A stretch of DNA of 64,000 nucleotides from an uncultured Eubacteriales bacterium (lineage in GTDB: Bacteria > Acidobacteriota > Aminicenantia > Aminicenantales > Aminicenantaceae). The stretch spans positions 7,456 to 71,455 of the forward strand of contig CAZYBE010000001.1 of NCBI GenBank assembly GCA_964645765.1, given 5' to 3'. Under the pieces are notes generated by a model that made no database searches, had not been told where the DNA came from, and saw only the letters and a program-made list of their open reading frames with translations. Position 1 is the stretch's first letter. The number at the start of each line of letters is the position of its first letter. The translations under genes and the position numbers were made by a program. Below are positions 1-64,000 of the stretch, one piece after another.

Positions 1-61
1 AGTAACTTTGTTAAGTATCTGATAAAACGATAAGAGCGAAAAAAAGCCTCTGAAGGAGGTT

Positions 62-268
62 ATGATGTTTCTATTCGGTCCAATCGGCCCGACAGAGCTT
101 CTTCTCGTAGTTCTGATTGTCGTCATCATCTTCGGCGCAAGAAGGCTCCCAGAACTGGGCAAGTCTTTAGGAGAAGGCATAAAGAACTTCCGAAAATCTT
201 TCTCGTCAAAAGAAAAAGAAAACGAAACCCATCCAGAAAAACCCAAGCCACCGAATAAGGAAGAATGA
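62..268 (+). CDS. tatA: Twin-arginine translocase subunit TatA/E
   Basis: 68 aa. N-terminal '[42 protein letters not shown]' is the canonical TatA TM helix plus amphipathic helix. An AGGAGG SD lies upstream. Confidence 0.9.
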
Positions 269-376
269 CAGGCCCTATTGGAAAAACCTGCCCCGCAATC
301 CATAAAAACTCTAGCTCTTAAATTTTGTAAACCTCCTTCAGCTCTTAAAATCATTTGATACTCGCGGCCAAAAAAG

Positions 377-1294
377 ATGCCAGTCTTTGCCGGGTTTGAC
401 TTAGGGGGGACGCAGCTTAAGTACGGACTGGTTGACTCTCGCGGCCAAATCCTTCTTGAACAGAAGGCAGCCACACCATCGACAATCGAAGGCTTGCTCC
501 ATCTCCTCAAAAATATCTGGGAAGACCTCAAGAGAAGAGAAAAGAAAGGGATTAAAGCTGTGGGCTTTGGATTCCCCGGCATCTACAGTCTAAAAAAAAG
601 GCGCATTCTCCAATCACCCAATTATAGGGAACTCGACAACTTCGAGCTCAACCCTGCTCTTTCCCGGTTCATCGAAGTTCCGTTCTGGGTGAACAATGAT
701 GCCAACTTGGCTGCCTTCGGCGAGTTTAAGTGCGGGGCGGGTAAGGATGCTCAAAGCTTGGTTTTCTTTACCATAGGAACCGGTGTCGGTTCAGGAATCA
801 TCCTTGATGCCAAGCTCTGGATGGGCAAATGCGGCTATGGGGGAGAGCTGGGCCATATGATTGTCAATCCTGAAGGAGAGCGGTGTAACTGCGGAGGAAA
901 GGGCTGTCTGGAAACAGAAGTTTCAGCATCAAAGATTGTGAAAAAATACAACGCTTTGAAAAAGGCAGAAGAGGATATTTCTTCAGAAGAGGTTTTCCTC
1001 CGGGCTAAAAAAGGGGATGAGCATGCCCGTCGAGCTTTTGCTCAGGCAGGCTATTATCTGGGTATCGGACTTGGCACAGTCATAAATTTCCTGAACCCGG
1101 AGAAAATTCTCATCGGAGGCGCTGTCATGGCTGCGGGTAACTTGCTCCTTTTGCCTGCCATCGAAGAAGCAAGGAAGAGAGCGTTCAAGGCATCCTTCGA
1201 ATGTTGCCAGATTAAAAAGGCAACCCTCGGAAACAAAGCCGGATTTATCGGCGCAGCCATGTGGGCAAAAGATCAATTAGAAAAATCTGGCTAA
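377..1294 (+). CDS. ROK family sugar kinase (glucokinase-like)
   Basis: N-terminal 'GFDLGGTQLKYGLVD' ATP-binding motif and ROK zinc motif 'CNCGGKGCLE'; 305 aa. Confidence 0.85.
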   Translation: MPVFAGFDLGGTQLKYGLVDSRGQILLEQKAATPSTIEGLLHLLKNIWEDLKRREKKGIKAVGFGFPGIYSLKKRRILQSPNYRELDNFELNPALSRFIEVPFWVNNDANLAAFGEFKCGAGKDAQSLVFFTIGTGVGSGIILDAKLWMGKCGYGGELGHMIVNPEGERCNCGGKGCLETEVSASKIVKKYNALKKAEEDISSEEVFLRAKKGDEHARRAFAQAGYYLGIGLGTVINFLNPEKILIGGAVMAAGNLLLLPAIEEARKRAFKASFECCQIKKATLGNKAGFIGAAMWAKDQLEKSG

Positions 1295-1300
1295 CTCCTT

Positions 1301-2656
1301 TCAATCGACTGTTTCTGGATTGACCATGAAGTCTCTCAGGAATTCAAAATCCTGGGCCGTGATGCTTCCTCCGATGTAAGGAAATACGAGCTTATTGTGG
1401 AGTAAGGGGTCTCCATCCCGGGCTAACAGGCCTTTTCTGACAAGACCCTGCCATTCGTCAGTGCCCGGAACAGGGGAGAAAAAAGCCAGCCTCGGCCTGG
1501 CACCCAGGCGGCGAACATGAAGGATGCTCTCTTTCGCTGCAGCAATATCTTGACCCGGGAGTCCGACCAGGAGATAGACGCTGACCTCCTGTCGGCTGTA
1601 ACCAGCCTTCTCAAGGTGATGGAGCGCTCTCTCCAAATCTCCCTCTGAAAGTTTTGGGCAAGATTTGGCCAGCAGGTCTTTATCAAAGAATTCCTGGCTG
1701 AGGAAAAGACTCTGAAAGTTTGCTTTTTTGAAAAGAGAGGCGAGCTCAAAGTCAACCTCTTTCAGATGAAGGCCGTTGGGTGTGTGAAAAACAAGCGGAA
1801 GATTTCTTCGAATGACCTCTCTCAGGATGGGAAGAAAATGATGCTCCTTGTTGATAAGAAGGGCGTCATCGTAAAAAACAAAATTTCGAGTCTTATAATT
1901 ATTATAATGGCTTTCTATCTCCGAGACGACAGAAGAAGGATTCCTCTGCTCAAAATTTTGACAGAGCAGCGCAACCGCGCAGAAAGAGCAGTTGAAAGGG
2001 CAGCCTCTCGATGTCAGGACGGAAAGCGTCTCTTTATTCCTCATCAAATCAAAACAAGGCCAGGGAATCTCGTCAAGATATTCATAACGGTAATCAGGAC
2101 ATGAGCTATCCCCTAAGACTTGCCTGACCAGAGGAAGGAGGCCTCTCTCCGCCGGTCCCTGAAAAACAAGGTCAGCCCCGGAAAAGCGGCAGGCGTGCTT
2201 GGGCATCAAGGTGGAATACACTCCGCCCAGAACGATAGGAACCTGCCCGAATTTCCTGCGGATGAGCTCGACAACAAGCTGAACGCCTGGATACCAATAG
2301 GTCATGGTGCAGGTGACGAGAACAAGGTCAGGACAGGGAATTTTCTCAAGCTCACGGGAGAAAAGCTGGAGAGGAATTCCGTAGCGGGAGTATTTTCTGG
2401 GAATATTCTTCAGCGGAGCAGGCTTCGGAACTTCTTCCTTGGGAAAAGGGCCTCTTCCATCAGGCTTGCTTCTGTATTTTTTTTCTAAAAGAGAATGATG
2501 GCGGTCCAAGCAGTCGATAAAATGAAGCCGAAAGCTGGTGTGCTTTTTTAGAAGCGAAGCGACATAGAAAAGGCCGAGAGGCTTCAGCCAGAAATCATAA
2601 GCCGTGAAATCGTAAATCCAGGGATTAATGAGAAGGATGTTCTTTCTGGAAGGCAT
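1301..2656 (-). CDS. B12-binding domain radical SAM protein
   Basis: 'CPFNCSFC' CxxxCxxC radical-SAM cluster motif preceded by an N-terminal cobalamin-binding-like domain; 451 aa. Confidence 0.75.
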   Translation of the reverse strand: MPSRKNILLINPWIYDFTAYDFWLKPLGLFYVASLLKKHTSFRLHFIDCLDRHHSLLEKKYRSKPDGRGPFPKEEVPKPAPLKNIPRKYSRYGIPLQLFSRELEKIPCPDLVLVTCTMTYWYPGVQLVVELIRRKFGQVPIVLGGVYSTLMPKHACRFSGADLVFQGPAERGLLPLVRQVLGDSSCPDYRYEYLDEIPWPCFDLMRNKETLSVLTSRGCPFNCSFCAVALLCQNFEQRNPSSVVSEIESHYNNYKTRNFVFYDDALLINKEHHFLPILREVIRRNLPLVFHTPNGLHLKEVDFELASLFKKANFQSLFLSQEFFDKDLLAKSCPKLSEGDLERALHHLEKAGYSRQEVSVYLLVGLPGQDIAAAKESILHVRRLGARPRLAFFSPVPGTDEWQGLVRKGLLARDGDPLLHNKLVFPYIGGSITAQDFEFLRDFMVNPETVD

Positions 2657-2699
2657 CTATCTCTTTTGGTCTATCGGGCAGGGCCCCTTTTTATTGAAT

Positions 2700-2787
2700 T
2701 GGTGCGGAAGGTGGGACTCGAACCCACACGGTCTTATCGACCATAAACTCCTGAGGCTTACGCGTCTACCAATTCCGCCACTTCCGC
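2700..2787 (-). tRNA. tRNA-Leu (anticodon CAG), type II with long variable arm, CCA encoded
   Basis: The reverse complement folds as a cloverleaf: acceptor GCGGAAG/CTTCCGC, anticodon loop CTCAGGA, long variable arm, T-loop GGGTTCGAGTCCCAC, 3' CCA. Confidence 0.9.
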
Positions 2788-2986
2788 ACTCAGCGATAAT
2801 GAACAGCTTGTTTCGATTATGGCTTATTATAATTACATTCCGCCGAAGAGTAAAGACGGACAGCAGCGGAAAAAATTGCTTGACAAAAGCGAATACAATT
2901 CTTATTTTTATTGTTAAGGGTTGCATGTTAGGACTGCTTCAAAGAGAAAATTATTTCATACTTTTATTTTCAAAAAAGGAGGTCTG

Positions 2987-4135
2987 ATGAAACTTTTAAG
3001 CCGCCATCAAGTGGAGAACCTCTCCAAGTTCAAGAGTGAAAAATATTTAACAACCTCTTTTTATCTCAACACAGACAAAAGTCGGATGACAAAAAAAGAA
3101 ATAGCTCTTTCTTTGAAAAATCTTCTCAGCAGCGGAAAATTGCAGGCAGAGCAGATGGAAATGAGCAGGGAGAAGAAAGAGTCGCTTTTCCAAGACCTCG
3201 ATAAAATAAACCGCTTCTGTCTCGAACAGCTCGGCTCTTACAATTTCCACGGACTGGCCATATTCTCCTGCAGCGGCCAGAACTTCTGGCAACTTTTTAA
3301 CCTTCCCAGCCCGCCACGGAACAGAATCATCTTCGACCAGAATTCCTATGTCCGGCCCCTTTCGGCGATACTGGACGAGCATCGCCGCATTTTTGCCCTG
3401 ATTCTGCACCGGAGAGAAGCCAGATGGTACGACATTTTCATGGGGGAAATCACATCGCTCGAGAGCCTTTCGAGCGATGTCCCGAGCAAAGTCAGGGAAG
3501 GAGGCTTCGAAGGCTATGAATCGAAGAGAATCGAAAGGCACATTGCCACTCACCTCCATGACCATTTCAAGAAGGTCGCTCAAAAGACTTTCGATTTATT
3601 CAAGAAGAATCATTTTGACTGGCTCTTTCTGGGATGCAACGAGAAATACCGGGCAGACTTCGAGCCCCTCCTCCATCCCTATCTCAAAAGCAGGCTGCGG
3701 GGCTGGCTCAAGGCCATGCCCACCGATTCTGCGGCATCCATCCTCAAAGAATCGCTGGAACTGGAGAAAAATCTAAAAAAGGAAGAAGAAGGGGAGATCG
3801 TTCAGAATTTTGTCTCGGAACTGGAGAAGGGTGGCTTGGCTGTTTCAGGATTAAAAAATACACTCTCCAGCCTTAATCGCGGGGAGACCTTGACTCTGCT
3901 CATCACCCGCAACTTCTCAGCTCCGGGAAGAATCTGTCCTCAGTGCTACTCCCTGTTTATCGAAGAGCTCCGCTGCCCGACTTGTCAGAAGAAGACTGAA
4001 AAAGTGGTGGATGTCGTTGACGAAGCCGTAGAGGCGGCCATGAATAAACAGAGCACTGTCAAGCACATCAACCCTCCTTCAAGATTGAATAGATACGGAA
4101 AAATCGGAGCCCTGCTCAGGTACAAGACACAATAA
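2987..4135 (+). CDS. eRF1/Pelota-like (baeRF-type) domain protein with C-terminal C4 zinc ribbon
   Basis: AGGAGG SD before the ATG at 2987. The central region 'GLAVSGLKNTLSSLNRGETLTLLIT' resembles eRF1/Pelota domain 3 (AVYGxxEVxxALExGAVxTLLI). The C-terminus has 'CPQC...CPTC'. Family assignment is by motif recall only. Confidence 0.4.
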   Translation: MKLLSRHQVENLSKFKSEKYLTTSFYLNTDKSRMTKKEIALSLKNLLSSGKLQAEQMEMSREKKESLFQDLDKINRFCLEQLGSYNFHGLAIFSCSGQNFWQLFNLPSPPRNRIIFDQNSYVRPLSAILDEHRRIFALILHRREARWYDIFMGEITSLESLSSDVPSKVREGGFEGYESKRIERHIATHLHDHFKKVAQKTFDLFKKNHFDWLFLGCNEKYRADFEPLLHPYLKSRLRGWLKAMPTDSAASILKESLELEKNLKKEEEGEIVQNFVSELEKGGLAVSGLKNTLSSLNRGETLTLLITRNFSAPGRICPQCYSLFIEELRCPTCQKKTEKVVDVVDEAVEAAMNKQSTVKHINPPSRLNRYGKIGALLRYKTQ

Positions 4136-4140
4136 AAAAT

Positions 4141-4172
4141 TAATGCGTGTTTTTTCACCACCCAGCCTGAGC
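4141..4172. repeat. 32-bp remnant of a family-1 repeat right end
   Basis: ttaatgcGTGTTTTttCAcCACCCAGCCTGAgc matches the right terminus of copy A (ttaatgca..gcgtgttttcaaaccacccagcctgatcc). It lies between two convergent genes. Confidence 0.6.
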
Positions 4173-4184
4173 TATATCTTTATA

Positions 4185-7100
4185 TTATTTAGCCCTTGAA
4201 AACTTGACCTTGTCAAACAAGCTGTAGATGATGGGGATGACAAACAGAGTCAGAAAAGTCGTGGCTGTCAACCCTCCGAGAACCGTAATCGCCATCGGAG
4301 CCCGCATCTCCGACCCCTCTGAGGTGCTAATAGCCATGGGCAGCATTCCGACGATTGTCGTCAGAGCCGTGACGAGAACAGGCCGGAGTCGAGTTACGCA
4401 GCCCTGAAGAATGGCTTCTTTCTTCTCCACCCCTCTCCTCTTCAATTGGTTGATGTAGTCAATCATGACGATGGCGTTGTTGACAGCAATTCCTGCAAGG
4501 AGGATGACGCCAATCAGGGCCGCGAGGCTGATGGGCTGGCCCGAGACAAGCAAAGCCAGGATAACTCCAATTATAGCCAGGGGAATGGTGAACATGATAA
4601 TGAAAGGATGGAGGAAGGACTCGAACTGGGAAGCCATGATCATATAAACCAGGAGCGTTGCCAGGGCAAAGGCACCAGCCATGATTTTAAAGGCGTCTGT
4701 CATCTGTTCGTACTGGCCGCCGATTTCAACAAAGTAACCTGAAGGCAATCCCTTTTCAATTTCAGCTGTTCTCGTTTTAATGTCTCTGACAACGCTGCCC
4801 AAATCCCTGCCAGCGATATTGGCGCTCACGGTAACGACCCGGGCCTGGTTCTCCCTCGTTATTTTGATAGGGCCTTCACCTCTTGATATCGAAGCGACCT
4901 GGTCTAAACGGGCCATGGTCTTTAAAGGAGTCATGATGGGAATGTTTCTTATATCATCCACGGTATCCCTGAACTTTTCATCAAAACGAATACGAATATC
5001 GATTTCTTCATCCCCTTCCCTGTATCTAGTGGCCACCTTTCCCAAGGCTGCTGTCTGGACAGCATCAGCCACCTGGCTAACCATCAAACCCATCCGCGAT
5101 GCCTGCTCCCTGTTTACGGAGATGTGATATTCGGGTTTTCCTTTGGCAAGAGAATGGGTGACATCCCTCAATCCCTCCACATTGTTGATTCTGTTGACCA
5201 TGTTGTCGGCTATCTCTTTAAGTACAGGCAGCTCTTTGCCAAAGATTTTTATCTCTACAGCTGACCCGGCTCCTCCCATCATCATCTGGCTCATATCCAG
5301 GGCCTCAAACTTAACATCTTTTAATTTAGGGAGCTTCCCTCGAATCCTTTCTAAGATTTGAGCATCGGTAAGCTTTCTTTTATTCCTGTCAACCAGTCCT
5401 ACCCAGAGAAGCCCATGATGAGTCCCCTCGATGCCGAAGCCTCCGGCTGCATCAGCAGGGTTATCCTCTGCTTGAGAGCCGACTTGAGCCGTTATGACTT
5501 TTATCAACGGCTCCTGAGCCATCAGGTTTTCCACTATCTGGACAACTCTGTCTGTCTCTTCAATTGACGTTCCTACAGGCATTTTGACAGAAAGGATGAA
5601 CATGCTCCGGTCCATGGAAGGCATAAATTCTGTCCCGAGGAAAGGAATGATGGCCAAGGAGAGCAAGAACAAGCCTAATGTTCCTCCGAGAACCCGCCAC
5701 CTGCGCTCCAGCGACCACTTCAATAATTTCCTGTAAAAATTCCTGGCTTTGTCGAACCGGCCGGCAAGCCTGGTTACTCCCTCTTTATTCTGTCTGGCGC
5801 TGACCTTGAAGAGTAAAGATGCAACAAGAGGAACAATTGTCAAAGCAACAAAGAGCGAGGCGATCAGAGAGAAAGCTATGGCCAGAGCCAGCCCGCGCGT
5901 CAACTTACCCGTGATTCCCCGGGCAAAGACCATGGGGAAGAATACAGCAATGGTGGTTAATGTTGAAGCGGTGATGGCCATTCCCACTTCAGAGGCGCCG
6001 ATCTTTGCCGCCTCATTCCTCGGCTTCCCTTCTTCGATGTGACGAAAGGTGTTCTCGATGACAACGATGGCATTATCGACTAGCATCCCAACACCCAAGG
6101 CCAAGCCGCCAAGAGTCAATAAGTTGAGGGTATAGCCGGCGAGGTAAAAGGCGATGAAGGTGGTGATGATCGAAAGAGGGATGGCCAGGGCGATGGTGAT
6201 CGTCGGACGCCAGTTTTGAACAAAGATAAGAATAAAAAGAATGGCCAGGAAGCCGCCAACCACAGCGTTATTCACTGTCCTGTCAACAGCTTGCTGGATC
6301 ATGTCTGATTGGTCAAAAACAGAGTAAAATTTGATATCAGGAGGAAGGATTTGACTTATCTTCGCCAGCTCTTTTTTAACGTCTTTGGCGGTGATAACAG
6401 TATTAGCCCCGGAGCGCTTGTTGATGATCAAATAAACTGCCTTCTGGCCCTGGATTCTTGCCAGATAACGGGCCTCTTTCATTGTATCTTTAACATCTGC
6501 CACATCCCGAAGGTAAATAGGCTGACCGACTTGAGTCGAGCCAACCACAGTGTTGCGAATATCGTTTGTAGATTTGAATTCGCCGAGACTCCTCACTAAA
6601 AATTCATAATGCCTCTCCACAATCCGTCCTCCAGGAAGGTTCAGGTTTTCCATCCTGAGAGCAAGAAGAATCTGGTCGAGCGAAAGGCCAAGGGATTCAA
6701 GAGCTGCTTTGTTGATGTCAACCAGAATCTCTCTGATATCTGTGGAGAAAACCTGGGCTGAGGCCACTCCTTCAATTCTATCCAGCCGGGAGGAGACTTC
6801 ATCCTTGATCAATTGCTGGAGCTCATAAGTCGGCATCCTTCCCGAGGTTATGCCATAAAAAATAACTGGGATCTGGGAAAGGCTGAATTTCACCACCAAA
6901 GGATTTGAGGCATCCTCAGGGAGGTAGCTCCGGTAAAGACCAATCTGGTCCCTGACATCCTGGGCGGCGAAATCGAGGTTTGTCCCCCACTCGAATTCGA
7001 CCAAAACCAAGGAAACCCCTTCTGAGGTTATCGAGTTGACTTTTTTTACACCACCGACAGAGTTTATGACTTGCTCCAAAGGCTTGGTGATTGTATTCTC

Positions 7101-7277
7101 GATATCCTCTGGAGAAGCGCCGCGATAGGTGGTGATCACAGAGACTGTCGGAAATTCAATATCAGGGAAAAAATCCAGGCCGAGCTTGGTCAAAGCGATA
7201 AACCCTAAAACGACCAAAATCATGGCCAGCATGGCTGTTGTGACTTTGCGGTTGACAGAAAAATCTGGAAGTTTCAT
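4185..7277 (-). CDS. RND efflux transporter permease (AcrB/HAE1 family)
   Basis: 1030 aa with 12-TM topology and conserved AcrB-type periplasmic/TM segments. Its start codon overlaps the adaptor-gene stop. Confidence 0.95.
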   Translation of the reverse strand: MKLPDFSVNRKVTTAMLAMILVVLGFIALTKLGLDFFPDIEFPTVSVITTYRGASPEDIENTITKPLEQVINSVGGVKKVNSITSEGVSLVLVEFEWGTNLDFAAQDVRDQIGLYRSYLPEDASNPLVVKFSLSQIPVIFYGITSGRMPTYELQQLIKDEVSSRLDRIEGVASAQVFSTDIREILVDINKAALESLGLSLDQILLALRMENLNLPGGRIVERHYEFLVRSLGEFKSTNDIRNTVVGSTQVGQPIYLRDVADVKDTMKEARYLARIQGQKAVYLIINKRSGANTVITAKDVKKELAKISQILPPDIKFYSVFDQSDMIQQAVDRTVNNAVVGGFLAILFILIFVQNWRPTITIALAIPLSIITTFIAFYLAGYTLNLLTLGGLALGVGMLVDNAIVVIENTFRHIEEGKPRNEAAKIGASEVGMAITASTLTTIAVFFPMVFARGITGKLTRGLALAIAFSLIASLFVALTIVPLVASLLFKVSARQNKEGVTRLAGRFDKARNFYRKLLKWSLERRWRVLGGTLGLFLLSLAIIPFLGTEFMPSMDRSMFILSVKMPVGTSIEETDRVVQIVENLMAQEPLIKVITAQVGSQAEDNPADAAGGFGIEGTHHGLLWVGLVDRNKRKLTDAQILERIRGKLPKLKDVKFEALDMSQMMMGGAGSAVEIKIFGKELPVLKEIADNMVNRINNVEGLRDVTHSLAKGKPEYHISVNREQASRMGLMVSQVADAVQTAALGKVATRYREGDEEIDIRIRFDEKFRDTVDDIRNIPIMTPLKTMARLDQVASISRGEGPIKITRENQARVVTVSANIAGRDLGSVVRDIKTRTAEIEKGLPSGYFVEIGGQYEQMTDAFKIMAGAFALATLLVYMIMASQFESFLHPFIIMFTIPLAIIGVILALLVSGQPISLAALIGVILLAGIAVNNAIVMIDYINQLKRRGVEKKEAILQGCVTRLRPVLVTALTTIVGMLPMAISTSEGSEMRAPMAITVLGGLTATTFLTLFVIPIIYSLFDKVKFSRAK

Positions 7278-8383
7278 TCTATGACCTCTTCAATTTTTAT
7301 TTTTGCCCCGTCCTCAAGGCCGTAGTTCCCCTCGATGACAACCAGGTCTCCTTCCTTGAGCCCTCCGGTAACTTCTATAAGCTCTGAATTCTGAAGGCCC
7401 AGAAAGACTTCTCTTCTCTGAGCCACATCTCCCTGGGCAAGGAAGACATATTTATTCTCGAGCACAGCCTTCTGAGGAATGACCAAAGCGTTTTCATGGG
7501 TGCTGACTTCGAGTGTTATCTCGCCAAAAGTGTTAGGCCTTAGGACCAAATCAGGGTTTTCAACCATGATTTCAACCTTGAATTTCTTGGTCAGCGGGTC
7601 GGCCGTCATATTGACAAGAGAAACGTGGCCCTCAAAAACTCTATCCGGGATGGCCATAACTCTGAGATGGGCGATCTGGCCTTTTTTGATGCGGACAAAA
7701 TCCTGCTGAGAAACATCGGATGCTATTTTTATTCGAGAGAAATCCATGAGCGTTAGAACACCGCTCGTCGGAGAAAAGCCGCCCATCATCGGGTTGATGA
7801 CATCTCCGACTTCAGCGTTTCTTGATGCAACGATCCCGCTGAAGGGAGCCTTCATCAAAGAAACACCAAGGCTGTGCTGTGCCAAATTCAATGCCGCTCG
7901 AGCCTGTTGAAGCTGGGCTTCAGCCGCTTCATAAGCGAGCTTAACTTTCTCATACTGCTGGTCTGAAACTGCTTTTTCCTGTTTCAAGCGCTCCATCCTC
8001 TCCATGTTTTTCTGAGCATCATTATAATTCGCCTCAGCAACGGCCAAACCCGCTTTGGCCGCTTCGAGCTGAAGGCGGATGGCCCTTGTGTCCAGCTCGG
8101 CTAGAAGCTGTCCTTCCTCGACTCTGTCTCCCTCCTGGACATAGATCTTGGCGATTTTTCCTCCAACATCAGGTGTTATGTTGATTTTCTTCCAAGCTTC
8201 AATCACTCCTGTATAAAATAGTTTCTCGGAAATTTTCTGCTTCTTGACTTTGAAGACCTTGACTGAAGTGGCAATAAAAGTTTCTTCCTTTACAGTTTCT
8301 TTCTTGCTCTGCGAGCAGCGGATGGAAAAGGAAAGAAAAAGGAGAAGAAGAGCAAGAACTTTTGCGACTTTTGCTTTTTTCAT
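7274..8383 (-). CDS. RND efflux periplasmic adaptor (membrane fusion protein, HlyD/AcrA family)
   Basis: Signal/lipoprotein N-terminus, coiled-coil hairpin and beta-barrel domains. Start chosen at the MKKAKV codon, which has a strong GGAGGAG SD; the ORF track extends to 8416. Confidence 0.9.
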   Translation of the reverse strand: MKKAKVAKVLALLLLFLSFSIRCSQSKKETVKEETFIATSVKVFKVKKQKISEKLFYTGVIEAWKKINITPDVGGKIAKIYVQEGDRVEEGQLLAELDTRAIRLQLEAAKAGLAVAEANYNDAQKNMERMERLKQEKAVSDQQYEKVKLAYEAAEAQLQQARAALNLAQHSLGVSLMKAPFSGIVASRNAEVGDVINPMMGGFSPTSGVLTLMDFSRIKIASDVSQQDFVRIKKGQIAHLRVMAIPDRVFEGHVSLVNMTADPLTKKFKVEIMVENPDLVLRPNTFGEITLEVSTHENALVIPQKAVLENKYVFLAQGDVAQRREVFLGLQNSELIEVTGGLKEGDLVVIEGNYGLEDGAKIKIEEVIE

Positions 8384-8412
8384 TTGACTCCTCCATGCAT
8401 CTTTCAAGATTC

Positions 8413-9768
8413 TCATTCTTTTTTCACTTTTGCGTTCATCCCTTCCAGGTCAACTCCCATCGCTTTCTCGAGCTGTGCTCGAGAGATAACATAATCGTAT
8501 AAGGCCTGGGAATAATTTGTCTTAGCCTGGCTAAGGGCGGCTTGAGCAGAGCTGACATCGAGAGTTGTCGCCATCCCCTCAGAAAAATTCAGCTCGGCTA
8601 TTCTCAAACTCTCCTGTGCCTGTTCAACGTTTTTTTCTTGAGAAAGGAGGGATTCATGGGCCTCCTTCAGCTTCAGGATGGCCTGTCTGACTTCGAATTT
8701 TATCATCTCCTGAAGCCCTTTATCGGCAAGCTCTATCTCTTTAATCATGGCCTTGGACTGAGCCACCCTGGCGGAAGCGGCAAAACCATTAAAGATTGGA
8801 ATGGAGAAGGCAAGATTTACTGTATAATAGCTTTGCCAATTGTCTTTTCCGAAATTGAGGTTATCAGCCCAGAAGTTGTAATTCCCGGATAAAGCGACGG
8901 TCGGCAGACTGGAGGCCCGAGCCATCTTCAGCATCTCTCCTGCCATCTCTTTCTGATACCTGACCTGGCTGACTTCAGGTCTGTTGAAAAGCGCCTTGGC
9001 AATCGACTCTTCCAAATCAGGCTCGAAAGGCTCAAAAGCCAGCTCTCCTTTAATTTCAACTTCCTGGGAAAGGTCGAGCCCGAGCAGAGTTTTTAAAGCA
9101 AGTTCTGCAATCTTCAAGCTGTTGCGGGTCCTGATCAATTGAGGCTTCAGGTTGGCGACCTGAACTTCAGACCTCAAAAGGTCAAACCTGGAGGCCATGC
9201 CGACTTCATAGAGACTCTTGACATTCTTATAATGTTTCTCCACAACTTCTACAGCTTCCTCGGCCACATTGACGAAATTCTTGGCGAGAAGACAACTGTA
9301 AAAAGCCAGCTTGGTGTTGAAAACAGTCGTCTGCTTGGACTGCCTCACTCCTTCTTCAGTGGAAAGAAGATTGTAGTTGGCTTGCTTGAACCCAGAGGTC
9401 AAACGGCCGCTGGTAAAGATGGGGAGGGTCAGGGATAAGGAGAATTGATAATCCTTGGTAAAGTCGATAGACATTCTCTGCGGAGGTTGACCTGGAACAA
9501 AGGAAGGGAATTCCAGGACGAAAAGCTTTTCATCAAGGGTTTGGAGCCCCTGGGCATTCAGCGAGGGGAAAAAGCTCGCTGCAGCTTCCCTGACCTGAGC
9601 TCTGGCCGTTTCCACTTTCTCTTCAGCAACCAGATAATTTGGGTTCTGAGCTAAAGCCAGGCGGAGGCTCTCCTCAAGGGTCAGAGTCAGTGTTCCCTGA
9701 GGAAAGGAAAATTTAATTGAAGAAAAGACCAACAGGGCAACCCATAACAGTCTTCTTACTTTCTTCAT
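8413..9768 (-). CDS. TolC-family outer membrane efflux protein
   Basis: 451 aa with signal peptide and two repeated OEP coiled-coil/beta segments. Lies upstream of the MFP-RND pair. Confidence 0.9.
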   Translation of the reverse strand: MKKVRRLLWVALLVFSSIKFSFPQGTLTLTLEESLRLALAQNPNYLVAEEKVETARAQVREAAASFFPSLNAQGLQTLDEKLFVLEFPSFVPGQPPQRMSIDFTKDYQFSLSLTLPIFTSGRLTSGFKQANYNLLSTEEGVRQSKQTTVFNTKLAFYSCLLAKNFVNVAEEAVEVVEKHYKNVKSLYEVGMASRFDLLRSEVQVANLKPQLIRTRNSLKIAELALKTLLGLDLSQEVEIKGELAFEPFEPDLEESIAKALFNRPEVSQVRYQKEMAGEMLKMARASSLPTVALSGNYNFWADNLNFGKDNWQSYYTVNLAFSIPIFNGFAASARVAQSKAMIKEIELADKGLQEMIKFEVRQAILKLKEAHESLLSQEKNVEQAQESLRIAELNFSEGMATTLDVSSAQAALSQAKTNYSQALYDYVISRAQLEKAMGVDLEGMNAKVKKE

Positions 9769-9787
9769 TTTGATACTCCTTTTAACC

Positions 9788-10456
9788 TTATCTGTCCTTT
9801 TTTATCCCGGAGAGGAAAAAAGTATGGAGCAAATCAGTGCTTTCGTTTATGCTATATTCTCTTTCACGCATAGGGCCTCTGATATAAAATCCCCGGACCA
9901 TGGCTCCAAAGACAAAAGCAGCATCCTTAACGTCCATTTTTCTAAATTCACCGGATTCGGTTCCCTCCTTGATAATATCACAGATAACATTAAAGATTTT
10001 TTCCATCTTCATCTTTAACTTATGCGGAATTTTTGGATGGGCGATGGATATCCAATTTCCTTTTCTGGAACGAAGGTTCATAATCCTTTTCATTGCCTCT
10101 CTTTCCATAAAGAGAATCCGAGCTATGTTTTTCTTCTTCTGGCTGTAGGAAGAGATGAAATAAATCACTTCCTTCAATTTCTTTTCAGCACTCACCTTCT
10201 CCTTCTGAATTTTCATCAATCTTTTCTCGGATTCCTCAAAAGCGTTGCTAATAATCTCCATAAATATCTCTTTTTTGCTTGCAAAATACTTGTAGAGAGT
10301 TGCCTTGGAAAATTGAACTTCTCCGGCGATGTCGTCCACTCTTGTCGAGCTATAGCCTTTCCGGCCAAAAACTCTTTCAGCGGCTTCTAAGATGAATTTC
10401 TTGTTCTGCTTCTTTCTGAGATTATCCCTTTTAATCCTTAAGTTACTTTTCATCAT
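9788..10456 (-). CDS. TetR/AcrR family transcriptional regulator (likely efflux operon regulator)
   Basis: N-terminal HTH 'RVFGRKGYSSTRVDDIAGEVQFSKATLYKYFASKKEIF'. First gene of the TetR-TolC-MFP-RND cluster. Confidence 0.9.
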   Translation of the reverse strand: MMKSNLRIKRDNLRKKQNKKFILEAAERVFGRKGYSSTRVDDIAGEVQFSKATLYKYFASKKEIFMEIISNAFEESEKRLMKIQKEKVSAEKKLKEVIYFISSYSQKKKNIARILFMEREAMKRIMNLRSRKGNWISIAHPKIPHKLKMKMEKIFNVICDIIKEGTESGEFRKMDVKDAAFVFGAMVRGFYIRGPMREREYSINESTDLLHTFFLSGIKKDR

Positions 10457-10635
10457 TTTTTATACCAATCAGTTTTCTTAATGAACTAAGCAGTTTAATT
10501 TTTAAATCTCTAAAATAGCAGGTTCCCTCCCCCAAGTCAAGAGTTTACATTTTAAGATTTTATAACAATCTTTTCAAGTCCAATTTTTCCATCTGGAATT
10601 GTTTATCATTTTATTTTATATTTAATATTGAGCTC

Positions 10636-11364
10636 ATGGCTAAAAAACTCTTTTTTATTTTTCTGGCTTTCCTCGTCTTCTTGCCTTTGCTTCCGGCTCG
10701 CAATTCCTTTTTCTTCTCCTCATCGGACCAGGCGATTCCTCTCTGGTGGGAAATTAAAATCCTTCTTGTCTCTGATGGAGACTATAAAGTCAACGAAGGA
10801 AAATCATCCTATTTTGGCCGCTATTCTTTTACCATTATCTGGACAGGCTGCATGGAAAAAAACGAGGATGACTTTATCCTTTATTACGAAAATTCAGAAC
10901 TTGTTAGATTTGCCGCTGAAGAAAGGGCCATGTTTCCCGACTCTGTTCGAATCCTGTCCACAGAGGAGTTCCTGGATAAGCCTTCCTTCAATCTCAATTA
11001 CATCTTGAGAAAAGGCGAGAGCCTTTACTTTGACTTCGTCGTCAACGGCTTTCTCACTCCTCAGAACAATTCCCAGAATAAATTCTACCTCAACCTTCCT
11101 TCCTCTGAAGAAAACGCCCTCCACTCGCCGGAAATCAATTACGACTCATTTGTCAGCAAAGGCTCCAATCATATTTTTCTCGTTGAAAAAGATATTTATT
11201 CAGATTCGGTGGAAAAGAAGTCTTCGTGGGAGTGGAAGTATCAGAAATGGCATAACATTCAGGATAATCCTGTCTTCTTTTCCAATAGCCATGAGGTCAA
11301 GGTCGAAGTCTCAGTCAGGCCTCATTTTTCAAAAGGAGCCCGCAACGTTCAGGCGCGGGGGTGA
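10636..11364 (+). CDS. Secreted hypothetical protein
   Basis: Signal peptide 'MAKKLFFIFLAFLVFLPLLPA'. No recognisable domain. Confidence 0.5.
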   Translation: MAKKLFFIFLAFLVFLPLLPARNSFFFSSSDQAIPLWWEIKILLVSDGDYKVNEGKSSYFGRYSFTIIWTGCMEKNEDDFILYYENSELVRFAAEERAMFPDSVRILSTEEFLDKPSFNLNYILRKGESLYFDFVVNGFLTPQNNSQNKFYLNLPSSEENALHSPEINYDSFVSKGSNHIFLVEKDIYSDSVEKKSSWEWKYQKWHNIQDNPVFFSNSHEVKVEVSVRPHFSKGARNVQARG

Positions 11365-12248
11365 TATTTGTCGTAAAGATGGCGAATCCTCTGCCGGCTG
11401 ACATGAGTATAGATTTGAGTGGTGGTGATCTGGCTGTGACCGAGCATCAACTGCACAGACCTCAGGTCAGCCCCTCTCTCCAGAAGATGGGTGGCAAAGG
11501 AATGGCGAAGGATGTGGGGGCTGATTTTTGGCCCCAACCCTGCCTTCCTGGCATAAGCTCTTAAAAGCTTCCAGAAACCCTGTCGGGTGAAAACCTTTCC
11601 TCTGGACGTTAGGAAGAGGAACTCGCTTGGCCTCTTTAAAAGCCTGGGCCGGGCTTTGCCAAGGTAGCTGCGCACGGCGCTCGAAGCAGATTTTCCGATA
11701 GGGATGATTCTCTGCTTTCCTCCCTTGCCCATGCAGAGAAGAAATCTGTCGTCAAGGTTTAAGTCTTCAGGCTTCAAGGTCAAGAGCTCCGTGACCCTCA
11801 ATCCTGCGGCATAGATAAGCTCCAGCATAGCCTTATCCCTCGTTCCACGCAAATCCCTCTCGTCTGGCTGGTTGAGAAGGGTTTCGACCTCCTCCACTGT
11901 CAAAAATTTGGGCAGAGAAAACCAGCTCTTTGGATAAGAAAGATTCGCAGCCGGATTTCTCTTGACCGCGCCCTCTCGAACCAAAAATTTGTAAAAGCTT
12001 TTCAGAGAGGAAATGAGCCTGGCCAGGGAACGGGATGAAAGCCCGGTCCGGCTCTGAAGGTGGATGAATTTTATCAAATCTTCTTCTCCCGCCTTTAACC
12101 AGGGTTTTTTTCCTTTTTGCAAGAAAAGAAAAAGCTTCTTCAAATCTTGGGAGTAGGAAAGAAGGGTATTCGAAGAGAGGCCTTTTTCCACGGACAAAAA
12201 TTCAAGGAAGACCCGAAGGGCATGCTCAGCTCGAGAAAGATTGTTCAT
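11349..12248 (-). CDS. Tyrosine site-specific recombinase XerC/XerD
   Basis: C-terminal catalytic motif 'HILRHSFATHLLERGADLRSVQLMLGHSQITTTQIYTHV', and 299 aa is the typical XerCD size. Confidence 0.9.
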   Translation of the reverse strand: MNNLSRAEHALRVFLEFLSVEKGLSSNTLLSYSQDLKKLFLFLQKGKKPWLKAGEEDLIKFIHLQSRTGLSSRSLARLISSLKSFYKFLVREGAVKRNPAANLSYPKSWFSLPKFLTVEEVETLLNQPDERDLRGTRDKAMLELIYAAGLRVTELLTLKPEDLNLDDRFLLCMGKGGKQRIIPIGKSASSAVRSYLGKARPRLLKRPSEFLFLTSRGKVFTRQGFWKLLRAYARKAGLGPKISPHILRHSFATHLLERGADLRSVQLMLGHSQITTTQIYTHVSRQRIRHLYDKYHPRA

Positions 12249-12865
12249 GTGATAAAAGGATTTGAGCTTTTTTCCTGCCCGACTGTTGTCGAAGGGCCAT
12301 GCCCGGGGAGGATAATCGTCTCATCGGGCAAGGTCAGGATTTTATTCTTTATAGAATTCTCCAGCTCTTTCCAAGAGCCGCCTGGAAAATCAGTCCGCCC
12401 CACTCCACCCGAAAAAAGAGTGTCGCCGGAAAGGATAAATCCGTCTCCCAAGAAGCTGACACTTCCTGGAGAGTGGCCGGGAGTGTGGATGACTTCTAAA
12501 AAAGACTTCCCGATCCTTATCTTATCGCCTTCTTTGAGCAGACGATCTGGAGCAGGGGAATCCTTGGCCTCGAGAAAAAGGGCAAGCTCTGAGTGTTGCG
12601 ATTTTTCCAGCATGGGCTTGTCGGCAGAATGGATGCAGAGAGGGATGTTGAACCTTTCCTTGATATCACGGTTTGCGCCGACATGGTCCACATGGCCGTG
12701 AGTGTTGAGGACAATAACGGGTTTAAGGCCTTTCTTAGTGATCAAGCGGAAAATCTCTTCTGGTTCAGCTCCGGGGTCAACAACAGCACATTCCATAGTT
12801 TCCGGACAATAAACAAGGTAGCAATTGGTTTCCAGAGCGCCGACAACCAAAGTTTCGTATTTCAT
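12245..12865 (-). CDS. MBL-fold metallo-hydrolase (glyoxalase II-like)
   Basis: 'LNTHGHVDHVGAN' HxHxDH zinc motif; 206 aa. Confidence 0.85.
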   Translation of the reverse strand: MKYETLVVGALETNCYLVYCPETMECAVVDPGAEPEEIFRLITKKGLKPVIVLNTHGHVDHVGANRDIKERFNIPLCIHSADKPMLEKSQHSELALFLEAKDSPAPDRLLKEGDKIRIGKSFLEVIHTPGHSPGSVSFLGDGFILSGDTLFSGGVGRTDFPGGSWKELENSIKNKILTLPDETIILPGHGPSTTVGQEKSSNPFIT

Positions 12866-13051
12866 TTTTTTAAATATAAATCTATCCTTATCCTCGAGTC
12901 AAGAAATCACCGTTGTCTTGTCTTTTCGTCCAAAAAAAAATATAATCCAGCCTAATCAATGGAAAAGCTCAAGAAATATTAAACGACAATATGTTTTTGA
13001 AAAAAAGAAAATCTGAACTCTCCAAAGATATTCATTGCTGAAGTCTGAAGA

Positions 13052-14515
13052 ATGGAGCTGAGAAAAAAAATAGGCTTTTTCCTCGGTCCCCTGCTGTTTT
13101 TTTTGACTTATATCTCTCCTCTCCTTCCCCACCATCCTAAAGCCCGCAGCCTTCTGGCTGTTTTTCTTCTGGTTGTGGTCTGGTGGGTTACAGAATGTAT
13201 CCCCATTCCTGTCACCGCCTTGCTCATCCCTGTCTTTATCACAGCCTTCGGCATAGCATCGGCCAACGAGGCCTTTGCTCCTTTCGCCAATCCGATTATC
13301 ATGCTTTTCTTGGGGAGTTTTATTCTGGCAAGGGGAATGAGTGTCCATGCTCTCGACCGGAAATTGGCCTACTCCATTCTCTCTCTGAAGCCCATCGGGC
13401 ACAGGAAAACCAGAATCCTCTTCGCTCTGGGCTTGACCACGGCTTTTATCTCGATGTGGGTCAGCAACACCGCCACCACGGCCATGATGTATCCCATCGC
13501 CCTCGGCATCCTGAGCACATTTAACTCTGAAAAAAAAGAAAATTCTTCTTTCGGCCTTGTCCTCCTGCTCGCGAGCGCTTATGCTGCTTCGATTGGCGGA
13601 ATCGGCACGCCTGTCGGAAGTCCGCCTAACCTCATCGCCCTCGGCATGCTGGAAAAACTGGCTTCATTCAAGATTACTTTTTTCCAGTGGACACTCATCG
13701 GTCTTTTAATTCTCATCCCCATGTATCTCGCTCTTTTTCTAATCTTGAGATTCAGGCTGAGAAAGGAAAAAGATTCAAAAGAGACTCAAACAACTTTTTC
13801 GCCTGAATACGAAAAGGCTCAAAAGGGACTCACCAGACCCCAGCAGAATGTTCTCATCGCTTTCTGTGTCACTGTTGCGCTCTGGATTCTCCCTGGCCTT
13901 GTTTCTATCATTCTGGGAAGAGACTCTTCTCTTTCCCTCTGGCTTGAAAAGCACTTCCCAGAATCTGTGGTGGCCATCATCGGCGCAGGCCTTCTCTTTA
14001 TCCTTCCAGTTGACCTCAAGCGCGGCCAATTCACACTCTCTCTTAAGGAAGCCTTGAAGGTCGACTGGGGAACACTTCTCCTCTTCGGGGGAGGCCTGTC
14101 CTTGGGAATGCAGATGTTTGAAACCGGCCTGGCTGACGCCATGGGCAGATTCTTTATCTCCTCGGGTGGAAGCTCGGCCAGCCTCTCCTTGATCACCCTT
14201 GTCTCTGTGGTATTCAGCGTTTGTCTTACCGAAGTGGCCTCCAACACAGCGGCGGCCAACATGATCATCCCGGTTGTCATCGCCATCTCCAAGGCTGCCT
14301 CGGTGAATCCCCTGCCTCCTGTCATAGGCAGCGCTATTGGCTGCAGCTTTGCCTTCATGCTTCCTGTTTCAACTCCACCCAACGCTATTATTTACGGCTC
14401 TGGGCTGGTTCCTTTGACCAAGATGGTCAACTATGGCTTTTGGCTGGAAATCACTGGAATCATCATCATCTGGGTCGGTGTCAGGTTTGTTGCTCCATTC
14501 TTAGGATTGATTTAA
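13052..14515 (+). CDS. DASS/SLC13-family anion:sodium symporter
   Basis: 487 aa polytopic membrane protein with the repeated 'SNTAT/SNTAAA' hairpin motifs characteristic of the divalent anion:Na+ symporter family. Confidence 0.8.
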   Translation: MELRKKIGFFLGPLLFFLTYISPLLPHHPKARSLLAVFLLVVVWWVTECIPIPVTALLIPVFITAFGIASANEAFAPFANPIIMLFLGSFILARGMSVHALDRKLAYSILSLKPIGHRKTRILFALGLTTAFISMWVSNTATTAMMYPIALGILSTFNSEKKENSSFGLVLLLASAYAASIGGIGTPVGSPPNLIALGMLEKLASFKITFFQWTLIGLLILIPMYLALFLILRFRLRKEKDSKETQTTFSPEYEKAQKGLTRPQQNVLIAFCVTVALWILPGLVSIILGRDSSLSLWLEKHFPESVVAIIGAGLLFILPVDLKRGQFTLSLKEALKVDWGTLLLFGGGLSLGMQMFETGLADAMGRFFISSGGSSASLSLITLVSVVFSVCLTEVASNTAAANMIIPVVIAISKAASVNPLPPVIGSAIGCSFAFMLPVSTPPNAIIYGSGLVPLTKMVNYGFWLEITGIIIIWVGVRFVAPFLGLI

Positions 14516-14534
14516 CTCGTCACCCACATCACTA

Positions 14535-14555
14535 GGGTCAGGCTAAGCCTGACCC
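14535..14555. repeat. 21-bp perfect palindrome gggtcaggctAagcctgaccc (fused family-1 terminal inverted repeats; solo-TIR footprint)
   Basis: 10-bp arms identical to the TIR of the 26840..26961 element, joined head-to-head immediately after the DASS stop codon. Confidence 0.6.
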
Positions 14556-14612
14556 TCTCCTATCCCACTTTTTTATTTTATCAGCATTCAAGTTTTGATA
14601 TAATCAATTCTA

Positions 14613-14999
14613 ATGAACGCCCTCATCTCACACGAGGCATTCCAAGCATTCAAGGCTCTCAACCTCATATCTGCGAATTATAAGCCTGACGGACTGCTCA
14701 TTGGACACAAGAGAGGCCAAAGCTTTTTTGTCGAGAAAATTTTTCCCACTCTTTCTGGCTTTTTCACCTCGCTTGAAAATTATCAGGAGCTCGACCAGCT
14801 CTTCAAAGAAAAAATTATAGGTTTTTTTTCTTTCAAACGAGATGAAAGAAAAGTCAAAAAGGTTCTTGTCCCGTTTGCCTGCGGCAAGCTCTTTTTCAAG
14901 CTCGCCTCTAGAGGGAAAAAAATGATGAGCATCAAACCTTTTGTCATAGATTATGAAAAAAAATTTTTTCTAAAGCCAATCCAGAAAAAAATCCTATAA
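14613..14999 (+). CDS. Hypothetical protein (Lys-rich, 128 aa), first gene of the hyp-AMMECR1-S8 peptidase operon
   Basis: ORF is tightly spaced with the downstream AMMECR1 gene. No recognisable motif. Confidence 0.45.
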   Translation: MNALISHEAFQAFKALNLISANYKPDGLLIGHKRGQSFFVEKIFPTLSGFFTSLENYQELDQLFKEKIIGFFSFKRDERKVKKVLVPFACGKLFFKLASRGKKMMSIKPFVIDYEKKFFLKPIQKKIL

Positions 15000-15011
15000 A
15001 AAGAGATAATC

Positions 15012-15557
15012 ATGGAGAATCTTCTTAACAAAGGCCAGCAAAAATTACTCCTTGGCTTAGCTCGAAAAGCCATTGGGCATTACTTGAAAACAGGAAAAAC
15101 ACTTAAGGTCAAGACAGAAGATGAGGAGCTGAAGAGAAAAAAGGGAGCGTTCGTCACTCTCAAAGCCAACGAGCAACTTCGAGGCTGTATCGGATATCCC
15201 CTTCCTTACAAACCTTTATACGAGACAATTATCGACTCTGCCATCTCGGCCGCGACTCAGGATTTCCGCTTCGAGCCTCTATCCTTGGAGGAACTCCCGG
15301 AGATAAAAATTGAGATATCTGTGCTCAGCCTTCCCCAGCTCATCAAGGATATCAAGCAGGTCGAAGTCGGAAAGCATGGCATCATCGTTTCTAAAGGCCC
15401 CTGCCGAGGACTCCTGCTCCCCCAGGTGCCCGTGGAGTGGAACTGGGACCTGGAGACCTATCTCTGCCATGGATGTTTGAAAGCCGGACTGGATGAAGAC
15501 GAATGGAAGAAAGGAGCGCAGGTCGAAATCTTCTCGGCCCAAGTTTTTTCAGAGTAA
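15012..15557 (+). CDS. AMMECR1 domain protein
   Basis: 'GAFVTLKANEQLRGCIGYPLP' conserved AMMECR1 core with the invariant Cys; 181 aa. Confidence 0.8.
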   Translation: MENLLNKGQQKLLLGLARKAIGHYLKTGKTLKVKTEDEELKRKKGAFVTLKANEQLRGCIGYPLPYKPLYETIIDSAISAATQDFRFEPLSLEELPEIKIEISVLSLPQLIKDIKQVEVGKHGIIVSKGPCRGLLLPQVPVEWNWDLETYLCHGCLKAGLDEDEWKKGAQVEIFSAQVFSE

Positions 15558-15560
15558 GAA

Positions 15561-17492
15561 TTGAAAGCAAGGAGAATAGAACAAATCAGAAAATTTCTTT
15601 TCCTCAGCTTCACTCTTCTCTTTCTCCTCCTGCTCCAGGGAGAAAGCGGGGGGACTTTTCATCAGAGTCCTGGAATCCAGCAGAGGCAAAAAGACACCCT
15701 TTCAATCCGCCAGGAGGAAAAAAAGAACCCAGAGCGAAGGCAGCTTCGAGAGAACAAACTCAGCCAGAGGCTCAAGAATAAGCTTTCAGCCTGCCAGGAA
15801 AGCGACGCCGTCTTCAAAATATGGGTTTATTTCAAAGATAAAGGAATATTCTCTCAGTCAGCGCAAGGAAAAAAATTGGCAGAAATCCGCCAGAGCTTGG
15901 ACTGGCACTGCCGCTGGCGCCGCCTGAAAGTCCTCTCAGAAAGAAATATCGTTGATGAAGCGGATATTCCGCTTTTTTCATCTTATACAAAAAAAGTTGA
16001 ATCTCTGGCCAGACGGGTGAGGGCTCCCTCTCGCTGGCTCAATGCCCTGAGCGTCGAGGCTTGTCCCTCAGAAATCCAGGCCCTTTCCCAGCTTGAATTT
16101 GTGAGCAAAATCGACCTTGTCGCCTCATTCCAGCGCCACGAGCCTCTTTCTCCTTGCCCAGCAGACTCGGCTGAGCGAGAGCCAAGCAACCCGAACATCA
16201 ACTACGGCCGATCGTTTCTCCAGCTTGACCAGATCAATGTTCCCTACCTTCACCAGCTTGGCTACAGCGGAAGCGGTGTCCTGGTCTGCATGCTGGACGC
16301 AGGGTTCAGGAAAAGCCATGAAGTCTTCAGCAACGCGCACCTCGTCTCGGAATGGGACTTTGTCAACAATGACAACGATGTCCAGCAAAACCTTCTTGAC
16401 CCTAATGATTATTCCGACTCTCATGGAACCGCAACCTGGTCGCTGCTGGGAGGACATAAATTCGGCGAGCTCGTCGGACCTGCCTACGGAGCTGATTTTC
16501 TTCTGGCAAAAACAGAAACCGACAGATTCGAAAAGCCGATAGAGGAAGATTACTGGGTGGCTGGTATCGAATGGGCTGAGCGACTCGGCGCTGAAGTTGT
16601 CTCCTCTTCCCTGGGATACATAGACTGGTATACCTTTCAGGATATGGATGGAGGGACGGCTGTGACCACCAAGGCTGCCAACAGGGCTGCAACCCTGGGA
16701 GTGGTCGTGGTCAATGCTGCCGGGAATGAGCGGGGTAGCGCCTGGGGCCATATCATCGCTCCTGCGGATGGCTTTGACGTTATTGCTGTTGGGGCTGTGG
16801 ACTCTTCCGGCAAAATCTCCTCTTTCAGCTCACCAGGCCCGACATACGACGGCAGGACCAAGCCTGAGGTCTGCGCCTTAGGCGTTAACAACTGGATTGC
16901 GGGCAACAGGTCGGACGGCACAAGCACTTACGGCACAGGCTCTGGAACATCCTTCTCCACTCCCTTAGTGGCTGGCGTTGCAGCCTTGCTTCTTGAAATC
17001 CACCGCGACTGGACACCAGCTCAGGTACGCTCTGCCCTGCTCAGCTCTGCAAGCCGCAGCTCAAATCCTGATAACGACTACGGCTGGGGAATTGTCAATG
17101 CGGCTTCAGCCGCTAACATGGACCTTGCCCTGCTCAAGCTCCAGTCCACAGCTATCGATGATGATTCATCAGGCGCCAGCCTCGGCAACGGCAATGGACA
17201 AGTTGAAGCTGGAGAAACCATCGAGCTTCGTGTCAGCCTTGAAAATGAAGGCACGGCTACGGCTTATTCCCTTGAAGGGACTTTGAGTGCAACCAATCCT
17301 GAGGTGGTGATTGCCCATTCGAAGGTTGCATTCCCAGACCTTCCTCCTCTTTCCAGCCGATCAGCTCTTGAGCCCTTTGTGATAAGAATCCCGGCATATT
17401 ACCTTGGACATCATCTTGTCTTCCGCCTTCAAGCCAAAGGGCCAAACAGTCTGACTTTGTATGAAGCTATCAGAATTCCTATTACCCGCTGA
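15561..17492 (+). CDS. Secreted S8 family (subtilisin-like) serine peptidase
   Basis: Signal peptide; catalytic Asp ('VLVCMLDAGF'), His ('DSHGTATWSLLGG') and Ser ('GTSFSTPLVAGVAALL') motifs. Confidence 0.9.
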   Translation: MKARRIEQIRKFLFLSFTLLFLLLLQGESGGTFHQSPGIQQRQKDTLSIRQEEKKNPERRQLRENKLSQRLKNKLSACQESDAVFKIWVYFKDKGIFSQSAQGKKLAEIRQSLDWHCRWRRLKVLSERNIVDEADIPLFSSYTKKVESLARRVRAPSRWLNALSVEACPSEIQALSQLEFVSKIDLVASFQRHEPLSPCPADSAEREPSNPNINYGRSFLQLDQINVPYLHQLGYSGSGVLVCMLDAGFRKSHEVFSNAHLVSEWDFVNNDNDVQQNLLDPNDYSDSHGTATWSLLGGHKFGELVGPAYGADFLLAKTETDRFEKPIEEDYWVAGIEWAERLGAEVVSSSLGYIDWYTFQDMDGGTAVTTKAANRAATLGVVVVNAAGNERGSAWGHIIAPADGFDVIAVGAVDSSGKISSFSSPGPTYDGRTKPEVCALGVNNWIAGNRSDGTSTYGTGSGTSFSTPLVAGVAALLLEIHRDWTPAQVRSALLSSASRSSNPDNDYGWGIVNAASAANMDLALLKLQSTAIDDDSSGASLGNGNGQVEAGETIELRVSLENEGTATAYSLEGTLSATNPEVVIAHSKVAFPDLPPLSSRSALEPFVIRIPAYYLGHHLVFRLQAKGPNSLTLYEAIRIPITR

Positions 17493-17498
17493 AAAAAA

Positions 17499-17555
17499 GC
17501 AGCGTGCTCCGAACCTCCAAACCCTCACCCAAATCTCGGAATGAGGGATGCTTCC
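17499..17555. repeat. 57-bp terminal fragment of a family-1 (B-subtype) repeat
   Basis: Near-identical to the right end of the 21848..22132 element (gcagcgtgctccgaacctccaaaccctcaccca...gg(g)atgcttcc). Lies between two convergent genes. Confidence 0.7.
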
Positions 17556-17557
17556 AT

Positions 17558-18556
17558 TCAAAGATAAATTCTTATCCCGGCTCTTATCGAAAACCCATTT
17601 AAATTAATCCTTGCCGGCCTTGCCTCAGCATAAGGAGAAGACGGCTCTTGGGAGGAAAAGAAAAACCGGGAATATGATTTCCCGGTCTCTTCGCTTCGGA
17701 AATCAACCATCCACAGCTTTCCCTTATCACTTATTTTTTCGGAGCCTGAATCAGAAAGAGACCCCCAGTACCCCCAGGTATGACTCCACTCGTATTCTTC
17801 ACTTTTACTGCCGCTCCAATCGCTCGAGTCGACCATTCTTGCTTGAGCTTCGAGGAGGAAATGAAATCTCTTGCCAATTTTTATTTCCAGGCCTCCTTTT
17901 GCCTGGAGGCCAAAAGCCTTAGAGCTAGTTTTTTCAGAATATATTCCTGAAGAAAAGTAGTTGTCGATAAATTCAACCAGGGAGCCGTTTAGATTATTCT
18001 GGTCCTTGTACTCAAAATGGTAATCAAACTCTTCTTTATAATTTAATCTGGCCCAGTAATAGCCGCCGCCGCATCCAAGGAAAAAATTCACCCCGCGCCC
18101 AAAAGGAAAAGAATAATAGAAGGTCAGGATCAGCGGAATGCTCTGCAGTCTGTATCTTGGCTTCTGGAAGGATTGCTCATCGAGAAAAACGGTGCCGAAA
18201 TCCTGGGCCGAATGAAAATAGTCCTCCTCCGTGCTCAGGTGAAAAGAAACACTTCCTTGAGCATCACCGGATAGAAACTCCAATCCCAGTGCAAGAGAGA
18301 TACGAGGGGAAAAAGCGTATACGACCTCTGCTTGCAAGCTCCAGAGGCCATGCAGCTTTTTCAGGTCGCACTCCAGAGAATAAGGGCTCTGGTAATAATC
18401 TTCAATGTAGCTTTTCCAACCCTGGATATTCCGGTTTAAGTCTCCGCCATCAATCCAGCTCCCGCCTGGACAAAGCCTGAAGCTGAGCGGTGAGGCCCCG
18501 GCATTCAAGGAAAAAAGAAGAATTCCCAAAAGCAGGTTGAATATTTTTCCCTTCAT
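17558..18556 (-). CDS. Hypothetical outer-membrane beta-barrel-like protein
   Basis: Start moved to the MKGKIFNLLLGILLFSLNAGA signal peptide, because the upstream part of the ORF lies inside a repeat. Alternating amphipathic Tyr/Gly-rich strands. Confidence 0.5.
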   Translation of the reverse strand: MKGKIFNLLLGILLFSLNAGASPLSFRLCPGGSWIDGGDLNRNIQGWKSYIEDYYQSPYSLECDLKKLHGLWSLQAEVVYAFSPRISLALGLEFLSGDAQGSVSFHLSTEEDYFHSAQDFGTVFLDEQSFQKPRYRLQSIPLILTFYYSFPFGRGVNFFLGCGGGYYWARLNYKEEFDYHFEYKDQNNLNGSLVEFIDNYFSSGIYSEKTSSKAFGLQAKGGLEIKIGKRFHFLLEAQARMVDSSDWSGSKSEEYEWSHTWGYWGSLSDSGSEKISDKGKLWMVDFRSEETGKSYSRFFFSSQEPSSPYAEARPARINLNGFSIRAGIRIYL

Positions 18557-18611
18557 TCTGGACAAAGTCAAGGCTGCGGATTTACTGCGTTGCCAACTCA
18601 AAGATATTAAG

Positions 18612-18845
18612 GGATCAGGCTGGGTGGTGAGAAAACCGTTTGAATAGCTCAGACAGCGTGGCTCGTCAGCACGCCGCTTTTGCCCCAGCGAGTCAAAAGC
18701 GGCTTGGTTCAAGGCTTCGCTCTCCTCTCCCTTCGGTTGAGGAACCATGCCCACTCAGCCTTTCACACGGCCTTCTCGCCACTCTGCCTTCGCCTTCTCT
18801 GTTTAATGCAAAGCCTGCGTGTTTTCAAACCACCCAGCCTGATCC
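18612..18845. repeat. Family-1 structured intergenic repeat, full-length copy A (234 bp, MITE-like)
   Basis: Terminal inverted repeats ggatcaggctgggtgg / ccacccagcctgatcc. Internal conserved hairpin gccgcttttgccccagcgagtcaaaagcggc and core ggcttcgctctcctctcccttcgg..gaggaaccatgcccactcagcc. Confidence 0.85.
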
Positions 18846-18851
18846 ATAATT

Positions 18852-19607
18852 TTAACTCTTCTTCTCGAACTCTTTTCCCTTGAGCATCTCCTGGGCCTGA
18901 GCTTTACAATCATCAACGCCAGAAAACCAACGAGAGTCAGAGGGCATGTTCAAAACGAATTCCAGTTCCTCCCTCGCTTTATCCACCTGCTTGAGCTCGA
19001 GATAGGTATCGGCCAAATAGATTCGAGTCACCGGGTCGTTTGGACCAAACTCCTTGGACTTGAGAAGATGCTCGAGCGACTTTTTATTATCTCCGCCGGC
19101 AAATCCTGGCAGCTTGAAATAGACTCTTCCCAGCACCCTGTCCGGACCTCCATCCTCGTAGGACCGTTCGATCTCGATGACCTTGTTCATCGCTTCCTTT
19201 ATGTCGTCGACTAAGAACAGGCTTTTTAAAACGCCTCTCGCCTCTCCATAGACTCCATAAACCACGCCGAGCCAGTAATAACCATCCGGCCTGTTGGGCT
19301 TCGATTCCACTGCCTTCTTGCCGTAATAGATTCCCTGTTCGAAAATTATCTTTTTATCCTTGTTTTTTTCTGTGTGAGACCCGATGTAATAGTGCATCCT
19401 GGCAATCTTCCAGTAGGCGTCATACTTATCATCGATTTTGAGAAGAGCGTCCATGTACTTTGATAAAGCTTCCCGGGCTGTGGCCATATCCTTCATCTCG
19501 GCATAGAGCGCATCGGCTTGGGCAATCAGCTCCTTGGCATCCTGACAGAAGAGAGAAAGAGAAATAGAAAAAAAGATAAAAACCAGAAAAAATATTTTTC
19601 CTCTCAT
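18852..19607 (-). CDS. TPR-like secreted/lipo-protein
   Basis: Start set at MRGKIFFLVFIFFSISLSLFC (signal peptide) with a GGAG SD. Helical repeat composition. Confidence 0.55.
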   Translation of the reverse strand: MRGKIFFLVFIFFSISLSLFCQDAKELIAQADALYAEMKDMATAREALSKYMDALLKIDDKYDAYWKIARMHYYIGSHTEKNKDKKIIFEQGIYYGKKAVESKPNRPDGYYWLGVVYGVYGEARGVLKSLFLVDDIKEAMNKVIEIERSYEDGGPDRVLGRVYFKLPGFAGGDNKKSLEHLLKSKEFGPNDPVTRIYLADTYLELKQVDKAREELEFVLNMPSDSRWFSGVDDCKAQAQEMLKGKEFEKKS

Positions 19608-19665
19608 CGGTACTCCTTTTTTCGAGTATATATAGCATATTTTTCCCGTCAAGGACAATAAGAAG

Positions 19666-20325
19666 CTACCCATAAAAACTGTCCGCCCTCTCATCCAGCT
19701 CGACCAAATAACGCTCAATCGTGCGGCGCAACGCCTCCAGCTCATCCTCGCTCAAGTCAGGAGGAACGGTAAAATGCTCTCCATAGATGGCAACCACTTT
19801 AGAAAACGGATAAAACATTAAGAATTTATCCCAGCTCTTCAAAAACTTTTTTTTGGAGGTCGAGAAGGTGAAAGGGACGAGAACAGCCCCACTCTCCTGG
19901 GCAAGCTTTATTCCCCCAAGCTTCATCTCCCGATTAGGCCCTCGAGGACCGTCAGGAACGATTATCAGCTCCCCTCCGCTCTGAAGCTCTTTTATCATCT
20001 CGCTCCAGGCTTTAATGATGGCATGAGAGCCTGAGCCCCTTAGAATCTTGTACCCCCACCTGAACATGACTTGGGCGGCTATCTCTCCATCCTTGCTGGG
20101 GCTGATGAGAGGCATAATTCCTCTGCGGCGAAAAAAATAAGGGACGATAAAAATCCGTCCGTGCCAGACCAAAAAAATTACAGGCTTCCCTTCTTCTCTC
20201 AATCTCTTGTAGTCTTCTTCTCCGACGATTTTCATCCGTGTGGATTTCGCCCACAGCCACAAAACCATTTTCCCCAAGGCGCCGACGAACTTCCAGCGTA
20301 GATTCTCGAGAAAAGACATCGGCAA
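19666..20325 (-). CDS. DUF374 / lysophospholipid acyltransferase-family protein
   Basis: 'VIFLVWHGRIFIVPYFF...PSKDGEIAA' matches the DUF374 (LPLAT superfamily) core. Confidence 0.7.
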   Translation of the reverse strand: MPMSFLENLRWKFVGALGKMVLWLWAKSTRMKIVGEEDYKRLREEGKPVIFLVWHGRIFIVPYFFRRRGIMPLISPSKDGEIAAQVMFRWGYKILRGSGSHAIIKAWSEMIKELQSGGELIIVPDGPRGPNREMKLGGIKLAQESGAVLVPFTFSTSKKKFLKSWDKFLMFYPFSKVVAIYGEHFTVPPDLSEDELEALRRTIERYLVELDERADSFYG

Positions 20326-20363
20326 AAATCATACATCAAATAAAGGGGACAGGCTACTTTTTT

Positions 20364-21845
20364 CTAAGAAAGTGGCCTGTCCTTTTTTCCCCATTTCTCA
20401 ATAGCTAAACCAGCGATAAATCCCACGAGGCCTAATCCCAGACCGTAGGGAACAGAGAAAGGCCAGGGAATCCAGTTCAGCGGAAGGAGCTTCATCTCAG
20501 ACAAAAACCCGAGTGAAGAAAAGCCTCCTCCAAAAACAAGGCTCAGAAGGCCGGCAAGGGGAAATTTTCTCTTAATAAAAATCATAGCCATGCCTGGAAT
20601 AAAAAGACCTTCTGCCATAATTTCCGAGGCAAGGCCGAGGGTTTTCAAGATACTCTGAAACCTGGCCGCAACGAGAAAAGCGAGCCCGCCGACAAGCAAA
20701 GTCGAGAGGCGACTGGCAAAAATAATCCCTTTTTCCCTGCTTAAAGGAAAGAGTTGCTGCCAGACATCTCGAGTCAGAGAAAGCGCCCCGGTGTTGATGG
20801 CTGCAGCCATGGTTGACATAATTGCTGCTACCACACCCACAAAAAGAACTCCTCTTAAAAAGAATCCGCTGCTCGAGGAGATGATCTCAGAGTAGAGAGG
20901 GTTGGCAAGTTTTCGAGAAGCAAAGAGGGGCAGAGAGAGCATGCCGGTCAAAACCACAGTCCCGTAGAGGAGGAAAAAAGTCACCGATGCAGAAAAGAGG
21001 GCTCCCCGGGCATCCTGGACGGTGCGAGCGGCTTTAATTCTCTGCCAGGCAATCGGCGAGATGGTCCAGGCCAGAGTGAAAGAAAGAACAATCAGGATGT
21101 TCTTTTTGAAGTCAAAGAAAAAATTGAAATACTGGCTTTTGCCTAGTCTTGAAGCGAGGAGAGAAACATCTTTTAGTGATGAAAGGCCGAAAAGAAAAAA
21201 GAGAAGGCTGAAAAGGCCGGCGACAATGAGAAAAAACTTGATACCGTCGGCAATGGCGACAGAACGAAGGCCTCCGAAGATAGAATAGATGAGCACCACA
21301 GCTGTTCCTAAAGCCAAGCTCTTGAGGTAAGACGTGCCCAAGAAGGACTTCAAGAAATGGCCGATGGCGACCATCTGGGATGCGGCCAGGACCGCCATGT
21401 ACCAGATGACCAGCAGCGAAGCAAGATGACGAACAGCCCGGCCATAGCGCATCTCGACCAGGTCGGGCAGGGAGACTAAGGGCAGCTGCCGGATCGGCCG
21501 GACTAAAAAAAGGCCGAGAAAAAGGACTGTCAGCATGGCGGGCACTCCCATAATCCAGAATGAGCTCAAACCTGCTTCATAGGCCTGGTCAGAAGAGACC
21601 AGAGTCGATGTTGCCCCGAACCAGGAAGCACAAAGCGTCAAATAGACTAAAAAGCCAGAAAGATTTCTGGAGGCGAGAAAAAAATCGACAATATCCTTCA
21701 TCCTCTTTGAGAAAATGAAGCTCATGAGGAGGAGAAAGGCGATGTAGGCAAGAAAAATAAAGAAAAACTCAACCTTCACAGCGCCACTTATAGCAAAAAC
21801 CCCTCTTGCTTGGCAAATTATTTCAATTTTTGGAGACCATTTCAT
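20364..21845 (-). CDS. Sodium:solute symporter (SSF) family transporter
   Basis: 493 aa and about 13 TM segments. N-terminal 'DFFLASRNLSGF' is typical of SSF proteins. Confidence 0.75.
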   Translation of the reverse strand: MKWSPKIEIICQARGVFAISGAVKVEFFFIFLAYIAFLLLMSFIFSKRMKDIVDFFLASRNLSGFLVYLTLCASWFGATSTLVSSDQAYEAGLSSFWIMGVPAMLTVLFLGLFLVRPIRQLPLVSLPDLVEMRYGRAVRHLASLLVIWYMAVLAASQMVAIGHFLKSFLGTSYLKSLALGTAVVLIYSIFGGLRSVAIADGIKFFLIVAGLFSLLFFLFGLSSLKDVSLLASRLGKSQYFNFFFDFKKNILIVLSFTLAWTISPIAWQRIKAARTVQDARGALFSASVTFFLLYGTVVLTGMLSLPLFASRKLANPLYSEIISSSSGFFLRGVLFVGVVAAIMSTMAAAINTGALSLTRDVWQQLFPLSREKGIIFASRLSTLLVGGLAFLVAARFQSILKTLGLASEIMAEGLFIPGMAMIFIKRKFPLAGLLSLVFGGGFSSLGFLSEMKLLPLNWIPWPFSVPYGLGLGLVGFIAGLAIEKWGKKDRPLS

Positions 21846-21847
21846 TA

Positions 21848-22132
21848 TCCGTGATATTAAAACGACTGCGAGGGTGAGGGTTTGGAGGTGAGGAGTCCCC
21901 TATGATGCTCAGGCCAGCGGGCTCAAAAACACGCAACTTTTGCCCCAGCGAGGCAAAAGTTGCTCGGTTTCAGGCTTCGCTCTCCTCTCCTTCGGAGAGG
22001 AACCATGCCCGCTCAGCCTTCAAACGATTTTTTCACCCGTTGGCCTTCGCAGGTACTATTTTCCTCGCTGGGGAAAATCAGCGTGCTCCGAACCTCCAAA
22101 CCCTCACCCATATCACGGAATTAGGGATGCTT
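21848..22132. repeat. Family-1 repeat, B-subtype copy (about 285 bp) in a divergent promoter region
   Basis: Inverted termini tccgtgatat...gagggtgagggtttggaggt / acctccaaaccctcaccc...atatcacgga. Contains the same conserved hairpin (cgcaacttttgccccagcgaggcaaaagttgc) and core, with a perfect ctcctctcc-TTCG-gagagga hairpin. Confidence 0.85.
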
Positions 22133-22178
22133 CCTGGCCTTCGCCATCACAATCTTAATATGCTATAATTCAGCTGCG

Positions 22179-22829
22179 ATGAAGAGCCTAATTTGCGTGC
22201 TGCTCCTTTCTCTGCTCGGCTTTTCTCAGACTGTGGAAGAGGTGGCACTTAAAGCAGAAGGAAAGCTCCGTTCTGTCCAATCTATCCAAGCTAATTTCGA
22301 ACAAACGCTTTACCCCTCCTCTCTCTCCACGCCTTTAAAAGAAAGAGGAAAGTTCTACTTTAAAAAGCCGGATTTTATGAGATGGGAGTATAAAGATCCG
22401 GAGGAAAAAATTTTTATCTATAAAGAAGACGCATTCCTCATCTACTATCCCGAAGACAAAGAGCTTATCAAGAGTGCGACGTCAAAAGAGATTTATGAGT
22501 CAGAAGTCCTCTCTCTCCTTTCAGGCAAGAAAAGCTTCTTGAATAATTACCTTGTCGAGTTCAGCCCTTTCCCTTCTGAGAATCAAAACACCTGGAAATT
22601 GAAATTGACTCCGAAGGAGGAGGACGAATACTCATCCATCCTCCTCGAAATCGACGAAAAAAGCTGGCTCATCCGAAAAGCCATTTTTTTTGACTGGAGC
22701 GGCAACAAATCTGAATTTCATTTCTCCCAAATAAAGACTAACCTCCCATTCCCTCAAAAGCTGTTTGAACTCGAATTGCCTGCGGACGTTGAGATTTTCA
22801 CAGATGGACCGGTCAAGAAGAGCAAATAA
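22179..22829 (+). CDS. LolA-like outer-membrane lipoprotein carrier protein
   Basis: Signal peptide; 'GKFYFKKPDFMRWEYKDPEEKIFIY' matches the LolA fold signature. Confidence 0.7.
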   Translation: MKSLICVLLLSLLGFSQTVEEVALKAEGKLRSVQSIQANFEQTLYPSSLSTPLKERGKFYFKKPDFMRWEYKDPEEKIFIYKEDAFLIYYPEDKELIKSATSKEIYESEVLSLLSGKKSFLNNYLVEFSPFPSENQNTWKLKLTPKEEDEYSSILLEIDEKSWLIRKAIFFDWSGNKSEFHFSQIKTNLPFPQKLFELELPADVEIFTDGPVKKSK

Positions 22830-22893
22830 AGCCAAAAAAAATCCCCTGGCAAAACCTTTCCCTTCTTTTTCCGTATCAACTCTTGAGGACAGG

Positions 22894-23466
22894 ATGTCCT
22901 CCATGGATGAAGATAAGAAACTCGTTGAAAGAACGATCAAAGGCGAGAAGGAGGCCTTTGAATTGATCATCCGCAAGTATCAACGGCCCTTGTTCAACTC
23001 CATCGGACGAATGGTTGGAGAAAGGGAGCTCGCCCTTGAATTCACCCAAGACGTGTTCTTAAAAACATACTCCTCGCTTCATACTTATCAGCCTCAGTAC
23101 AAATTCAGCACCTGGCTTTTCAAAATTGCCTCAAATTATGTTATCGATTTCTGGCGAAAGAAAAAAATCAACACTCTCTCCCTCGATGAACGGCAAGGCT
23201 CAAATGGCCACAACTGCGCTCTTGCGGTCGCAGCCGATGAAAAATCTATTATCCAGAAGTTCGAGATATCCCAGTTAAGGACAAAGATTGAAGATGTTTT
23301 AAAAGAGGTGCCTCCTCCGCTGAGAGAAGTCTTCATCTGGAGGCACATCAACGAGCTCAGCTATGAGGAGATTGCGGAAATCAAAGGCTTGCCTGTCGGC
23401 ACGGTCAAGACCAGAGTCTTTCAAGCCAAAGAATTAATCCGAAAGCTTCTGGAGGGAAAAAAATGA
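22894..23466 (+). CDS. ECF-subfamily RNA polymerase sigma-70 factor
   Basis: Region 2 'FLKTYSSLHTY...FSTWLFKIASNYVIDFWR' and region 4 'LSYEEIAEIKGLPVGTVKTRVFQA'. Confidence 0.9.
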   Translation: MSSMDEDKKLVERTIKGEKEAFELIIRKYQRPLFNSIGRMVGERELALEFTQDVFLKTYSSLHTYQPQYKFSTWLFKIASNYVIDFWRKKKINTLSLDERQGSNGHNCALAVAADEKSIIQKFEISQLRTKIEDVLKEVPPPLREVFIWRHINELSYEEIAEIKGLPVGTVKTRVFQAKELIRKLLEGKK

Positions 23467-24041
23467 AGTGCCTCAGCATTGAGCAGATTTATTTCTACAT
23501 CGAGAAGGAGCTTTCGCCGGCTCGAAACAGGGAAATCAAGGAGCATCTCGCTACCTGTCAAAAATGCAGGAATGCCTTTGAGGAGAGGAAGCTTCTGGTC
23601 AAGGCAGCGAATAGCCTGCCTCTCTGGGAAACGCCTCCGGAGTTCACCCGGAAAGTCATGGCCAGAATTGGCCCGGTCAAAACCCTTCCCTCTGCCTGGA
23701 TAAAAGCCGCAGCCGCAGCTCTGGCTTCAATCTCAGTGACGCTTCTCGTCATGTATCTTGCCACCGGTCAGAATCTTTCAACTCTCCTCCTCGGGTTGAA
23801 TCATGGCCTATGGAATTATGTCAGGAGTTTTCTGCCGGCCCTGCTCAAACTCTTCAAGGTCACTTCGCTCATTTTCGGAGTCATTCAGCAATTTACAGGA
23901 TATTTGCTCAAGGCATTTTCCTGGTTGAAAGCATTAACCAGTTTTCAAATCCAGTTGACCATTTCCATAATCGCCGTTATTTCGATTGCCATCCTTATCT
24001 ATGGCATAAAAAGAATAATACTCATTGGAGAAAAAACATGA
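23463..24041 (+). CDS. Anti-sigma factor (zf-HC2 zinc-finger type), membrane-anchored
   Basis: N-terminal 'HLATCQKCRNAFEE' HxxxCxxC motif, a TM segment, and an ATGA overlap with the sigma gene. Confidence 0.75.
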   Translation: MKCLSIEQIYFYIEKELSPARNREIKEHLATCQKCRNAFEERKLLVKAANSLPLWETPPEFTRKVMARIGPVKTLPSAWIKAAAAALASISVTLLVMYLATGQNLSTLLLGLNHGLWNYVRSFLPALLKLFKVTSLIFGVIQQFTGYLLKAFSWLKALTSFQIQLTISIIAVISIAILIYGIKRIILIGEKT

Positions 24042-24937
24042 AAAATAAAATCATATTGGCCCTCTTCCTTTTCTTCCTGGTTTTAAGCCCTCTCTCTCTC
24101 CAATGCCAGCAGAGTTTTACCCTGAAAAAAGATATTTATGTCGCTAAAGATGAAGTCCAGAATAACGTCGTCACTTTTGGGGGAGAGGTCCTTGTCGAAG
24201 GAAGAGTCAAAGAAAGCGTTATTGCTTTCGGCGGCAAAATAACCATTGCCGGCGAAGTCGGACACTTAGTTTTAGGATTTGGCACAAACATCCTTCTCAA
24301 GCCTACGGCAGTCGTCAAAGGAGATGTCGCCTCTTTGGGAGGCAGCCTCGAGAAAGAGTCAGGCTGCCGTGTCGATGGAGACACGATTTATTTCAAGACG
24401 TCGGAAGACACGAAGGAGCTGCTCAAGGAAGGTTTAAAAGGCATCTTGTCCATCTCCCTCTTTCCCATCTTCTTGATTTTTAAATTGCTCTCACTCTCCA
24501 TCTGGTTGCTCCTCGGAGTGCTCATGGCCGTGCTCTTCCCCCGCCAGATTTCTTCTGCCTCCAACCAGATCAGAAAATCTTTCTTGTCCGTCTTTGCCAT
24601 CGGCTTTGTCGCCATCATCATTTTCACCGGCCTGGCGGTCTTCTCCGCTCTTCTCTGCCTGATCTTGATCGGAATCCCCATGCTCCTGGCACTTATCTTC
24701 CTTGTCATCGTCATCCAAATCTTCGCCCGGGTTACCGTTTTCTACTTCTTCGGCGAAAGCCTTATGGCCGCCTTCGGAAAAAGCAAGCCCTCAGCCATCG
24801 CCGCTATACTCCTTGGCCTGGTTCTGGTCAGCCTCATCACCTTCATCCCAATCCTCGGTCTTCTCATCTCTTTCTTCCTGAGCATTATCGGCTGGGGAGC
24901 GACCTTAAAGACAAAGTTCGGAACAAAAGAGGGCTGA
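24038..24937 (+). CDS. Membrane protein with bactofilin-like beta-helical repeats (third gene of the ECF sigma module)
   Basis: Signal peptide. The repeats 'VVTFGGEVLVEGRVKESVIAFGGKITIAGEVGHLVLGFG' resemble bactofilin/polymer-forming cytoskeletal repeats. C-terminal TM helices. The start overlaps the anti-sigma stop codon (ATGA). Confidence 0.5.
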   Translation: MKNKIILALFLFFLVLSPLSLQCQQSFTLKKDIYVAKDEVQNNVVTFGGEVLVEGRVKESVIAFGGKITIAGEVGHLVLGFGTNILLKPTAVVKGDVASLGGSLEKESGCRVDGDTIYFKTSEDTKELLKEGLKGILSISLFPIFLIFKLLSLSIWLLLGVLMAVLFPRQISSASNQIRKSFLSVFAIGFVAIIIFTGLAVFSALLCLILIGIPMLLALIFLVIVIQIFARVTVFYFFGESLMAAFGKSKPSAIAAILLGLVLVSLITFIPILGLLISFFLSIIGWGATLKTKFGTKEG

Positions 24938-24951
24938 TTCAGCGGCGAAAG

Positions 24952-26730
24952 CTATCGGCTTCCGTTGAGACGCGCGGCCAATCGGTCATATTCCTGCCAA
25001 ATCTCGTAAGGGATGTGTCTTCGGAACTGTGATAAAAATTCCTTAATCTCCCGCAGCTCCGGCTGCCACTCGCTGGGGTTAATCTCAAAAAGCTTTTCCA
25101 GCCTGTCTGCAGGGATGCTCAATCCTTCAAGCGTTAAATCTTTGATATTTGGAACGAGGCCCAGAGGAGTCTCCCTTGCGCCAACGCGATTATTGACTCT
25201 ATCGACAATCCATTTCAACACCCTTGCATTATCACCGAAGCCGGGCCAGATGAATTTCCCTTTCTCGTCCACCATGAACCAGTTCACTGCATATATCCTT
25301 GGGGGACGGCTCAACAATCGCCCGATATTAATCCAGTGCCGGAAATAATCGCCCATATTGTAGCCGCAGAAGGGAAGCATGGCCATCGGGTCTCTTCTCA
25401 GGACGCCGACCTCGCCAGCCGCGGCCGCTGTTGTTTCCGAGCCAGTCCTTGCTCCCATGAAAACTCCATGAGGCCAATTGAAAGCCTCTGCCACGAGAGG
25501 AATGAGGCGAGAACGCCTGCCGCCCAGGATAATGGCCGAGATGGGGACACCTTTGAAGTTGTCGAATTCTTTGGAGAGAGTGGGGCAATTATAAAGGGAA
25601 ACCGTAAACCGGGAGTTGGGGTGGGCTGCTTTTGTCTTTTTCGAAGGGTCCCACGGCTTTCCCTGCCAGTCCACCAAGTTTCTGGAAAGTGGGTCATCAA
25701 ACCCCTCCCACCAAGGCTCGTTGGTCTTCAGGTCGAGGGCAGTGTTGGTGAAAATCGTCGGGTAAAAATTCGAAGCTTTTAACGTCCTGATCATGTTGGG
25801 GTTTGTTTTCATCGATGTCCCGGGTGCAACACCGAAAAACCCGGATTCGGGGTTGATCGCATAGAGCCTGCCGTCAGGGCCGATATTCAGCCAGGCGATA
25901 TCGTCCCCAATGGTCCAGACTCTGTATTCAGGAAGAGCAGACTCGAGCATGGCCAGGTTCGTTTTCCCGCAGGCAGAAGGCATGGCAGCAGTCATATAGG
26001 TGATGTTTCCGTGAAGGTCTTCAACGCCGATGATGACCATATGCTCGGCCAGCCAGCCGTATCGATATCCAAGCCAGGAGGCAATCCTCAGCGAGAAGCA
26101 TTTCTTTCCCAGAAGGGCATTTCCACCATAGCCCGAGCCGATACTCCAGACCAAGTTGTCGTCCGGAAAATGCATGATGAAGCGTTTGTTAGGGTCGAAA
26201 TCTCCGACAGAATGAAAACCCCTGACGAAATTATCATGTTTACCGATCTTTTCCACGATGCATTTTCCCATGCGGGTCATGATTCGCATGCTGAGCGCGA
26301 CGTAAGAGACGTCTGTAAGCTGCACACAGGCTTTCGAATAAGGGGAATCCGGATGGCCCATCATGTAGGGCAAGACATACATTGTTTTTCCCTGCATGCA
26401 TCCTTTGGAGAGCTTCGTCAGCAGGTCTTTCGCTTTTTTCGGATTCATCCAGTTGTTGTTAGGGCCTGTGGTCTCTTTTTCAGGATGACAAACGTAAGTT
26501 AAATGCTCGGTGCGAGCCACATCTGTCGGATGGCTGCGATGAAGATAGGATTTGGGCCAGGCCTGCTGGTTCAGCTCATAAAAGATATCATGCCGGCCAA
26601 TTTTCTCCTCCTTCATTCCCATCTCAATAAGCCGGCGTGCTTCTCCTTCTGAGCCATCACACCAATAAATGTTTCTCGGTTTGGTGAGGCGCGCCTGCTC
26701 CTCAACCCATTCTTCAAGTGGAGTCGTCAT
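24952..26730 (-). CDS. pckG: Phosphoenolpyruvate carboxykinase (GTP)
   Basis: 592 aa, with GTP-PEPCK motifs, P-loop 'GSGYGGNALLGKKC' and 'YMTAAMPSACGKTNLAM'. Confidence 0.95.
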   Translation of the reverse strand: MTTPLEEWVEEQARLTKPRNIYWCDGSEGEARRLIEMGMKEEKIGRHDIFYELNQQAWPKSYLHRSHPTDVARTEHLTYVCHPEKETTGPNNNWMNPKKAKDLLTKLSKGCMQGKTMYVLPYMMGHPDSPYSKACVQLTDVSYVALSMRIMTRMGKCIVEKIGKHDNFVRGFHSVGDFDPNKRFIMHFPDDNLVWSIGSGYGGNALLGKKCFSLRIASWLGYRYGWLAEHMVIIGVEDLHGNITYMTAAMPSACGKTNLAMLESALPEYRVWTIGDDIAWLNIGPDGRLYAINPESGFFGVAPGTSMKTNPNMIRTLKASNFYPTIFTNTALDLKTNEPWWEGFDDPLSRNLVDWQGKPWDPSKKTKAAHPNSRFTVSLYNCPTLSKEFDNFKGVPISAIILGGRRSRLIPLVAEAFNWPHGVFMGARTGSETTAAAAGEVGVLRRDPMAMLPFCGYNMGDYFRHWINIGRLLSRPPRIYAVNWFMVDEKGKFIWPGFGDNARVLKWIVDRVNNRVGARETPLGLVPNIKDLTLEGLSIPADRLEKLFEINPSEWQPELREIKEFLSQFRRHIPYEIWQEYDRLAARLNGSR

Positions 26731-26839
26731 ACTCTATCTCATCTCCTTGAGAAAGACGAATAGCATAGCACAAAAATTTTGTCAAAAGCCCAGTCATCAA
26801 TTTTATTAAGGAAGCATGCGGAAATCCATAATAAGAGCC

Positions 26840-26961
26840 GGGTCAGGCTGGATGCTTGAGAAAACCGTTTGAAGGCTGCGGCTTAATGGCTCGAAAACAC
26901 GCCATTCAGCCTCCGCAAGTGGGCAAAGCCTGCGTGTTTTCGAAAGCATCCAGCCTGACCC
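26840..26961. repeat. Family-1 repeat, internally deleted copy C (122 bp)
   Basis: TIRs gggtcaggctggatgctt / aagcatccagcctgaccc. Subterminal segments match copy A (gagaaaaccgtttgaa ... gcaaagcctgcgtgttttc) but the central core is absent. Confidence 0.8.
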
Positions 26962-27006
26962 ATAACCAGGTTTTCTATCACGGAAAAAAGATGCTATCAT
27001 TTCTTG

Positions 27007-27035
27007 TTGACATCTAGGACAATCTGTCCTATTTT
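27007..27035 (+). promoter_or_regulatory. Sigma-70-like promoter TTGACA-17-TATTTT with embedded palindrome TAGGACAatcTGTCCTA upstream of the SPFH gene
   Basis: Consensus -35 hexamer, a 17-nt spacer and an AT-rich -10. A 7-bp-arm perfect inverted repeat spans the spacer and -10. Confidence 0.5.
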
Positions 27036-27099
27036 TTAACAAATCAATCTCTTAGGTGAAAAAGGCATTTACTATAAAATCCCTTTTTAAGGAGGTCAC

Positions 27100-28050
27100 A
27101 TGATTGGATATCTTTTTGCCTTTATTTTGGGAGCTTTGGCCGTGATTTTCCTCATCTCAAAGAGAGGGCGTGCGGGTGGCGGTGCTTTTGGCAACTTTAT
27201 TAGAGGGGGCGCCAGGTTGATCCTCACCGCCATAATTGTTTTGATCCTCATCGCTGTATTGGCTCAGTCTTTGACCATTATCCAAGCAGGCACAGTGGGA
27301 GTCGTCAAACGGCTGGGCGCAGTCCATCGTGAGTTGTCACCTGGATTACACTTCATCTTTCCTTTACTCGACAAAGTCGTTGTTTATCCGACAATTAAAA
27401 AAACCTACGAGGCCTCTGACATTCCGGCATCGAGCAAGGCAGACTTCCCCGACATTATCATTACCGCGCTCAGCTCTGATGGCCAGCAAATCAAGGTGGG
27501 CATCACAGCCCGGTTCATGATTCAACCGGGCAAAGCCGCCTGGATTCTGCAGAATCTGGGAACAGAAGAGGAATATGTGGAAAAAGTGGTTAAGACTGAG
27601 ATTCGTGGCTCCGGACGGCGGGTGCCGACTAAATTTTCCGCTTACGACCTCTACACCAAGCTCAGCTATGAAGCCCAACAAGTTCTTTTTGACGAGATTG
27701 CCCCTAAATTTGATAAGAACGGCCTCATCCTTGACGAATTGGTTCTGAGGAATATCACCTTCACGGCTGAGTATGCCAAAACACTGGAGGAGAAACAGAT
27801 CGCCCTGGAGAATATCACCACTGAAAAAAACAAGCTGGAGCAGGAAAAGATTCGAAAGGAGCAAAAGATTGTGTCTGCTGAAGGGGATGCGAAGAGTATT
27901 GAAATCCGGCAGGCTGCTTTGAGCAAAAATCCAACCATTATCCAGTGGGAATTCGTGCAGAGGCTGGCTCCGAATATCCAGTGGGGCATTCTGCCGCAAA
28001 ACATAGTGCCCTTTGTGAATCTTCAGGCGTTGACCGGCGCACAGAAATAA
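27100..28050 (+). CDS. SPFH/band-7 domain protein (prohibitin/HflKC-like)
   Basis: N-terminal TM, SPFH core and a coiled-coil C-terminal region. Confidence 0.8.
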   Translation: MIGYLFAFILGALAVIFLISKRGRAGGGAFGNFIRGGARLILTAIIVLILIAVLAQSLTIIQAGTVGVVKRLGAVHRELSPGLHFIFPLLDKVVVYPTIKKTYEASDIPASSKADFPDIIITALSSDGQQIKVGITARFMIQPGKAAWILQNLGTEEEYVEKVVKTEIRGSGRRVPTKFSAYDLYTKLSYEAQQVLFDEIAPKFDKNGLILDELVLRNITFTAEYAKTLEEKQIALENITTEKNKLEQEKIRKEQKIVSAEGDAKSIEIRQAALSKNPTIIQWEFVQRLAPNIQWGILPQNIVPFVNLQALTGAQK

Positions 28051-28121
28051 AAATTAAAAAGACCAAGCAAAGCTTACGTCTAAGTTTTAGCTTAATCACA
28101 TTTGCCGTCTCCTGACCCTGT

Positions 28122-28802
28122 TTGAAGTTCTTTGCCTTTCCCTCTCTTCTATATTATTTTTGGTTGAAAAATATGTGGATTATTGCTATTTCGATTTCAG
28201 CTCTTTGCTCTGCGACTCTTGTCATCTGGTCTGATTACAAGAAGCAGAAGCTTCTTGTCTACCTGTTCAAACCTCTGACCATGGTTTTCATCATTGTCCT
28301 TCCGCTCCTGGGAAAAGCAGCCTCGACAAATTATAAATGCTTGATTCTGAGTGGACTCGGATGCTCGCTTCTGGGAGATATCTTTTTAATGCTTCCGAAA
28401 AGACGCTTCATACAGGGTTTGATCAGCTTCTTGATTGCCCATCTTTTTTACAGCGCAGCTTTCTTATCCGCTATAAGGTTGCGATTTTCAATCTGGCCCA
28501 TTTTCCCTTTGCTTCTTTATGCACTCATCTTTTTTATGGCTCTCTCTCGCCACCTGGAGGAAATGAAATTTCCTGTTGTTGCCTATATGCTGGTGATAAT
28601 TGCTATGGCCTGGCTCGCCGCTCAGCGATACCTCCAAATCAAAGAAATGAAGCCGCTTCTGGCTTTTATCGGAGCCATTTTATTCGTCATCTCCGATTCT
28701 TCACTCGCCGTCAACCAATTTGTCCGAAAGCACCAATTCGGGCAGGCGCTGACTCTAAGCACATACTTCGCTGCCCAGTGGCTCGTCGCCTGCTCAGTCT
28801 GA
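28122..28802 (+). CDS. YhhN-family membrane protein (lysoplasmalogenase-like)
   Basis: Multi-TM protein with the YhhN pattern 'LLGDIFLM'. The true start may be the ATG at 28173. Confidence 0.65.
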   Translation: MKFFAFPSLLYYFWLKNMWIIAISISALCSATLVIWSDYKKQKLLVYLFKPLTMVFIIVLPLLGKAASTNYKCLILSGLGCSLLGDIFLMLPKRRFIQGLISFLIAHLFYSAAFLSAIRLRFSIWPIFPLLLYALIFFMALSRHLEEMKFPVVAYMLVIIAMAWLAAQRYLQIKEMKPLLAFIGAILFVISDSSLAVNQFVRKHQFGQALTLSTYFAAQWLVACSV

Positions 28803-28959
28803 GTTCTTTCTCTCAAAAAAAATTCCAGACCAAAAAATTCTTCTTTTCCAGAACTCAGGTTTTTATCTCCTTCTTAATCACAAAGCTGTAGAATGACCTG
28901 AAATAAATTATGAGAAAATAGAGAATTTGATAGACAGAAGAAGTCAGGCAGGGATTCTT

Positions 28960-29517
28960 TTAAAGCTCTAAGATCTCTTTTTCCTTGGCTGCGGCGAGCT
29001 CTTCGATCTTCTTGGAGTATTCGTCGGTTATTTCCTGGAGCTTATCAAAGCCCTTGTATTTATCATCCTCGGTAATCTTCTTATCTTTTTCCAGCTCTTC
29101 AATTTTCTCTTTTATCTCCCTTCTCATCACCCGAAGAGCCATCTTCTCATCCTCGAGCATTTTCCGGATGTGTTTGGCCATCTCCTTTCTTCTCTCCTCA
29201 TCCAAAGGCGGGATCGGGACTTTGAGAATCTTTCCGTCGTTAATCGGGTTAAGACCCAGGTCAGCGCTCTTAATGGCCTTATCGATAGTATCCAGCAAGG
29301 ACGAGTCCCAGGGCTGAACTGTGATCAGAGTTGGGTCAGGGACTCCAAGCGTGGCCACCTGATTGAGGGGCATCAAGCTTCCGTAGTAGTCCACTTTTAT
29401 ATCTTCAAAAATGCTGATATTCGCCCTTCCTGTCCTCAATCGGCTCAAGTCTTTACGAAAATGCTCCGCTGAGACCTTCATCTTTTTCTCAAGCTCTATC
29501 AACAATTCTTTGACCAT
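28960..29517 (-). CDS. frr: Ribosome recycling factor
   Basis: 185 aa. 'VDYYGSLMPLNQVATLGVPDPTLITVQPWD' is the canonical RRF sequence. Confidence 0.95.
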   Translation of the reverse strand: MVKELLIELEKKMKVSAEHFRKDLSRLRTGRANISIFEDIKVDYYGSLMPLNQVATLGVPDPTLITVQPWDSSLLDTIDKAIKSADLGLNPINDGKILKVPIPPLDEERRKEMAKHIRKMLEDEKMALRVMRREIKEKIEELEKDKKITEDDKYKGFDKLQEITDEYSKKIEELAAAKEKEILEL

Positions 29518-29579
29518 CTTTATCCCTATTTATTTCCTGAACACCGTCACGCCGTTAATATAAACATAATATTTCATCT

Positions 29580-29694
29580 ATCATCGCGAGGAGCGGAGCG
29601 ACGTGGCGATCTCATCAAACTAAGAGATTGCCACGCCCTTCGGGCTCGCAATGACAGGCTCATCACCACGCTCCCTCTGGTCGCTCGCCATGAC
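29580..29694. repeat. Family-2 palindromic hairpin element (composite, 115 bp) in the pyrH-frr intergenic region
   Basis: Arms aTCATCGCGAGGagcggagcgaCGTGGCGATCTCAT / GAGATTGCCACGccCTTCGggCTCGCAATGAC, plus a third related arm. Confidence 0.8.
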
Positions 29695-29721
29695 TATGTA
29701 ACAAAATTCATTGCGTCTATA

Positions 29722-30441
29722 TCAATAGACTTTTGTCCCGACTTTCTGGCCCAAAACAGCCCTCTTGATATTTCCTCTCTTCTTGAGACTGAAAACAATA
29801 ATCGGCAAGTTATTATCCTTGCAGAGAGAGATGGCCGTTGTATCCATAACCTTCAGCCCCCTCTTAATGACATCCAGATAGCGGATAGTCTCAAACTTCT
29901 TGGCGGTCTTATCTTTTAAAGGGTCCGCGGTATAAACGCCATCAACCTTTGTCGCTTTCAATATCACCTCAGCCTTGATCTCCAGAGCTCTTAAGGCTGA
30001 GGCTGTGTCTGTGGTGAAATAGGGACTTCCGGTGCCGGCGCTGAAGATGATAGCCCTCCCTTTCTCAAGATGCCTTATCGCCCTTCTCCTAACAAAAGGC
30101 TCGGCAACAGCTTTGATCTCAATCGCAGAGATGTGACGGGTGTTGATACCCTCCTTCTCCAGAGCATCTTGAAGAGCAATTCCATTCATGACCGTGGCCA
30201 GCAAGCCAATATAGTCGGCCGAAGCCCTGTCCATCCCAGTCTCAACTCCAACCACTCCCCGAAAGATATTCCCGCCTCCAATCACGATGGCCACCTGGAC
30301 ACCCAAATCGTGGATTTCTTTTATCTCTTGAGCAATGGACTTCGCTGTTTGGAGGTCGATACCAAAGCTGAGTTTGCCGAGGAGAGATTCTCCTGAGAGT
30401 TTTAACAAAATTCTTTTATATGCCGGCTCAATCTGAGGCAT
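29722..30441 (-). CDS. pyrH: UMP kinase
   Basis: 239 aa with '[12 protein letters not shown]' and '[10 protein letters not shown]' motifs. Confidence 0.95.
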
Positions 30442-30453
30442 GGTCAGTATTCT

Positions 30454-31050
30454 TTAAGATTCGCCCAGCTCAAACCGGGCAAACCGTTTTATGCGAATGT
30501 TCTCGCCAAATTTGGCGATATGAGAAGCAACAAGCTCCCTGACCGAAATCTTGTCGTCCTTGACGTAAGGCTGGTCCATTAAACAGACTTCCTGGTAGAA
30601 TTTGCTGAGTTTCCCCTGGATAATCTTCTCCACAACTTCTGGCGGCTTTTTTGAATCCTTGAATTGTTCGCGGATAATATCCTTTTCCTGCTCTAAAACC
30701 TGCGCGGGAACATCCTCTGAGGAGATGTACCTGGGCTTTGAGGCAGCGATATGCAAGGTAAGGTTTTTCACCAACTCTTGGAATTCTTGGTTACGGGCGA
30801 CAAAGTCTGATTCACAATTGACCTCGATAAGCACTCCAATCCTTCCGTTGAGATGAATGTAAGAACCGATTATCCCTTCTGCTGTCTCCCGGCTCATCTT
30901 ATCCTTGGCCCGGGCATATCCTTTTTTTCTCAAAACGAGAATAGCCTTTTCGATGTCTCCCTCGCTCTCCTGCAGAGCCTCCTTGCATTCCATGACTCCG
31001 ATCCCAGTCCGCTGCCGGAGCTCTTTGACCTTCTCAGTTGTGATTTCCAT
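30454..31050 (-). CDS. tsf: Translation elongation factor Ts
   Basis: 'VKELRQRTGIGVMECKEALQESEGDIEKAILVLRKKG'. Start placed at MEIT, which follows a GAGGAAGGA SD. Confidence 0.9.
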   Translation of the reverse strand: MEITTEKVKELRQRTGIGVMECKEALQESEGDIEKAILVLRKKGYARAKDKMSRETAEGIIGSYIHLNGRIGVLIEVNCESDFVARNQEFQELVKNLTLHIAASKPRYISSEDVPAQVLEQEKDIIREQFKDSKKPPEVVEKIIQGKLSKFYQEVCLMDQPYVKDDKISVRELVASHIAKFGENIRIKRFARFELGES

Positions 31051-31064
31051 AGCTTTTTCCTTCC

Positions 31065-31877
31065 TCAAACTGGCTTCTTGGGCTCACTTCCCATCCTCTC
31101 TTCACCTTCTTCAGAAGAAGATTCTGAAGCGCTAAGGGTTTCTTCCTTCGGTGGAGCCTCCTCCTTTTTGGCTTGCTGAAGCTCTTTCTGGATTTTATTC
31201 TTTTTGCCTTCGATGATAGCCTCAGAGACTTTCGATGTGAACAATTCAATGGCTCTGACAGCGTCATCATTTCCCGGAATCGGGTAGTCAATATTCTCCG
31301 GGTTGCCGTTGGTGTCAACAATAGCCACAATCGGAATGTTGAGCTTCTGCGCTTCGAGTATGGCTATCTCTTCTTTGGTCGAATCTATGATGAACATAGC
31401 TCCGGGGAGCTCGGCCAAATGTTTTATTCCCCCCAGATTCCTGCTGAGCTTTCTATAGACTTTTTCCATTTTCGACTGCTCTTTTTTTGAAAGAAGCTCC
31501 CATCGCCCGTCTTCTTTCATCTCTTCCAGCTCGACCAGCCTGCCCACACCGCCTTTGACGACATTGAAGTTGGTCAGCAATCCACCCAGCCATCGCTGGT
31601 TGACATAGCAGGATTCGCACTTCTGAGCAAGATCTCGGATGATGTCTTGAGCCTGTTTCTTGGTTCCGACCAGGAGAATTTCTTTGCCGCTCTCGACAAC
31701 GGTTCTTATGAAGTTAAGCGCTTCCTTGAAAATTTTAATCGTCTTCTGCAGGTCGATGATGTAGATTCCATTCCTCTGGCCAAAGATGTAATCCTTCATC
31801 TTCGGGTTCCACCTTTTTGTCTGGTGGCCAAAATGGACGCCAGCTTCTAAAAGTTCTTTCATCGTGACTGAAACCAA
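31065..31877 (-). CDS. rpsB: 30S ribosomal protein S2
   Basis: '[22 protein letters not shown]' is the canonical S2 N-terminus. Confidence 0.95.
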
Positions 31878-31891
31878 CTTAAATCCTCCCT

Positions 31892-32296
31892 TTATCTCTT
31901 GTGGTACTGAGGAGCCTTGCGGGCGCCCAGCAACCCATATTTCTTTCTTTCCTTGATCCTTGCGTCTCGGGTCAAAAGCCCGGCTCCCTTAAGTGTGGGC
32001 CTCAACTCCCTGTTGAACTCGGTTAATGCCCTGGCGATTCCCAATCGAATCGCATCAACCTGTCCGCTCACTCCGCCGCCGTTGACCCTGATGAAGATAT
32101 CAAATTTGCTCTCTGTCTCTGTCAGGCGGAGAGGCTGCTTGATGACGTGCTTTTGTCTTTCCAGGTGGAAATATTCATTGAACTGGCGAGGTGTTTTGTT
32201 CACGTATAAAGTGATGTCTCCTTTTCCAGGGCGGAGAAAGACCCTCGCCACTGATGTTTTTCTCTTCCCTGTTCCGTAATACTGGATTAAGCTCAA
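31892..32296 (-). CDS. rpsI: 30S ribosomal protein S9
   Basis: '[16 protein letters not shown]' and the C-terminal '[10 protein letters not shown]'. Confidence 0.95.
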
Positions 32297-32304
32297 TTTT
32301 CCTC

Positions 32305-32733
32305 CTAAAACTCGTGAACCTGGGGTTTTTGAGCCTGATGAGGATGGTCAGGGCCTTTGTAGACCTTGAGCTTTTTATACAAAGCTCGGCCGAGCTTCCC
32401 TTTGGGAACCATTCCCCAGACTGCTCTTCGAATGACCTCTTCAGGTTTCTTCTCTAAAAGCTCTTTAAGGGTTTTGACTTTCAGCCCTCCGGGGTAAAGA
32501 GAATGAGAATAATATTTTTTGTCTTCAAGCTTTTTCCCGGTGACATGAATTTTTTCGGCATTGATGACAATCACGAAATCTCCGCAATCAAGAAAAGGGG
32601 TAAACTTAGGCTTCCTCTTTCCCCGGAGCAAAACTGCAATTTCAGTGGCCAGCCTTCCCAGGGTTTTTCCTTGGGCATCAATCAGCCACCAATTCTTGCG
32701 GATCTCACTTTTCTTCAGACTATACGTTTTCAT
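32305..32733 (-). CDS. rplM: 50S ribosomal protein L13
   Basis: '[32 protein letters not shown]'. Confidence 0.95.
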
Positions 32734-32849
32734 CGCTTTAAATCTCGGATTGTATGCCCTGAGGCAACGACGATGTTCTAAAATACAAAATCTTCAGCGA
32801 GTTGTCAACCTTTAACTGGCTAAAATCAATATCTTAACCTATTTGTTCA

Positions 32850-33542
32850 TCAATGAACCCAGACTCTTGCTCTTCTCCTTCTCATAAAAACTTTGACCAG
32901 GGCGATTCCAATCAAGAAACCGCCGACATGAGCAAACCAGGCTACGCCGCCTCCAATGCCGATATTCATCACCTGGCCCACAAACCAAAGTCCGAGAACG
33001 ATAAAAGCGGGCACAGGAATAATCCAGATAAAAACAAGGGTCAAAACCCTTGCCGCCGGGTAGAGGACAAAATAGGCACCGAGCACACCGGCAATGGCAC
33101 CGCTGGCTCCAATCATCGGGACCTTGGAAGAGGGATGGAAGATGATGTGAACAAGGCTCGCCCCCAATCCTGAGATAAGATAGAAAAAAATAAATCGAAT
33201 TGACCCGAGAAAATCCTCGATATTGTTGCCGAATATCCAGAGGTAGAGCATATTGCCGAAAAGATGGAGGAAGCCACCGTGAAGGAACATCGCTACGAGG
33301 AGTGTCAAAGGAGGAGATATTCGAGCGAGAGAGCCTCCCTGAAAACGAATATCGACAGAAGTGAAATGCGTGAGCTCGTAAGGAATGGCCCCCATCTTGT
33401 AAACATAGTATTGAAGCCCATACTGCATTCCCTGGGGAGAAAAAAATTGATAGAGGAAGATTAAGATATTCGCTGCGATAAAGACAACAGTGATTAAAGG
33501 AAATCGAGAAGTAGGGTTTTCATCTTTAAGCGGAATAAACAT
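32850..33542 (-). CDS. Rhomboid family intramembrane serine protease
   Basis: 'GASGAIAGVLGAY' catalytic Ser motif and an 'AHVGGFLIG' His helix. Confidence 0.85.
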   Translation of the reverse strand: MFIPLKDENPTSRFPLITVVFIAANILIFLYQFFSPQGMQYGLQYYVYKMGAIPYELTHFTSVDIRFQGGSLARISPPLTLLVAMFLHGGFLHLFGNMLYLWIFGNNIEDFLGSIRFIFFYLISGLGASLVHIIFHPSSKVPMIGASGAIAGVLGAYFVLYPAARVLTLVFIWIIPVPAFIVLGLWFVGQVMNIGIGGGVAWFAHVGGFLIGIALVKVFMRRRRARVWVH

Positions 33543-33603
33543 TTTTTATGGATTATGAAGGGAAAACTATCAAAAATTTATTTTGAAAGAAAGGTTTTTC
33601 TTC

Positions 33604-34629
33604 TTATTTCTTCCCTCTCAATTCGTCTTCAAGTCTTTTTCTTTCTGCGGCCCTTTTCCTTACTTCATCGCCTTTCTGTCCCCATCTATCCGCTTCAGCA
33701 AGGTATAAATCTTCCTTCTCTGGATAAAGGCCGACAAAAACGTTCCTGTAGAGGATGTTGAGGTATGTGTATGGGTCCGCAAAATTGGGATCCAGCTCAA
33801 TAGCTTTCATCAAGGCTTTTTCACTTTCTTCCCCACACTTTTGCTTTTCTTCATAAGAAAGAACATTCTGGAGACGAAAAGCCTTCCAATTTCGATTCAC
33901 TCCTATAGCATACCAGATTGAAGCATTATTCGGGTCAAATTTGAGGCGAAGCTTATGATATTCATAAGCTTTATCAAAGATAGGAGCGGGTTTGATATTG
34001 TCGTAGAATTGGGCAGCGTAAGCATAACCTTCCGGGTTTTCAGGGTCGAGCTCGATCCGTCTCAGATACATCTCTTCGGCTTTCTGGAATGGGGTCTTGA
34101 TGGCTCTCCCTTCTGCATCTTTCCTTTGCTCATCTGACCCGCCAGAATATTTTTGATAGAATTGGGCAACAACATAGTAGTTCCCCATGTTGGTCGGCTC
34201 CATCTGGAGAATCCTGAGGTATAATTTTTCAGATTCTTCAAAATTCTGCAGCTTATCGTACATATCGGCCAAGGAGTAAATAATTTGCTTGTTGTTAGGA
34301 AAGAGTTCAAGCGCCTTTTTTAATGCTTCCAGAGCTTTATCTGCCTTCTGTTTATTCTGCGCGCTCTCATCGCCGGGCTTGTAAAGGCTCTTGTAGCTTT
34401 CGCCGAGATATTGATAAGCTTCGGCAAGATTCGGGTTGCTGGCGACTGCCTTCTCATAATAATCGATGGCCTTGCGGTATTCTTCATTTTTGAAATACTG
34501 GTTTCCCTGGGAAAAATTATAATTGGCTGTTAGTCTGCTGACCTTTAGCTTCCCGCAGCCTGATGAAGCAAAGATTAAGCCCAACGCGATGAAAACGAAC
34601 AACGCTGTTCTTGACGCTTTGCTCGACAT
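33604..34629 (-). CDS. TPR-repeat lipoprotein
   Basis: Start set at MSSKAS with an AGGAGG SD; lipobox-like 'FASSGC'; multiple TPR motifs. Confidence 0.6.
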   Translation of the reverse strand: MSSKASRTALFVFIALGLIFASSGCGKLKVSRLTANYNFSQGNQYFKNEEYRKAIDYYEKAVASNPNLAEAYQYLGESYKSLYKPGDESAQNKQKADKALEALKKALELFPNNKQIIYSLADMYDKLQNFEESEKLYLRILQMEPTNMGNYYVVAQFYQKYSGGSDEQRKDAEGRAIKTPFQKAEEMYLRRIELDPENPEGYAYAAQFYDNIKPAPIFDKAYEYHKLRLKFDPNNASIWYAIGVNRNWKAFRLQNVLSYEEKQKCGEESEKALMKAIELDPNFADPYTYLNILYRNVFVGLYPEKEDLYLAEADRWGQKGDEVRKRAAERKRLEDELRGKK

Positions 34630-34731
34630 CCTGACCTCCTTTGTCTTCAAGTCCATTCTTCTCTAAAAATTTAATTTATAAAAATATGCCATCAAAGTCA
34701 AGAAAAACAGGGAGTTGCACTCTTCCCCGAT

Positions 34732-36057
34732 TCAGCCCTTTCTCATGAGCAAGCGGATGGGCGTTCCCCAGAAACCAAACTTTTCCCGCAAAAGTTTGGT
34801 GAAAAATTTCTGATAGGAAGGAGCAAGGGATAGCCGCGAAGAACTGAAGAGGGCAAATGTCGGAGGGAGGGTTCCCTTTTGAGTCATGTATTTTATCCTG
34901 AATCTTTTCTTGTCTTTTGAGAGAGGGGAATAATTCTTGTTCACCCCAGATAAAAATCTGTTCAGCTGCGATGTTGCTACTCTTTTGCACCCGTTCCGGT
35001 AGACTTGCTCGGCGAAGTCAAGAATATTTATAACTCTTTGCCCGGTTAGAGCCGAGATAAAGAGAAGGGGCGCGTAACTGACAAAGTCGAGCCTGGCATA
35101 AACTCGGTTCCTAAAATTCTCTGAAGTCTTATGGTCTTTCTCGACCAAATCCCACTTGTTCAGGGCAATGAGTAACGGTCTCCCCGATTCATGGGACAAA
35201 TGGGCGATGGCCAAATCTTGACGGGTGGCAAATTCCCTGGCATCCATGGTCAAGCAAACAACATCCGCCTGGGTGATATCCTTCTTGGCTTTGATGATAC
35301 TCGCCTTTTCTCTTCTATCGCGGGTGCGGATCAGTTTCTTTATTCCTGCGGTATCGACCAGGACGAAAGCTTTTTTCTCCCTGAAGATCATAGTATCGGT
35401 GCTATCCCTGGTCGTTCCAGGAATCTCACTAACGATGAGCCTCGGCTCCCCGCAGATGCGGTTGACGATAGAAGATTTTCCGACATTGATCCGGCCGACA
35501 ATGGCTATCCGCAGCGGCTTTGTTTCCCTTTTTTCTGTAACAGGCCCGGGCAAGACTTCAATAAGGCCTGACTCAAGAATCTCCAGATTTCTTTTATGCT
35601 CGGCTGATATGGCAAAGATTTTCTCCGCTCCCAGCCGGTAATAATCGCCAAGCTTGGCTTCCTCGGGTGGAGTATCGATCTTGTTGACCACGACAAAAAC
35701 CGGCTTGTTCAACTTTTTCAAAGAAAAATAAAGCTCCTCCTCTGCCGGAAGGAGTTCGCGCTTTCCATCCAGGACAAAAAGGACAAGGTCTGCCTTCTCG
35801 GCAGCCTGCTTTGCCTTTTCTCTGACCAAAGACGAGATGGGGTCTTCTGCAGAATCGTAAAATCCTCCGGTATCAACCAGGATAAACTTCTTTGTGTCCA
35901 AGAAGCAGATGGAAGAGACCTGGTCGCGGGTCATGCCGGGCAAGGAATGAACAAGCGATTTGCGCTCTTTCGAAAGACGGTTAAAGAGGGTGGATTTCCC
36001 GACATTGGGGAAGCCGATGATGGCAACATTCGGTAGTTTTTTCATCGAGAAGCTCAT
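34732..36057 (-). CDS. der: Ribosome biogenesis GTPase Der (EngA)
   Basis: Two tandem GTPase domains ('GFPNVGKSTLFNRL' and 'GRINVGKSSIVNRI') plus a KH-like C-terminus. Confidence 0.95.
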   Translation of the reverse strand: MSFSMKKLPNVAIIGFPNVGKSTLFNRLSKERKSLVHSLPGMTRDQVSSICFLDTKKFILVDTGGFYDSAEDPISSLVREKAKQAAEKADLVLFVLDGKRELLPAEEELYFSLKKLNKPVFVVVNKIDTPPEEAKLGDYYRLGAEKIFAISAEHKRNLEILESGLIEVLPGPVTEKRETKPLRIAIVGRINVGKSSIVNRICGEPRLIVSEIPGTTRDSTDTMIFREKKAFVLVDTAGIKKLIRTRDRREKASIIKAKKDITQADVVCLTMDAREFATRQDLAIAHLSHESGRPLLIALNKWDLVEKDHKTSENFRNRVYARLDFVSYAPLLFISALTGQRVINILDFAEQVYRNGCKRVATSQLNRFLSGVNKNYSPLSKDKKRFRIKYMTQKGTLPPTFALFSSSRLSLAPSYQKFFTKLLREKFGFWGTPIRLLMRKG

Positions 36058-36083
36058 CCTTTTTCAGGTCAAGAATGCAGAGG

Positions 36084-36662
36084 CTAATCCGCCACCAAAT
36101 CGTAAAGCGGCAGAAAAGGTCGGCTCAGGTTGATATGGCCACTCAGTGTTTCTCTCTCCTGCCCTTCGATCAGGATGAAGACTTTTTTGATCGAATCAAA
36201 ATTGTAAGCGAGGGAATTGACTATAGAATAAACCGTGGAAATTTCAGCCGTGGAGCCTGAAAGATTCTTCTGGACAATATCCTCTGAAAAATCGACATAG
36301 GCCACTCCCTCCTTGGTCAGATAGAGCTCTCTCAGCTTTGTCTCTGGAGGAACCGGGGAGATCAGGCCCTTCTTGGAGCCTTTTATCAGCTCCTCGATGG
36401 TTTGCTTGGCCTGGCTAACAACGGACGAGTCCGAAGCTATATCTCTTTCTTCCCGATGGAGCAGGGCATCATTTTCTGAGAGGAAAAAGAGGATAACTTT
36501 TCTTGTTTTTTCAGGCGTTGGAGCTTTCAGCCCAGGTTGAGCAGGGGGAGCCTCAGGAGAGGATTTTATCTTCTCCTCCACTCCGCTGCGGAAAAAAACA
36601 AGGACAAGAATGACCAAGAAAACAAGGAGAAGGCTTAGAATTGCCAGTCTTTTCCCGCTCAT
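36084..36662 (-). CDS. GerMN-domain protein
   Basis: N-terminal TM. 'AYVDFSEDI...TLSGHINLSRP' resembles the GerMN domain. Translationally coupled to the amidase gene. Confidence 0.5.
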   Translation of the reverse strand: MSGKRLAILSLLLVFLVILVLVFFRSGVEEKIKSSPEAPPAQPGLKAPTPEKTRKVILFFLSENDALLHREERDIASDSSVVSQAKQTIEELIKGSKKGLISPVPPETKLRELYLTKEGVAYVDFSEDIVQKNLSGSTAEISTVYSIVNSLAYNFDSIKKVFILIEGQERETLSGHINLSRPFLPLYDLVAD

Positions 36663-37486
36663 CTTTTCCCTTCTTCAGAAGATTGAGCAATATAATTTTC
36701 CAAACCTCTAAACACTGCCTGAGCAACTTTCATCTGAAAATCTTCGCTCCTTAATTTTCTCTCCTCTTCAGGGTCAGAAATAAAGGCCACTTCAACCAGG
36801 ACCGCAGGACAGGCCACCCCGCATAAGACTTTAAACGGCGCCTGCTTGATTCCTCTGTTCTTTGTTAAGAAGAGTGAGTTGAGCTCGTTCTGGATGCCTT
36901 CAGCAAGAATGCTGCTTTGGTTGAGGTAGGCGGTCTGAGCCATGTCCCATAAAATCATCTTAATGTCATCTTCGTTTTCGCTGCTGATTCCCTTCTCTAA
37001 TTCTGTGGGATTGTTCTCCATGTAAGCCAACTTTCTCGCTTCTTCGTCAGTCGCTTCCATGCTCAGAAAAAATGTCTCCGACCCGCGAGCTTCTCTGCGA
37101 AAAGAGCTGTTGACATGAATGCTGATGAACAAGTCAGCCTTGTTGTTATTGGCCCTGGCCGCTCTATTTTCAAGGGAAACATCGACATCTTCATCTCTGG
37201 TCAGAACGACCCGAAGAGCCAAATTCCGCTCTATTATAGCTTTCAGCTTGAGGCTGACAGCCAGAGAAATGTTCTTCTCCAGAGTTCCAAACCTGCCTTT
37301 TGCTCCTGGTTCCAAGCCGCCGTGGCCCGGGTCAATGACGATGGTTTTTATCCCCCGAGAGAAAGAGTTACTCGGTTTTGAGATATCTTGGGCTTTCGGA
37401 GAGGATTGGTCTTGAGAAAAGGAGAAGAGAGAGAAGAAGAGAAGAAATCCTGCTGAGAATGCAATTTTTTTATTCCAGCCACACAA
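36659..37486 (-). CDS. N-acetylmuramoyl-L-alanine amidase (Amidase_3, AmiC/CwlD-like)
   Basis: 'IVIDPGHGG...GAKG' and 'DLFISIHVNSS' zinc-binding motifs. Confidence 0.85.
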   Translation of the reverse strand: MCGWNKKIAFSAGFLLFFSLFSFSQDQSSPKAQDISKPSNSFSRGIKTIVIDPGHGGLEPGAKGRFGTLEKNISLAVSLKLKAIIERNLALRVVLTRDEDVDVSLENRAARANNNKADLFISIHVNSSFRREARGSETFFLSMEATDEEARKLAYMENNPTELEKGISSENEDDIKMILWDMAQTAYLNQSSILAEGIQNELNSLFLTKNRGIKQAPFKVLCGVACPAVLVEVAFISDPEEERKLRSEDFQMKVAQAVFRGLENYIAQSSEEGKR

Positions 37487-37516
37487 TTCTTTTCTTTGTC
37501 TCTCAGAGATTAAATT

Positions 37517-37864
37517 TGGAGGCGGCGGGAATCGAACCCGCGTCCGAAGACATTCAACACGAGGCTTCTACATGCATATCCTCTCCTTCAATCTCGTTCT
37601 GCAGCGTCCGAAGAGGAGGGACACAGCCGAACCAGCCCCGATGGAACTTCGCTTGCCAGGCCCAGGACCAACCCGGCTTGCTATCCCGCTTGTCGACGTT
37701 TCTCAAGCGCCGCAGGAGAGCACTTGAAAACCGGCATGCCTATTCTTTAGGCAGCAACAGGCAGAGTTTCTGCGCTTAGTTTTTTTTCCACCGTTTAACG
37801 AGGTGGGTGGGACCTCGACATGCCGCCTTTGTCTCATTGTCTCCGTCGAATCCTGTTCGCCCCC
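37517..37864 (-). ncRNA. ssrA: tmRNA (transfer-messenger RNA)
   Basis: 5' GGGGGCGAACAGGATTCGACGG and 3' tRNA-like end ...GGACGCGGGTTCGATTCCCGCCGCCTCCA. An internal reading frame ends ...GAA ACT CTG CCT GTT GCT GCC TAA, giving a tag that ends ...ETLPVAA. CCA is not encoded. Confidence 0.9.
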
Positions 37865-37960
37865 ATAACTCAAGCTAAGATTATATTTTGACCTGAAATC
37901 TTTGTCAACACATTGAATTTCAAAGGAACGATCTTTCTTTCCGTGGTGAAAAGCCTCGTT

Positions 37961-38113
37961 ATGGATCAGGCTGGGTGTCTCGAAGACACGCCGCTTTTGC
38001 CCCAGCGAGTCAAAAGCGGCTCGATTCCAGGCTTCGCTCTCCTCTCCCTTCGGTCGAGGAACCATGCCCGCTCAGCCCTCCATACGGTCTTCTCAACACC
38101 CAGCCTGATCCAT
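37961..38113. repeat. Family-1 repeat, copy D (about 153 bp), adjacent to the tmRNA 5' end
   Basis: Perfect 17-bp TIRs atggatcaggctgggtg / cacccagcctgatccat. Conserved hairpin and core. Confidence 0.85.
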
Positions 38114-38165
38114 TTCATACCACGAATTTGCGGATTCTTCTAATTTTAAATATTAAAAACGAATT

Positions 38166-39029
38166 CTACTTAACTGCCCTCATACACAATTGAAGGGGAA
38201 GGAAAAACCTGGAAAGAAATCTTTGCGGCTTTTTTGGCAGCCATTCAAGCATTGCCTCTGCGGTCTTAAAATAACAAAATGGAATTCTTACATACTTCTT
38301 ATTCAGCTTCCTGTTTATCCGCCAGAATCCGTCCCATGAAGTAAAATTCACCCGCTTGAGTATTTCCTCAACCTCTGAATACGTCCATTCTTTCAGGTGG
38401 AACCCCTCTGGCTCATCTGAAAAATATTTAGAGATATCATGAGGCCCGAAAAAAGCATGGGGCGTTCTGAATATATACGAACCGCCACTGAGGAGAATTC
38501 TTTTCACAAGCCAAAAATGGTCTTCGATATCTTCAGGATGGAGATGCTCGATAAGCTGGTCACTGAAGGCAACATCAACTGAATCGCTTTCGATGTCCAG
38601 GTTAAAGCCGTCGTAAATAATCAATTCGAAGTTCGCTGGGACATGAAGTTTTTCCAGTCTTTGATCGGAAATATCCACGGCGTAGACTTTCTTGACATGT
38701 TTGCAAACCTCGAAAGCAAAATGACAATCTCCAGGGCCAAATTCAACAAAAATAGTGGAATCATTCAGGTGCTCCTTCACCAACTGCAATTTCTGTCTGT
38801 TAGAAGCTCGGATTTCATCAATACCTTTCTTTGCCTTATTCCTGGGATGATCGGGAACATTTGTGAAAAGCTCATCATACAAAACAGGAAAAAGCTTTTT
38901 TCTCTCTTCTCTATTAGCTTTTTTTAATTTCATTGCAATAGAACTTTCGACTTCATAATGCCTTCTCACCTCTTCAAAAGTCCTGTCTCTCGGAAGTTTC
39001 CTTTTTAGCTTCATTGAATCTTTTGACAT
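38166..39029 (-). CDS. Class I SAM-dependent methyltransferase
   Basis: Motif I 'VEFGPGDCHFAFEV' and motif II 'VYAVDISD'. Confidence 0.7.
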   Translation of the reverse strand: MSKDSMKLKRKLPRDRTFEEVRRHYEVESSIAMKLKKANREERKKLFPVLYDELFTNVPDHPRNKAKKGIDEIRASNRQKLQLVKEHLNDSTIFVEFGPGDCHFAFEVCKHVKKVYAVDISDQRLEKLHVPANFELIIYDGFNLDIESDSVDVAFSDQLIEHLHPEDIEDHFWLVKRILLSGGSYIFRTPHAFFGPHDISKYFSDEPEGFHLKEWTYSEVEEILKRVNFTSWDGFWRINRKLNKKYVRIPFCYFKTAEAMLEWLPKKPQRFLSRFFLPLQLCMRAVK

Positions 39030-39152
39030 GGATGGAAGATTAATTTTCTGTTCATAAGAGAAATTTGGAAGAAGGCCTTTCCATTTCTTCTTGTTATTCT
39101 GTTTACTCGGCGGGAGAATATCAATTCGTTAGATAAGAGTCAACATTGGGAA

Positions 39153-39230
39153 TGGCGGGGCCGACGAGACTCGAACTCGCGACCTCTGGCGTGACAGGCC
39201 AGCGTTCTAACCAAACTGAACTACGACCCC
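39153..39230 (-). tRNA. tRNA-Asp (anticodon GTC), CCA encoded
   Basis: GGGGTCGTAGTTCAGTTTGGTTAGAACGCTGGCCTGTCACGCCAGAGGTCGCGAGTTCGAGTCTCGTCGGCCCCGCCA, with anticodon loop CTGTCAC. Confidence 0.9.
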
Positions 39231-39301
39231 GCCGCAGGGTAATAAAATTATAGTCACAACATACCAGAGTTGCAATAGTTTTGTAGGTAATGAATACACT
39301 T

Positions 39302-39337
39302 GAGATTGCCACGCTCCCTTCGGGAGCTCGCAATGAC
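39302..39337. repeat. Family-2 element, half copy (right arm only) next to tRNA-Asp
   Basis: GAGATTGCCACGctCCCTTCGGGagCTCGCAATGAC matches the right arm of the 29580 element. The UUCG-capped mini-hairpin is preserved. Confidence 0.7.
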
Positions 39338-39362
39338 GACACAGAGCAAAAAAGAAAGAGCC

Positions 39363-40262
39363 CTACATTTTTTCAAGGGCAGCGATTCTTGCCTCGACGG
39401 GAGGATGAGTGCTGAACATGTTGTTGACCGCTCCCTTCAAATCCTTGAGCGGGTTGACGATGTAGAGATGGGCTGTCGCCTTGTTGGCTGCCTCCAGAGG
39501 CTCGGTGTCAGCGGCAATCTTCTTCAAAGCAGAGGCAAGGCCAGGAGGATAGCGGGTGAGAAAAGCGCCGTTGGCATCAGCCAGGAATTCTCTCTTGCGG
39601 GAAATGGCAAAGCGAATGACCTGGGCGATAAGCGGAGAAAGAACAGCCAGCACAAGTCCGGCCACAACCAGTATGGCAGCAGCATTGCCGCCTTTTCCCC
39701 TATTGGTTCTTGCTCTTCTCCTCCCTCCTCCCCAGAAAAAACTCCTGAGAATCCAGTCGCTGAGCAAGGCAACGACTCCGACCATGACCACGGCCAAGGT
39801 CTGAACGAGGACATCGTAATTCTTGATGTGGGACATCTCATGGGCAATCACCCCTTCGAGCTCCACCCTGTTCAGTTTCTGGAGCAAGCCTTTGGTGACG
39901 ACGACGACTGAATTTTTCGGGTTTCTACCCGAGGTGAAAGCATTGGGCGCAGTGTCATCGATAATATAACAGCGAGGCTTGGGCAGGCCGGCGGCAATAG
40001 CCAGGCCTTCAACGACATTGTAGAGATAAGGATAATCTTGCTTCTCAACCGGCTTGGCCCGGCTCATGGCCAGAACGATTTTATCGCTGTAATAATAACT
40101 GGCAAAAGTCGAGGCCACAGCGATGATGGCGGCCAGAATCAATCCCTGAGTTCCGAAGCCTGTCAGCTCTCCAAAAAGCCAGGCCAAAAGAAAAACCCAG
40201 CTAAGAAAAAACAGAATAAGAAAGAACGATTTCCATTTGTTTCGGGCAATCTGTTCATACAT
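39363..40262 (-). CDS. htpX: M48-family zinc metalloprotease (HtpX homologue)
   Basis: 'GVIAHEMSHIKNYD' HExxH motif with four TM segments. Confidence 0.9.
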   Translation of the reverse strand: MYEQIARNKWKSFFLILFFLSWVFLLAWLFGELTGFGTQGLILAAIIAVASTFASYYYSDKIVLAMSRAKPVEKQDYPYLYNVVEGLAIAAGLPKPRCYIIDDTAPNAFTSGRNPKNSVVVVTKGLLQKLNRVELEGVIAHEMSHIKNYDVLVQTLAVVMVGVVALLSDWILRSFFWGGGRRRARTNRGKGGNAAAILVVAGLVLAVLSPLIAQVIRFAISRKREFLADANGAFLTRYPPGLASALKKIAADTEPLEAANKATAHLYIVNPLKDLKGAVNNMFSTHPPVEARIAALEKM

Positions 40263-40280
40263 CCTGAATTCGGTCGGCGA

Positions 40281-40835
40281 TTAAAACTGCACTTTCACCG
40301 GTCCCTTGGCTTCAGCTTCCTCAATCTCAAAATATTCTTTTTCCTTGAAGTTAAACATCCCGGCGATGATGTTGGAAGGGAAAACCTGCTGTTTGACGTT
40401 AAACTTCATCACCGAGTCATTGTAGAATTGCCGGGCATAGGCAACCTTTCCTTCTGTTCCGGCCAGCTCCTCCTGGAGCATCAAGAAATTCTGGTTGGCT
40501 TTGAGCTCAGGATAGTTCTCAACGACAGCAAAAAGAGATTTCAAAGCTCCTCTGAGCATATTCTCAGCTTCCCCTTGTTCTTTAACTGACTCGGCGTTCA
40601 TGGCCTTGGAACGGGCTTCAGTGACCCTCTGGAAAACTTCCCTTTCGTGCTTGGCATAGCCCTTGACGGTCTCCACCAAGTTAGGGATAAGGTCGTACCT
40701 TCGCCTCAACTGGACATCAACCTGGGCCCAAGCGTTGTCGCATCGATTCCTCAAACCAATCAGGCTGTTGTAGAAACCGACAAAGATGATCACGATGACA
40801 ACCAAGGCAATGAGTAAGATCAATGCAATTCCCAT
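40281..40835 (-). CDS. LemA family protein
   Basis: Start at MGIALILL (TM). '[25 protein letters not shown]' is the LemA signature. Paired with htpX. Confidence 0.85.
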
Positions 40836-40905
40836 ATTTGTCTCCTCAAAAGCGAAAAATTTTATCCTAAATAATAAACTATTTTGAAAGGCAAAAGTCA
40901 AATAC

Positions 40906-41056
40906 GGGGCTCAGGCTAAGCTGTGAGAAAACACGCAGCTTTTGTCCCGGCGAGACAAAAGCTGCTCGGTTTCAGGCTTCGCTCTCCTCTCCCTTCGGTC
41001 GAGGAACCATGCCCGCTCAGCCCTCAAACGGTTTTCTCACAGCTTAGCCTTCGCCC
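40906..41056. repeat. Family-1 repeat, copy E (about 151 bp) in a divergent promoter region
   Basis: TIRs ggctaagctgtgagaaaac / gttttctcacagcttagcc (19 bp perfect). The hairpin carries compensatory changes (cgcagcttttgtcccggcgagacaaaagctgc), and the conserved core is present. Confidence 0.85.
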
Positions 41057-41147
41057 TGGCCAATATTCTTTTAAAAAAGCCAACTTATTGTTAATTTTAA
41101 TTCGGCTAGATTGACAAAAAAGATGTGCTTCAGCTTAATTAAAAAAA

Positions 41148-41176
41148 TTGACTTGACTTGTACACAATGGTATATA
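41148..41176 (+). promoter_or_regulatory. Near-consensus sigma-70 promoter TTGACT-17-TATATA for the citrate synthase gene
   Basis: Hexamers with a 17-nt spacer about 65 bp upstream of the ATG. An AGGAGG SD lies at the gene start. Confidence 0.6.
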
Positions 41177-41242
41177 TAAACGTCTCTTTTGAATCAATAA
41201 TTATAAAATTTATGCCCTAATCTCTAAAAGGAGGTTTATTAA

Positions 41243-42571
41243 ATGGCTTCTCTAAAGCAAAAGCTTGCTGCAAAAATCGGCCCTATGCGCGAAAAGGTCG
41301 GCGCAATCATGAAAGCGCACGGCGAGATGAAGATTTCCGACGTCAACGTAGCCCAGGCTTACGGCGGCATGCGCGGTGTCAAGTGCATGGTTTGGGAAAC
41401 ATCCGCCCTTGACCCCATGGAAGGTATTCGTTTCCGAGGCTTCACCATTCCTGAGCTTCGAGAAAAGCTGCCCAAGTCTCCCAAGGGAGAAGAGCCTCTG
41501 CCGGAAGGAATCTTCTACCTCTTGCTCCTCGGCGAAATGCCTACAGACCAGGATGTCAAAGAGATTACAAAAGAATGGCAGAAGAGGAGCAAACTCCCGA
41601 GATACTTGGTCAATGTCCTTAAAGCCATCCCCAAAGATGTCCATCCCATGACCCAGTTCTCGTTAGGGATCCTCACCCTCCAGAAAGACTCTATCTACGC
41701 TCAGAAGTACACAGAGGGAATAAGCAAGATGGAATACTGGGACTCGACCTACGAGGACGTGATGAACCTTCTGGCCAAGCTCCCCTCGATTGCAGCCTAT
41801 ATCTACCGCAAATCTTACAAAGGCGCCAAGCACATTCCCGCCAATCCCAAGCTTGACTGGGGCGGAAACTTTGCCCATATGCTCGGTGTTAAGGACGAAG
41901 CCTTCAAAGAACTCATGCGCCTATACCTTGTCATTCACAGCGACCATGAAGGCGGAAACGTCTCGGCCCACACCTCTCATCTCGTCGGCTCAGCTCTTTC
42001 CGACGCCTACTATTGCCTCTCGGCTGGCATGAACGGCTTAGCCGGTCCTTTGCACGGACTGGCCAACCAGGAAGTCCTGCGCTGGATCTGGGACTTGAAG
42101 GAAAAAATTGGTGACGAGCCAACCAAAGACCAGCTGAAAAAATATGTTTGGGATACGCTCAATGCCGGCCAGGTCGTTCCCGGATATGGCCATGCTGTTC
42201 TCCGCAAGACAGACCCCAGATACACAGCCCAGCGAGAGTTCGCCCTCAAGCACCTTCCTGACGACAAAATCTTCAGAATCGTCAGCACTCTCTACGAAGT
42301 CGTTCCCGATATTCTTATGGAGCAAGGCAAGGCGAAAAACCCCTGGCCGAATGTCGACGCTCACTCCGGATGTCTGCTCTACCACTACGGCGTGAAAGAA
42401 TGGGATTTCTACACAGTCTTCTTCGGCGCTTCTCGTGCTATGGGCGTGCTCTCCCAGCTAATCTGGAGCAGGGCGCTCGGGCTTCCCATCGAAAGGCCCA
42501 AGAGTGTGACCACGGACTGGATCGAAGGCCAGATCAAGCAGGCCCAGGCTGTGCCTAAACAGCCAAGCTGA
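41243..42571 (+). CDS. Citrate synthase (eukaryotic/mitochondrial-type)
   Basis: 442 aa. 'GYGHAVLRKTDPRYT' and 'HSGCLLYHYG' catalytic His/Asp regions resemble the eukaryotic-type CS N-terminus. Confidence 0.9.
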   Translation: MASLKQKLAAKIGPMREKVGAIMKAHGEMKISDVNVAQAYGGMRGVKCMVWETSALDPMEGIRFRGFTIPELREKLPKSPKGEEPLPEGIFYLLLLGEMPTDQDVKEITKEWQKRSKLPRYLVNVLKAIPKDVHPMTQFSLGILTLQKDSIYAQKYTEGISKMEYWDSTYEDVMNLLAKLPSIAAYIYRKSYKGAKHIPANPKLDWGGNFAHMLGVKDEAFKELMRLYLVIHSDHEGGNVSAHTSHLVGSALSDAYYCLSAGMNGLAGPLHGLANQEVLRWIWDLKEKIGDEPTKDQLKKYVWDTLNAGQVVPGYGHAVLRKTDPRYTAQREFALKHLPDDKIFRIVSTLYEVVPDILMEQGKAKNPWPNVDAHSGCLLYHYGVKEWDFYTVFFGASRAMGVLSQLIWSRALGLPIERPKSVTTDWIEGQIKQAQAVPKQPS

Positions 42572-42622
42572 AGCTGGTTAAAAGCAGATCAATTCAGCAG
42601 CGCAGAAAAAGAATTTTTAAAA

Positions 42623-42648
42623 GGGGGCATTCCAGTGCCCCCTTTTTT
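42623..42648 (+). terminator. Rho-independent terminator after citrate synthase
   Basis: GGGGGCA-ttccag-TGCCCCC stem-loop followed by TTTTTT. Confidence 0.8.
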
Positions 42649-42781
42649 ATATCGTCTGTTCACATAGACAAAACACTCTTTCAAACCATCTTTGTCAAAA
42701 AAACTTTGAGTTAGCCAAACTGCAAAAGCTTAAGGCTTCAGCCTTTTTTTTTGATAAGTTGCTCAAAATAAGACAAGGAAA

Positions 42782-42869
42782 GTTGACTTAAATCAAATCT
42801 GTTGCCTCTAAGTCAACTTATCTTGACTTAGAAGGGAAAATCGAATATAAATCAAGCTAGGTTGACTTA
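42782..42869 (+). promoter_or_regulatory. Operator-like array of four GTTGACTTA motifs (one forming a palindrome TAAGTCAAC-ttatc-TTGACTTA) upstream of, and overlapping, the Fic start codon
   Basis: Motifs at 42782-42790 (fwd), 42809-42817 (rev), 42823-42830 (fwd) and 42861-42869 (fwd, overlapping the ATG). Confidence 0.5.
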
Positions 42870-44020
42870 TGGACAATAGAGTTGGAAAATTTATAGTTCA
42901 ACCTGCTGGATATAAGGCATTTATTCCTAATCCGTTACCACCAGAACCTCCTATTAATTTTGACGACGAATTGCAATCTTTATTATCAAAAGCAGATAGA
43001 ACTCTCGCCAGGCTAGATGGAATTACAACTGTTTTACCTAACCCAGACCTTTTTATTGCCATGTATGTGAAAAAAGAAGCGCTTTTAAGCTCTCAGATCG
43101 AGGGAACACAGGCTTCCTTGGAGGGGATTCTTGAATTTGAAGCAGATTTACCACCCAAGGAAGACATTAATGAGGTAAAAGAGGTCATAAATTATGTAAA
43201 GGCAATGAATTATGGAATTGAAAGGTTAAAAGAATTGCCGATGTCTTTAAGGCTTATTAAGGAAATCCATAAAATCTTGTTGGAAGGGACAAGAGGGGCA
43301 CATAGAGATCCCGGAGAATTTAGAAGGTCTCAAAACTGGATTGGTCCTCCTGGTGCTTCTTTGAATGAAGCGATCTATATTCCACCGCCACCTGATATGG
43401 TTCTTTCAACAATGGGTGAGCTTGAAAAATTCTTGCATAGTAAAGATAACATTCCACCCTTAGTAAGAATTGCTTTGATTCATGCCCAATTTGAAACGAT
43501 TCATCCCTTCATAGATGGCAACGGAAGAGTTGGCAGGCTTCTTATAACTTTCTACCTTTTCTGGAAAGGAATCTTAGCAAGACCGCTTTTATATTTGAGC
43601 TTTTATCTAAAAAAGAACAAAGCAGATTATTACGACACGCTTATGAAATTACGCCTGGAAGGAGCATATGAAAATTGGCTAAAATTTTTTCTGAACGGTG
43701 TAAGTGAAACGTCAGAAGAGTCAGCGAACACTGCCCGAGAAATAATAAAATTAAAAGACGATCTGATAACGAAAATCTATGAGAACTCTATATCAAGTGT
43801 TTATGCTGTTAAGCTTATAGATTTACTTTTTTTGACTCCGTTGATTAGTGTCAAAGATGCATATAAAAGATTGAAAATTTCAAATCAAGCAGCAAATGAA
43901 TTGTTCAAGAGATTTGAAAGCATCGGCATTCTAAAAGAGATAACAGGGAAACGAAGATATAAAAGGTATATTTTTAAAAGCTACGTGGACATTATAGCAA
44001 GGGGAACAGAGGGGGATTAA
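42869..44020 (+). CDS. Fic family protein (class II, intramolecular inhibitory motif) with C-terminal wHTH
   Basis: Canonical Fic motif 'HPFIDGNGRVGRLL'; upstream inhibitory 'SSQIEG' (S/TxxxEG/N); 383 aa. Confidence 0.9.
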   Translation: MDNRVGKFIVQPAGYKAFIPNPLPPEPPINFDDELQSLLSKADRTLARLDGITTVLPNPDLFIAMYVKKEALLSSQIEGTQASLEGILEFEADLPPKEDINEVKEVINYVKAMNYGIERLKELPMSLRLIKEIHKILLEGTRGAHRDPGEFRRSQNWIGPPGASLNEAIYIPPPPDMVLSTMGELEKFLHSKDNIPPLVRIALIHAQFETIHPFIDGNGRVGRLLITFYLFWKGILARPLLYLSFYLKKNKADYYDTLMKLRLEGAYENWLKFFLNGVSETSEESANTAREIIKLKDDLITKIYENSISSVYAVKLIDLLFLTPLISVKDAYKRLKISNQAANELFKRFESIGILKEITGKRRYKRYIFKSYVDIIARGTEGD

Positions 44021-44023
44021 GGC

Positions 44024-45136
44024 TTGAACAAAAAAGTAACAGACAAATTGGAGAAAATCCTAACTGGTTACTTTAAGGAAATCCACAAGACCTACACAGC
44101 AGGAGACTTCAGGGAGGAAAGTTTTTATCCAGCTTTTAAACCACTGGTTGAAGAATGCTCCAAGCTTCTTCCCCTTCAAGAAGCTGCTAATGTTCTAATC
44201 CAGCCCAAAAAGGAAGAAGCTGGCTTACTTGATTTTCGTATCGGGAAAAATGGAGAAATCGTAGGATATATTGAAGCAAAGTCGCCTGATGCCAACCTCA
44301 ATGAGGTTGAAGATTCTGAGCAGCTAAAAAGATATCGAGAATCGCTGCCTAACCTGATTTTAACCAACTTCTTAGAATTCAGATTATACAGGCAGGGAAA
44401 TTTAATAGATAAAGTGGAAGCGGGCCGCCAATTCACCCTGCAAACCTTAAAGTTTCCACCCAAGCCTGAGAAGCTAGATTTATTCTTCGGGCTACTACAG
44501 AAATTCTTCCTCTATTCCATACCAAAGATTCGGAAATCATCCGACCTTTCTGTGGAGCTGGCGAACCGAACACGGCTCCTCGAGCACAGCCTGCAAGAAG
44601 AGCTTAAAAGAGAAAATGAGGAAGTCACAAGATTCTACAAAGCCTTTCAGGAAGAGCTCATCGAGTCTTTGACCAAAGAAAGATTCGCCGACCTCTACGC
44701 TCAGACCATTGCCTACGGCCTTTTCGCTGCCAGGATGAAGGTTCAGAATGGATTTAAAAAGGAAGTTGCCTGGCAGTTCATTCCAGAAAGCTTATCCCTG
44801 CTCAGAGAAATTTTTTATTCCTTCACCGGGCCCAATCTGCCAGAATCTATGTCCTGGCTTGTGGACGAAATAGCTCAGGTGCTGGAAAAAGCTGACATCC
44901 CGGCAATTCTTCAAGAATTTAAAACTGTGCGCTGGGAAGAAGACCCTGTCATTCACTTCTATGAAACCTTCCTTAAAACTTATAATCCCACTGAAAGGCA
45001 AAGGCTGGGAGTTTATTACACTCCTCTGCCCGTGGTTTCCTATATTGTTAAATCCATCCATAAGCTTTTAAAGGAGAAATTTGGAAAGACAGAAAGGGCC
45101 GAAAGCTTTCTCTCGATGAAATCAACCATTATTTGA
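44024..45136 (+). pseudogene. 5' remnant of an MmeI-like type IIG restriction-modification enzyme (PD-ExK nuclease + helical linker + start of gamma-class N6A methyltransferase)
   Basis: TTG start 3 nt after the Fic stop. N-terminal 'LLDFRIG...GYIEAK' PD-(D/E)xK motif. MTase motif X/I 'FYETFLKTYNPTERQRLGVYYTPLPVVSYIV'. The ORF stops before motif IV (NPPY/F) and the TRD, and only about 200 bp of non-coding DNA follows. Confidence 0.6.
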
Positions 45137-45335
45137 AAATAGCAAAAGCCATTCGCCTGACCATGGAGATTCAGAAGAAAATCGATAAAATCTTTTAAAA
45201 GCAATCTCATTCACTTTATAAAATGAATGTGCTATAGTCTTTTTGCAAATTTAATCCCGATGGGTCATGATTAAGGTTGACTTCTTTTTCTATTCAGTGG
45301 TTAAATTCTAGCTTCTCTCAAGAGGAGGATAGAAA

Positions 45336-46391
45336 ATGGAATACAAAATCTGTCTCATCGGCTGCGGCACAGTCGGGCAGGGTCTTGTGGAGATTCTTGT
45401 TGAAAAAAATGATGAATTGAGGAACAAGCTGGATTTTGAACCAAAAATCGTCGCCATCTGCGATAAGCTCAAGGGGTCTCTTCTCATTCCAGAAGGCATC
45501 AATATAAAAAAGCTTCTTCAGCTCCTCCAGCAAAAGAGGAGAATCGATGAATACCTGGGAGAAAAGCATAACGAGGCAGAGGGGGAAGACCCTCTGGAAA
45601 TTATTGAAAAATGCGAGGCTGACATCGTTGCCGAATTGACCTACACGGATATCAAGACCGCTGAGCCGGCCACGAGCTATATCAGGAAAGCCCTCAGAAC
45701 AGGAAAACATGTCGTCACCTCCAACAAGGGTCCGGCCGCTCTCTATTATGCCGAATTGAAAAAACTGGCGCGCAAGAACGATGTCTTCTTCAGGATTGAA
45801 GGGACGGTGATGAGCGGAACCCCAGTTTTCAGTCTCTTCGAGAACGGATTTGCCGGAAACGAGATTAGAGAAATACGAGGAATCCTGAACGGAACCACGA
45901 ATTTCATCCTCTCCAAAATGGAAGAGGAGAACATGGATTACGGAAAGGCTTTAAAACTCGCTCAAAACTTAGGCTTAGCTGAAGCTGACCCGACAGCAGA
46001 CGTTGAAGGCTACGATGCTCTGGCTAAAATCATCATCCTCTCCAACGTCCTTCTCGAAGCCAACATCAAGCCTGCTGATGCCAAAAGGCAAGGAATCACC
46101 TCTCTGACCAAGAAAAAAATCCAGGCGGCAAAAAAGCAGGGATACAGATACAAGCTTGTCGCTTCAGCCAGAAAAGAAAACGGCAAGGTTTCGGCCAGTG
46201 TCTCTCCTCAAAAGCTCCCTCTCTCCGACCCTCTGACTGGAATCATGGGGGCCAACAATGCTTTGTCCTTTGACCTCGATTTGCTGGGAAAAGTCATCAT
46301 CCAGGGCCCTGGAGCAGGAAAAACCGAGACGGGCTATTCCATCCTGGTCGATATGCTGGGCATTCACCGGCGTCTTTCAAAACAAAATTAA
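45336..46391 (+). CDS. hom: Homoserine dehydrogenase (short form, no ACT domain)
   Basis: 'IGCGTVGQG' NAD-binding motif; 'ILNGTTNFIL' and 'AEADPTADVEGYDALAKI' homoserine-DH signature. Confidence 0.8.
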   Translation: MEYKICLIGCGTVGQGLVEILVEKNDELRNKLDFEPKIVAICDKLKGSLLIPEGINIKKLLQLLQQKRRIDEYLGEKHNEAEGEDPLEIIEKCEADIVAELTYTDIKTAEPATSYIRKALRTGKHVVTSNKGPAALYYAELKKLARKNDVFFRIEGTVMSGTPVFSLFENGFAGNEIREIRGILNGTTNFILSKMEEENMDYGKALKLAQNLGLAEADPTADVEGYDALAKIIILSNVLLEANIKPADAKRQGITSLTKKKIQAAKKQGYRYKLVASARKENGKVSASVSPQKLPLSDPLTGIMGANNALSFDLDLLGKVIIQGPGAGKTETGYSILVDMLGIHRRLSKQN

Positions 46392-46457
46392 GAGCTCTGT
46401 AGAATAAAAATAAGCTTGTAAGCATAAATTGAAGAATCCAGAAGAAGGAGTGAGAGC

Positions 46458-47693
46458 ATGCACTTCAAGCTCTTAAGCAAAAAGGACCTCAAGGCTATGG
46501 ATGCTTTGGTCGATTCCTACGGCGGGGCAAAAGAGATTTCAAACGAGATTCAGTCCAGGAGGGATTATCCAACCAGGAAGAAAATCGCCGCTCAAAAAGG
46601 ATTCGCCGAGATGCTGGAGAAGGCAGAGCAATACGCCAAAAAATTTGCCAAGGTTGAGGACTTCGTCGAAAAAAACAGAATCCGCGTGACCAGGAAGGGA
46701 ATCTGCACCACCCAGGTTTCAGGATTCCAGGCCGCCCGCCCCACTTTTGACTGCGTCAGAAGAGTTGCGGAGAACGCCGATGTGCTTTTCCCGACAGAGA
46801 TGATTTCAGTTGTGAGTCTGACCGACCATTATGTCTACAGCGGCGACCTGCTGGCGACCCTGGCCATGGCTGAGAATATTCTTAGCGCAAGCAAGTTCTG
46901 CTCGACCAACCTCATCGGGACTCCGCTTCCAGAAGAGCGATTTGCAAGGCTGGAGAAGGCGACAGGCGAGAAATTCGAGCGCAGAGACCTGGGAAAGGGA
47001 TTGAGCCAGATCATCCTGAAGAACATGGGCACACCCTACGGAAACTTAGGAGGGGTCGAGGTCGGAAATAACAACCATCTCGTCTATCTCGACGGAGTGA
47101 CAAGGGCAGCCCTGGAAACAGGCGCGAATTTCTTCCTGAACCCGAGCTGGTCAACCATCGTCGCTGCCTGCTGCTACGCAAGGGAAATTCCCAATCTCTC
47201 TTTCAAGATATCGATGCTCCTCTCCACTCAAAACGCCATCCAGTTGCGGATGCTCTTGAATATCTTCAAGGAATATCTGCGCGATGACGGGACAACGCCG
47301 ATCTACGAGATTAACATCGGAAATGCCGCAACTGCCGAGACTTTTATCCAATGCTACGACGAGATAGAAGCTTCCGGCCTTCCCAAAATCCATCTTGCTG
47401 CCCATCTCAGAATCAATCCTGATTTGGGCCTGGCCGATTTCAACTGGACTGAGAATGCCTTCAAGGTGCTCGATGCTGGCAGAGATTTGACAATCAAATA
47501 CGAGAGTGACGGAGAATCCCGGCCTTATGACACCATGCAAGCCTATTTCCTCTCTGATGAAGAGAGGGATGAAAAGGCTGAGCTCGTTGGCGATGTCATC
47601 TACCATAAATGCCTCCGCTGCGACCAGGATGCCAAAGAAATCATGAGAAGAGGGCACGAGGCAAGGTTTGCCAGGGTTTCCTATAAGAAATGA
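46458..47693 (+). CDS. Hypothetical enzyme (411 aa, Cys-rich, unknown family) in the hom/PLP cluster
   Basis: Well-formed ORF with an AGGAG SD. No motif recognised with confidence; conserved-looking Cys pairs ('VAACCYARE', 'CLRCDQD'). Confidence 0.5.
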   Translation: MHFKLLSKKDLKAMDALVDSYGGAKEISNEIQSRRDYPTRKKIAAQKGFAEMLEKAEQYAKKFAKVEDFVEKNRIRVTRKGICTTQVSGFQAARPTFDCVRRVAENADVLFPTEMISVVSLTDHYVYSGDLLATLAMAENILSASKFCSTNLIGTPLPEERFARLEKATGEKFERRDLGKGLSQIILKNMGTPYGNLGGVEVGNNNHLVYLDGVTRAALETGANFFLNPSWSTIVAACCYAREIPNLSFKISMLLSTQNAIQLRMLLNIFKEYLRDDGTTPIYEINIGNAATAETFIQCYDEIEASGLPKIHLAAHLRINPDLGLADFNWTENAFKVLDAGRDLTIKYESDGESRPYDTMQAYFLSDEERDEKAELVGDVIYHKCLRCDQDAKEIMRRGHEARFARVSYKK

Positions 47694-47737
47694 ATCCTTC
47701 GAACTTGACGAGTCCAAAAAGAATCAGGAGATGAGGG

Positions 47738-48529
47738 ATGGATTTGGGCATCAAAAACAGAGTGGCTCTTGTGGCTGCAGCGAGCCGCGGACTGGGAAAG
47801 GCAATTGCCTTCCAGCTTTCGAGGGAAGGCGCAAAGGTCGTCATCTGCGCCAGGAATAAGGAAAGGCTTTTCAAGACGAGGGATGAAATCGCAGCGGGAA
47901 CAGGCGCGCAGGTAAAAGCTTTCGTTGCTGATGTCGCGGATAGAGCCAAGGTGAGGAGCCTGGTCCAGCAGACTGTGGAAGCCTTCGGCACTGTGGACAT
48001 TCTGGTCTCGAATGCCGGAGGACCCCCATCAGGCATGGCCGAGGACTTCGCTCTGGATGACTACCAGAAGGCTCTGGAACTCAACCTTTTGAGCACTGTC
48101 AGCCTCTGCTATGAAGTCATGCCCTTGATGAAGAAGCAGCGCTGGGGAAGAATCATCTTCATGACTTCAGTCTCTGCCAAGCAGCCGATCGAAAACCTCA
48201 TTCTCTCCAACACTTCGAGGGCAGGCGTCCTGGGCTTCTCCAAGTCCCTTTCAAGCCAGCTCGCGCCTTACGGGATAACTGCCAATTCTGTCTGTCCTGG
48301 ATATACCAGGACGGAAAGGGTCGAAGAGCTTGCCAGGTCTTTTGCGGAAAGCGGGAAAGGCACGGTCCATGACTTCTACAGGAATATCGAGAAATCCATT
48401 CCCATTGGTCGCTTGGCAAGCCCTGAAGAAGTTGCCAATGCCGTGGCTTTCCTTGCTTCTGAGAGAGCGAGCTATATCACTGGTGTGGCCCTTCAGGTCG
48501 ATGGCGGCTATATCAAATCTCTTTTTTGA
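47738..48529 (+). CDS. SDR family oxidoreductase (FabG-like)
   Basis: 'VALVAAASRGLGKAIA' TGxxxGxG variant, 'NAGG', and a catalytic Ser/Tyr/Lys 'YxxxK'-type region. Confidence 0.85.
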   Translation: MDLGIKNRVALVAAASRGLGKAIAFQLSREGAKVVICARNKERLFKTRDEIAAGTGAQVKAFVADVADRAKVRSLVQQTVEAFGTVDILVSNAGGPPSGMAEDFALDDYQKALELNLLSTVSLCYEVMPLMKKQRWGRIIFMTSVSAKQPIENLILSNTSRAGVLGFSKSLSSQLAPYGITANSVCPGYTRTERVEELARSFAESGKGTVHDFYRNIEKSIPIGRLASPEEVANAVAFLASERASYITGVALQVDGGYIKSLF

Positions 48530-48557
48530 TACACGGCAAGATTTGATGTAAATATAT

Positions 48558-48641
48558 GTCATCGCGAGGCGCGAAGCGCCGTGGCGATCTCATTAAATAA
48601 ATAATGAGATGGCCACGCTCCTTTCAGGAGCTCGCCATGAA
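48558..48641. repeat. Family-2 palindromic hairpin element (84 bp) between the SDR and cupin genes
   Basis: GTCATCGCGAGGcgcgaagcgcCGTGGCGATCTCAT-loop-ATGAGATGGCCACGctcctttcaggagCTCGCCATGA. The inner mini-hairpins show compensatory changes relative to copy 1. Confidence 0.8.
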
Positions 48642-48688
48642 AATATAACAAATTTTATTGCATATATAATAGCTAAAGGAAGGATCAG

Positions 48689-49051
48689 ATGACAGATGAT
48701 AAAAAAAATTGGGAAGGAATTCCTTATCCTGAGATGATACAGGGACTTCCTGGGGTCGACATTTCTCTCAAGGGAATAAGAGGCTGGCTCCTTCAGAGCG
48801 AAGATAAGCAGGTCGTGTTTTTTGACATCGAGCCGGTCGGCGAAATTCCACCCCATTCCCATTGCGCTCAATGGGGCATTGTTGTCGAAGGAAAGATGTC
48901 GCTGACCATAGGGGGCAAGACAAAGGTTTATCAAAAGGGAGACTGGTACTATATTCCTGAAGGAGTCGTGCACTCTGCCGCATTCCTCACCAGGGTCAAC
49001 GCCATCGATATCTTTGACCATCCGCAGCGTTATAAGGTAAAAAAAGCATAA
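48689..49051 (+). CDS. Cupin domain protein
   Basis: 120 aa with 'PPHSHCAQWGIVVEG...GDWYYIPEGVVHSA', the two cupin motifs. Confidence 0.8.
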   Translation: MTDDKKNWEGIPYPEMIQGLPGVDISLKGIRGWLLQSEDKQVVFFDIEPVGEIPPHSHCAQWGIVVEGKMSLTIGGKTKVYQKGDWYYIPEGVVHSAAFLTRVNAIDIFDHPQRYKVKKA

Positions 49052-49102
49052 GGCTTCGAAAAGCCGACAACAGGCTATGAGAGAATTAGCCTCCAAATAA
49101 AG

Positions 49103-50356
49103 ATGGAAAAAATCGACAACAAGCAAAGAGCTCTTTTCGAAGCGCTCTTCTCCGAAAACATGAAAAGCTTCGAAGGCTATGTCATCGGAAAAATGTTGGG
49201 GTATATAAACGACCCGAAGATCATTTCATTTGCCGGCGGCCTGCCCAGCAGCGAAGCCTTTCCTCTGGACATCATTCACAAGGCGGCTAAAAAGTCTCTT
49301 TGGAAGGATTGGGAGCTTGCGCTTCAATATTCCTCCATTCCCGGAGAGAAAGAGCTGATAGAGGCGGCCATTGATTATCTCAAGAGAGATGACATTTCCA
49401 TCGGGCCTGAGAATATCATGATCACCACCTCCGGACAGCACGGCCTGGACCTGGTCGGCAGGCTTTTCCTGGATTCGCAAGATTATATCGTCATCGACCT
49501 CCCCACGTTTGGGGGCGCGCTGGCCGCTTTTGAGCTCGAGGTTGCTCAATATATCGCCAGGGACATTCAAGAAGACGGCTCTGATGTCAGGGGAATGGAA
49601 CAAGGGATTGAAGAGTTTTTATCCAAAGGGAAAAAGCCAAAATTCATCTATGTCGTCCCGGATTTTCAGAACCCTTCAGGCATTACTATCTCTTTCGAGA
49701 AGAGGCTTTCACTTCTTTCTTTGAGCAAGAAATATGGAATCCCTCTGGTCGAGGACAGCCCTTACCGGGAGCTGAGATACAAAGGAAAAAGCCTTCCTTC
49801 CATCTATTCCCTGGATAAAAACCAGGGGAATGTCATCGGCGTCTATACTTTCTCCAAAATCCTCTGTCCTGGAATTCGGGTTGGCTTCAACATCGGCCCG
49901 CCAGAAATCATCAAGAAGTTCAATGCCATAAAAAGCGCCAACATTCTCAACACGCCAAAGCTCAACCAGGACATCTGCACCATCTTCCTGCGGGAATGCG
50001 ACCTGGATGCTCATTTCAAGAAAGCTATTGGCTATTACAGCCGAAAACTGGATTTTTTCCTAAAAGCCCTGGAAGAGAATTTTTCTAATGATATGGCCGC
50101 GAAATGGACAAAGCCTGAAGGGGGGCTTTTCCTCTGGGTCGAAGTTCCGGAGGAGATAAACACTCTTGAGCTCTACTACATGGCCCTTGAGGAGAAAGTT
50201 GCTTTTGTCCCTGGCGAAGTTTTTTATCCCAAAGGCTTTCGCAAATACAACACGATGAGGGTCAACTTCTCCTACCCGACAAAGGACGAGATTTTCGAGG
50301 GTGTGAAGAGGTTGAGCTCTGTAATCAAGAAATATAAAGCCAGGAAAAAAATTTAG
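49103..50356 (+). CDS. PLP-dependent aminotransferase (class I/II fold)
   Basis: 417 aa. 'YTFSKILCPGIRVGF' is a PLP-Lys region of the SxxK type. Confidence 0.75.
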   Translation: MEKIDNKQRALFEALFSENMKSFEGYVIGKMLGYINDPKIISFAGGLPSSEAFPLDIIHKAAKKSLWKDWELALQYSSIPGEKELIEAAIDYLKRDDISIGPENIMITTSGQHGLDLVGRLFLDSQDYIVIDLPTFGGALAAFELEVAQYIARDIQEDGSDVRGMEQGIEEFLSKGKKPKFIYVVPDFQNPSGITISFEKRLSLLSLSKKYGIPLVEDSPYRELRYKGKSLPSIYSLDKNQGNVIGVYTFSKILCPGIRVGFNIGPPEIIKKFNAIKSANILNTPKLNQDICTIFLRECDLDAHFKKAIGYYSRKLDFFLKALEENFSNDMAAKWTKPEGGLFLWVEVPEEINTLELYYMALEEKVAFVPGEVFYPKGFRKYNTMRVNFSYPTKDEIFEGVKRLSSVIKKYKARKKI

Positions 50357-50379
50357 GAATCATGAAAAAGGGAGGAATC

Positions 50380-51777
50380 ATGACTCAAAACCAACAATAC
50401 AGTCCAGGCGTCATGAAATATATCGAAGAGGCGAAGAAAGCTCTGGAGCAAAGAAGAGCACAGCTTGAACGGGTGAAAAAATTCAAGTTCGACACCCTTG
50501 CTGTTCATGGCCTCTACACAGTCGAGGAAGCCCTAAGCCATAACCAGGGCTCTGTCATCGAGCCCCTCTATCTTTCCGCATCTCAAGCCTACAGGGATTC
50601 TGACGAACTGGAGGCAGCTCTGGCTTATCTAATTCCAACCTGGTGCTACACGCGCATCACCAACCCGACAGTCCAATTTTTAGAATGGACTCTAGCTTTG
50701 CTCGAAGGCTATCAGACTGGATACGACACTTCCTGCATGGTGACAGCCTCTGGAATGTCAGCCATTATGTCGGCTGTCGATGCTTTCCTAATCAAGCAGA
50801 AAGATGGGCCTGAAAAAATCAACTTCGTCTCCTCGGTCCAGCTCTACGGCGGCGCCTTCCAGCATTTTTCCGTGCGCAAGATGCAGGAAAGAGGAATAGA
50901 AGTCCGCTGGGTCGGGCATCAGGAGGACGTGGAAGAATGGAAGGCCAAGATTGACGAAAACACCCGCTTTCTTTATTCTGAGGCGCCGAGCAACCCCCAG
51001 CAATCCTTTTGTGACATCAAAGCTCTTGCTGATTTAGCTCATTCCTGGCAAATTCCTTTTATCATCGATTCAACCTGTGCTACTCCGGCCTTGATGCGCC
51101 CCATCGGCTATGGAGCGGATATCGTCATTCATTCTTTAACCAAGTCAATAACTTCAGGAGGATTGGCCATCGGAGGAGCCTTAATCAGCCGCATGCCTAT
51201 CGTTAGCAAGATAAAGAACAACCACCCTCTCTTCAAGGAAAGCTTTTCCGAATATGTCAAGCTCCTCCCTCATCGGGATATGGGTCCGGCTGCATCTCCT
51301 TTAAACGCGCTTTTTGCCCTGAACGACCTGCGCACGCTCCGCTCCAAGATAGACCTGGTCAGCCAAAATTCTGAGAAGGTCGCGGATTTTCTAAGCCATC
51401 ATCCCCGCGTCTATCATGTCGATTATCTGGGCCTTGAAAGTTTCCATCTCCACAATCTGGCCAAAAGATACATGAAGCTTGTGGATTCAGACGACGGAAA
51501 AGGAAATGAAATAAACCGCTACGGCCACCTGCTCAGCTTCAGGGTTGACGGGCCTGCGCAGAATGCACGAAAAGTTTTTGACAAGTTCAAGCTTATTTTC
51601 AGGGCCACGGATTTGGGAAGAATCAAGAGCGTGGCCACCATTCCGGCAATCTCAACCCACCAGCAGCAGGGTGAGGAAGCGCGCAAGATGGCTGACATCC
51701 CGCCTCAGCTGATAAGGCTCTGCGTTGGGGCTGAAAATCCTGACGACGTCATCGCTGACCTGGACCAAGCCCTCTAG
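50380..51777 (+). CDS. Cys/Met-metabolism PLP-dependent enzyme (O-acetylhomoserine sulfhydrylase / cystathionine gamma-synthase-like, divergent)
   Basis: 'FDTLAVHGLYT' N-terminal motif and PLP-Lys 'SLTKSITSGGLAIGG'. Start placed after a GGGAGGA SD. The C-terminus is longer than typical. Confidence 0.7.
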   Translation: MTQNQQYSPGVMKYIEEAKKALEQRRAQLERVKKFKFDTLAVHGLYTVEEALSHNQGSVIEPLYLSASQAYRDSDELEAALAYLIPTWCYTRITNPTVQFLEWTLALLEGYQTGYDTSCMVTASGMSAIMSAVDAFLIKQKDGPEKINFVSSVQLYGGAFQHFSVRKMQERGIEVRWVGHQEDVEEWKAKIDENTRFLYSEAPSNPQQSFCDIKALADLAHSWQIPFIIDSTCATPALMRPIGYGADIVIHSLTKSITSGGLAIGGALISRMPIVSKIKNNHPLFKESFSEYVKLLPHRDMGPAASPLNALFALNDLRTLRSKIDLVSQNSEKVADFLSHHPRVYHVDYLGLESFHLHNLAKRYMKLVDSDDGKGNEINRYGHLLSFRVDGPAQNARKVFDKFKLIFRATDLGRIKSVATIPAISTHQQQGEEARKMADIPPQLIRLCVGAENPDDVIADLDQAL

Positions 51778-51785
51778 CATGTTTT

Positions 51786-53309
51786 TCAAACAAAAGTTTC
51801 TTGATTTGTTGCCTTCATACGTTCTTCCTGCGTCATATTTGCCAGGTTTTCTATTTTCTTTACATCCAGATTCAGCCCTTGTCCTACGCGGCGGCCGTAA
51901 TCAGGGTCAGCCTTGTAGAAGATAGCGCATTGACGGTATTGGATTCGCTTCTGCGCGCCACCCAGATGGTCTACAATATTGCCGATGAGGTGCTCCCGGT
52001 CGGTATCGGTCATGACCTTCCGGAAGAGGTCGCCAGCCTGAATGAAGTCATCGTTGGGGTGAATGTACCGCTGGCGCGCAGCCTTCCCGGAGATCTTAAA
52101 GGGGGGTTCGGAGACCTCTGGCTTTGGTTCTGGGCCGCCGAAGCTATTGGGATAGTAATTAGGACTCCCTCCGAAGTTACTGTCAAAGCGCATGAAACCG
52201 TCACGCTGGAAGTTGTCGACCCTGCATGCCTTGGCCGCGTTCACCGGCAACAGGTGATAATTTGGCCCGAGGCGGTGGCGATGAGTATCATGGTAACTGA
52301 AGAGGCGGCCCTGAAGCATCTTATCTGGGGATGCCGCGATGCCGGGAACGAAATTGGCCGGAGAGAAGGCAGCCTGTTCAACTTCTGCGAAGTAGTTTTC
52401 AGGGTTTTTGTTCAAGGCTAACCTGCCGATGGTCATGGGCGGGAAGTCTGCATGCGGCCAGACCTTGGTGATATCGAAGGGGTCGAATCGGTAGTTTTCC
52501 GCCTGATCCGGCGTCATGATCTGCACCTCCAGCCTCCAGGATGGATAGTCTCCGCGCTTGATCGCCGCATAGAGGTCACGAGTGGCATGGTCGGGATCCT
52601 TGCCCTTCATGACTTCCGCATCCTGCCGGGTGAAGTTCTGAATGCCTTGTTCGGTCTTGAAGTGATACTGGACCCAGAAGTACTCACCCTTTTCGTTATA
52701 CCATTTAAAGGTGTGGCTGCTGTAGCCGTTCATATGGCGAAAGGTCCTGGGTGTGCCGCGGTCTGAGAAAAGAATCGTAACCTGATGGACGGACTCCGGT
52801 GTCAGCGAGAGAAAATCCCAAAACATGTCAGGATCTTTGAGGTTGGTCGCAGGGTGTTTTTTCTGGGTGTGAATGAAGTCAGGAAATTTCAGGGGATCGC
52901 GGATAAAAAAGACAGGGGTATTGTTACCCACGAGATCATAGTTGCCTTCTTCTGTGTAGAACTTCACTGCAAACCCGCGGGGATCACGCTCGGCATCTGC
53001 GGACCCCTTTTCCCCTCCAACGGTAGAGAAGCGGATAAAAACCTCGGTCCGTTTCCCCACTTGAGAGAGGAATTTGGCTCTGGTGTATTTCGTCATATCA
53101 GTCGTGACTTCAAAATACCCGTAGGCTCCCGCTCCCTTTGCATGAACCACCCTCTCGGGGATGCGTTCCCGTTCAAAATGGGAGAGCTTCTCCAGGAGAT
53201 GGACGTCCTGCATCAATACAGGTCCCGGGTTGCCGGCGGTGAGCGAATTCTGGTCGTCATCCACCGGCGCGCCAAAATTGTTCGTTAGCGTTTTGTTAGG
53301 GTTTTTCAT
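51786..53309 (-). CDS. katA: Monofunctional heme catalase
   Basis: '[23 protein letters not shown]' proximal His region and the conserved catalase core; 507 aa. Confidence 0.95.
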
Positions 53310-53382
53310 AGTAGCCTCCTTTTATTTTTTAGCGAACGCTTTATGGAGTTCCCAGCGGCCCGCTGCAGGGAACTTCAAAAAA

Positions 53383-53817
53383 CTAATGCTTCTTTTTCTG
53401 GCATTCTTTACAGTAGCCATAATATTCAAAACGCATCCCATCGACCTTAAAACCCGCCTTTTGTTCCACACGCTCTGAAGGCACAGGCAATCGGGCTTTG
53501 AAGTCCTCAATCTTTCCGCATCCTTTGCAGACAAGATTCAGATGATCGGATATATCCCCCTCGTAGCGGTTATCCCTATCGCAGAATTCCAGTTCCTTGA
53601 TCAATCCTTCCTTCTTTAAGATATCCAGCGTGTAATAGACCGTTGATAGGCTTATCCTCGGAATCCTTGTCCGTGCTATAGCAAAGATATCAAGGGCGCT
53701 CGGGTGGGTCTTCGCCTGGAAGAGGATGTCAAGAATCTGAAGCCGCTGTGGCGTGAGCTTGAACTTCTTTTTCTTCAGTCCCTGGATAAGCTGTGTTCTA
53801 ATCTCTTTCGGGCTCAT
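53383..53817 (-). CDS. perR: Fur-family peroxide regulator (PerR-like)
   Basis: 'LTPQRLQILDIL' HTH and 'CKGCGK' Zn site. Lies directly upstream of catalase. Confidence 0.8.
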   Translation of the reverse strand: MSPKEIRTQLIQGLKKKKFKLTPQRLQILDILFQAKTHPSALDIFAIARTRIPRISLSTVYYTLDILKKEGLIKELEFCDRDNRYEGDISDHLNLVCKGCGKIEDFKARLPVPSERVEQKAGFKVDGMRFEYYGYCKECQKKKH

Positions 53818-53870
53818 CGCATTTTATTCGGAATGATTCCGATTTATACTTTAACGACTGCATGATCATT

Positions 53871-53886
53871 TGTCAATAGATTGACA
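53871..53886 (-). promoter_or_regulatory. Fur/PerR-box-like palindrome TGTCAAT-AG-ATTGACA upstream of perR
   Basis: Perfect 7-2-7 inverted repeat about 55 bp upstream of the perR start. Confidence 0.5.
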
Positions 53887-54029
53887 TTTATCATCTTCTG
53901 GCGATATGGTCTTTTCTCGCTCAATAACAAGGATTCTAAGCTTGAGGGGAGAGAAATCAGGCAACCTAAAAAAGAAATTCTCTCTAATCTCTTCCGGGAG
54001 CAGCAGATTTTGTCAATTCATATAATCAA

Positions 54030-54360
54030 TTATCCTTCAGCAAGAATATTAAGAAGTTCTCCAGCACAATAGATTCGACTACGTTTGCGGCCAGACACTT
54101 CTTTGAGAATTCCCAGTTTTATAAGGCGCTCCACCGATGCTTTAGCAGTAGGCCAGGTTATCTTCAAGTAATCGCTTATTCCCGGCAAACTGACAAAGGG
54201 GTTTAAAAATAGCATATCTAATAACTGGAAAGCCGGCATGGAAACCGACTCTTTCTGAAGTTGTTGGCGATATTTCTTTTGCAGGTCTAAAATTTTATGG
54301 CCAGTTTCTTCTGCAACTTTTGACTGCTCTGCAGCTGCACGAATATTTTAATAATATGTA
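54030..54360 (-). pseudogene. 3' remnant of a second Fic-family gene (C-terminal wHTH region only)
   Basis: Translation '...LDMLFLNPFVSLPGISDYLKITWPTAKASVERLIKLGILKEVSGRKRSRIY' aligns with the C-terminus of the Fic protein at 42869..44020. No Fic motif is encoded upstream. Confidence 0.55.
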
Positions 54361-54568
54361 AAGTTATCTAAGCTATCTTTGATAAGATTTCTGCTTATCA
54401 AAATATTTAGCCATTAGTTTTGATAACACTCATTTGCAATTAATATACGCTTTAATCATGCCTATCATGTTGCAGCCCGTAAGCAGAGGAAAGACCTTTT
54501 TTAACTTTTTCAAGCTCATCTTCAGGTCCACGGATGGGCCGGACTTTGGGAAAAGTCTTTTGAGAACC

Positions 54569-55861
54569 TTATTCTTTCCTCTCCAGAAAATACCTCATAC
54601 CAACAAAGTCAAAGGTTAAAGCATAGGGCCTGAAGAATCCGTGTGAAATCAAGCCTCCGATACGAAACCTGAAGGCATTCTCTAAAGGAAAAGCGCCTGT
54701 ATACAATCCGCGAACGTTGTGCTCCTTGGCATCGCCAAGCGTCAATTCCTCGACCACGAATGGAATGACCTTCACTTTCCCTCCTCCGCCGACCCCTTCA
54801 GCGGCAAAGCTCTCTTGCAAGTTGATGCCTGCTTCCTTAAGGGTAGATTCAGCGCAGGTGAATCCACCGCCTGCTAACCCCGTGTCCACAAAAAAAAGGA
54901 GCGGCTGGCTCTTGTTAACTGTTCCCCAGGCCACCATGTAGTGGTCACCGGCCATCCAAAAGGGAATCACTATAGTTTCTTTTGCCCGCGCTTCTCGCTC
55001 CACTCGCTTCAGGTTTTCCTTCGTCTTGCGACGCAGAACGAGCTCACCCTGGGGATAATCCAGGGTAGGGATGAAGTGATAGAGCAAAACTGTTCCGATA
55101 ATTCCGTCGACTCGCTTCCCTCCAAAGACAGGCTGAGAGAAACGGCGGACATCCATGAGATGCACAGGAACGTTCTTGAGGGTGAAGTCGCCGAGTGTCA
55201 GGAAGTCCACCCGTCCATGCTGGAAGGCCGCCTGTTTTCCGCCTGCAAAAGTGCCTGTCACCGACCCAAACTGCACTATGTTCAACTCCTTGGCGAATTC
55301 GGTGTCAATGATGACCTCAGCACCGCCTGTATCGATGAAGAAGTTAACAGGCTCGCCTTCATTGACTCGCACCTGGATAACTGGCAATGGGTCGGTCATA
55401 ACGAACTTCAGATGACTGACCTCAGCTTTCCCTTCGATTTGGTAGGGCGTGATGCCTTTAAAGCTCTCAAGCTTCTTTGCTACCGCTTCTTGACCTGTAG
55501 CACGGAAGAACGGTGCGGCTTGCTTGAAATCGCCCTGGCGATAAAAAACTTCTGCCATCAAAGATTTAGGAGCTTGCTCCTCAGGCTTAAGTTCGATGGC
55601 TTTGGCTAACCACTTCTGGGCATTATCCAAGCGGTTAGCCAGCAGAGAAATGCTGCCCAAGCGAATAGCAGCCTGAAAATTCGCGGGCTCTGCAGCCAGA
55701 ACTTTAGTGTAGAGCTTCTCTGCTTCGACAAACTTTCCTGCCTTGAATAGGCTATCGGCAGTTTCAAGCTCGCTTTGCCCACTTTGAGCTTCATCGCTCA
55801 TCAGGGTTACACCTCCAAGCGAGAGTAGAATGGCAATACAAACAACCTTGAATGAAGTCAT
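54569..55861 (-). CDS. Secreted TPR + tandem retropepsin-like aspartic protease domain protein
   Basis: Signal peptide, TPR repeats, and two DTG-type motifs ('FFIDTGGAEV', 'FFVDTGLAGG'). Confidence 0.7.
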   Translation of the reverse strand: MTSFKVVCIAILLSLGGVTLMSDEAQSGQSELETADSLFKAGKFVEAEKLYTKVLAAEPANFQAAIRLGSISLLANRLDNAQKWLAKAIELKPEEQAPKSLMAEVFYRQGDFKQAAPFFRATGQEAVAKKLESFKGITPYQIEGKAEVSHLKFVMTDPLPVIQVRVNEGEPVNFFIDTGGAEVIIDTEFAKELNIVQFGSVTGTFAGGKQAAFQHGRVDFLTLGDFTLKNVPVHLMDVRRFSQPVFGGKRVDGIIGTVLLYHFIPTLDYPQGELVLRRKTKENLKRVEREARAKETIVIPFWMAGDHYMVAWGTVNKSQPLLFFVDTGLAGGGFTCAESTLKEAGINLQESFAAEGVGGGGKVKVIPFVVEELTLGDAKEHNVRGLYTGAFPLENAFRFRIGGLISHGFFRPYALTFDFVGMRYFLERKE

Positions 55862-56055
55862 AACCTGCTCCTTTCCAATATGTGTGAAAAATAACATTGA
55901 CAATTTCTCACATCGGATTCGATATTACCGAAGTCACCGTAAGCGATTTGAGCAAGGCGCATCAAATTCATCAACCCTGCATTGGGCAGATAGGAAGTTG
56001 CTTTTATGAATGGCAACATTTTATTCACCTTTAATTTTAGAAACCTCTCTGACTC

Positions 56056-57468
56056 TCAAAGATTAAAACAGACAACCTTTGGCTCTGTCATCTCCAGCAG
56101 CGCAAACTTAATCCCTTCCCGGCCGAGGCCGCTCCATTTTACGCCGCCGAATGGCATCATGTCGATGCGGTAATCGGTGGAATCGTTGACCATCACTCCG
56201 CCGACCTCGAGCTCCTTGATGGCCTTGAAGGCATTCTCCAAGGAGCGGGTGAAGATGGCTCCGTGAAGACCGTACTTGACGCTGTTGGAAAGCTTGATGG
56301 CCTCATCCAGAGAGGAAACCTTATAGAGATTCACCACTGGCCCGAAGACTTCCTCGCAGTTGAGCCTCGCAGCCTGAGGCATGTTCTTGAAGACAGTTGG
56401 CTCGAAAAGAGTCCCTTTTCTCTTTCCTCCGCTGAGAAGCTTGGCACCTTGCTCGATGGCTTCCTTGACCCATCTTTCCACCCGGGCTGCTTCTTCCTCT
56501 GTGATCATCGGCCCCATGTCTGTCTCCTCATCAAGCTGAAAGCCAACCTTCATCTTCTTGGTGCGCTGGACAAACATCCTCTCGAACTCACCGTAGACAG
56601 CTTCATGGATATAGATTCGCTGGACGCCGATGCAGTTCTGGCCCACAGCCCAGAAAGCACCTGAGACAGAAAGCTCGACAGCCTTGGGAAGGTCAGCATC
56701 GTCCATGACAATCACCGGCGAGTTTGAGCCGAGCTCCATGCCTATTTTCTTCAAGCCTGCTTTTTTGACAATGTCCAGGCCTGCCTCGGTTCCTCCAGTA
56801 AAAGAAATCATCCTCACTCTTGAGTCTGTGACCAATGCATCGGCGATTCTTGAAGCACGGCCGGTGACGATGTTCAAGATCTTCCAGGGAAGCCCGGCCT
56901 CGACCAGTGCCTCCCCCAGTTTTAATGCGGAAAGAGGAGTGACGGTCGCGGGCTTGAGGACAATAGAATTTCCGGCGGCAATGGCTGGCCCGACTTTATG
57001 GGCAACGAGGTTCAAGGGGTCGTTGAACGGGGTTATGGCGACGATAACGCCGATGGGAAAGAGGCAGTAGTAGCCAACCCTATTTTCCGACCCGATGCGG
57101 CTGTCAAAGGGAATGGTCTCGCCGACAATCCTTCGCGCTTCTTCAGCGGAGATGGTGATGGTGTCAACGCAGCGGCTGACCTCTTTGCGTGCCTCGCGGA
57201 TGGTCTTGCTTCCTTCAGTGGCTATCGTCCTGGCAAACTCCTCCTGGCGGCTTCTTACGATTTCAGCGGTCCTGTAAAGGACCGAGATTCGCCGGTGAAC
57301 AGGAAGGTCGCGGTTAATTCTAAACCCTTCCTCTGCTGCTCCGATGGCTGCTTCCACATCCTTCTTATCCCCGGCAGGGACAGTGTCAATCAATTCGTTG
57401 TTGTAAGGGTTGCGGACTTCAATCTTCTCGACCTTGTCAACCCATTTTTCTCCGATGAGCATTCTCAT
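56056..57468 (-). CDS. NAD(P)-dependent aldehyde dehydrogenase
   Basis: 470 aa with 'FTGGTEAG' and a catalytic Cys 'GQNCIG'. Confidence 0.9.
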   Translation of the reverse strand: MRMLIGEKWVDKVEKIEVRNPYNNELIDTVPAGDKKDVEAAIGAAEEGFRINRDLPVHRRISVLYRTAEIVRSRQEEFARTIATEGSKTIREARKEVSRCVDTITISAEEARRIVGETIPFDSRIGSENRVGYYCLFPIGVIVAITPFNDPLNLVAHKVGPAIAAGNSIVLKPATVTPLSALKLGEALVEAGLPWKILNIVTGRASRIADALVTDSRVRMISFTGGTEAGLDIVKKAGLKKIGMELGSNSPVIVMDDADLPKAVELSVSGAFWAVGQNCIGVQRIYIHEAVYGEFERMFVQRTKKMKVGFQLDEETDMGPMITEEEAARVERWVKEAIEQGAKLLSGGKRKGTLFEPTVFKNMPQAARLNCEEVFGPVVNLYKVSSLDEAIKLSNSVKYGLHGAIFTRSLENAFKAIKELEVGGVMVNDSTDYRIDMMPFGGVKWSGLGREGIKFALLEMTEPKVVCFNL

Positions 57469-57530
57469 TTTCTCGCCTCCATTTTTATTTTCAGAGAATA
57501 AACGACTCTTTCATAAAAATCAACATTGAA

Positions 57531-57712
57531 AGGTGTTGGGAGATAGCCTTGCTCCCAATCGGATTTTTAACGCCATCTCCATTCGCTCTTCTCGGCGGCT
57601 GCGTAACTCACTTCGTTCAGACATACTCGCCGCCCGACTTCGTCGGATTCCCTCGAAGAGCGAACTCCGATGGCTAAATCCTCAATGGTCGCTACGGCTA
57701 TCTCCCAACACC
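57531..57712. repeat. Family-3 palindromic element (182 bp) in the ALDH/murA divergent region
   Basis: Perfect 18-bp TIRs aggtgttgggagatagcc / ggctatctcccaacacct, with internal nested inverted repeats (ccatctccattcgctcttc / gaagagcgaactccgatgg). Confidence 0.75.
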
Positions 57713-57805
57713 TATATCTCGAATATGGTAACACATCATGTCTTTCTTTCAATGAAAATAGCGGGCGGTTGAATTTTGGGTATCGTTCATTTAGAATGTT
57801 GGCAA

Positions 57806-59068
57806 ATGGAAAAAATCAGGATTAGCGGGAATAACAACCTCCAGCTAAAAGGGAAAGTCAAAATCAGCGGAGCCAAGAACGCTGTTTTACCCGCCATCGT
57901 TGCCTGCCTCTTGACCAAAGAAAAGGTCCGCCTGAAGAATGTCCCTCTGGTTAAAGACGTCTTCACCATATTAACCCTGATGAAAGAGCTCGGCGCAAGC
58001 TACCAGTTGAAAAAAAATTCTTTATCCATCCAGGTCAAAGACTTCAAATCGGCCGAAGCTTCTTATGAGCTGGTCCGGGCGATGAGGGCATCCATCCTCG
58101 TCCTGGGTCCGCTTTTGGCTCGCTTCGGAAAAGCTATTGTCGCTTTGCCCGGCGGCTGCGCCATAGGCTCTCGTCCCATAGACCTCCACATCCACGGGCT
58201 TGAAAAGCTGGGAGCCTCGATAAACCTCGAGCACGGCTACATCAAGGCTGAAGCAAAAAGTCTCAATGGAACAGTGATAGAATTCGAGAAGAAAACAGTC
58301 GGAGGGACTGAAAACTTGGTCATGGCGGCCGCATTGGCCAAAGGTGAGACAATTTTAAAAAAATGCGCTCTGGAACCAGAAGTGACAAACCTCTGTGAGC
58401 TGTTGATCAAAATGGGAGCCAAGATTGACGGCGCTGGAGAAGAGACCATCCGGATCAAGGGAGTCGAAGAGCTTGGGGGCGCCTCTCATGACATCATCCC
58501 TGACCGGATTGAGGCAGGAACTTTCCTCGTTGCCGGGGCTTTAACCAAAGGGAATATCATCCTGACTCACACTCGGCCTGACCACCTCGACGTTATCATT
58601 GAAAAATTGAGGTATTCAGGCGCAACGATAGACAAGCTCAACAATCATTCTCTCCGGGTTATCGGAAGCGAAGAGATCAAGCCTCAAGATATCACCACTT
58701 CCCCCTACCCAGGATTCCCGACGGATATGCAGGCGCAGTTTATTGTCTTGATGACTCAGGCTTCAGGGACATCAATCATCACCGAGACCATTTTCGACAG
58801 GCGCTTCTCCCACATCAACGAACTCCTCCGCCTTGGCGCCAATATCGAAGTCTCTGGAGATAAGGCCGTTGTCAAAGGAAAAACTCCGCTCTCCGGAGCA
58901 GAGATCATAGCCACTGATTTGAGGGCTTCGGCCTCTCTTGTCCTGGCGGGTCTGATTGCCAAGGGAGAAACAATCGTCAACGATGTCGAACACCTGGACC
59001 GTGGCTATGAGAGACTTGAAGAGAAGCTCAAGTCTCTCGGAGGCCTCATTGAAAGAATAAGAGAATAG
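57806..59068 (+). CDS. murA: UDP-N-acetylglucosamine 1-carboxyvinyltransferase
   Basis: 'KISGAKNAVLP' N-terminus and the catalytic 'PGGCAIGSRPID' Cys loop. Confidence 0.95.
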   Translation: MEKIRISGNNNLQLKGKVKISGAKNAVLPAIVACLLTKEKVRLKNVPLVKDVFTILTLMKELGASYQLKKNSLSIQVKDFKSAEASYELVRAMRASILVLGPLLARFGKAIVALPGGCAIGSRPIDLHIHGLEKLGASINLEHGYIKAEAKSLNGTVIEFEKKTVGGTENLVMAAALAKGETILKKCALEPEVTNLCELLIKMGAKIDGAGEETIRIKGVEELGGASHDIIPDRIEAGTFLVAGALTKGNIILTHTRPDHLDVIIEKLRYSGATIDKLNNHSLRVIGSEEIKPQDITTSPYPGFPTDMQAQFIVLMTQASGTSIITETIFDRRFSHINELLRLGANIEVSGDKAVVKGKTPLSGAEIIATDLRASASLVLAGLIAKGETIVNDVEHLDRGYERLEEKLKSLGGLIERIRE

Positions 59069-59123
59069 GAGAAGAGGCCTTTAGCTTCTCAAGATTCTCT
59101 TTCCATAATTTGAAATCTAAAAA

Positions 59124-59597
59124 ATGCCATACTTGATCGACGGCAATAACTTGATGGGGCATATCTTCCCCCACAATTTCAGGGAAAAGCAAAGCAAATA
59201 CAACCTGATCCATGACCTATTGATTTTTCAGCAACGAAAAAGGACAAGGGTTTTTGTTGTTTTTGACGGAGCTGCTGAGCCGGACCTGGAGAAATTTCAG
59301 AAAAAAGAGTTTTCAATCATCAATCCTCCTTTGGGCCAGAAAGCTGATGGAATCATTAAAGAAATCATTTCCCGCGAGACAGACCTAAGAAGATTCTTCG
59401 TCGTCAGCTCGGACCGGGAGATTAAAAGATTTGCCAGGTCAAAAGGAGCCAAAGCTTTGAGCTCGAAAGAGTTTAACCGTGAGCTCAAAACGGCCTTGAA
59501 GCAAAACATGAGGTTCCAGGAATTCCAGAAAGAAGTCTCAGAGCTTTCTCCCCTCGAGATAGACCATTGGCTCATGATTTTTAAAAACAGAAAATGA
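59124..59597 (+). CDS. NYN-domain (YacP-like) predicted RNA-binding/ribonuclease protein
   Basis: 'MPYLIDGNNLMG...VFVVFDG...FVVSSDREI' matches the YacP/Rae1-like NYN pattern. Confidence 0.7.
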   Translation: MPYLIDGNNLMGHIFPHNFREKQSKYNLIHDLLIFQQRKRTRVFVVFDGAAEPDLEKFQKKEFSIINPPLGQKADGIIKEIISRETDLRRFFVVSSDREIKRFARSKGAKALSSKEFNRELKTALKQNMRFQEFQKEVSELSPLEIDHWLMIFKNRK

Positions 59598-60463
59598 ACA
59601 ATATCTCTATAATCGGCGCCGGGAGGCTGGGGACATCGCTGGCCTCTGCACTTGGAAAGAAAGGATACAGCATAAAAGCACTCTCTTGCAAAAAAAGTTC
59701 TTCGGCAAAAGAGAGCCAAAAAATCGTCGGAAAAGGCAAGGCTCTGACCGATAATGTCCGAGCGGCAAGGCTCGGAGATTTAGTCTTTCTGTGTCTGCCG
59801 GATGAAGAGATTGAGAAAGTCGCCGCGCAACTGGCAAAGTCTAATATCGATTGGTCGAAAAAGCTTGTCTTCCACTGTTCAGGTCTCCTTCCTTCAAAAA
59901 TCCTCAAGCCCTTAAAGGACAAGGGAGCCTTGATAGCTTCCTTCCATCCTGTCCAGTCCTTTGCCCAAAAAAAAACCGAGCCGGCAGACTTCAAGAGCGT
60001 CTATTTTGGACTCGAGGGATGCAGCAAGGCTCTGACTTCGGCTCGAAAGATTGTACGGAAGCTCGGCGGTCATCCTTTCATTCTCAAGGCGAAAGACAAA
60101 GCCATTTACCATTCAGCCTGCAGCATAGCCTCCAACTTTCTGGTTGTGCTTTTAGATATGGCCGTCTCCTTGCTCAAGCAAACAGGCTTGAATGAAGAAA
60201 AAGCCTTCCAAGTCCTTCTGCCCTTAGTTCAAGGGACTTTACACAATGTAAAAAAATTTAACATGGGCACGTCTCTGACCGGCCCTGTCATCAGAGGAGA
60301 CCAGAAAACTGTAAACAGCCATCTTAAAGCTCTCCGTGCTTTTCCTTCCTATCCTGAAACATACCGGAAGCTGGCTGAGCAGGCCTTGGAAATAGCAAGA
60401 AGAGAAAAAAGATTGTCTTCGCAAAAAATCAGGGCAATGAAAGCCCTGCTCCAAGAAAGATAA
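59594..60463 (+). CDS. Rossmann-fold NAD(P)-binding protein (DUF2520/ProC-like)
   Basis: 'ISIIGAGRLGTSLASAL' dinucleotide-binding motif; ATGA overlap with the upstream gene. Confidence 0.6.
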   Translation: MNNISIIGAGRLGTSLASALGKKGYSIKALSCKKSSSAKESQKIVGKGKALTDNVRAARLGDLVFLCLPDEEIEKVAAQLAKSNIDWSKKLVFHCSGLLPSKILKPLKDKGALIASFHPVQSFAQKKTEPADFKSVYFGLEGCSKALTSARKIVRKLGGHPFILKAKDKAIYHSACSIASNFLVVLLDMAVSLLKQTGLNEEKAFQVLLPLVQGTLHNVKKFNMGTSLTGPVIRGDQKTVNSHLKALRAFPSYPETYRKLAEQALEIARREKRLSSQKIRAMKALLQER

Positions 60464-61373
60464 CCTCCTCTTCAAGCTCGATGCCGAACTCTTCCTTCAC
60501 CCGCCTCTTGAGTTCCTGGGCAAGGCGGCGAACATCCTGGGCTGAAGCATTCCCTTGGTTAATGATGAAATTCGCGTGGCCCGGATAGACAAGCGCTCCT
60601 CCTACCCGCATATTCTTCGCACCAACTTTTTCCAGATAATAGCCAGCAGGAACTTTCTTTCCGTCCGGAAGGACGACGTTCTTGAAATAGCTCCCGGCAT
60701 AGGCTGTCCCTTCTGGGGGATGCTTTTCCCTGCGAACTTCCAAATTGCCCTCAACCTTCGCTTTTATCTTCTCTCTTTCCCCTTCATCAAGCTCAAAAAC
60801 AGCCTGCAAGAGGATTTCATGCCTTTTCTTGAGAATGCTCTGGCGGTAACCGAACTCGAAATAATCTCTTTTGACTCTGACCTGCTCACCTTTTTGATTG
60901 AGAAGCAGAGCTTCTTTTAAAAAATCCCCGATGCTTTGGTCGAAGGCGCCAGCATTGCCAAAGACAGCCCCGCCGATTGTCCCTGGAATTCCCGCTAAAA
61001 ATTCAAACCCGGTTAGCTCTTCTTTTATCGAAAGTTGAAGCACATCACTCAAAAAGCAGCCAGAGAAAGTTTCTATCTCTGTTTTACGCCTGAGTTCCTT
61101 TCCGGCTACCGCGTTTTTTACAATCAGGCCAGGGAATCCATCATCATCGAACAAAAGGTTATTCCCCCCTCCGATAAGAAAATAAGGCATGGAGGTCGAG
61201 CGCGCCAAAAGAATCGAGGCCACAAGTTCCTGGATTATTGAAGCTTCAAAAAAATAGTCGGCTTTGCCGCCGATTCTAAAGTTTGAATGATCCTTAAGAG
61301 ATACAGATTCTTCTAAGGGCTTGCCAATCTTATCCAGAAAAACAGCGGGAAAATCTGCTCTTCTGTCAGCCAT
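60429..61373 (-). CDS. murB: UDP-N-acetylenolpyruvoylglucosamine reductase
   Basis: FAD-binding 'FRIGGKADYF...LIGGGNNLL' and the C-terminal MurB domain. Confidence 0.9.
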   Translation of the reverse strand: MADRRADFPAVFLDKIGKPLEESVSLKDHSNFRIGGKADYFFEASIIQELVASILLARSTSMPYFLIGGGNNLLFDDDGFPGLIVKNAVAGKELRRKTEIETFSGCFLSDVLQLSIKEELTGFEFLAGIPGTIGGAVFGNAGAFDQSIGDFLKEALLLNQKGEQVRVKRDYFEFGYRQSILKKRHEILLQAVFELDEGEREKIKAKVEGNLEVRREKHPPEGTAYAGSYFKNVVLPDGKKVPAGYYLEKVGAKNMRVGGALVYPGHANFIINQGNASAQDVRRLAQELKRRVKEEFGIELEEEVIFLGAGLSLP

Positions 61374-61425
61374 TTGTATTATTCTATATGACCTTCACCT
61401 AAATTTCCAAATATTCTCTATTTAA

Positions 61426-61611
61426 GGGGAAGATCCTAAATTCCGTGATAATCATAAAATTGCAGCGGGGGTCCTGGCACGGCGTGCTCCCCGTCCGTCC
61501 TCGCTGCACCCATCCCCCCGTGGGGAACCCCTGCAGCTGCGGGCGTTGCGGGGAGCACGCCGCGCCACCCCAATGCTGGTCATTGGCTATCACGGAATTT
61601 AGGATGCTATC
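61426..61611. mobile_element. Family-1 (B-subtype) MITE-like element flanked by an 8-bp target-site duplication CTATTTAA
   Basis: Imperfect TIRs of about 25 bp (ggggaagatcctaaattccgtgata / tatcacggaatttaggatgctatcc). Direct repeats CTATTTAA lie at 61418-61425 and 61612-61619. The GC-rich, highly self-complementary interior has no ORF. Confidence 0.75.
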
Positions 61612-61752
61612 CTATTTAAACATGAATAAGATCTTGGCATATTTTTTGCTTGCTAGATTTATGAGTTTAGATTTTTGGCTTCTTGAATCTCTGATATTGA
61701 CATTTTTTTCAGAGAAGGCTATTATGCAAAAAATTTCATGCGAGGTCTAAGA

Positions 61753-62943
61753 ATGAAAAAAACGGGGCTGATAGCTTTAGCATTAATCCTTTTTATTTCT
61801 TATCTACCGGCTCAAACCGAGACTGCCAATGAAGATTACGTCAAAGCGATGACAACCGCAGACCGGGCTCAGAGGGCTAATCTTCTCAGAGAGTATCTGA
61901 CGAAATATGCCGGGAAAGGAACCCAGTACGAGAATTATGCCAACGGCAATCTCTGCCTCCTTGCTTATCAAGGAAAGACAGCCGAAGAAACCATAAATTA
62001 TGGCGAAAAGGCTCTGGCTATGGGCGGCCTGGATGACCTCATTAAGTGTCAAATTTTAATCACTCTTTCAGGAATTTACGGCGAGCGCGGACAGAACTTG
62101 GAAAAAGCGAAAAGCTATGCTTCCCAAGCTGCGGAGATCGCAAAGGCCAGCAGAGGCAAAGAATCTGAAGAGACAGGTCGGGCTTCATGGGAAAAGCTTT
62201 TAGGCTATGCTTACTTTGCCCAGGGACAGGCCTTTGACAAGGCTAAGGACGCTAAAAGCGCCGTAGGCCCCTACATAGAGTCCTACAAAATCTTGAATGA
62301 CAAGCAAATCTTGATTAATCTGAAAAAAGTGGGAAAGACGCTCTATGAATTCAAGTTTTACAATGAAGCGGAAAAAGCTTTTGCAATTGTGGCCGAGGTT
62401 TTTAAGGATTTTGAAAGTTACAGCCTCTACGCCAGGATCCTTCACCGGACAGGGAAGAAAAATGAAGCTCTCAAGTACTATAAAATGGCCTATATGAAAC
62501 AGAAGAGCGGGGAAACTGCCTTTAACATCGGAATCATCGAAGCTGAAAACGCCAAATCAAACCCTGCACTCGCTCAGGAGGCCCTCCATTATTTTCTCGA
62601 TGCCAGCTTATTATCGGCTGCCCATTCGCAAAAAGCGATGGGACTCGCCGAAGACCTTTTCTTCAACACCTTAAACAAAGACCTCAAATACAATGAAAAA
62701 GCCAAAGAACTCCAGGAAAGAACCGCAAAACTGGAAGAGCTCACCAAAGCCTTTAACGAAAAATTCGGGGAAAAGAACGAAGAGGACTTGACAGAAGCAG
62801 AAAAAAAGGAGATGCAGAATCTGAACGCTCAGATTGAATCCGAAAAAAAGGCCATCCAAAAACTCGGTGATGAGCAGAAGCTCGCTCTGGACAAGTGGAA
62901 TGTCCAGATCGAAGAGGCAAAGAAAAGATTAGGCATCAAATAG
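61753..62943 (+). CDS. Secreted TPR-like / coiled-coil hypothetical protein
   Basis: Signal peptide 'MKKTGLIALALILFISYLPAQ' and a C-terminal Lys/Glu-rich coiled coil. Confidence 0.5.
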   Translation: MKKTGLIALALILFISYLPAQTETANEDYVKAMTTADRAQRANLLREYLTKYAGKGTQYENYANGNLCLLAYQGKTAEETINYGEKALAMGGLDDLIKCQILITLSGIYGERGQNLEKAKSYASQAAEIAKASRGKESEETGRASWEKLLGYAYFAQGQAFDKAKDAKSAVGPYIESYKILNDKQILINLKKVGKTLYEFKFYNEAEKAFAIVAEVFKDFESYSLYARILHRTGKKNEALKYYKMAYMKQKSGETAFNIGIIEAENAKSNPALAQEALHYFLDASLLSAAHSQKAMGLAEDLFFNTLNKDLKYNEKAKELQERTAKLEELTKAFNEKFGEKNEEDLTEAEKKEMQNLNAQIESEKKAIQKLGDEQKLALDKWNVQIEEAKKRLGIK

Positions 62944-62970
62944 AGTCAAGCTGCCCTCCCCTCCATTTGA

Positions 62971-64000
<1,030 letters not shown>

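Follow-up and report, generated by a model that had tools for sequence, protein, structure and literature searches.

Relatives of the SoFic-type Fic family are abortive-infection toxins. Relatives are described in the literature as protecting against phages and as AMPylating a host target such as EF-Tu (PMC12249575; bioRxiv 10.64898/2026.07.09.737422). As a dimer, SoFic binds its own promoter: the study used the 100 bp of DNA ahead of the start codon and did not define the site within this fragment (bioRxiv 10.64898/2026.07.09.737422). CccR, a Fic-HTH dimer, represses its own promoter through inverted repeats located at the -35 and -10 boxes (PMC9755527). [quoted passage not shown]

The window considered here is the whole 64,000-nucleotide stretch of DNA that was analysed. 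In it, an earlier note had pointed out an insert-like block between the citrate synthase gene gltA and hom, and the comparison of alleles at this site bears it out as an accessory block. It is likely, as one joint reading, that a small defence islet in the course of erosion occupies the segment from approximately 42732 to 45250 and is composed of two unrelated parts, a SoFic-type cassette and a dead restriction-modification (RM) system, and that Fic represses its own promoter via palindromes; for binding and repression, the reading draws on comparative data and on the CccR and SoFic experiments. The Fic locus is a well-documented case of already known kinds and not a new system.

The Fic gene and its upstream palindromes

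Homology to a locus carrying other cargo at the same site (L002) stops at window position 42731. The features that follow, up to the end of the Fic gene, are:

42732..42754, + strand: terminator-like hairpin (stem AAGGCTTCAGCCTT), then a T-run; approximately the left edge of the accessory block
42769..42790, no strand: palindrome O0, TAAGACAA-GGAAAG-TTGACTTA, one mismatch; its right arm is the first GTTGACTTA
42809..42830, no strand: palindrome O1, TAAGTCAA-CTTATC-TTGACTTA, perfect; its right arm contains the -35 hexamer
42823..42851, + strand: putative sigma-70 promoter, TTGACT (42823-42828), 17-nt spacer, TATAAA (42846-42851), inferred from the sequence
42848..42869, no strand: palindrome O2, TAAATCAA-GCTAGG-TTGACTTA, one mismatch; overlaps the -10 hexamer
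42869..44020, + strand: intact SoFic-type class-II Fic gene, 383 aa, from Pfam, PADLOC and PDB matches and motifs

The Fic protein, an AMP-transferase of class II that carries an inhibitory helix in its own chain, matches the Pfam families Fic_N (2.5e-29), Fic (5e-23) and HTH_13 (1.1e-07). Its C-terminal wHTH (approximately residues 305-365, 43781-43963) scores 32.2 bits with HTH_13, above the 26.1 cut-off, and the SoFic-like_C score is 21.2, under the cut-off of 27. The catalytic motif HPFIDGNGRVGR (residues 212-223, 43502-43537) fits HxFx(D/E)GNGRxxR, and the inhibitory motif SSQIEG (residues 74-79, 43088-43105) precedes the Fic core in the same chain and falls within residues 38-118, which match Fic_N; this agrees with the earlier description of an intact Fic with a catalytic motif and an SxxxEG motif upstream of it. 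The match to the PADLOC SoFic model is full-length (7.1e-124; residues 14-377 aligned with positions 5-359 of the 361 in the model), and phmmer aligns residues 42-377 with the SoFic chains of the PDB at approximately 1e-40. Since the score with the NCBIfam equivalog NF046030 is 197.8 bits and misses the cut-off of 550, the protein is considered a member of the SoFic family and not an orthologue or equivalog of S. oneidensis SoFic. A dN/dS (omega) of 0.21 relative to the sibling locus L001 indicates that Fic is under purifying selection. Downstream of Fic, no small ORF resembling the AS1 antitoxin is conserved among the Fic loci compared; a MNFRAEVTPWQR ORF that recurs at a few of them looks like translated non-coding flank.

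Exact copies of GTTGACTTA are found at 42782-42790 (+), 42809-42817 (-) and 42861-42869 (+), three matches being reached in 0 of 100 shuffles. CTTGACTTA is a fourth copy, in which TTGACTTA occupies 42823-42830. The four motif copies first noticed upstream of Fic, with one palindromic pair and the last copy overlapping the Fic ATG, all hold, and the description can be refined: the TTGACTTA copies belong, as arms, to three operator-like 22-bp palindromes of the form 8-N6-8, spaced 40 and 39 bp, with arms 14 bp apart inside a palindrome and 25-26 bp apart between neighbouring palindromes. Half-sites with at most one mismatch number 47 in 64 kb (0.075 per 102 bp), and 7 of them lie within 42769-42869; a chance origin of the array is excluded within the window.

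With the promoter as inferred, the inverted repeats overlap the -35/-10 region of Fic, O1 covering TTGACT and O2 extending from TATAAA to the ATG. The spacer of O2 holds AGG Shine-Dalgarno-like bases, and O2 ends on the A of the ATG, with which the 42861-42869 copy ends as well. A promoter scanner missed TATAAA because its rule for the -10 hexamer asks for T as the sixth base; relatives keep TATAAG or TATAAA at this position. In the left arm of O0, the outer TAAG is retained in relatives.

Several other candidate sites were set aside. The remaining exact TTGACTTA sites of the window (396, 6351 and 13103) are attributed to chance, since they are isolated and non-palindromic, as is a cluster of inverted repeats in an A/T-rich coding stretch (3059-3094). 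TTGACTT at 45277 is the -35 element of hom and is present in all alleles, including the Fic-less L002. Finally, the array does not correspond to the terminal inverted repeats of a mobile element, because site counts give no counterpart 3′ of Fic.

The array was then compared across Fic homologues. Of their 118 distinct upstream regions, 69% have one or more 8-N6-8 inverted repeats, versus 8.9% of 5987 control windows, and 42% have two or more, versus 0.8%; no palindrome is found by the 8-N6-8 criterion in 31% of the homologous regions. Successive repeats are spaced by 39-41 bp in 47 of 64 cases and stand at fixed distances from the ATG. Approximately 20 related loci have the same palindrome as O1 at -60/-61 from the ATG, a perfect TAAGTCAA-N6-TTGACTTATG occupies the O2 position in relatives, and the sites persist while the flanking DNA diverges. 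Half-sites differ by Fic lineage (TTGACTTA, TTAACTTA, CCGACTTA, TTGAATAA and others, archaeal Methanoperedens loci included). An enrichment of the motif at Fic loci of related genomes, by which the earlier note proposed to judge its reading, is therefore found over more than 100 loci, with lineage-specific half-sites and conserved positions. Together with the CccR and SoFic precedents, this conservation of position and this co-variation with lineage support the suggestion that the C-terminal wHTH of Fic may mediate autoregulation through the repeats.

In the neighbourhoods of the Fic loci compared, no other gene is conserved beside Fic, which makes the HTH of Fic itself the obvious binder. The start of the recognition helix and the wing residue were related to the half-site: SKEAAN/RYK goes with TTGACTTA, SNVTAN with TTAACTTA, SYQAAS/RDK with TTGAATA and SYPTAS/RNK with TTATTAA. 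It should, however, be noted that this co-variation tracks the overall phylogeny and is not one-to-one. The helix start of the TTGACTTA class is KEA, KET, RQT or NQA, and that of the window Fic is SNQAAN although its half-site is TTGACTTA. Such imperfect co-variation would be compatible with an array bound by another regulator, a host factor or a protein encoded elsewhere, the wHTH of Fic serving for instance as a non-specific DNA tether. CbFic2 gives some substance to this idea, as it has nanomolar affinity for random DNA and a DNA-stimulated activity (PMC10628234). The idea is nevertheless unlikely: the array accompanies Fic across bacterial phyla and into archaea despite changing neighbours, its sequence follows the Fic lineage rather than the host, and SoFic and CccR specifically bind their own promoters.

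The restriction-modification relic

Downstream of Fic, the following features are distinguished by comparison with L001:

44024..45090, + strand: codons 1 to approximately 356 of the gene that encoded the nuclease-methylase part of a split type IIG enzyme; authentic 5′ sequence, 97.7% identical to L001 in nucleotides
45084..45090, + strand: deletion junction; 7-bp microhomology GAAAGAC; 2302 bp lost, not a multiple of 3
45091..45136, + strand: out-of-frame read-through tail of the relic ORF, ending in ERAESFLSMKSTII and a stop
45100..45198, + strand: surviving end of the Type_ISP_C specificity gene (RKLSLDEINHYLKIAKAIRLTMEIQKKIDKIF and a stop); 32 codons plus stop, in a frame other than that of the relic

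The relic ORF (44024-45136, 370 aa) has a TTG start located 3 nt after the Fic stop codon (44018-44020), with a GAGGGGGA stretch just ahead. It carries a PD-(D/E)xK nuclease motif at residue 70 (DFRIG...GYIEAK; D70...E83-A-K85) and the methylase motif X (FYETFL at 312, YYTP at 331), and the motif scan finds neither the AdoMet motif I (DPAAG) nor the catalytic motif IV (NPPY). These observations agree in every respect with the first description of a TTG-initiated ORF behind Fic that has a nuclease motif and a motif X/I region and ends before NPPY. Pfam gives sub-threshold matches only (HSDR_N and N6_Mtase), and the PADLOC model REase_MTase_IIG is matched (1.9e-71) at positions 4-341 of 1096, corresponding to its 5′ third.

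The synteny check that had been proposed yields a full-length copy in L001, a sibling locus 98% identical to the present one in which the RM genes are intact. They encode a 615-aa nuclease-methylase (P0001), an MNT protein and a 412-aa specificity protein. P0001 is 98% identical to the relic and has DPAAGT at 368 and NPPY at 487, and the two parent ORFs jointly cover the 1096-position type IIG model. Judging from these sequences, the parent is a type IIG enzyme whose halves are encoded by two ORFs, with a toxin-antitoxin cargo (HEPN/MNT) between them, and not a PglX. At another locus, L171, HicAB replaces HEPN/MNT between the split RM ORFs. The separate Type_ISP_C specificity protein of the relatives is 411-447 aa long (1.7e-86). 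Nuclease, methylase and target-recognition domain (TRD) are not joined in one polypeptide in the close relatives, which have two ORFs; P0022 and P0032 read through.

The relic had been called MmeI/BREX-PglX-like. The PglX part falls: the models matched in PADLOC are those of type IIG, type I and plain methyltransferases, together with mad2, and PglX is not among them. Moreover, no brx or pglZ gene is found in L001, L002 or L170-L174, the only related signal being a sub-threshold BrxC_BrxD match on the nSTAND1 protein of L002. As for MmeI, MmeI_Mtase (PF20473) scores 21.5 bits in P0001, below the Pfam cut-off of 27, with no match in the window ORF, and MmeI is not among the PDB sequence matches of the parent protein.

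On alignment to L001, the left register agrees as far as 45090, and the right one begins to match at 45084. Lost with the deletion were motifs I and IV of the methylase, the MNT gene and all but the end of the specificity gene, and the frame was shifted. What follows the junction is 98.3% identical in nucleotides to L001 4164-4464 and corresponds to the C-terminus of the 412-aa protein, so that only the last 33 codons of the target-recognition domain are left in the window, out of frame. The designation as a 5′ remnant of a type IIG enzyme is thus correct as to the decayed type IIG gene and has to be amended as to its structure: through an internal deletion, codon 356 is now joined to the final 33 codons of a separate gene, that of the specificity protein, in another frame. 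The relic product is predicted to be unable to methylate or to recognise a target. The relic and the intact L001 gene differ at 11 nucleotides (dS 0.026); with so few differences, a dN/dS value for the relic is uninformative. Two database entries contain the relic protein: P0270 (Logan, 370 aa, from a 1725-bp contig) and P0271 (NCBI and Logan, 362 aa, from a 227,732-bp contig).

The nuclease motif is intact in the still-open relic ORF, and some residual activity may persist. It has to be asked whether the 370-aa product is alive and has been kept as a PD-(D/E)xK nuclease in its own right, one that is coupled to Fic in translation and acts with it. The open frame with D70...E83-x-K85, a start codon preceded by GAGGGGGA and 3 nt from the Fic stop, the presence of the same allele in other assemblies and the existence of several database relatives of 330-420 aa could be read in this way. 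Against this, the deletion is recent, as judged from the 11 differences, so that an open frame means little, and the final 14 residues are out-of-frame junk. A stand-alone family ending at approximately 370 aa, an outcome that would have spoken against a remnant, is not found: close relatives have 613-625 aa, the close family ends at approximately 615 aa, and the shorter entries stop at scattered positions, because of contig ends and frameshifts, with no common terminus. In addition, sister loci decayed otherwise, as far as a 23-codon scrap, and the nuclease would have no targeting without a methylase or TRD partner. A live nuclease is, on balance, quite improbable.

The notion of Fic as the surviving toxin-like partner of the RM system must be abandoned. 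L002 has the RM without Fic and, conversely, Fic and its array occur without this RM in all but 5 of approximately 160 loci. Fic is an independent, self-contained cassette.

Proposed self-repression of Fic and erosion of the islet

In the mechanism proposed, the C-terminal winged helix of Fic, as a dimer or a higher oligomer, would bind the three phased 22-bp palindromes. One Fic dimer could contact the arms 14 bp apart within one palindrome, or those 25-26 bp apart in neighbouring ones. Occupancy of O1 would cover the -35 hexamer, and that of O2 the region from the -10 hexamer through the transcription start to the start codon, O0 acting as an upstream auxiliary site. In this way Fic would shut down its own transcription and the toxic enzyme would be kept at a low, buffered level. 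The relic RM gene is probably co-transcribed from the Fic promoter.

Alternatively, the repeats might act in RNA, hairpins of the 5′ leader hiding the Shine-Dalgarno bases and the AUG, which would result in translational control or attenuation. The predicted fold of 42760-42900 has -35.7 kcal/mol versus -22.2 +/- 2.9 for shuffled sequences (z = -4.57), the left arm of O1 pairs in it with the right arm of O2 over the start codon, and the arms co-vary as stems do. However, the best promoter lies inside the array, so that transcripts would lack O0, O1 and the left arm of O2, and two terminator-like hairpins cut gltA off from the array. The mismatches of the two imperfect palindromes are A.A and A.C, with no G.U, and the regular 39-41-bp phasing fits a protein on one face of the DNA rather than hairpins. 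Finally, the relatives CccR and SoFic were shown experimentally to bind promoter DNA. Control through RNA is thus very unlikely.

For the SoFic family, the comparison of loci provides a testable operator model, with 8-N6-8 palindromes, a phasing of approximately 40 bp and lineage-specific half-sites. A wider extension is possible though doubtful: SoFic-type Fic proteins of bacteria and archaea would be single-protein toxin-repressor cassettes, each with a private array of two or three 22-bp palindromes with a period of approximately 40 bp that co-evolves with the winged helix. Array occupancy would then also set the oligomeric and catalytic state, by analogy with the effect of DNA on CbFic2, promoter DNA being part of the switch that arms the toxin in infection.

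Alleles at the gltA-hom site document the erosion. L002 carries the same RM and has an nSTAND1 ATPase where Fic would be. Among sister loci, L003 has a frameshift, and residues 49-562 are gone from L082. In the 'empty' alleles L164-L169, O0 and O1 are kept together with a 23-codon RM scrap that matches residues 585-607 of P0001 (E=1.3e-6); because two operators and an RM scrap are still held there, the islet is regarded as eroding. That the deletion in the window is an assembly artefact produced by the imperfect repeat GGAGAAAT..GAAAGAC is hardly credible: although the junction falls inside a short repeat and the assembly is of the metagenome type, with the window proteins in NCBI on a 227-kb contig, the exact junction and the array recur in a Logan assembly made separately from run ERR4334733 (L162), the relic protein recurs in P0270, and other loci have different, independent deletions. 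The alleles of this one chromosomal site thus form a clean natural series of defence-islet decay through microhomology deletions, from full Fic+RM, to nSTAND1+RM and Fic with a gutted RM, to operators with a 23-codon scrap. For the annotation of this genome, an intact SoFic-type defence gene and an RM pseudogene should be recorded, and not a functional RM system.

Comparison with known systems

Solved relatives nearest to the parent enzyme, according to a PDB sequence search, are LlaBIII, LlaGI and DrdV. In the layout of the parent, an N-terminal PD-(D/E)xK nuclease is followed by an N6-adenine methylase of the gamma type (DPAAGT, NPPY) and by a Type_ISP_C specificity domain. The known systems closest to this layout are the single-chain type IIG/IIL enzymes (DrdV, 7LO5; MmeI) and, for the methylase-TRD module, LlaBIII (4XQK) and LlaGI (5FFJ). 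With the Type ISP enzymes LlaGI and LlaBIII, the likeness is limited to the methylase region (query residues 307-610), and the 615-aa protein does not belong to Type ISP since it is devoid of a helicase-like ATPase domain. Unlike the single-chain type IIG/IIL enzymes, the parent is split into 615-aa and 412-aa ORFs.

With SoFic (Shewanella oneidensis SO_4266; 3EQX, 3ZCN, 9TCH), the window Fic shares full-length homology and the 39-40-bp phasing of half-sites. In the DNA upstream of SoFic, ATGTCGAT half-sites stand at -107, -68 and -28, at intervals of 39 and 40 bp, and the published fragment contains those at -68, -56 and -28, which offer direct targets for mutation. The half-site is thus ATGTCGAT and not TTGACTTA, and the arrangement of the arms is different. 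The E. coli Sofic is accompanied by the AS1-like small antitoxin ORF (PMC12249575), whereas the window Fic has no such ORF downstream.

CbFic2 and the window Fic are both class-II proteins made of a DUF4172/Fic_N region, a Fic domain and a wHTH. In CbFic2, DNA is bound without demonstrated sequence specificity and switches the catalytic mode, whereas for the window Fic the evidence is in favour of specific operators at its own promoter. CccR (Yersinia pseudotuberculosis YPK_0951; 7XUX), like the window Fic, is a class-II Fic with a C-terminal HTH, and its mechanism is the one proposed here. Similarity between the two proteins is confined to the Fic core (E 2.8e-13, residues 65-280). The CccR operator is a single pair, AGATAATCAT-N26-ATGATAATCT (10-N26-10), versus three 8-N6-8 palindromes with 40-bp phasing in the window, and CccR is a T6SS-secreted effector, whereas the window Fic gene resides in a defence islet.

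Palindromes and putative promoter upstream of the Fic gene

Two terminator-like hairpins lie just 3' of the citrate synthase gene (gltA), and a motif array separates them from the Fic gene. The elements of the gltA-hom region that bear on the analysis are as follows.

41243-42571: citrate synthase gene (Pfam Citrate_synt, 2.5e-99)
42769-42790: palindrome O0, TAAGACAA-GGAAAG-TTGACTTA, one mismatch
42809-42830: palindrome O1, TAAGTCAA-CTTATC-TTGACTTA, perfect
42848-42869: palindrome O2, TAAATCAA-GCTAGG-TTGACTTA, one mismatch
42869-44020: Fic ORF, 383 aa (Pfam Fic_N, Fic and HTH_13, all above cut-off)
44024-45136: relic ORF, 370 aa, TTG start 3 nt past the Fic stop
45100-45198: specificity-gene remnant, last 33 codons (RKLSLDEINHYL...KIF*), in a different frame from the relic

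The motif array reported upstream of Fic in the earlier note is real, and the interpretation given there holds for the most part. GTTGACTTA has three exact occurrences in the 64-kb window, all inside 42782-42869, a number reached in 0 of 100 shuffles; a fourth copy reads CTTGACTTA, with its TTGACTTA part at 42823-42830. These copies are arms of three palindromes, each 22 bp long and built as 8-N6-8, which are spaced by 40 and then 39 bp. With at most one mismatch, the array holds seven half-sites, against a window background of 0.075 per 102 bp. By direct reading of the sequence, the right arm of O1 forms a putative -35 hexamer, TTGACT, and 17 nt further on a putative TATAAA -10 hexamer shares bases with the left arm of O2. 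The promoter scanner did not list the two solely because its rule demands that the -10 hexamer end in T. Upstream of the Fic start codon, AGG occurs only in the O2 spacer, and the final A of O2 doubles as the first base of the Fic ATG. No counterpart of the array motif was found 3' of the Fic gene. Despite its likeness to the Fic half-site, the TTGACTT at 45277-45283, upstream of hom, is the -35 of that gene's promoter; it is present in all alleles, including one (L002) devoid of Fic and array.

As previously proposed, the Fic protein combines an inhibitory motif of class II, SSQIEG at residues 74-79, with the catalytic HPFIDGNGRVGR at residues 212-223. Matches were obtained with the PADLOC SoFic model (7.1e-124) and with solved SoFic structures (about 1e-40 across residues 42-377). 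The score of the protein against the NCBIfam SoFic equivalog, 197.8 bits, is below the cut-off of 550; thus, it is a member of the SoFic family and no orthologue. Compared with L001, a sibling locus with an intact restriction-modification (RM) system, Fic shows a dN/dS of 0.21. In the same comparison (43211-45090), dS is 0.106 for Fic, about fourfold the 0.026 of the adjacent RM fragment, which, the counts being small, hints at recombination inside the islet.

The array among Fic homologues

About 160 loci with Fic homologues (45-85% identity) were surveyed in genomes and metagenomes. Where the Fic proteins are 66-85% identical, the upstream DNA has diverged, and TAAGTCAA-N6-TTGACTTA is kept at a constant distance from the ATG (-60/-61); many of these loci have a second perfect palindrome, ending TTGACTTATG. 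When inverted repeats are scored as 8-N6-8 with one mismatch allowed, at least one is found in 69% of 118 distinct Fic upstream regions, the figure for 5987 control windows taken from these loci being 8.9%; at least two are found in 42%, against 0.8% of the controls. Such repeats are enriched at related Fic loci, with a half-site sequence that is lineage-specific. Successive repeats are 39-41 bp apart in 47 of 64 gaps.

Methanoperedens archaea have TTAACTTA as half-site, Psychracetigena has CCGACTTA, and TTTACTTA is found in two other loci. A large clade of 55-57% identity has TTGAATAA, with three full palindromes; TTACATA, TTATTAA and CTTTAAT occur in other clades. The start of the predicted recognition helix and one wing residue vary alongside the half-site. 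This parallel tracks the phylogeny as a whole and is no strict one-to-one pairing; it may therefore be taken as supportive only. No conserved neighbour gene other than Fic itself was found in the collected loci. Since the motif also lacks a copy 3' of Fic, the wHTH of the encoded Fic would be the most economical candidate for the array binder.

Decay of the type IIG gene and of the islet

The TTG ORF behind Fic is indeed a decayed type IIG gene, matching positions 4-341 of the 1096 in the PADLOC type IIG model (1.9e-71). The family does not end naturally at this point, the closest database relatives having 613-625 aa against 370. The best of these relatives is P0001, the 615-aa nuclease-methylase of L001 (98% identical). 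L001 has the order Fic, 615-aa gene, 32-aa HEPN remnant, MNT, 412-aa Type_ISP_C protein. In this locus, the HEPN toxin gene (2658-2756) is cut to the 32-aa remnant, its MNT partner (108 aa) and the rest being intact. The window matches L001 without a break to 45090 and resumes from 45084, 2302 extra bp lying between in L001; the crossover is in a 7-bp GAAAGAC within an imperfect direct repeat. The deletion, which is not divisible by three, removed methylase motifs I (DPAAGT) and IV (NPPY), the MNT gene and nearly all of the specificity gene. L162, an independent Logan assembly, has an identical junction. Hence, of the "5' remnant" initially described, the decay stands, and simple loss of the 3' end gives way to an internal deletion that spares the last 33 specificity codons.

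Together, the two ORFs of the parent enzyme span a 1096-position single-chain type IIG model, at positions 3 to about 640 and at 655-1065. The nearest solved relatives of its methylase part are LlaBIII, LlaGI and DrdV, and the enzyme has no helicase domain. For relic and parent, PADLOC returned only type IIG, type I and plain methyltransferase models plus mad2. Thus, the type IIG assignment holds, the parent was not PglX, and membership of the MmeI family is not clear, the MmeI_Mtase match being sub-threshold.

The split of the enzyme into two ORFs is old and widespread. It usually falls at the methylase/TRD boundary, giving ORFs of about 615 and 412-447 aa, and the gap is a cargo slot for HEPN+MNT, HicB+HicA or additional unknown ORFs: HEPN-MNT in L002, L170 and L172-174, HicAB in L171. 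A few relatives (P0022, P0032) run uninterrupted across the split point. A more distant relative (L175) has ORFs of 399 and 626 aa with MNT/HEPN upstream. An archaeal relic (L176/L177) comprises a 397-aa fragment, two unrelated genes and a 133-aa Type_ISP_C fragment.

Fic had been viewed as a possible partner of the RM. It is independent: L002 has the same flanks and RM as the L001-type locus, with an nSTAND1/AAA_16 ATPase replacing Fic and the array absent. In other alleles, the RM is frameshifted (L003) or has lost residues 49-562 (L082). O0 and O1 are still present in apparently empty gltA-hom spacers (L164, L165, L167, L168, L169), followed by 69 bp coding QKLAGGNKDNNDFDIRQGIAIAL, residues 585-607 of P0001 (E=1.3e-6), and then by the hom promoter. 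The retained palindromes and this 23-codon scrap of the RM 3' end identify the "empty" alleles as deletion scars. One sample holds both an empty (L164) and the full (L001) allele. The locus is an eroding islet.

A tmRNA gene (37517-37864, minus strand; tag AETLPVAA) and a tRNA-Asp gene (39153-39230, minus strand) are located 3.5-5 kb upstream; the islet adjoins neither, and its edges showed no integrase. After hom, a 411-aa protein (46458-47693, plus strand) has no Pfam or NCBIfam match; it is also found in every related allele reaching beyond hom (L002, L162, L164, L165, L168, L169).

Proposed Fic autoregulation and known systems

In Yersinia pseudotuberculosis, the class-II Fic protein CccR (PDB 7XUX), which has a C-terminal HTH, binds as a dimer to AGATAATCAT-N26-ATGATAATCT at the -35/-10 boxes and represses its own promoter (PMC9755527). 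Taken with the comparison of loci, precedents of this kind strongly support a predicted Fic autoregulation in the window. In Coxiella CbFic2, Fic catalysis is also switchable by DNA binding (PMC10628234).

A 2026 preprint shows specific binding of dimeric SoFic to the 100-bp stretch that precedes its own start codon; the main text, as far as searched, leaves the operator undefined (bioRxiv 10.64898/2026.07.09.737422). In the 300-bp upstream sequence of S. oneidensis published there (Table S2), ATGTCGAT/ATCGACAT half-sites are found at -136, -107, -68, -56 and -28, those in the same orientation being 39 and 40 bp apart; the best-binding fragment, F1, contains three of the five. This phasing extends the architecture of the window to SoFic, the single member of the family for which binding data exist. 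Fic-wHTH proteins that repress themselves and type IIG pseudogenes are kinds already known, and the main gain is a defined operator architecture, family-wide.

Follow-up and report, generated by a model that had tools for sequence, protein, structure and literature searches.

A conserved, undescribed enzyme family found beside homoserine enzymes in Aminicenantes and other bacteria

The operon and its enzymes

The window analysed here is a 64,000-nucleotide stretch of DNA from an uncultured Aminicenantes bacterium, and the operon under study consists of six co-directional genes within it (45336-51777). A sequence-only reading had described these six genes; an ORF check found each of them at its coordinates, and their family assignments hold. 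The gaps between them measure 5-66 bp, with the exception of 159 bp between the SDR and cupin genes. The first gene (45336-46391, + strand) encodes a short, 351-aa homoserine dehydrogenase (Hom; PF00742 1e-57, PF03447) that lacks an ACT domain and scores 416 bits against the NF004912 equivalog cut-off of 373. Its N-terminus carries the Rossmann motif GCGTVG followed by ...AICD, and the Asp of AICD suggests a preference for NAD(H). Next comes the gene for a 411-aa protein, here called X, which founds a new, uncharacterised family of enzymes (46458-47693, + strand). It is followed by an SDR-fold oxidoreductase of the PRK08339/TM1169 type (47738-48529, + strand; PF13561, PF00106), which scores under every NCBIfam cut-off. 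Its catalytic Tyr-x3-Lys (YxxxK) is replaced by Ser-x3-Arg (LSNTSR), a motif kept in orthologues; at the same position the nearest PDB chains (1o5i, 2z1n and 5vps) have S-N-x-x-R, and 6jh7 has S-G-x-x-N.

The remaining three genes encode a cupin and two PLP-type enzymes. The single-domain cupin (Cupin_2; 48689-49051, + strand; PF07883 1e-11) has a putative 3His-1Gln metal site, His56-His58-Gln61...His95, invariant in 12 orthologues from several lineages, and matches 4e2g (7e-10), BacB (6.6e-7) and KdgF (6e-3) in the PDB. The PDB matches of the SDR include YwfH. Bacilysin biosynthesis employs BacB and YwfH, alongside an aminotransferase, to process an unsaturated 2-oxo acid. The class I aminotransferase, of the LysN/ARO8/PH0207 type (49103-50356, + strand; PF00155), matches 1x0m/3aov (1e-83), the Thermococcus multiple-substrate aminotransferase MsAT (1wst, 2e-80) and Thermus LysN (2e-68), whose family accepts branched-chain substrates; there are also a weak AvtA match and weak matches to LL-DAP aminotransferase models, the latter far under the DapL cut-offs. 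The last gene (50362-51777, + strand; PF01053 9e-83), which probably begins at M7 (50380), encodes a gamma-family (Cys/Met) PLP enzyme. It falls under all NCBIfam equivalog cut-offs (TIGR01326, 287 bits vs 495) and is closest to O-acetylhomoserine sulfhydrylases, among them that of Campylobacter (4oc9, 1e-55). The C-terminal extension ascribed to it is in fact N-terminal: a helical stretch of about 32-38 residues, kept in orthologues, precedes a sequence that aligns with 4oc9 through its final residue. Its unusual lysine motif is real and conserved in orthologues (HSLTKSITSGG) but not unprecedented, as 4oc9 carries SLSKYVSGQG where this enzyme has SLTKSITSGG.

A small palindromic repeat occupies the wide gap after the SDR gene (48554-48640; MFE -53.7 kcal/mol, z = -5.8). 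The hairpin had been taken to split the cluster. It exists, but a second copy lies at 29576-29619 (86% identity across 44 nt), it has no Rfam match, it was not found in 90 other related loci, and the closest relative (L001) has a 38-bp spacer at this site; it represents a strain-specific insertion of a repeat rather than a conserved regulatory RNA, and the functional split falls away. A scan of some 46 ORFs of the window turned up no MetX or MetA, in agreement with the sequence-only reading. Beyond the six genes, the conserved neighbourhood has a further member, a hydrolytic (non-acylating) aldehyde dehydrogenase (ALDH; 56056-57468, - strand; PF00171 5e-156). Its ELGS general-base and GQNC catalytic-Cys motifs are intact, and its PDB matches are ALDH21 (1e-117), the lactaldehyde dehydrogenase MJ1411, the non-phosphorylating G3P dehydrogenase GAPN and succinate-semialdehyde dehydrogenase.

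Family, fold and conservation of X

What kind of protein is X? It had been called unrecognised, and searches of Pfam, NCBIfam and PDB sequences gave no match, so that no unrelated housekeeping family claims it. The label 'Cys-rich' does not suit it, as 8 of its 411 residues (1.9%) are Cys, with C148, C238 and C299 invariant. The AlphaFold2 model (pLDDT 84.4, pTM 0.86) has alternating beta and alpha elements, and as predicted the fold is an N-terminal helical bundle (about residues 1-75) joined to a TIM-barrel-like beta/alpha domain. AlphaFold followed by Foldseek, a check proposed with the sequence-only reading, revealed no close structural relative in the PDB (best E 1.5e-3, TM at most 0.34 when query-normalised). 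The weak matches are generic TIM barrels, including class I aldolases, transaldolase, KDO8P synthases and type I dehydroquinase, and the homocysteine methyltransferase MmuM and BHMT are among the better of them. X shows no similarity to DapA/NAL or DeoC/ADH-synthase families (ADH, 2-amino-3,7-dideoxy-D-threo-hept-6-ulosonate), nor to DUF39, rhodanese, ThiS/MoaD-type or other sulfur-transfer families, and homology to PanB went undetected (hhalign probability 0.2%).

The family is narrow. Among 1.84 billion representatives it has 56 matches, mostly fragments, and its full-length members form three 50%-identity clusters; X is encoded in 337 GTDB species. In 11 of 16 loci it is the best conserved of seven cluster genes, and its evolution is slower than that of the citrate synthase in the same neighbourhood. 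The invariant polar residues include R40, Q86, E114, D130, E139, C148, N189, T192, N196, E201, N206, Y210, K250, S252, Q258, E284, N286, C299, K347, Y348 and E349, and in the alignment and model taken together K250 sits on a predicted barrel strand. No transporter or regulator was found travelling with the cassette in the X loci, which, together with X being the slowest-evolving gene of its neighbourhood, argues for a place in core metabolism. That an undescribed, highly conserved enzyme is found next to homoserine-acting enzymes in more than 300 species of several anaerobic phyla suggests that threonine, methionine or aspartate metabolism contains a step not yet recognised.

Neighbourhoods of X across phyla

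The grouping of the six genes is far beyond chance, as dozens of genomes have these genes around X; the proposed test of neighbourhood conservation thus bore out that the cluster genes are co-conserved with X in related genomes. Neighbourhoods were counted at 95 X loci over a range of 8 kb (39 of them with full flanks); since a single class supplies most of these loci, the counts lack independence. The partner that X has most constantly is the cupin (79 of 95), and X-cupin pairs occur alone too. The cassette is found in Aminicenantes and in MAGs labelled Zixibacteria, Bacteroidales, Delongbacteria and Phycisphaerae. Between Aminicenantes and FCB-type MAGs (T9SS-bearing, Bacteroidales-like), X is 56-62% identical, the aminotransferase 55-59% and the SDR 57%, and this about equal conservation shows them to be one orthologous cassette, of which the cupin is the fourth member.

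The sequence-only reading saw the cluster as organised around homoserine, and the neighbourhoods agree: hom or thrC/homK lies within 8 kb of X in 31 of the 39 fully flanked loci. At least five independent arrangements put such enzymes beside X: hom upstream, in the same orientation; hom and ALDH as a divergent pair; the order X-cupin-hom-ALDH; X-aminotransferase-thrC-homK; and thrC-homK divergent from X-aminotransferase. In 57 of 95 loci hom is within 8 kb, in three different arrangements, and no hom was seen in the 7-10 kb examined on each side of X in the X-aminotransferase-thrC-homK loci. In the X-cupin-hom-ALDH and divergent hom-ALDH arrangements, an ALDH orthologue follows hom directly with a 4-bp overlap; the former is a tight operon without an aminotransferase, and many X loci joined by hom-ALDH have no sulfur enzyme. 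Is X a stand-in for a missing canonical step? In locus L083, ask and asd are found 6 kb upstream of X, Aminicenantes have hom, and in the FCB MAGs HomK replaces ThrB; as each of these steps co-occurs with X somewhere, X does not simply substitute for any one of them.

A second, rarer association is with panB. A divergent X paralogue overlaps panB by 4 bp and is translationally coupled to it, X-panB pairs occur in L081 and L084, and in a Phycisphaerae MAG an AsnC regulator is followed by Aminotran_4 (IlvE-type), X (sharing 62% identity with the window protein) and PanB. The overlap of the paralogue and the Phycisphaerae pair link the X family to 4-hydroxy-2-oxo acids or the hydroxymethylation of 2-oxo acids.

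A possible source of homoserine

How might these observations fit together? We tentatively propose, with a probability of roughly 0.3, that the cassette produces the 2-oxo acid corresponding to homoserine, 4-hydroxy-2-oxobutanoate, and transaminates it, feeding the pool of L-homoserine. The novelty of the family, its class of fold, the orthology of the cassette between phyla and its recurring place beside homoserine enzymes are established; which way the flux runs, which 2-oxo acid is formed and what reaction X catalyses are what we infer here. X would be the catalytic core, and its simplest reaction would be to join a C1 unit (formaldehyde or methylene-tetrahydrofolate) to pyruvate in an aldol-type step, the same chemistry by which PanB acts on 2-oxoisovalerate; K250 on a predicted strand and the weak aldolase-like fold matches count for such a reaction. 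The cupin and SDR, where present, may ketonise, isomerise or redox-adjust the 2-oxo-acid intermediate, and the aminotransferase would turn it into homoserine; the matches of cupin and SDR to the bacilysin enzymes BacB and YwfH speak for the proposal. From there HomK and threonine synthase would lead to threonine, the sulfhydrylase-like PLP enzyme towards homocysteine and methionine, and Hom with the hydrolytic ALDH through aspartate semialdehyde to aspartate. HomK has been validated experimentally as forming O-phosphohomoserine (bioRxiv 10.1101/2024.10.14.618325), and the X-aminotransferase-thrC-homK gene order reads as four successive steps. In Pseudomonas canavaninivorans, an operon of homoserine dehydrogenase and ALDH has been shown biochemically to oxidise homoserine to aspartate (PMC9533460); a flux in this direction requires a source of homoserine other than aspartate. 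Several points stand against the proposal. L083, with its ask and asd, makes aspartate semialdehyde conventionally, Hom could operate in its usual reductive direction, and the undetectable homology to PanB and the generic nature of the fold matches weigh on the same side. A literature search for an aldolase route to homoserine returned engineered pathways only, and no natural one. The aldol sub-mechanism leaves the cupin, the most constant partner, and the SDR without a necessary role.

Could X instead act on aspartate semialdehyde? As an aldolase condensing it with a keto partner, like DapA or the archaeal ADH synthase, X would yield a product processed by the aminotransferase, cupin and SDR, giving a non-orthologous entry to the diaminopimelate/lysine or shikimate pathway (an analogue of the ADH route). 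K250 and the fold matches to KDO8P synthases, class I aldolases and type I dehydroquinase suit this idea, as do the adjoining Hom, which makes or uses aspartate semialdehyde, the ask and asd genes of L083 and the weak resemblance of the aminotransferase to LL-DAP aminotransferases. Aromatic genes are also near: EPSP synthase (aroA) directly follows the aminotransferase in L094 and is no further than 8 kb from X in 27 loci, and prephenate dehydratase is directly upstream of X in L090. However, the aroA adjacency is confined to Aminicenantes, where simple synteny may account for it, the aminotransferase is far from DapL scores, X resembles neither the DapA/NAL nor the DeoC/ADH-synthase families, and the thrC-homK adjacency, the hom-ALDH coupling and the PanB link are left unexplained; we regard the idea as unlikely.

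Another unlikely reading is catabolic or salvage: X and the cupin would free homoserine from an exogenous or recycled compound (a lactone, an O- or S-substituted homoserine or a sulfonium compound), Hom and ALDH would oxidise it to aspartate, and the aminotransferase and citrate synthase would pass this to central metabolism. The Pseudomonas route through homoserine, with a PLP gamma-lyase, homoserine dehydrogenase and ALDH (PMC9533460), is an experimental precedent. The tight X-cupin-hom-ALDH operon, the hydrolytic nature of the ALDH, the NAD+ suggested by the Asp in the Hom cofactor loop, the syntenic citrate synthase and the MmuM and BHMT matches are all consistent with it. Yet a core gene of 337 species that evolves more slowly than citrate synthase would be unusual for peripheral catabolism, the cassette has no linked transporter or substrate-specific regulator, and in FCB MAGs it sits within biosynthetic thrC-homK operons.

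The panB pairs invite a reading in branched-chain amino-acid or pantothenate synthesis, which we regard as improbable. Here X would be a non-orthologous 2,3-dihydroxy-acid dehydratase (IlvD analogue) or an analogue of ketopantoate reductase, using or yielding acids of the 2-oxoisovalerate type; the aminotransferase would be a branched-chain transaminase, as its weak AvtA and its LysN-type matches allow, and homoserine and threonine genes would be near since threonine feeds isoleucine. The cassette could be mapped as IlvC-like (cupin and SDR), IlvD-like (X) and IlvE-like (aminotransferase), and the Phycisphaerae order agrees. But only 3 of the 95 loci counted show the PanB association, with the L084 contig counted twice among them, and no ilvB, ilvN, ilvC or leu gene lies near X in the arrangement types examined, where homoserine enzymes recur. 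The hom-ALDH coupling goes unexplained, and a DUF2520 (PF10728) protein, which we take to be a ketopantoate reductase of the PanG type, is already syntenic with the cassette in Aminicenantes.

The sequence-only reading itself had suggested an unconventional activation or sulfur-incorporation step by X from aspartate semialdehyde or homoserine to homocysteine, analogous to DUF39/COG1900, with the gamma-family PLP enzyme replacing MetX/MetA. In the window, hom, X and the sulfhydrylase-like gene are indeed co-directional and operon-like, MetX/MetA is absent from the ORFs scanned, and the PLP enzyme is divergent, with sub-cut-off scores and its conserved N-terminal extension. The idea is nevertheless very improbable. 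Its support is poor, since no more than about one X locus in three contains the PLP enzyme (31 of 95; 18 of 39 with full flanks). The enzyme was found in none of the non-Aminicenantes arrangements examined. X pairs mainly with the cupin and aminotransferase, elsewhere the cassette joins thrC-homK or hom-ALDH, X is unlike DUF39 and the other sulfur-transfer families, and the lysine motif has its counterpart in a solved O-acetylhomoserine sulfhydrylase. The alternative offered alongside it, synthesis of a non-proteinogenic amino acid, fits poorly with a core gene that is the slowest-evolving of its neighbourhood and present in hundreds of species.

The 411-residue protein and its family

At the core of the cluster lies X, a 411-aa protein encoded at 46458-47693 (+). 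It had been described as belonging to no recognised family and this holds: neither Pfam nor NCBIfam contains a match at E ≤ 0.01. Searched as a single protein against the PDB sequences, X gave nothing at E ≤ 10, and its profile gave only one match, a spurious one (E 0.36). With Pfam opened to E ≤ 10 for 17 diverse members, the best match was RuBisCO_large at 0.069 in two of them, covering the wrong part of the predicted barrel. A RuBisCO-like protein acting in methionine salvage is therefore not supported: the match is taken as noise, and mtn genes are never found nearby. How large, then, is the family? A search of 1.84 billion cluster representatives (50% identity) retrieved 56 proteins, nearly all fragments, with only three full-length relatives at 60%, 41% and 35% identity; at 90% clustering there are 1221 matches, and 337 GTDB species representatives carry a member. 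Homology to PanB, a neighbour of X in some genomes and a member of the PEP mutase-isocitrate lyase superfamily, was also rejected, since comparing the two family alignments with hhalign returned a probability of 0.2% (E 0.31). Judged by these comparisons, X is a previously undescribed enzyme family without known relatives.

The AlphaFold2 model of X is confident (pLDDT 84.4, pTM 0.86) and predicts a bundle of helices at the N-terminus, after which strands and helices alternate, with aldolase-like and KDO8PS-like folds among its weak matches. An alignment of 17 members (34-87% identity) was used to define the invariant polar residues, which are R40, Q86, E114, D130, E139, C148, N189, T192, N196, E201, N206 and Y210 in the first half and C238, K250, S252, Q258, E284, N286, C299, K347, Y348 and E349 in the second. 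The loop spanning residues 189-206 is rich in Gly and Asn; confidence in its prediction is low, and it is probably a mobile part of the active site. K250 sits in a predicted strand (249-252), and the sequence of X resembles none of the aldolase families in Pfam. X had also been called Cys-rich, which it is not (8 Cys in 411 residues); three of its cysteines are invariant family-wide. Could these three hold an Fe-S cluster? This was judged unlikely, because C238 and C299 are modelled inside helices rather than at strand ends. X is also the most conserved of the seven cluster genes in 11 of the 16 complete loci, and its mean identity to the window protein (84.5%) can be compared with 81.4% for citrate synthase.

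Genes that accompany X

The six co-directional ORFs reported from the sequence were all found, at exactly the positions claimed, with intergenic gaps of 5-66 bp except between the SDR and cupin genes (159 bp). The first, hom (45336-46391, +; 351 aa; PF00742 1.1e-57, PF03447 1.8e-9), reaches 416 bits against a cut-off of 373 for the equivalog NF004912 and so qualifies as a homoserine dehydrogenase; it has no ACT domain, which is not a defining feature of this enzyme. The gene after X (47738-48529, +) encodes a protein with an SDR fold and Pfam match in which the Tyr and Lys positions of the catalytic Tyr-x3-Lys are occupied by Ser and Arg (LSNTSR), a motif kept in the orthologues. Three close solved relatives, 1o5i (TM1169), 2z1n (APE0912) and 5vps, have the SN..R motif in common with it, and a fourth, 6jh7, has S-G-x-x-N at the YxxxK position. 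From its sequence we class this protein as a member of the SDR superfamily that is not of the canonical catalytic type. The PDB listing states no function for any of the four relatives, so the catalytic chemistry of the subfamily appears uncharacterised. The cupin (48689-49051, +; 120 aa; Cupin_2, PF07883 1.4e-11) is predicted to bind metal, with H56, H58, Q61 and H95 invariant in 12 orthologues; its PDB matches include BacB (6.6e-7) and KdgF (E 6e-3), and specific kinship to either is weak. The class I/II aminotransferase that follows (49103-50356, +; PF00155 4.7e-31) matches 1x0m/3aov at 1e-83, 1wst at 2e-80 and LysN (2egy) at 2e-68 in the PDB, and is by similarity a LysN/ARO8-type class I enzyme. 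X, the cupin, the atypical SDR and this aminotransferase are referred to here as the cassette.

The last gene of the cluster (50362-51777, +) encodes a predicted gamma-family Cys/Met PLP enzyme, with a full-length PF01053 match (8.6e-83, residues 47-471) and the PLP-binding lysine. Its closest point of comparison is the Campylobacter O-acetylhomoserine sulfhydrylase MetY (4oc9), to which it aligns over the entire catalytic core. The lysine motif, HSLTKSITSGG, is real and conserved but less atypical than had been thought, since it has a precedent in HSLSKYVSGQG of 4oc9; the lysine of HSLTKS aligns with that of HSLSKY and is conserved in 11 orthologues. The C-terminal extension attributed to this protein does not exist, as the alignment runs to the very C-terminus of 4oc9. 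The extra residues are N-terminal: unlike 4oc9, the enzyme has about 32 additional conserved residues there, together with a short insertion. This N-terminal extension is conserved among the orthologues, whose alignment makes M7 (position 50380) the likely start. Against the 25 NCBIfam models listed, the protein stays below every cut-off, the best being TIGR01326 with 287 versus 495 bits, and no equivalog or subfamily model assigns it specifically as a sulfhydrylase, methionine gamma-lyase or cystathionine gamma-synthase. Neither MetX nor MetA was found near it, as had been observed before, and its homoserine ester substrate is possibly O-phosphohomoserine. The MetX/MetA scan also listed, at 1301-2656, 2921-4135, 4185-9768 and 24952-26730, genes for a B12-binding radical SAM protein, a bacterial eRF1-like protein (baeRF family 10), an RND efflux system (AcrB, HlyD and OEP components) and a GTP-dependent PEP carboxykinase.

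A further partner, an aldehyde dehydrogenase (ALDH), is encoded on the opposite strand at 56056-57468 (-; PF00171 4.8e-156). It retains GMELGS, with the general-base Glu, and GQNCIG, with the catalytic Cys, as expected for a hydrolytic ALDH, and resembles ALDH21, MJ1411, GAPN (non-phosphorylating G3P dehydrogenase) and succinate-semialdehyde dehydrogenases. A ProA-like phosphorylating enzyme, which would make hom and ALDH a reductive biosynthetic pair, was rejected on the intact hydrolytic motifs and on nearest relatives that are non-phosphorylating.

Do these genes travel together? Across the loci compared the same genes accompany X. Homologues with named sources assign the window to Candidatus Aminicenantes, and there 80 genome loci preserve the order X-[SDR]-cupin-[aminotransferase]-[PLP]; hom takes one of three positions, upstream in the same orientation, in divergent orientation, or behind the cupin gene. 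Within 8 kb of X, the 95 loci contain the cupin in 79 cases, the SDR and the aminotransferase in 62 each, hom in 57, ALDH in 34 and the PLP enzyme in 31; as most of these loci belong to a single class, the counts suggest more independence than there is, and the independent evidence amounts to roughly eight distinct arrangements across phyla. Either hom or thrC/homK lies near X in 31 of the 39 loci with full flanks. ALDH abuts the PLP gene in relatives, and in other loci overlaps the hom stop codon by 4 bp. No transporter is linked to the cassette in the loci compared.

In the window, 57776-60463 encodes EPSP synthase, an NYN/YacP nuclease and a Rossmann + DUF2520 oxidoreductase, which may be of the PanG ketopantoate-reductase type, and this segment is syntenic with the cluster in Aminicenantes. 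One locus (L094) has aroA directly after the aminotransferase gene, and another (L090) has prephenate dehydratase immediately upstream of X.

In other phyla, X occurs at 56-62% identity in MAGs whose labels include Bacteroidales, Delongbacteria, Phycisphaerae and Zixibacteria. The accompanying aminotransferase (55-59% identical to that of the window) and SDR (57%) indicate that the cassette is orthologous across phyla. The simplest arrangement is X-AT-thrC-homK, where AT is the aminotransferase gene; a longer one is X-AT-SDR-cupin-thrC-ligase-homK, with asd and ask 6 kb upstream. Others are X-AT-cupin-thrC-ligase-homK with an IS200 insertion and no SDR gene, thrC-homK divergent from X-AT, X-cupin-hom-ALDH with no aminotransferase, cupin-X alone, and X with a class IV aminotransferase before it and PanB after it. 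Both threonine genes beside X score above their cut-offs (thrC, TIGR00260, 255 versus 167; homK, TIGR02535, 539 versus 446). A divergent X paralogue shares 4 bp with panB, and pairs of X and panB are seen repeatedly. Since ask, asd, hom and HomK (in place of ThrB) each co-occur with X somewhere, X is no simple analogue of any of these steps, and that reading was rejected.

Three observations on individual loci may be added. In one lineage a 517-aa acyl-ACP/fatty-acid ligase-like AMP-binding enzyme consistently lies between thrC and homK (15273-16826 in L082/L083, 6232-7785 in L091). In L091 an IS200-type Y1 transposase (2315-2758) separates X from its aminotransferase in an otherwise intact cluster; this MAG is labelled Methanosarcinaceae, and a neighbouring T9SS sorting-domain protein suggests a mis-binned contig. 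One T9SS-bearing organism (L084/L095, contig Ga0499479_0365) has two divergent X paralogues, 34-41% identical to the window protein, at contig positions 5623-6840 and 16808-18004; one has a 4-bp overlap with panB, and the other lies by itself among genes for secreted proteins.

A possible homoserine supply and competing readings

The syntheses of threonine, methionine and isoleucine branch at homoserine, which to our knowledge every textbook pathway makes from aspartate. The recurring neighbours of X are all enzymes that act on homoserine, with HomK and ThrC serving threonine synthesis and the sulfhydrylase-like PLP enzyme leading to homocysteine or methionine. A pair of hom and a hydrolytic ALDH has been shown biochemically, in Pseudomonas canavaninivorans (PMC9533460), to turn homoserine into aspartate semialdehyde and then aspartate, and in Aminicenantes and relatives hom and ALDH would likewise run in the inverted direction. 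Oxidation of homoserine to aspartate is sensible only if the homoserine has a non-aspartate origin. That the cassette supplies it is the most economical reading of the data and a tentative one, to which we give a probability of about 0.3. X, aided by the cupin and SDR where present, would form 4-hydroxy-2-oxobutanoate, and the LysN/ARO8-type aminotransferase would convert it to homoserine. What could X be acting on? C1 addition to pyruvate is favoured, because X-AT-thrC-homK, the minimal operon, has to begin with a central metabolite, because the X family is tied to PanB, and because the model places an invariant lysine on a barrel strand. PanB itself performs C1 addition on 2-oxoisovalerate. 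This specific aldol mechanism is doubtful. The fullest version of the proposal, in which X and the aminotransferase form a natural aspartate-independent homoserine route and hom and ALDH work 'backwards', so that the aspartate-family pathway is inverted in several uncultured anaerobic phyla, is equally hard to rate as anything but improbable.

The proposed chemistry has a parallel in the engineered 'homoserine cycle', where a C1 unit is likewise added to a 2-oxo acid, followed by transamination to homoserine, which is then used by homoserine kinase and threonine synthase; the X-AT-thrC-homK order fits this sequence of steps. The engineered cycle relies on promiscuous pyruvate aldolases (4-hydroxy-2-oxobutanoate aldolase) and PanB-type hydroxymethyl transfer, and the X family is physically linked to panB. 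However, no sequence relation of X to PanB or to any of the aldolase families in Pfam is detectable, and the engineered pathway contains nothing equivalent to the cupin and SDR. Our literature searches found only engineered versions of the aldolase-to-homoserine route, and nothing relevant on Aminicenantes with homoserine or threonine, on aspartate-independent homoserine synthesis, or joining homoserine, cupin and TIM barrel.

What, then, would the cupin and SDR do? Bacilysin synthesis offers the same combination of a cupin isomerase (BacB), an SDR (BacG/YwfH) and a class I aminotransferase (BacF), which act in sequence on a 2-oxo acid and so provide a precedent for auxiliary roles. YwfH is among the PDB matches of the SDR (3e-35), as BacB is among those of the cupin. 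The likeness is at the family level only: the SDR here has neither the catalytic Tyr nor the Lys, and the bacilysin enzymes, which belong to a secondary-metabolite cluster, have a prephenate-derived ring as their substrate. A comparison can also be made with the threonine operons of Bacteroidota, which have HomK and ThrC in common with the X loci. Bacteroides operons carry thrA (aspartokinase fused to homoserine dehydrogenase) at the position where X-containing MAGs have X and an aminotransferase. HomK (TIGR02535/ThrB2) has been validated by thrB complementation (bioRxiv 10.1101/2024.10.14.618325).

Other readings place X elsewhere. X might deliver oxaloacetate to a hub in which the cupin is a tautomerase, the SDR makes malate and the aminotransferase makes aspartate. 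Such a hub is compatible with the contexts, but ranks below homoserine supply by the cassette because the hom-ALDH pair would need a separate, unexplained source of homoserine. Is X instead an aldolase that consumes aspartate semialdehyde and feeds a DAP-like or ADH/shikimate-like route? The modelled aldolase-like and KDO8PS-like fold matches would suit it, as would the adjacency of aroA and pheA, but thrC-homK and hom-ALDH are left unexplained, and we consider it unlikely.

A catabolic or salvage pathway, with homoserine released from an external compound, has its precedent in Pseudomonas canavaninivorans, whose hom and ALDH convert homoserine to aspartate semialdehyde and on to aspartate, as reconstituted biochemically (PMC9533460). 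That module resembles the cassette loci in having hom and a hydrolytic ALDH in one operon with a Cys/Met-family PLP enzyme nearby, and the X-cupin-hom-ALDH operon, with no aminotransferase, is in keeping with catabolism. The Pseudomonas locus is inducible and catabolic, with an ABC transporter, a guanidine exporter and aspartate ammonia-lyase (PMC9533460), and lacks X, cupin and SDR, whereas the cassette genes here are core and highly conserved. Salvage therefore seems rather improbable, fitting poorly with the missing transporter linkage and with X being a core gene that evolves slowly. Less probable still is X as an analogue of dihydroxy-acid dehydratase or ketopantoate reductase; it would account best for the PanB and IlvE-type contexts, but ilv or leu genes never accompany X in the arrangements examined.

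In the sequence-only reading X could supply an activation or sulfur-incorporation step, by analogy with DUF39/COG1900. On that analogy both would be unconventional enzymes of anaerobes at the aspartate-semialdehyde/homoserine node. X, in contrast, is tied to threonine and aspartate enzymes and not to sulfur metabolism; it contains neither DUF39 nor any other Pfam family, and no ferredoxin- or NIL-domain partner appears among the Pfam matches listed for genes near X. Sulfur incorporation is the weakest of the rivals and very improbable, since the PLP enzyme is missing from two thirds of the loci and from every arrangement examined outside Aminicenantes, and since X has no likeness to any sulfur-transfer family. 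The mechanism first proposed is only partly supported. Anaerobic methionine salvage, with X as the enolase and SDR plus cupin replacing the oxygen-dependent dioxygenase, was set aside because salvage genes are never linked.

The initial observation is thus confirmed and extended by an ALDH partner, a cassette shared across phyla, and links to thrC/homK and PanB. X is a well-supported lead to an unrecognised reaction at the homoserine node. Its family changes more slowly than citrate synthase and keeps its place next to homoserine enzymes in more than 300 species of uncultured anaerobes, among them Aminicenantes and MAGs labelled Zixibacteria, sediment Bacteroidales, Delongbacteria and Phycisphaerae, so that automated metabolic reconstructions of these abundant sediment and subsurface lineages omit one or more reactions at a central node. 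Should the cassette indeed supply homoserine without drawing on aspartate, this would be a new way of making an amino acid; it would match, in nature, the aldolase and transaminase steps of the engineered 'homoserine cycle' and could serve C1-assimilation engineering as a ready-made part. Under any of the rivals, X would still be a non-orthologous replacement of a core enzyme.

Inserted genes and repeats around the cluster

Two segments of the window interrupt arrangements that are more compact in relatives. Between the PLP gene and ALDH, 51786-55903 encodes a catalase (507 aa), a putative Fur-like 144-aa ORF and a TPR/aspartyl-protease protein, an insertion of oxidative-stress genes in a presumed anaerobe; in relatives such as L006, L008 and L030, ALDH starts 7-80 bp past the PLP gene. 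Between citrate synthase and hom, 42869-45136 encodes a Fic/DOC protein with Fic_N, Fic and HTH domains. It also contains a 370-aa ORF whose only matches, to HsdR-N and N6-methylase, are weak; this ORF is probably a truncated restriction-modification gene. The G+C content here is 0.42-0.43, compared with about 0.47-0.50. As citrate synthase and hom are less than about 1.5 kb apart in most related loci, this segment looks like an inserted defence or mobile island.

The RNA hairpin seen behind the SDR gene is a strong one (z = -5.8), with a second copy at 29576-29619. Rfam gave nothing at 48530-48688 and, elsewhere in the scanned region, only a chance snoRNA match (E 0.65). The hairpin is absent from all 90 related loci, the nearest relative having a 38-bp spacer at this place. 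A conserved riboswitch or attenuator is ruled out by this absence and by the lack of an Rfam match; the hairpin is a strain-specific repeat insertion and not a regulatory element of the cluster. At least two further intergenic repeat families are present, of 74-159 nt and 2-4 copies each at 65-88% identity, some in inverted-repeat relationships, with copies at 18631-18789, 21909-21990, 37948-38106 and 40893-41051, and also at 17482-17555 and 22061-22134. Taken with the hairpin repeat, they indicate that the genome carries several small dispersed repeat families.

Follow-up and report, generated by a model that had tools for sequence, protein, structure and literature searches.

A non-coding element beside murB in an Aminicenantes genome: a MITE with a 9-bp target duplication, probably moved by an ISKra4-like transposase and targeted to a promoter

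Introduction

Between murB and a divergently oriented neighbour gene, the window (the whole 64-kb stretch of Aminicenantes DNA analysed here) carries a short, strongly self-complementary segment flanked by a direct repeat. An earlier note read this segment as a 186-bp MITE with an 8-bp target-site duplication, mobilized by a hAT-, ISL3- or IS1595-like transposase encoded outside the window. The locus therefore raises several connected questions, namely whether the repeat is a genuine insertion footprint, where exactly the element ends, what kind of transposase moved it and why it is found directly upstream of murB.

The known systems that bear on these questions are insertion sequences of the prokaryotic Mutator-like type. 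Guerillot et al. 2014 unite IS256, ISH6, TnGBS/ISLre2 and ISAzba1/ISMich2/ISKra4 in one Mutator-like superfamily, whose members have inverted repeats of 18–39 bp ending in C and generate duplications of 8–9 bp (PMC3942029). TnGBS-type elements insert 15–17 bp upstream of the sigmaA −35 box, with a promoter peak 16 bp from the end of the inverted repeat; ISLre2 and 13 ISs of the ISKra4 group share this promoter targeting, whereas insertion of IS256 is random (PMC3942029). A passage of the same paper links promoter targeting to a conserved Asp motif between transposase domains N1 and N2, and the entries of its supplement that concern the ISKra4 group list a direct repeat of 9 (PMC3942029).

The locus and the boundaries of the element

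The element sits between murB, on the minus strand, and a divergent gene of 401 aa at 61738-62943 on the plus strand. The named homologs of this MurB come from Aminicenantes. The features of the locus are as follows, L114, L115 and L243 being loci from relatives that are described below.

60429-61373, minus strand: murB (UDP-N-acetylmuramate dehydrogenase), with homologs carrying Pfam FAD_binding_4 and MurB_C
61381-61410, minus strand: promoter-like site of murB, TTGGAA (61410-61405), 18-nt spacer, TAGAAT (61386-61381), a 9/12 match in the consensus scan
61418-61426, plus strand: left copy of the target-site duplication, CTATTTAAG, a 9-mer present once in the empty site of L114 and L115
61427-61611, no strand assigned: MITE ('B subtype'), a non-coding near-palindrome of 185 bp, recognized by its fold, its copies elsewhere and its absence from L114, L115 and L243
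61427-61452, plus strand: left terminal inverted repeat, GGGAAGATCCTAAATTCCGTGATAAT, with a perfect 18-nt core at 61433-61450
61586-61611, minus strand: right terminal inverted repeat, in minus-strand reading GATAGCATCCTAAATTCCGTGATAGC, with a perfect 18-nt core at 61588-61605
61612-61620, plus strand: right copy of the target-site duplication, CTATTTAAA, with one mismatch at the last base
61697-61725, plus strand: promoter-like site of the 401-aa gene, TTGACA-17-TATTAT, found in the consensus scan and conserved in all relatives

The identical octamers reported in the earlier note, CTATTTAA, are indeed present at 61418-61425 and 61612-61619, and these are the only two occurrences in the 64-kb window. 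They are not flush with the perfect 18-nt repeat that lies inside them, the gap being 7 nt on the left and 6 nt on the right. This repeat, ATCCTAAATTCCGTGATA, is complementary at 18/18 positions between 61433-61450 and 61588-61605, and its pattern finds three matches in the window against 0.05 expected; it forms the core of imperfect terminal repeats of about 25 bp, as had been described. When the ends are set by comparison with about 80 other copies, the element extends from 61427 to 61611, 185 bp instead of the 186 bp first given, with the termini GGGAAGATCC... and ...GGATGCTATC. The duplication that is flush with these ends is CTATTTAAG / CTATTTAAA, identical at 8/9 positions.

The interior is GC-rich and self-complementary, again in agreement with the first description. 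The near-palindrome folds into a single long hairpin of −111.6 and −113.4 kcal/mol, depending on the strand, and the z-scores of the two strands against dinucleotide shuffles are −9.3 and −9.4. A search with Rfam at the gathering threshold found no family at the element, and in the window as a whole gave only one tmRNA and two tRNAs. The open reading frames across the 185 bp, of just 64 and 101 aa, are low-complexity read-through, and the element thus has no capacity to code for a transposase. It is short and non-coding and has inverted termini and a duplication of fixed length flush with its ends, as expected of a MITE; the presence/absence polymorphism, the dispersed copies and the autonomous IS with matching ends described below are further properties of such elements. 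The hairpin interior presumably has no function of its own.

The same ends recur at two further places in the window, as the earlier note had recognized.

21832-22134, no strand assigned: composite copy from this family of termini, of older date; its left end is degenerate and its right end reads ...ATCACGGAATTAGGGATGCTTCC
17482-17555, plus strand: isolated right-end fragment (...CTCGGAATGAGGGATGCTTCC) that belongs to this family as well and matches 22061-22134 at 88% identity

The third match to the perfect-repeat core, with two mismatches, falls at 22111-22128, and 17482-17555 and 22061-22134 together make up the direct-repeat family D3 (88%). Inside the composite copy, positions 21907-22050 are taken up by a nested, unrelated A-type hairpin repeat; an intact target duplication is absent from 21832-22134.

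Empty sites in close relatives and the age of the insertion

Comparison with relatives, a check that the earlier note had proposed, revealed the empty site. The closest MurB homolog, P0006 (97% identity), is found on two independent contigs, L114 (Logan) and L115 (JGI). The spacer between murB and its neighbour measures 170 nt on both, compared with 364 nt in the window, and their flanks, 98.8% and 97.3% identical to those of the window, break off exactly at 61426 and 61612 in the alignment and in BLAST. At positions 2448-2456 of L114, BLAST aligns one and the same 9-mer to both flanks of the element. In the orientation of the window, the empty site reads AATATTCT CTATTTAAG TATGAATAAG and the filled site ...CTATTTAAG [element] CTATTTAAA CATGAATAAG. 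Both L114 and L115, at about 98% nucleotide identity, thus carry a single CTATTTAAG, and the site is likewise empty in L243, with a MurB of 92% identity. The insertion postdates the separation from a lineage to which the identity is still about 98%, and is almost certainly fairly recent.

In more distant relatives, the spot is occupied by other members of the family. A GT-type end from a different subfamily stands 15 bp away from the TTGGAA of the murB promoter-like site in L116, and L244 and L117 retain short remnants of family elements at the same murB promoter spot. At least two independent insertions have occurred there, as targeted integration would predict. In the alignment of relatives, the insertion point coincides with the sole poorly conserved stretch between two conserved promoter blocks.

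A family of termini with a 9-bp duplication

Copies from related MAGs and one metagenome scan were combined into a terminus set of 246 matches at 152 loci, with 92 facing pairs. A scan of related-genome contigs with the over-degenerate pattern ATCNCGGAATNNRGGATGCT gave 113 loci, mostly chance matches, about 25 of them, from seven MAGs, being real. The terminus consensus is G[G/T]AAGCATCC[C/T]NAATTCCGTGAT, within which AAGCATCC[C/T]NAATTCCGTGAT is the conserved core; written across the whole inverted repeat of about 25 bp, the ends are G[G/T]AAGCATCC..AATTCCGTGAT. The true ends of the elements lie 2 nt outside the AAGCATCC core. About 77% of ends have GG or GT as their outermost dinucleotide; in the other reading they finish in ...GCTTCC or ...GCTTAC. 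The family includes 89 short paired elements on unrelated contigs. About ten full-length copies belong to the subfamily of the window element and are 86–93% identical, on unrelated contigs from metagenomes and MAGs (among them L231, L191, L169, L221, L129, L173, L152, L206 and L066). Interiors differ among subfamilies, and only the ends are held in common.

The flanks of these elements define the length of the duplication. Among 79 non-redundant short pairs, 44 are flanked by a 9-bp direct repeat with at most one mismatch (27 perfect, 17 with one mismatch), compared with 0.08% of mismatched left/right flank combinations, which served as the control. Identity between the two flanks is 0.91–1.00 per position over exactly nine positions and falls to 0.14–0.27 just outside. 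Since the window repeat stands in the same register (2 nt + 9 nt) as in 44/79 copies against 0.08% in the control, chance can be excluded as its source. The reading of the segment as a MITE with a genuine target-site duplication is thereby upheld, also by the empty sites, but the duplication is 9 rather than 8 bp long throughout the family, with G as the ninth base in the empty site. We are very confident that the window element is a MITE that made a 9-bp duplication and inserted recently.

Full-length insertion sequences with the same ends

A further check suggested at the outset, a search for an IS with matching ends, was also productive. Two facing terminus pairs, L184 and L209, are 1381 and 1389 bp apart from core to core and enclose one open reading frame each, of 423 and 425 aa. 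In all, six full-length ISs with the family ends are available (L184, L209 and L239-L242), with lengths of 1379–1393 bp and transposases of 422–426 aa. The L184 and L209 proteins match Pfam UPF0236 (E ~1e-21, 75–78 bits against a cut-off of 24.3). Their best NCBIfam match is ISKra4 (NF033572; E = 2.9e-49 and 2.6e-54), at 168–185 bits compared with a curated cut-off of 205, followed by ISLre2 (E = 3.4e-43 and 1.3e-46; 148–160 bits, cut-off 200) and then ISH6, with a weak secondary match to IS256 (E = 1e-5 to 3e-4). A protein search brought up 307 homologs of these transposases, mostly on contigs that are themselves of IS size; the full IS of L239 lies on a contig of 881 kb.

The ends of the full ISs read G[G/T]AAGCAT..CCGTGATGG, and only these ends of about 25 bp are common to the ISs and the MITE, their interiors being different. 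L241 is flanked by a perfect 9-bp duplication, TGTGTCTCT, and L239 by a near-perfect one; in L184, L209, L240 and L242, the 9-mers next to the ends do not match, and L242 has an arrangement resembling a circle junction. In its direct repeats of 9 bp and its inverted repeats within 18–39 bp that end in C, the family agrees with the ISKra4 group (p-MULT 4). It is this type of enzyme, and not a hAT, ISL3 or IS1595 transposase as originally suggested, that is associated with these ends, and we infer that an enzyme of this type moved the window copy.

No gene for a UPF0236/ISKra4-type transposase is found in the window, in keeping with the earlier note, nor in about 20 loci from related Aminicenantes MAGs. 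The open reading frames beside unpaired termini in L085, L091 and L074 are those of ordinary genes, with no transposase among them. In tblastx, the L239 and L240 contigs have no genes in common with the window.

[quoted passage not shown]

A property of the whole family that the first reading of the locus did not contain is its fixed 16-bp distance to sigma-70-type −35 boxes, as the published targeting predicts. The set examined comprised 206 non-redundant outward flanks, whose base composition reads TTGACA at positions 17-22 and TAnnnT at positions 40-45. In 35/206 flanks, a hexamer that agrees with TTGACA at 5/6 positions or more begins at position 17, compared with 0–7 at any other offset (typically about 2); when a −10 box 16–18 nt downstream is added, 26 remain at position 17 and at most six at other offsets. 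Among paired elements, 40 of 158 ends likewise show a promoter-like site of 9/12 or better at the 16-bp distance, compared with 1–4 when the register is shifted.

The two ends are not equivalent in this respect. GT ends face the promoter in 29/54 cases, GG ends in 4/69. One subfamily, of 198 bp, keeps its GT end in a constant position with respect to the interior, and promoters occur on that side alone (9/14 vs 0/14). The full ISs follow the same pattern: in five of the six, TTGACA, TTGAAA, TTGACT, TTGACT or TTGATT occupies positions 17-22 from the GT end, and insertions upstream of rpsP and ssb are examples. MITEs and ISs of this family insert 16 bp upstream of sigma-70-type −35 boxes, and this sharp peak falls within the range that characterizes the ISKra4 group (p-MULT 4), 13–17 bp upstream of sigmaA −35 boxes.

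At the window locus, the distance between the left end of the element and the first base of TTGGAA is exactly 16 bp. The position of the window copy upstream of murB is probably explained by the fixed promoter spacing of the family. Its GG-type end faces the murB promoter-like site, an orientation that is the less common one among family members (4/69). The promoter-like site lies just upstream of the start codon and is also present in the empty relative L114, in a block conserved in all relatives; judged from the sequence, TTGGAA-TAGAAT is a putative functional promoter of murB. On the other side, 85 bp separate the right end of the element from the TTGACA-17-TATTAT site, which is intact. The insertion was probably tolerated because both core promoters are intact and the element occupies the spacer between divergent promoters. 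A point against the murB site is that it matches the consensus at 9/12 positions only and would imply a nearly leaderless transcript.

Proposed mechanism and alternatives

Based on these data, it is likely that an ISKra4-like transposase mobilized the window element and that its placement at murB reflects promoter targeting. The enzyme, an ISKra4-like DDE transposase from the prokaryotic Mutator-like superfamily (Pfam UPF0236), would be supplied in trans by a 1.38–1.39-kb IS outside the window and would bind and cut at the ends, which are about 25 bp long and have C as the terminal base on the 3' strand. A 9-bp staggered cut of the target by this enzyme would give rise to the duplication of CTATTTAAG, and integration would be steered 16 bp upstream of a sigma-70-type −35 hexamer, as with the ISKra4, ISLre2 and TnGBS transposases. 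The target at this locus would be the murB promoter-like site TTGGAA-18-TAGAAT. Several of the observations above count against this mechanism, namely that the window and the loci from related Aminicenantes MAGs contain no such transposase gene, that the transposases score below the curated ISKra4 cut-off, that the ISs and the MITE have nothing but their ends in common, that four of the six ISs have no matching 9-mers, that the window copy is in the minor orientation and that the murB site is a 9/12 match.

Other origins have to be weighed against this. Chance alone would place an AT-rich 8-mer in the window about 1.5 times, and the direct repeat and hairpin could in principle be fortuitous or an assembly artefact; with the repeat copies in exactly the register of 44/79 independent elements (control 0.08%), empty sites in independent assemblies and near-identical elements on many unrelated contigs, the probability of this is close to nil. 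The hAT-, ISL3- or IS1595-like transposase with an 8-bp duplication agrees with the eight identical bases that flank the element, and one full-length transposase does produce a faint match to Pfam DDE_Tnp_ISL3 (E = 0.0054, 17 bits vs a cut-off of 23). This origin is nevertheless highly improbable, as the duplication is exactly 9 bp family-wide with the ninth base G coming from the empty site, the ISs bearing these ends are UPF0236/ISKra4-like, and no ISL3, IS1595 or hAT protein is encoded beside any of the 246 terminus matches at the 152 loci. Closer to the proposed mechanism is mobilization by an IS256-family enzyme (classical Transposase_mut) in place of an ISKra4-like one. L086, from a Thermodesulfovibrio MAG, is a decayed IS that ends in ...ATCACGGAATTAGGGATGCTTCC and has an 83-aa open reading frame matching Pfam Transposase_mut with E = 1.8e-4, exactly at the cut-off; among the entries of the PMC3942029 supplement, IS256-family repeats such as that of ISDgi1 (...ACACGGAATTATTTACACTCCC) resemble the ends found here, and IS256 duplications are 8–9 bp long. 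Since a decayed remnant of IS256 type has such an end, the ends alone cannot discriminate within the Mutator-like superfamily. However, the L086 match is marginal and the element a wreck, all six intact ISs with these ends encode UPF0236/ISKra4-like proteins for which IS256 is a weak secondary match, and the random insertion of IS256 with respect to promoters (PMC3942029) is at odds with the sharp 16-bp spacing of this terminus family. An IS256-family mobilizer is in our view quite improbable. First suggested by L086, it lost ground to the intact ISKra4-like ISs and the promoter spacing. A protein search with the 83-aa L086 fragment yielded fragments alone and no full IS, and tblastn of the fragment against the related loci and the window gave no match.

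A different kind of explanation is that the element is a structured nucleic acid selected by the host, such as a regulatory RNA hairpin, a cruciform or a promoter insulator, and that its spread reflects function instead of selfish transposition. The hairpin is extremely stable on both strands, the interior is 86–93% conserved across metagenomes, the elements are placed systematically 16 bp upstream of −35 boxes, and double (compensatory) changes occur, at least once each, in 8 of the 64 predicted pairs, e.g. columns 61/136 with seven A-U and three G-C. Against this, the covariation term of RNAalifold is unfavourable (+0.69), most pairs being invariant, which gives no net support from covariation; Rfam has no family for the element at the gathering threshold; subfamilies with the same ends have different interiors; and close relatives with otherwise identical promoters do without the element. 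Furthermore, the known targeting of the transposase family accounts for the placement at promoters, which the full ISs show too. We thus regard selection by the host as unlikely to explain the spread of the element, and transposition by an ISKra4-like enzyme with insertion targeted to the murB promoter as its probable history.

Relation to known systems

The ISKra4 group (p-MULT 4) is the closest known system. The ISs found here resemble it in their length of about 1.38–1.39 kb, their single UPF0236 transposase and their inverted repeats, which are about 25 bp long and finish in C, and the family shares its 9-bp duplications and −35 spacing of about 16 bp. The repeats of two members, ISAcas3 and ISAcce1, were compared with the ends found here, as given in the supplement of PMC3942029, where that of ISAcce1, ...TTCGCGGAAATTAAATGCACCC, resembles ...ATCACGGAATTTAGGATGCTTCC. 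There are also differences. The window element lacks a transposase, its GC-rich palindromic interior is unrelated, and the transposases of the full-length ISs score below the curated NCBI cut-off for ISKra4. In addition, ISKra4-group ISs with near-perfect repeats have the promoter on either side (PMC3942029), whereas the family described here is biased towards the GT end (29/54 vs 4/69).

Similarities to TnGBS/ISLre2 (p-MULT 3) include the 16-bp peak, oriented insertion tied to an asymmetry of the ends, and duplications of 8–9 bp. ISLre2, however, is the second-best family match of the transposases found here, and TnGBS are large conjugative streptococcal elements, whereas the family described here is hosted by Aminicenantes and further uncultured lineages. 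IS256 belongs to the same superfamily and shares the 8–9-bp duplications and the repeat pattern CACGGAATT...CC, with L086 as a decayed IS256-like remnant; it differs in its reported random insertion (PMC3942029), and the intact partners found here are not of IS256 type. Finally, classical MITEs such as Correia/NEMIS, QMITE2 of Coxiella, RUP and ERIC are similarly short, non-coding and intergenic, with inverted termini and a target duplication, and occur in multiple copies with presence/absence polymorphism between strains. The fold of QMITE2 (−113; PMC10969869) is comparable to the roughly −111 kcal/mol of the window element. These classical MITEs, on the other hand, stem from different IS families, and no rule of distance to promoters is reported for them.

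MITEs of IS256, ISKra4, ISLre2 or Mutator type are mentioned neither in a review of MITEs in prokaryotes from 2024 nor in a large-scale survey of the same year, and searches of open-access papers found nothing relevant on MITEs of Aminicenantes or MITEs derived from ISKra4 or ISLre2. The promoter-homing MITE family is well documented here and apparently undescribed before. MITEs and promoter targeting of the ISKra4 type are each known, and no new kind of system is revealed; what appears to be new is a non-autonomous family that keeps the 16-bp rule.

Significance

An anonymous structured repeat of uncultured Aminicenantes has become a defined mobile element, with known ends, duplication, empty site and transposase family. 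Promoter targeting, so far described for the transposase-carrying TnGBS, ISLre2 and ISKra4 elements, passes to non-autonomous derivatives, and these far outnumber the ISs in the metagenomes examined. It can be speculated that the MITEs form a large family across phyla (Aminicenantes, other Acidobacteriota, Nitrospirota and Thermodesulfobacteriota) which, by retaining the promoter homing of ISKra4-type transposases, puts very stable GC-rich hairpin or cruciform DNA 16 bp upstream of the −35 boxes of housekeeping genes (murB, rpsP, ssb), and that their hosts have co-opted them as mobile upstream promoter modules, although we consider this rather unlikely. Such modules could insulate promoters that diverge, take the place of UP-element or regulator sites or be a source of outward transcription, and differences in presence and absence between strains would then rewire the expression of core genes.

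Several practical consequences follow from the family itself. By the 16-bp rule, young copies are markers of sigma-70-type promoters in lineages without mapped promoters, and filled and empty sites are markers at the level of strains. The family also accounts for many of the contig breaks in Aminicenantes assemblies.

The murB upstream site

The studied 185-bp MITE (61427-61611) lies upstream of murB, and truncated remnants of GKAAGCATCC-type ends, the terminus family to which it belongs, occur at the same murB-upstream position in three murB loci of relatives (L116:2400-2450, L244:150-190 and L117:2420-2470), all with 85-88% MurB identity; the site is empty in relatives with 97%, 92% and 83% MurB identity. 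Either at least two insertions have struck the murB promoter, or one old insertion has since undergone lineage-specific decay. The promoter-like site itself (TTGGAA-18-TAGAAT, minus strand, 61410-61381) leaves only 7 nt between the end of its -10-like TAGAAT and the murB ATG (window 61371-61386), and the murB mRNA would thus be leaderless or nearly so if this were the real promoter. A further match lies within the left arm of the MITE and faces outward, towards murB:

61451-61480, minus strand: promoter-like match GTGCCA-18-TATGAT, matching the consensus at 9/12 positions

Judged by this consensus match, read-out transcription towards murB could start there.

Variation within the MITE subfamily and other repeats

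In several copies of the studied subfamily (L195, L138, L223, L233, L149 and L092), extra DNA splits the hairpin apex at about element position 98/99, an interruption that points to nested insertions or to a centre that is modular and variable. Nesting is seen between families: the older GKAAGC-type element at 21832-22134 holds one A-type copy, and at locus L037 a copy of the window's third MITE-like element, 92.5% identical, is nested within a GKAAGCATCC-type MITE. The A type is a second hairpin-repeat family in the window, with inverted termini GGATCAGGCTGGGTG...GAGAAAAC and no relation to the studied family; copies with 82-89% identity are found at three loci of related MAGs (L013, L110 and L045). 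A further short repeat family, with two to three copies in the window, follows the pattern CATCGCGAGG.GCG.AGCG.CGTGGCGATC ... CCACGCTCC....GG..GCTCGCCATGA.

Repeats and an adjoining RNA gene in the window
18610-18850, 26840-26961, 37960-38114, 40907-41056, 21907-22050, 4144-4182: A-type hairpin repeats
37516-37864: tmRNA gene (Rfam RF00023, 169.7 bits), directly adjoined by the A-type repeats at 37960-38114
57531-57712: third MITE-like element, termini GGTGTTGGGAGATAGCC / GGCTATCTCCCAACACC, intergenic with a gene on each side
29576-29721, 48554-48668, 39309-39337: further short repeat family

Arrangement of IS ends on other contigs

On a 1541-bp metagenome contig (L242:62-116), just 9 nt (TAGCTTAGC) separate a right IS end (...GGAAATGCTTAC) from the left end (GGAAGCATTTCC...) that comes after it, both belonging to one and the same ISKra4-like IS. 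By its sequence, this arrangement resembles either a tandem dimer or the circle junction of a transposition intermediate, of the kind described for IS256 and ISLre2 (PMC3942029). In a Thermodesulfovibrio MAG (L086:600-1464), a decayed IS with an internal deletion retains one end (...ATCACGGAATTAGGGATGCTTCC) and an ORF with a marginal match to Transposase_mut (IS256-type), and in a Nitrospiraceae MAG, four contigs (L026, L030, L034 and L062) break about 125 nt inside an end of this same type.
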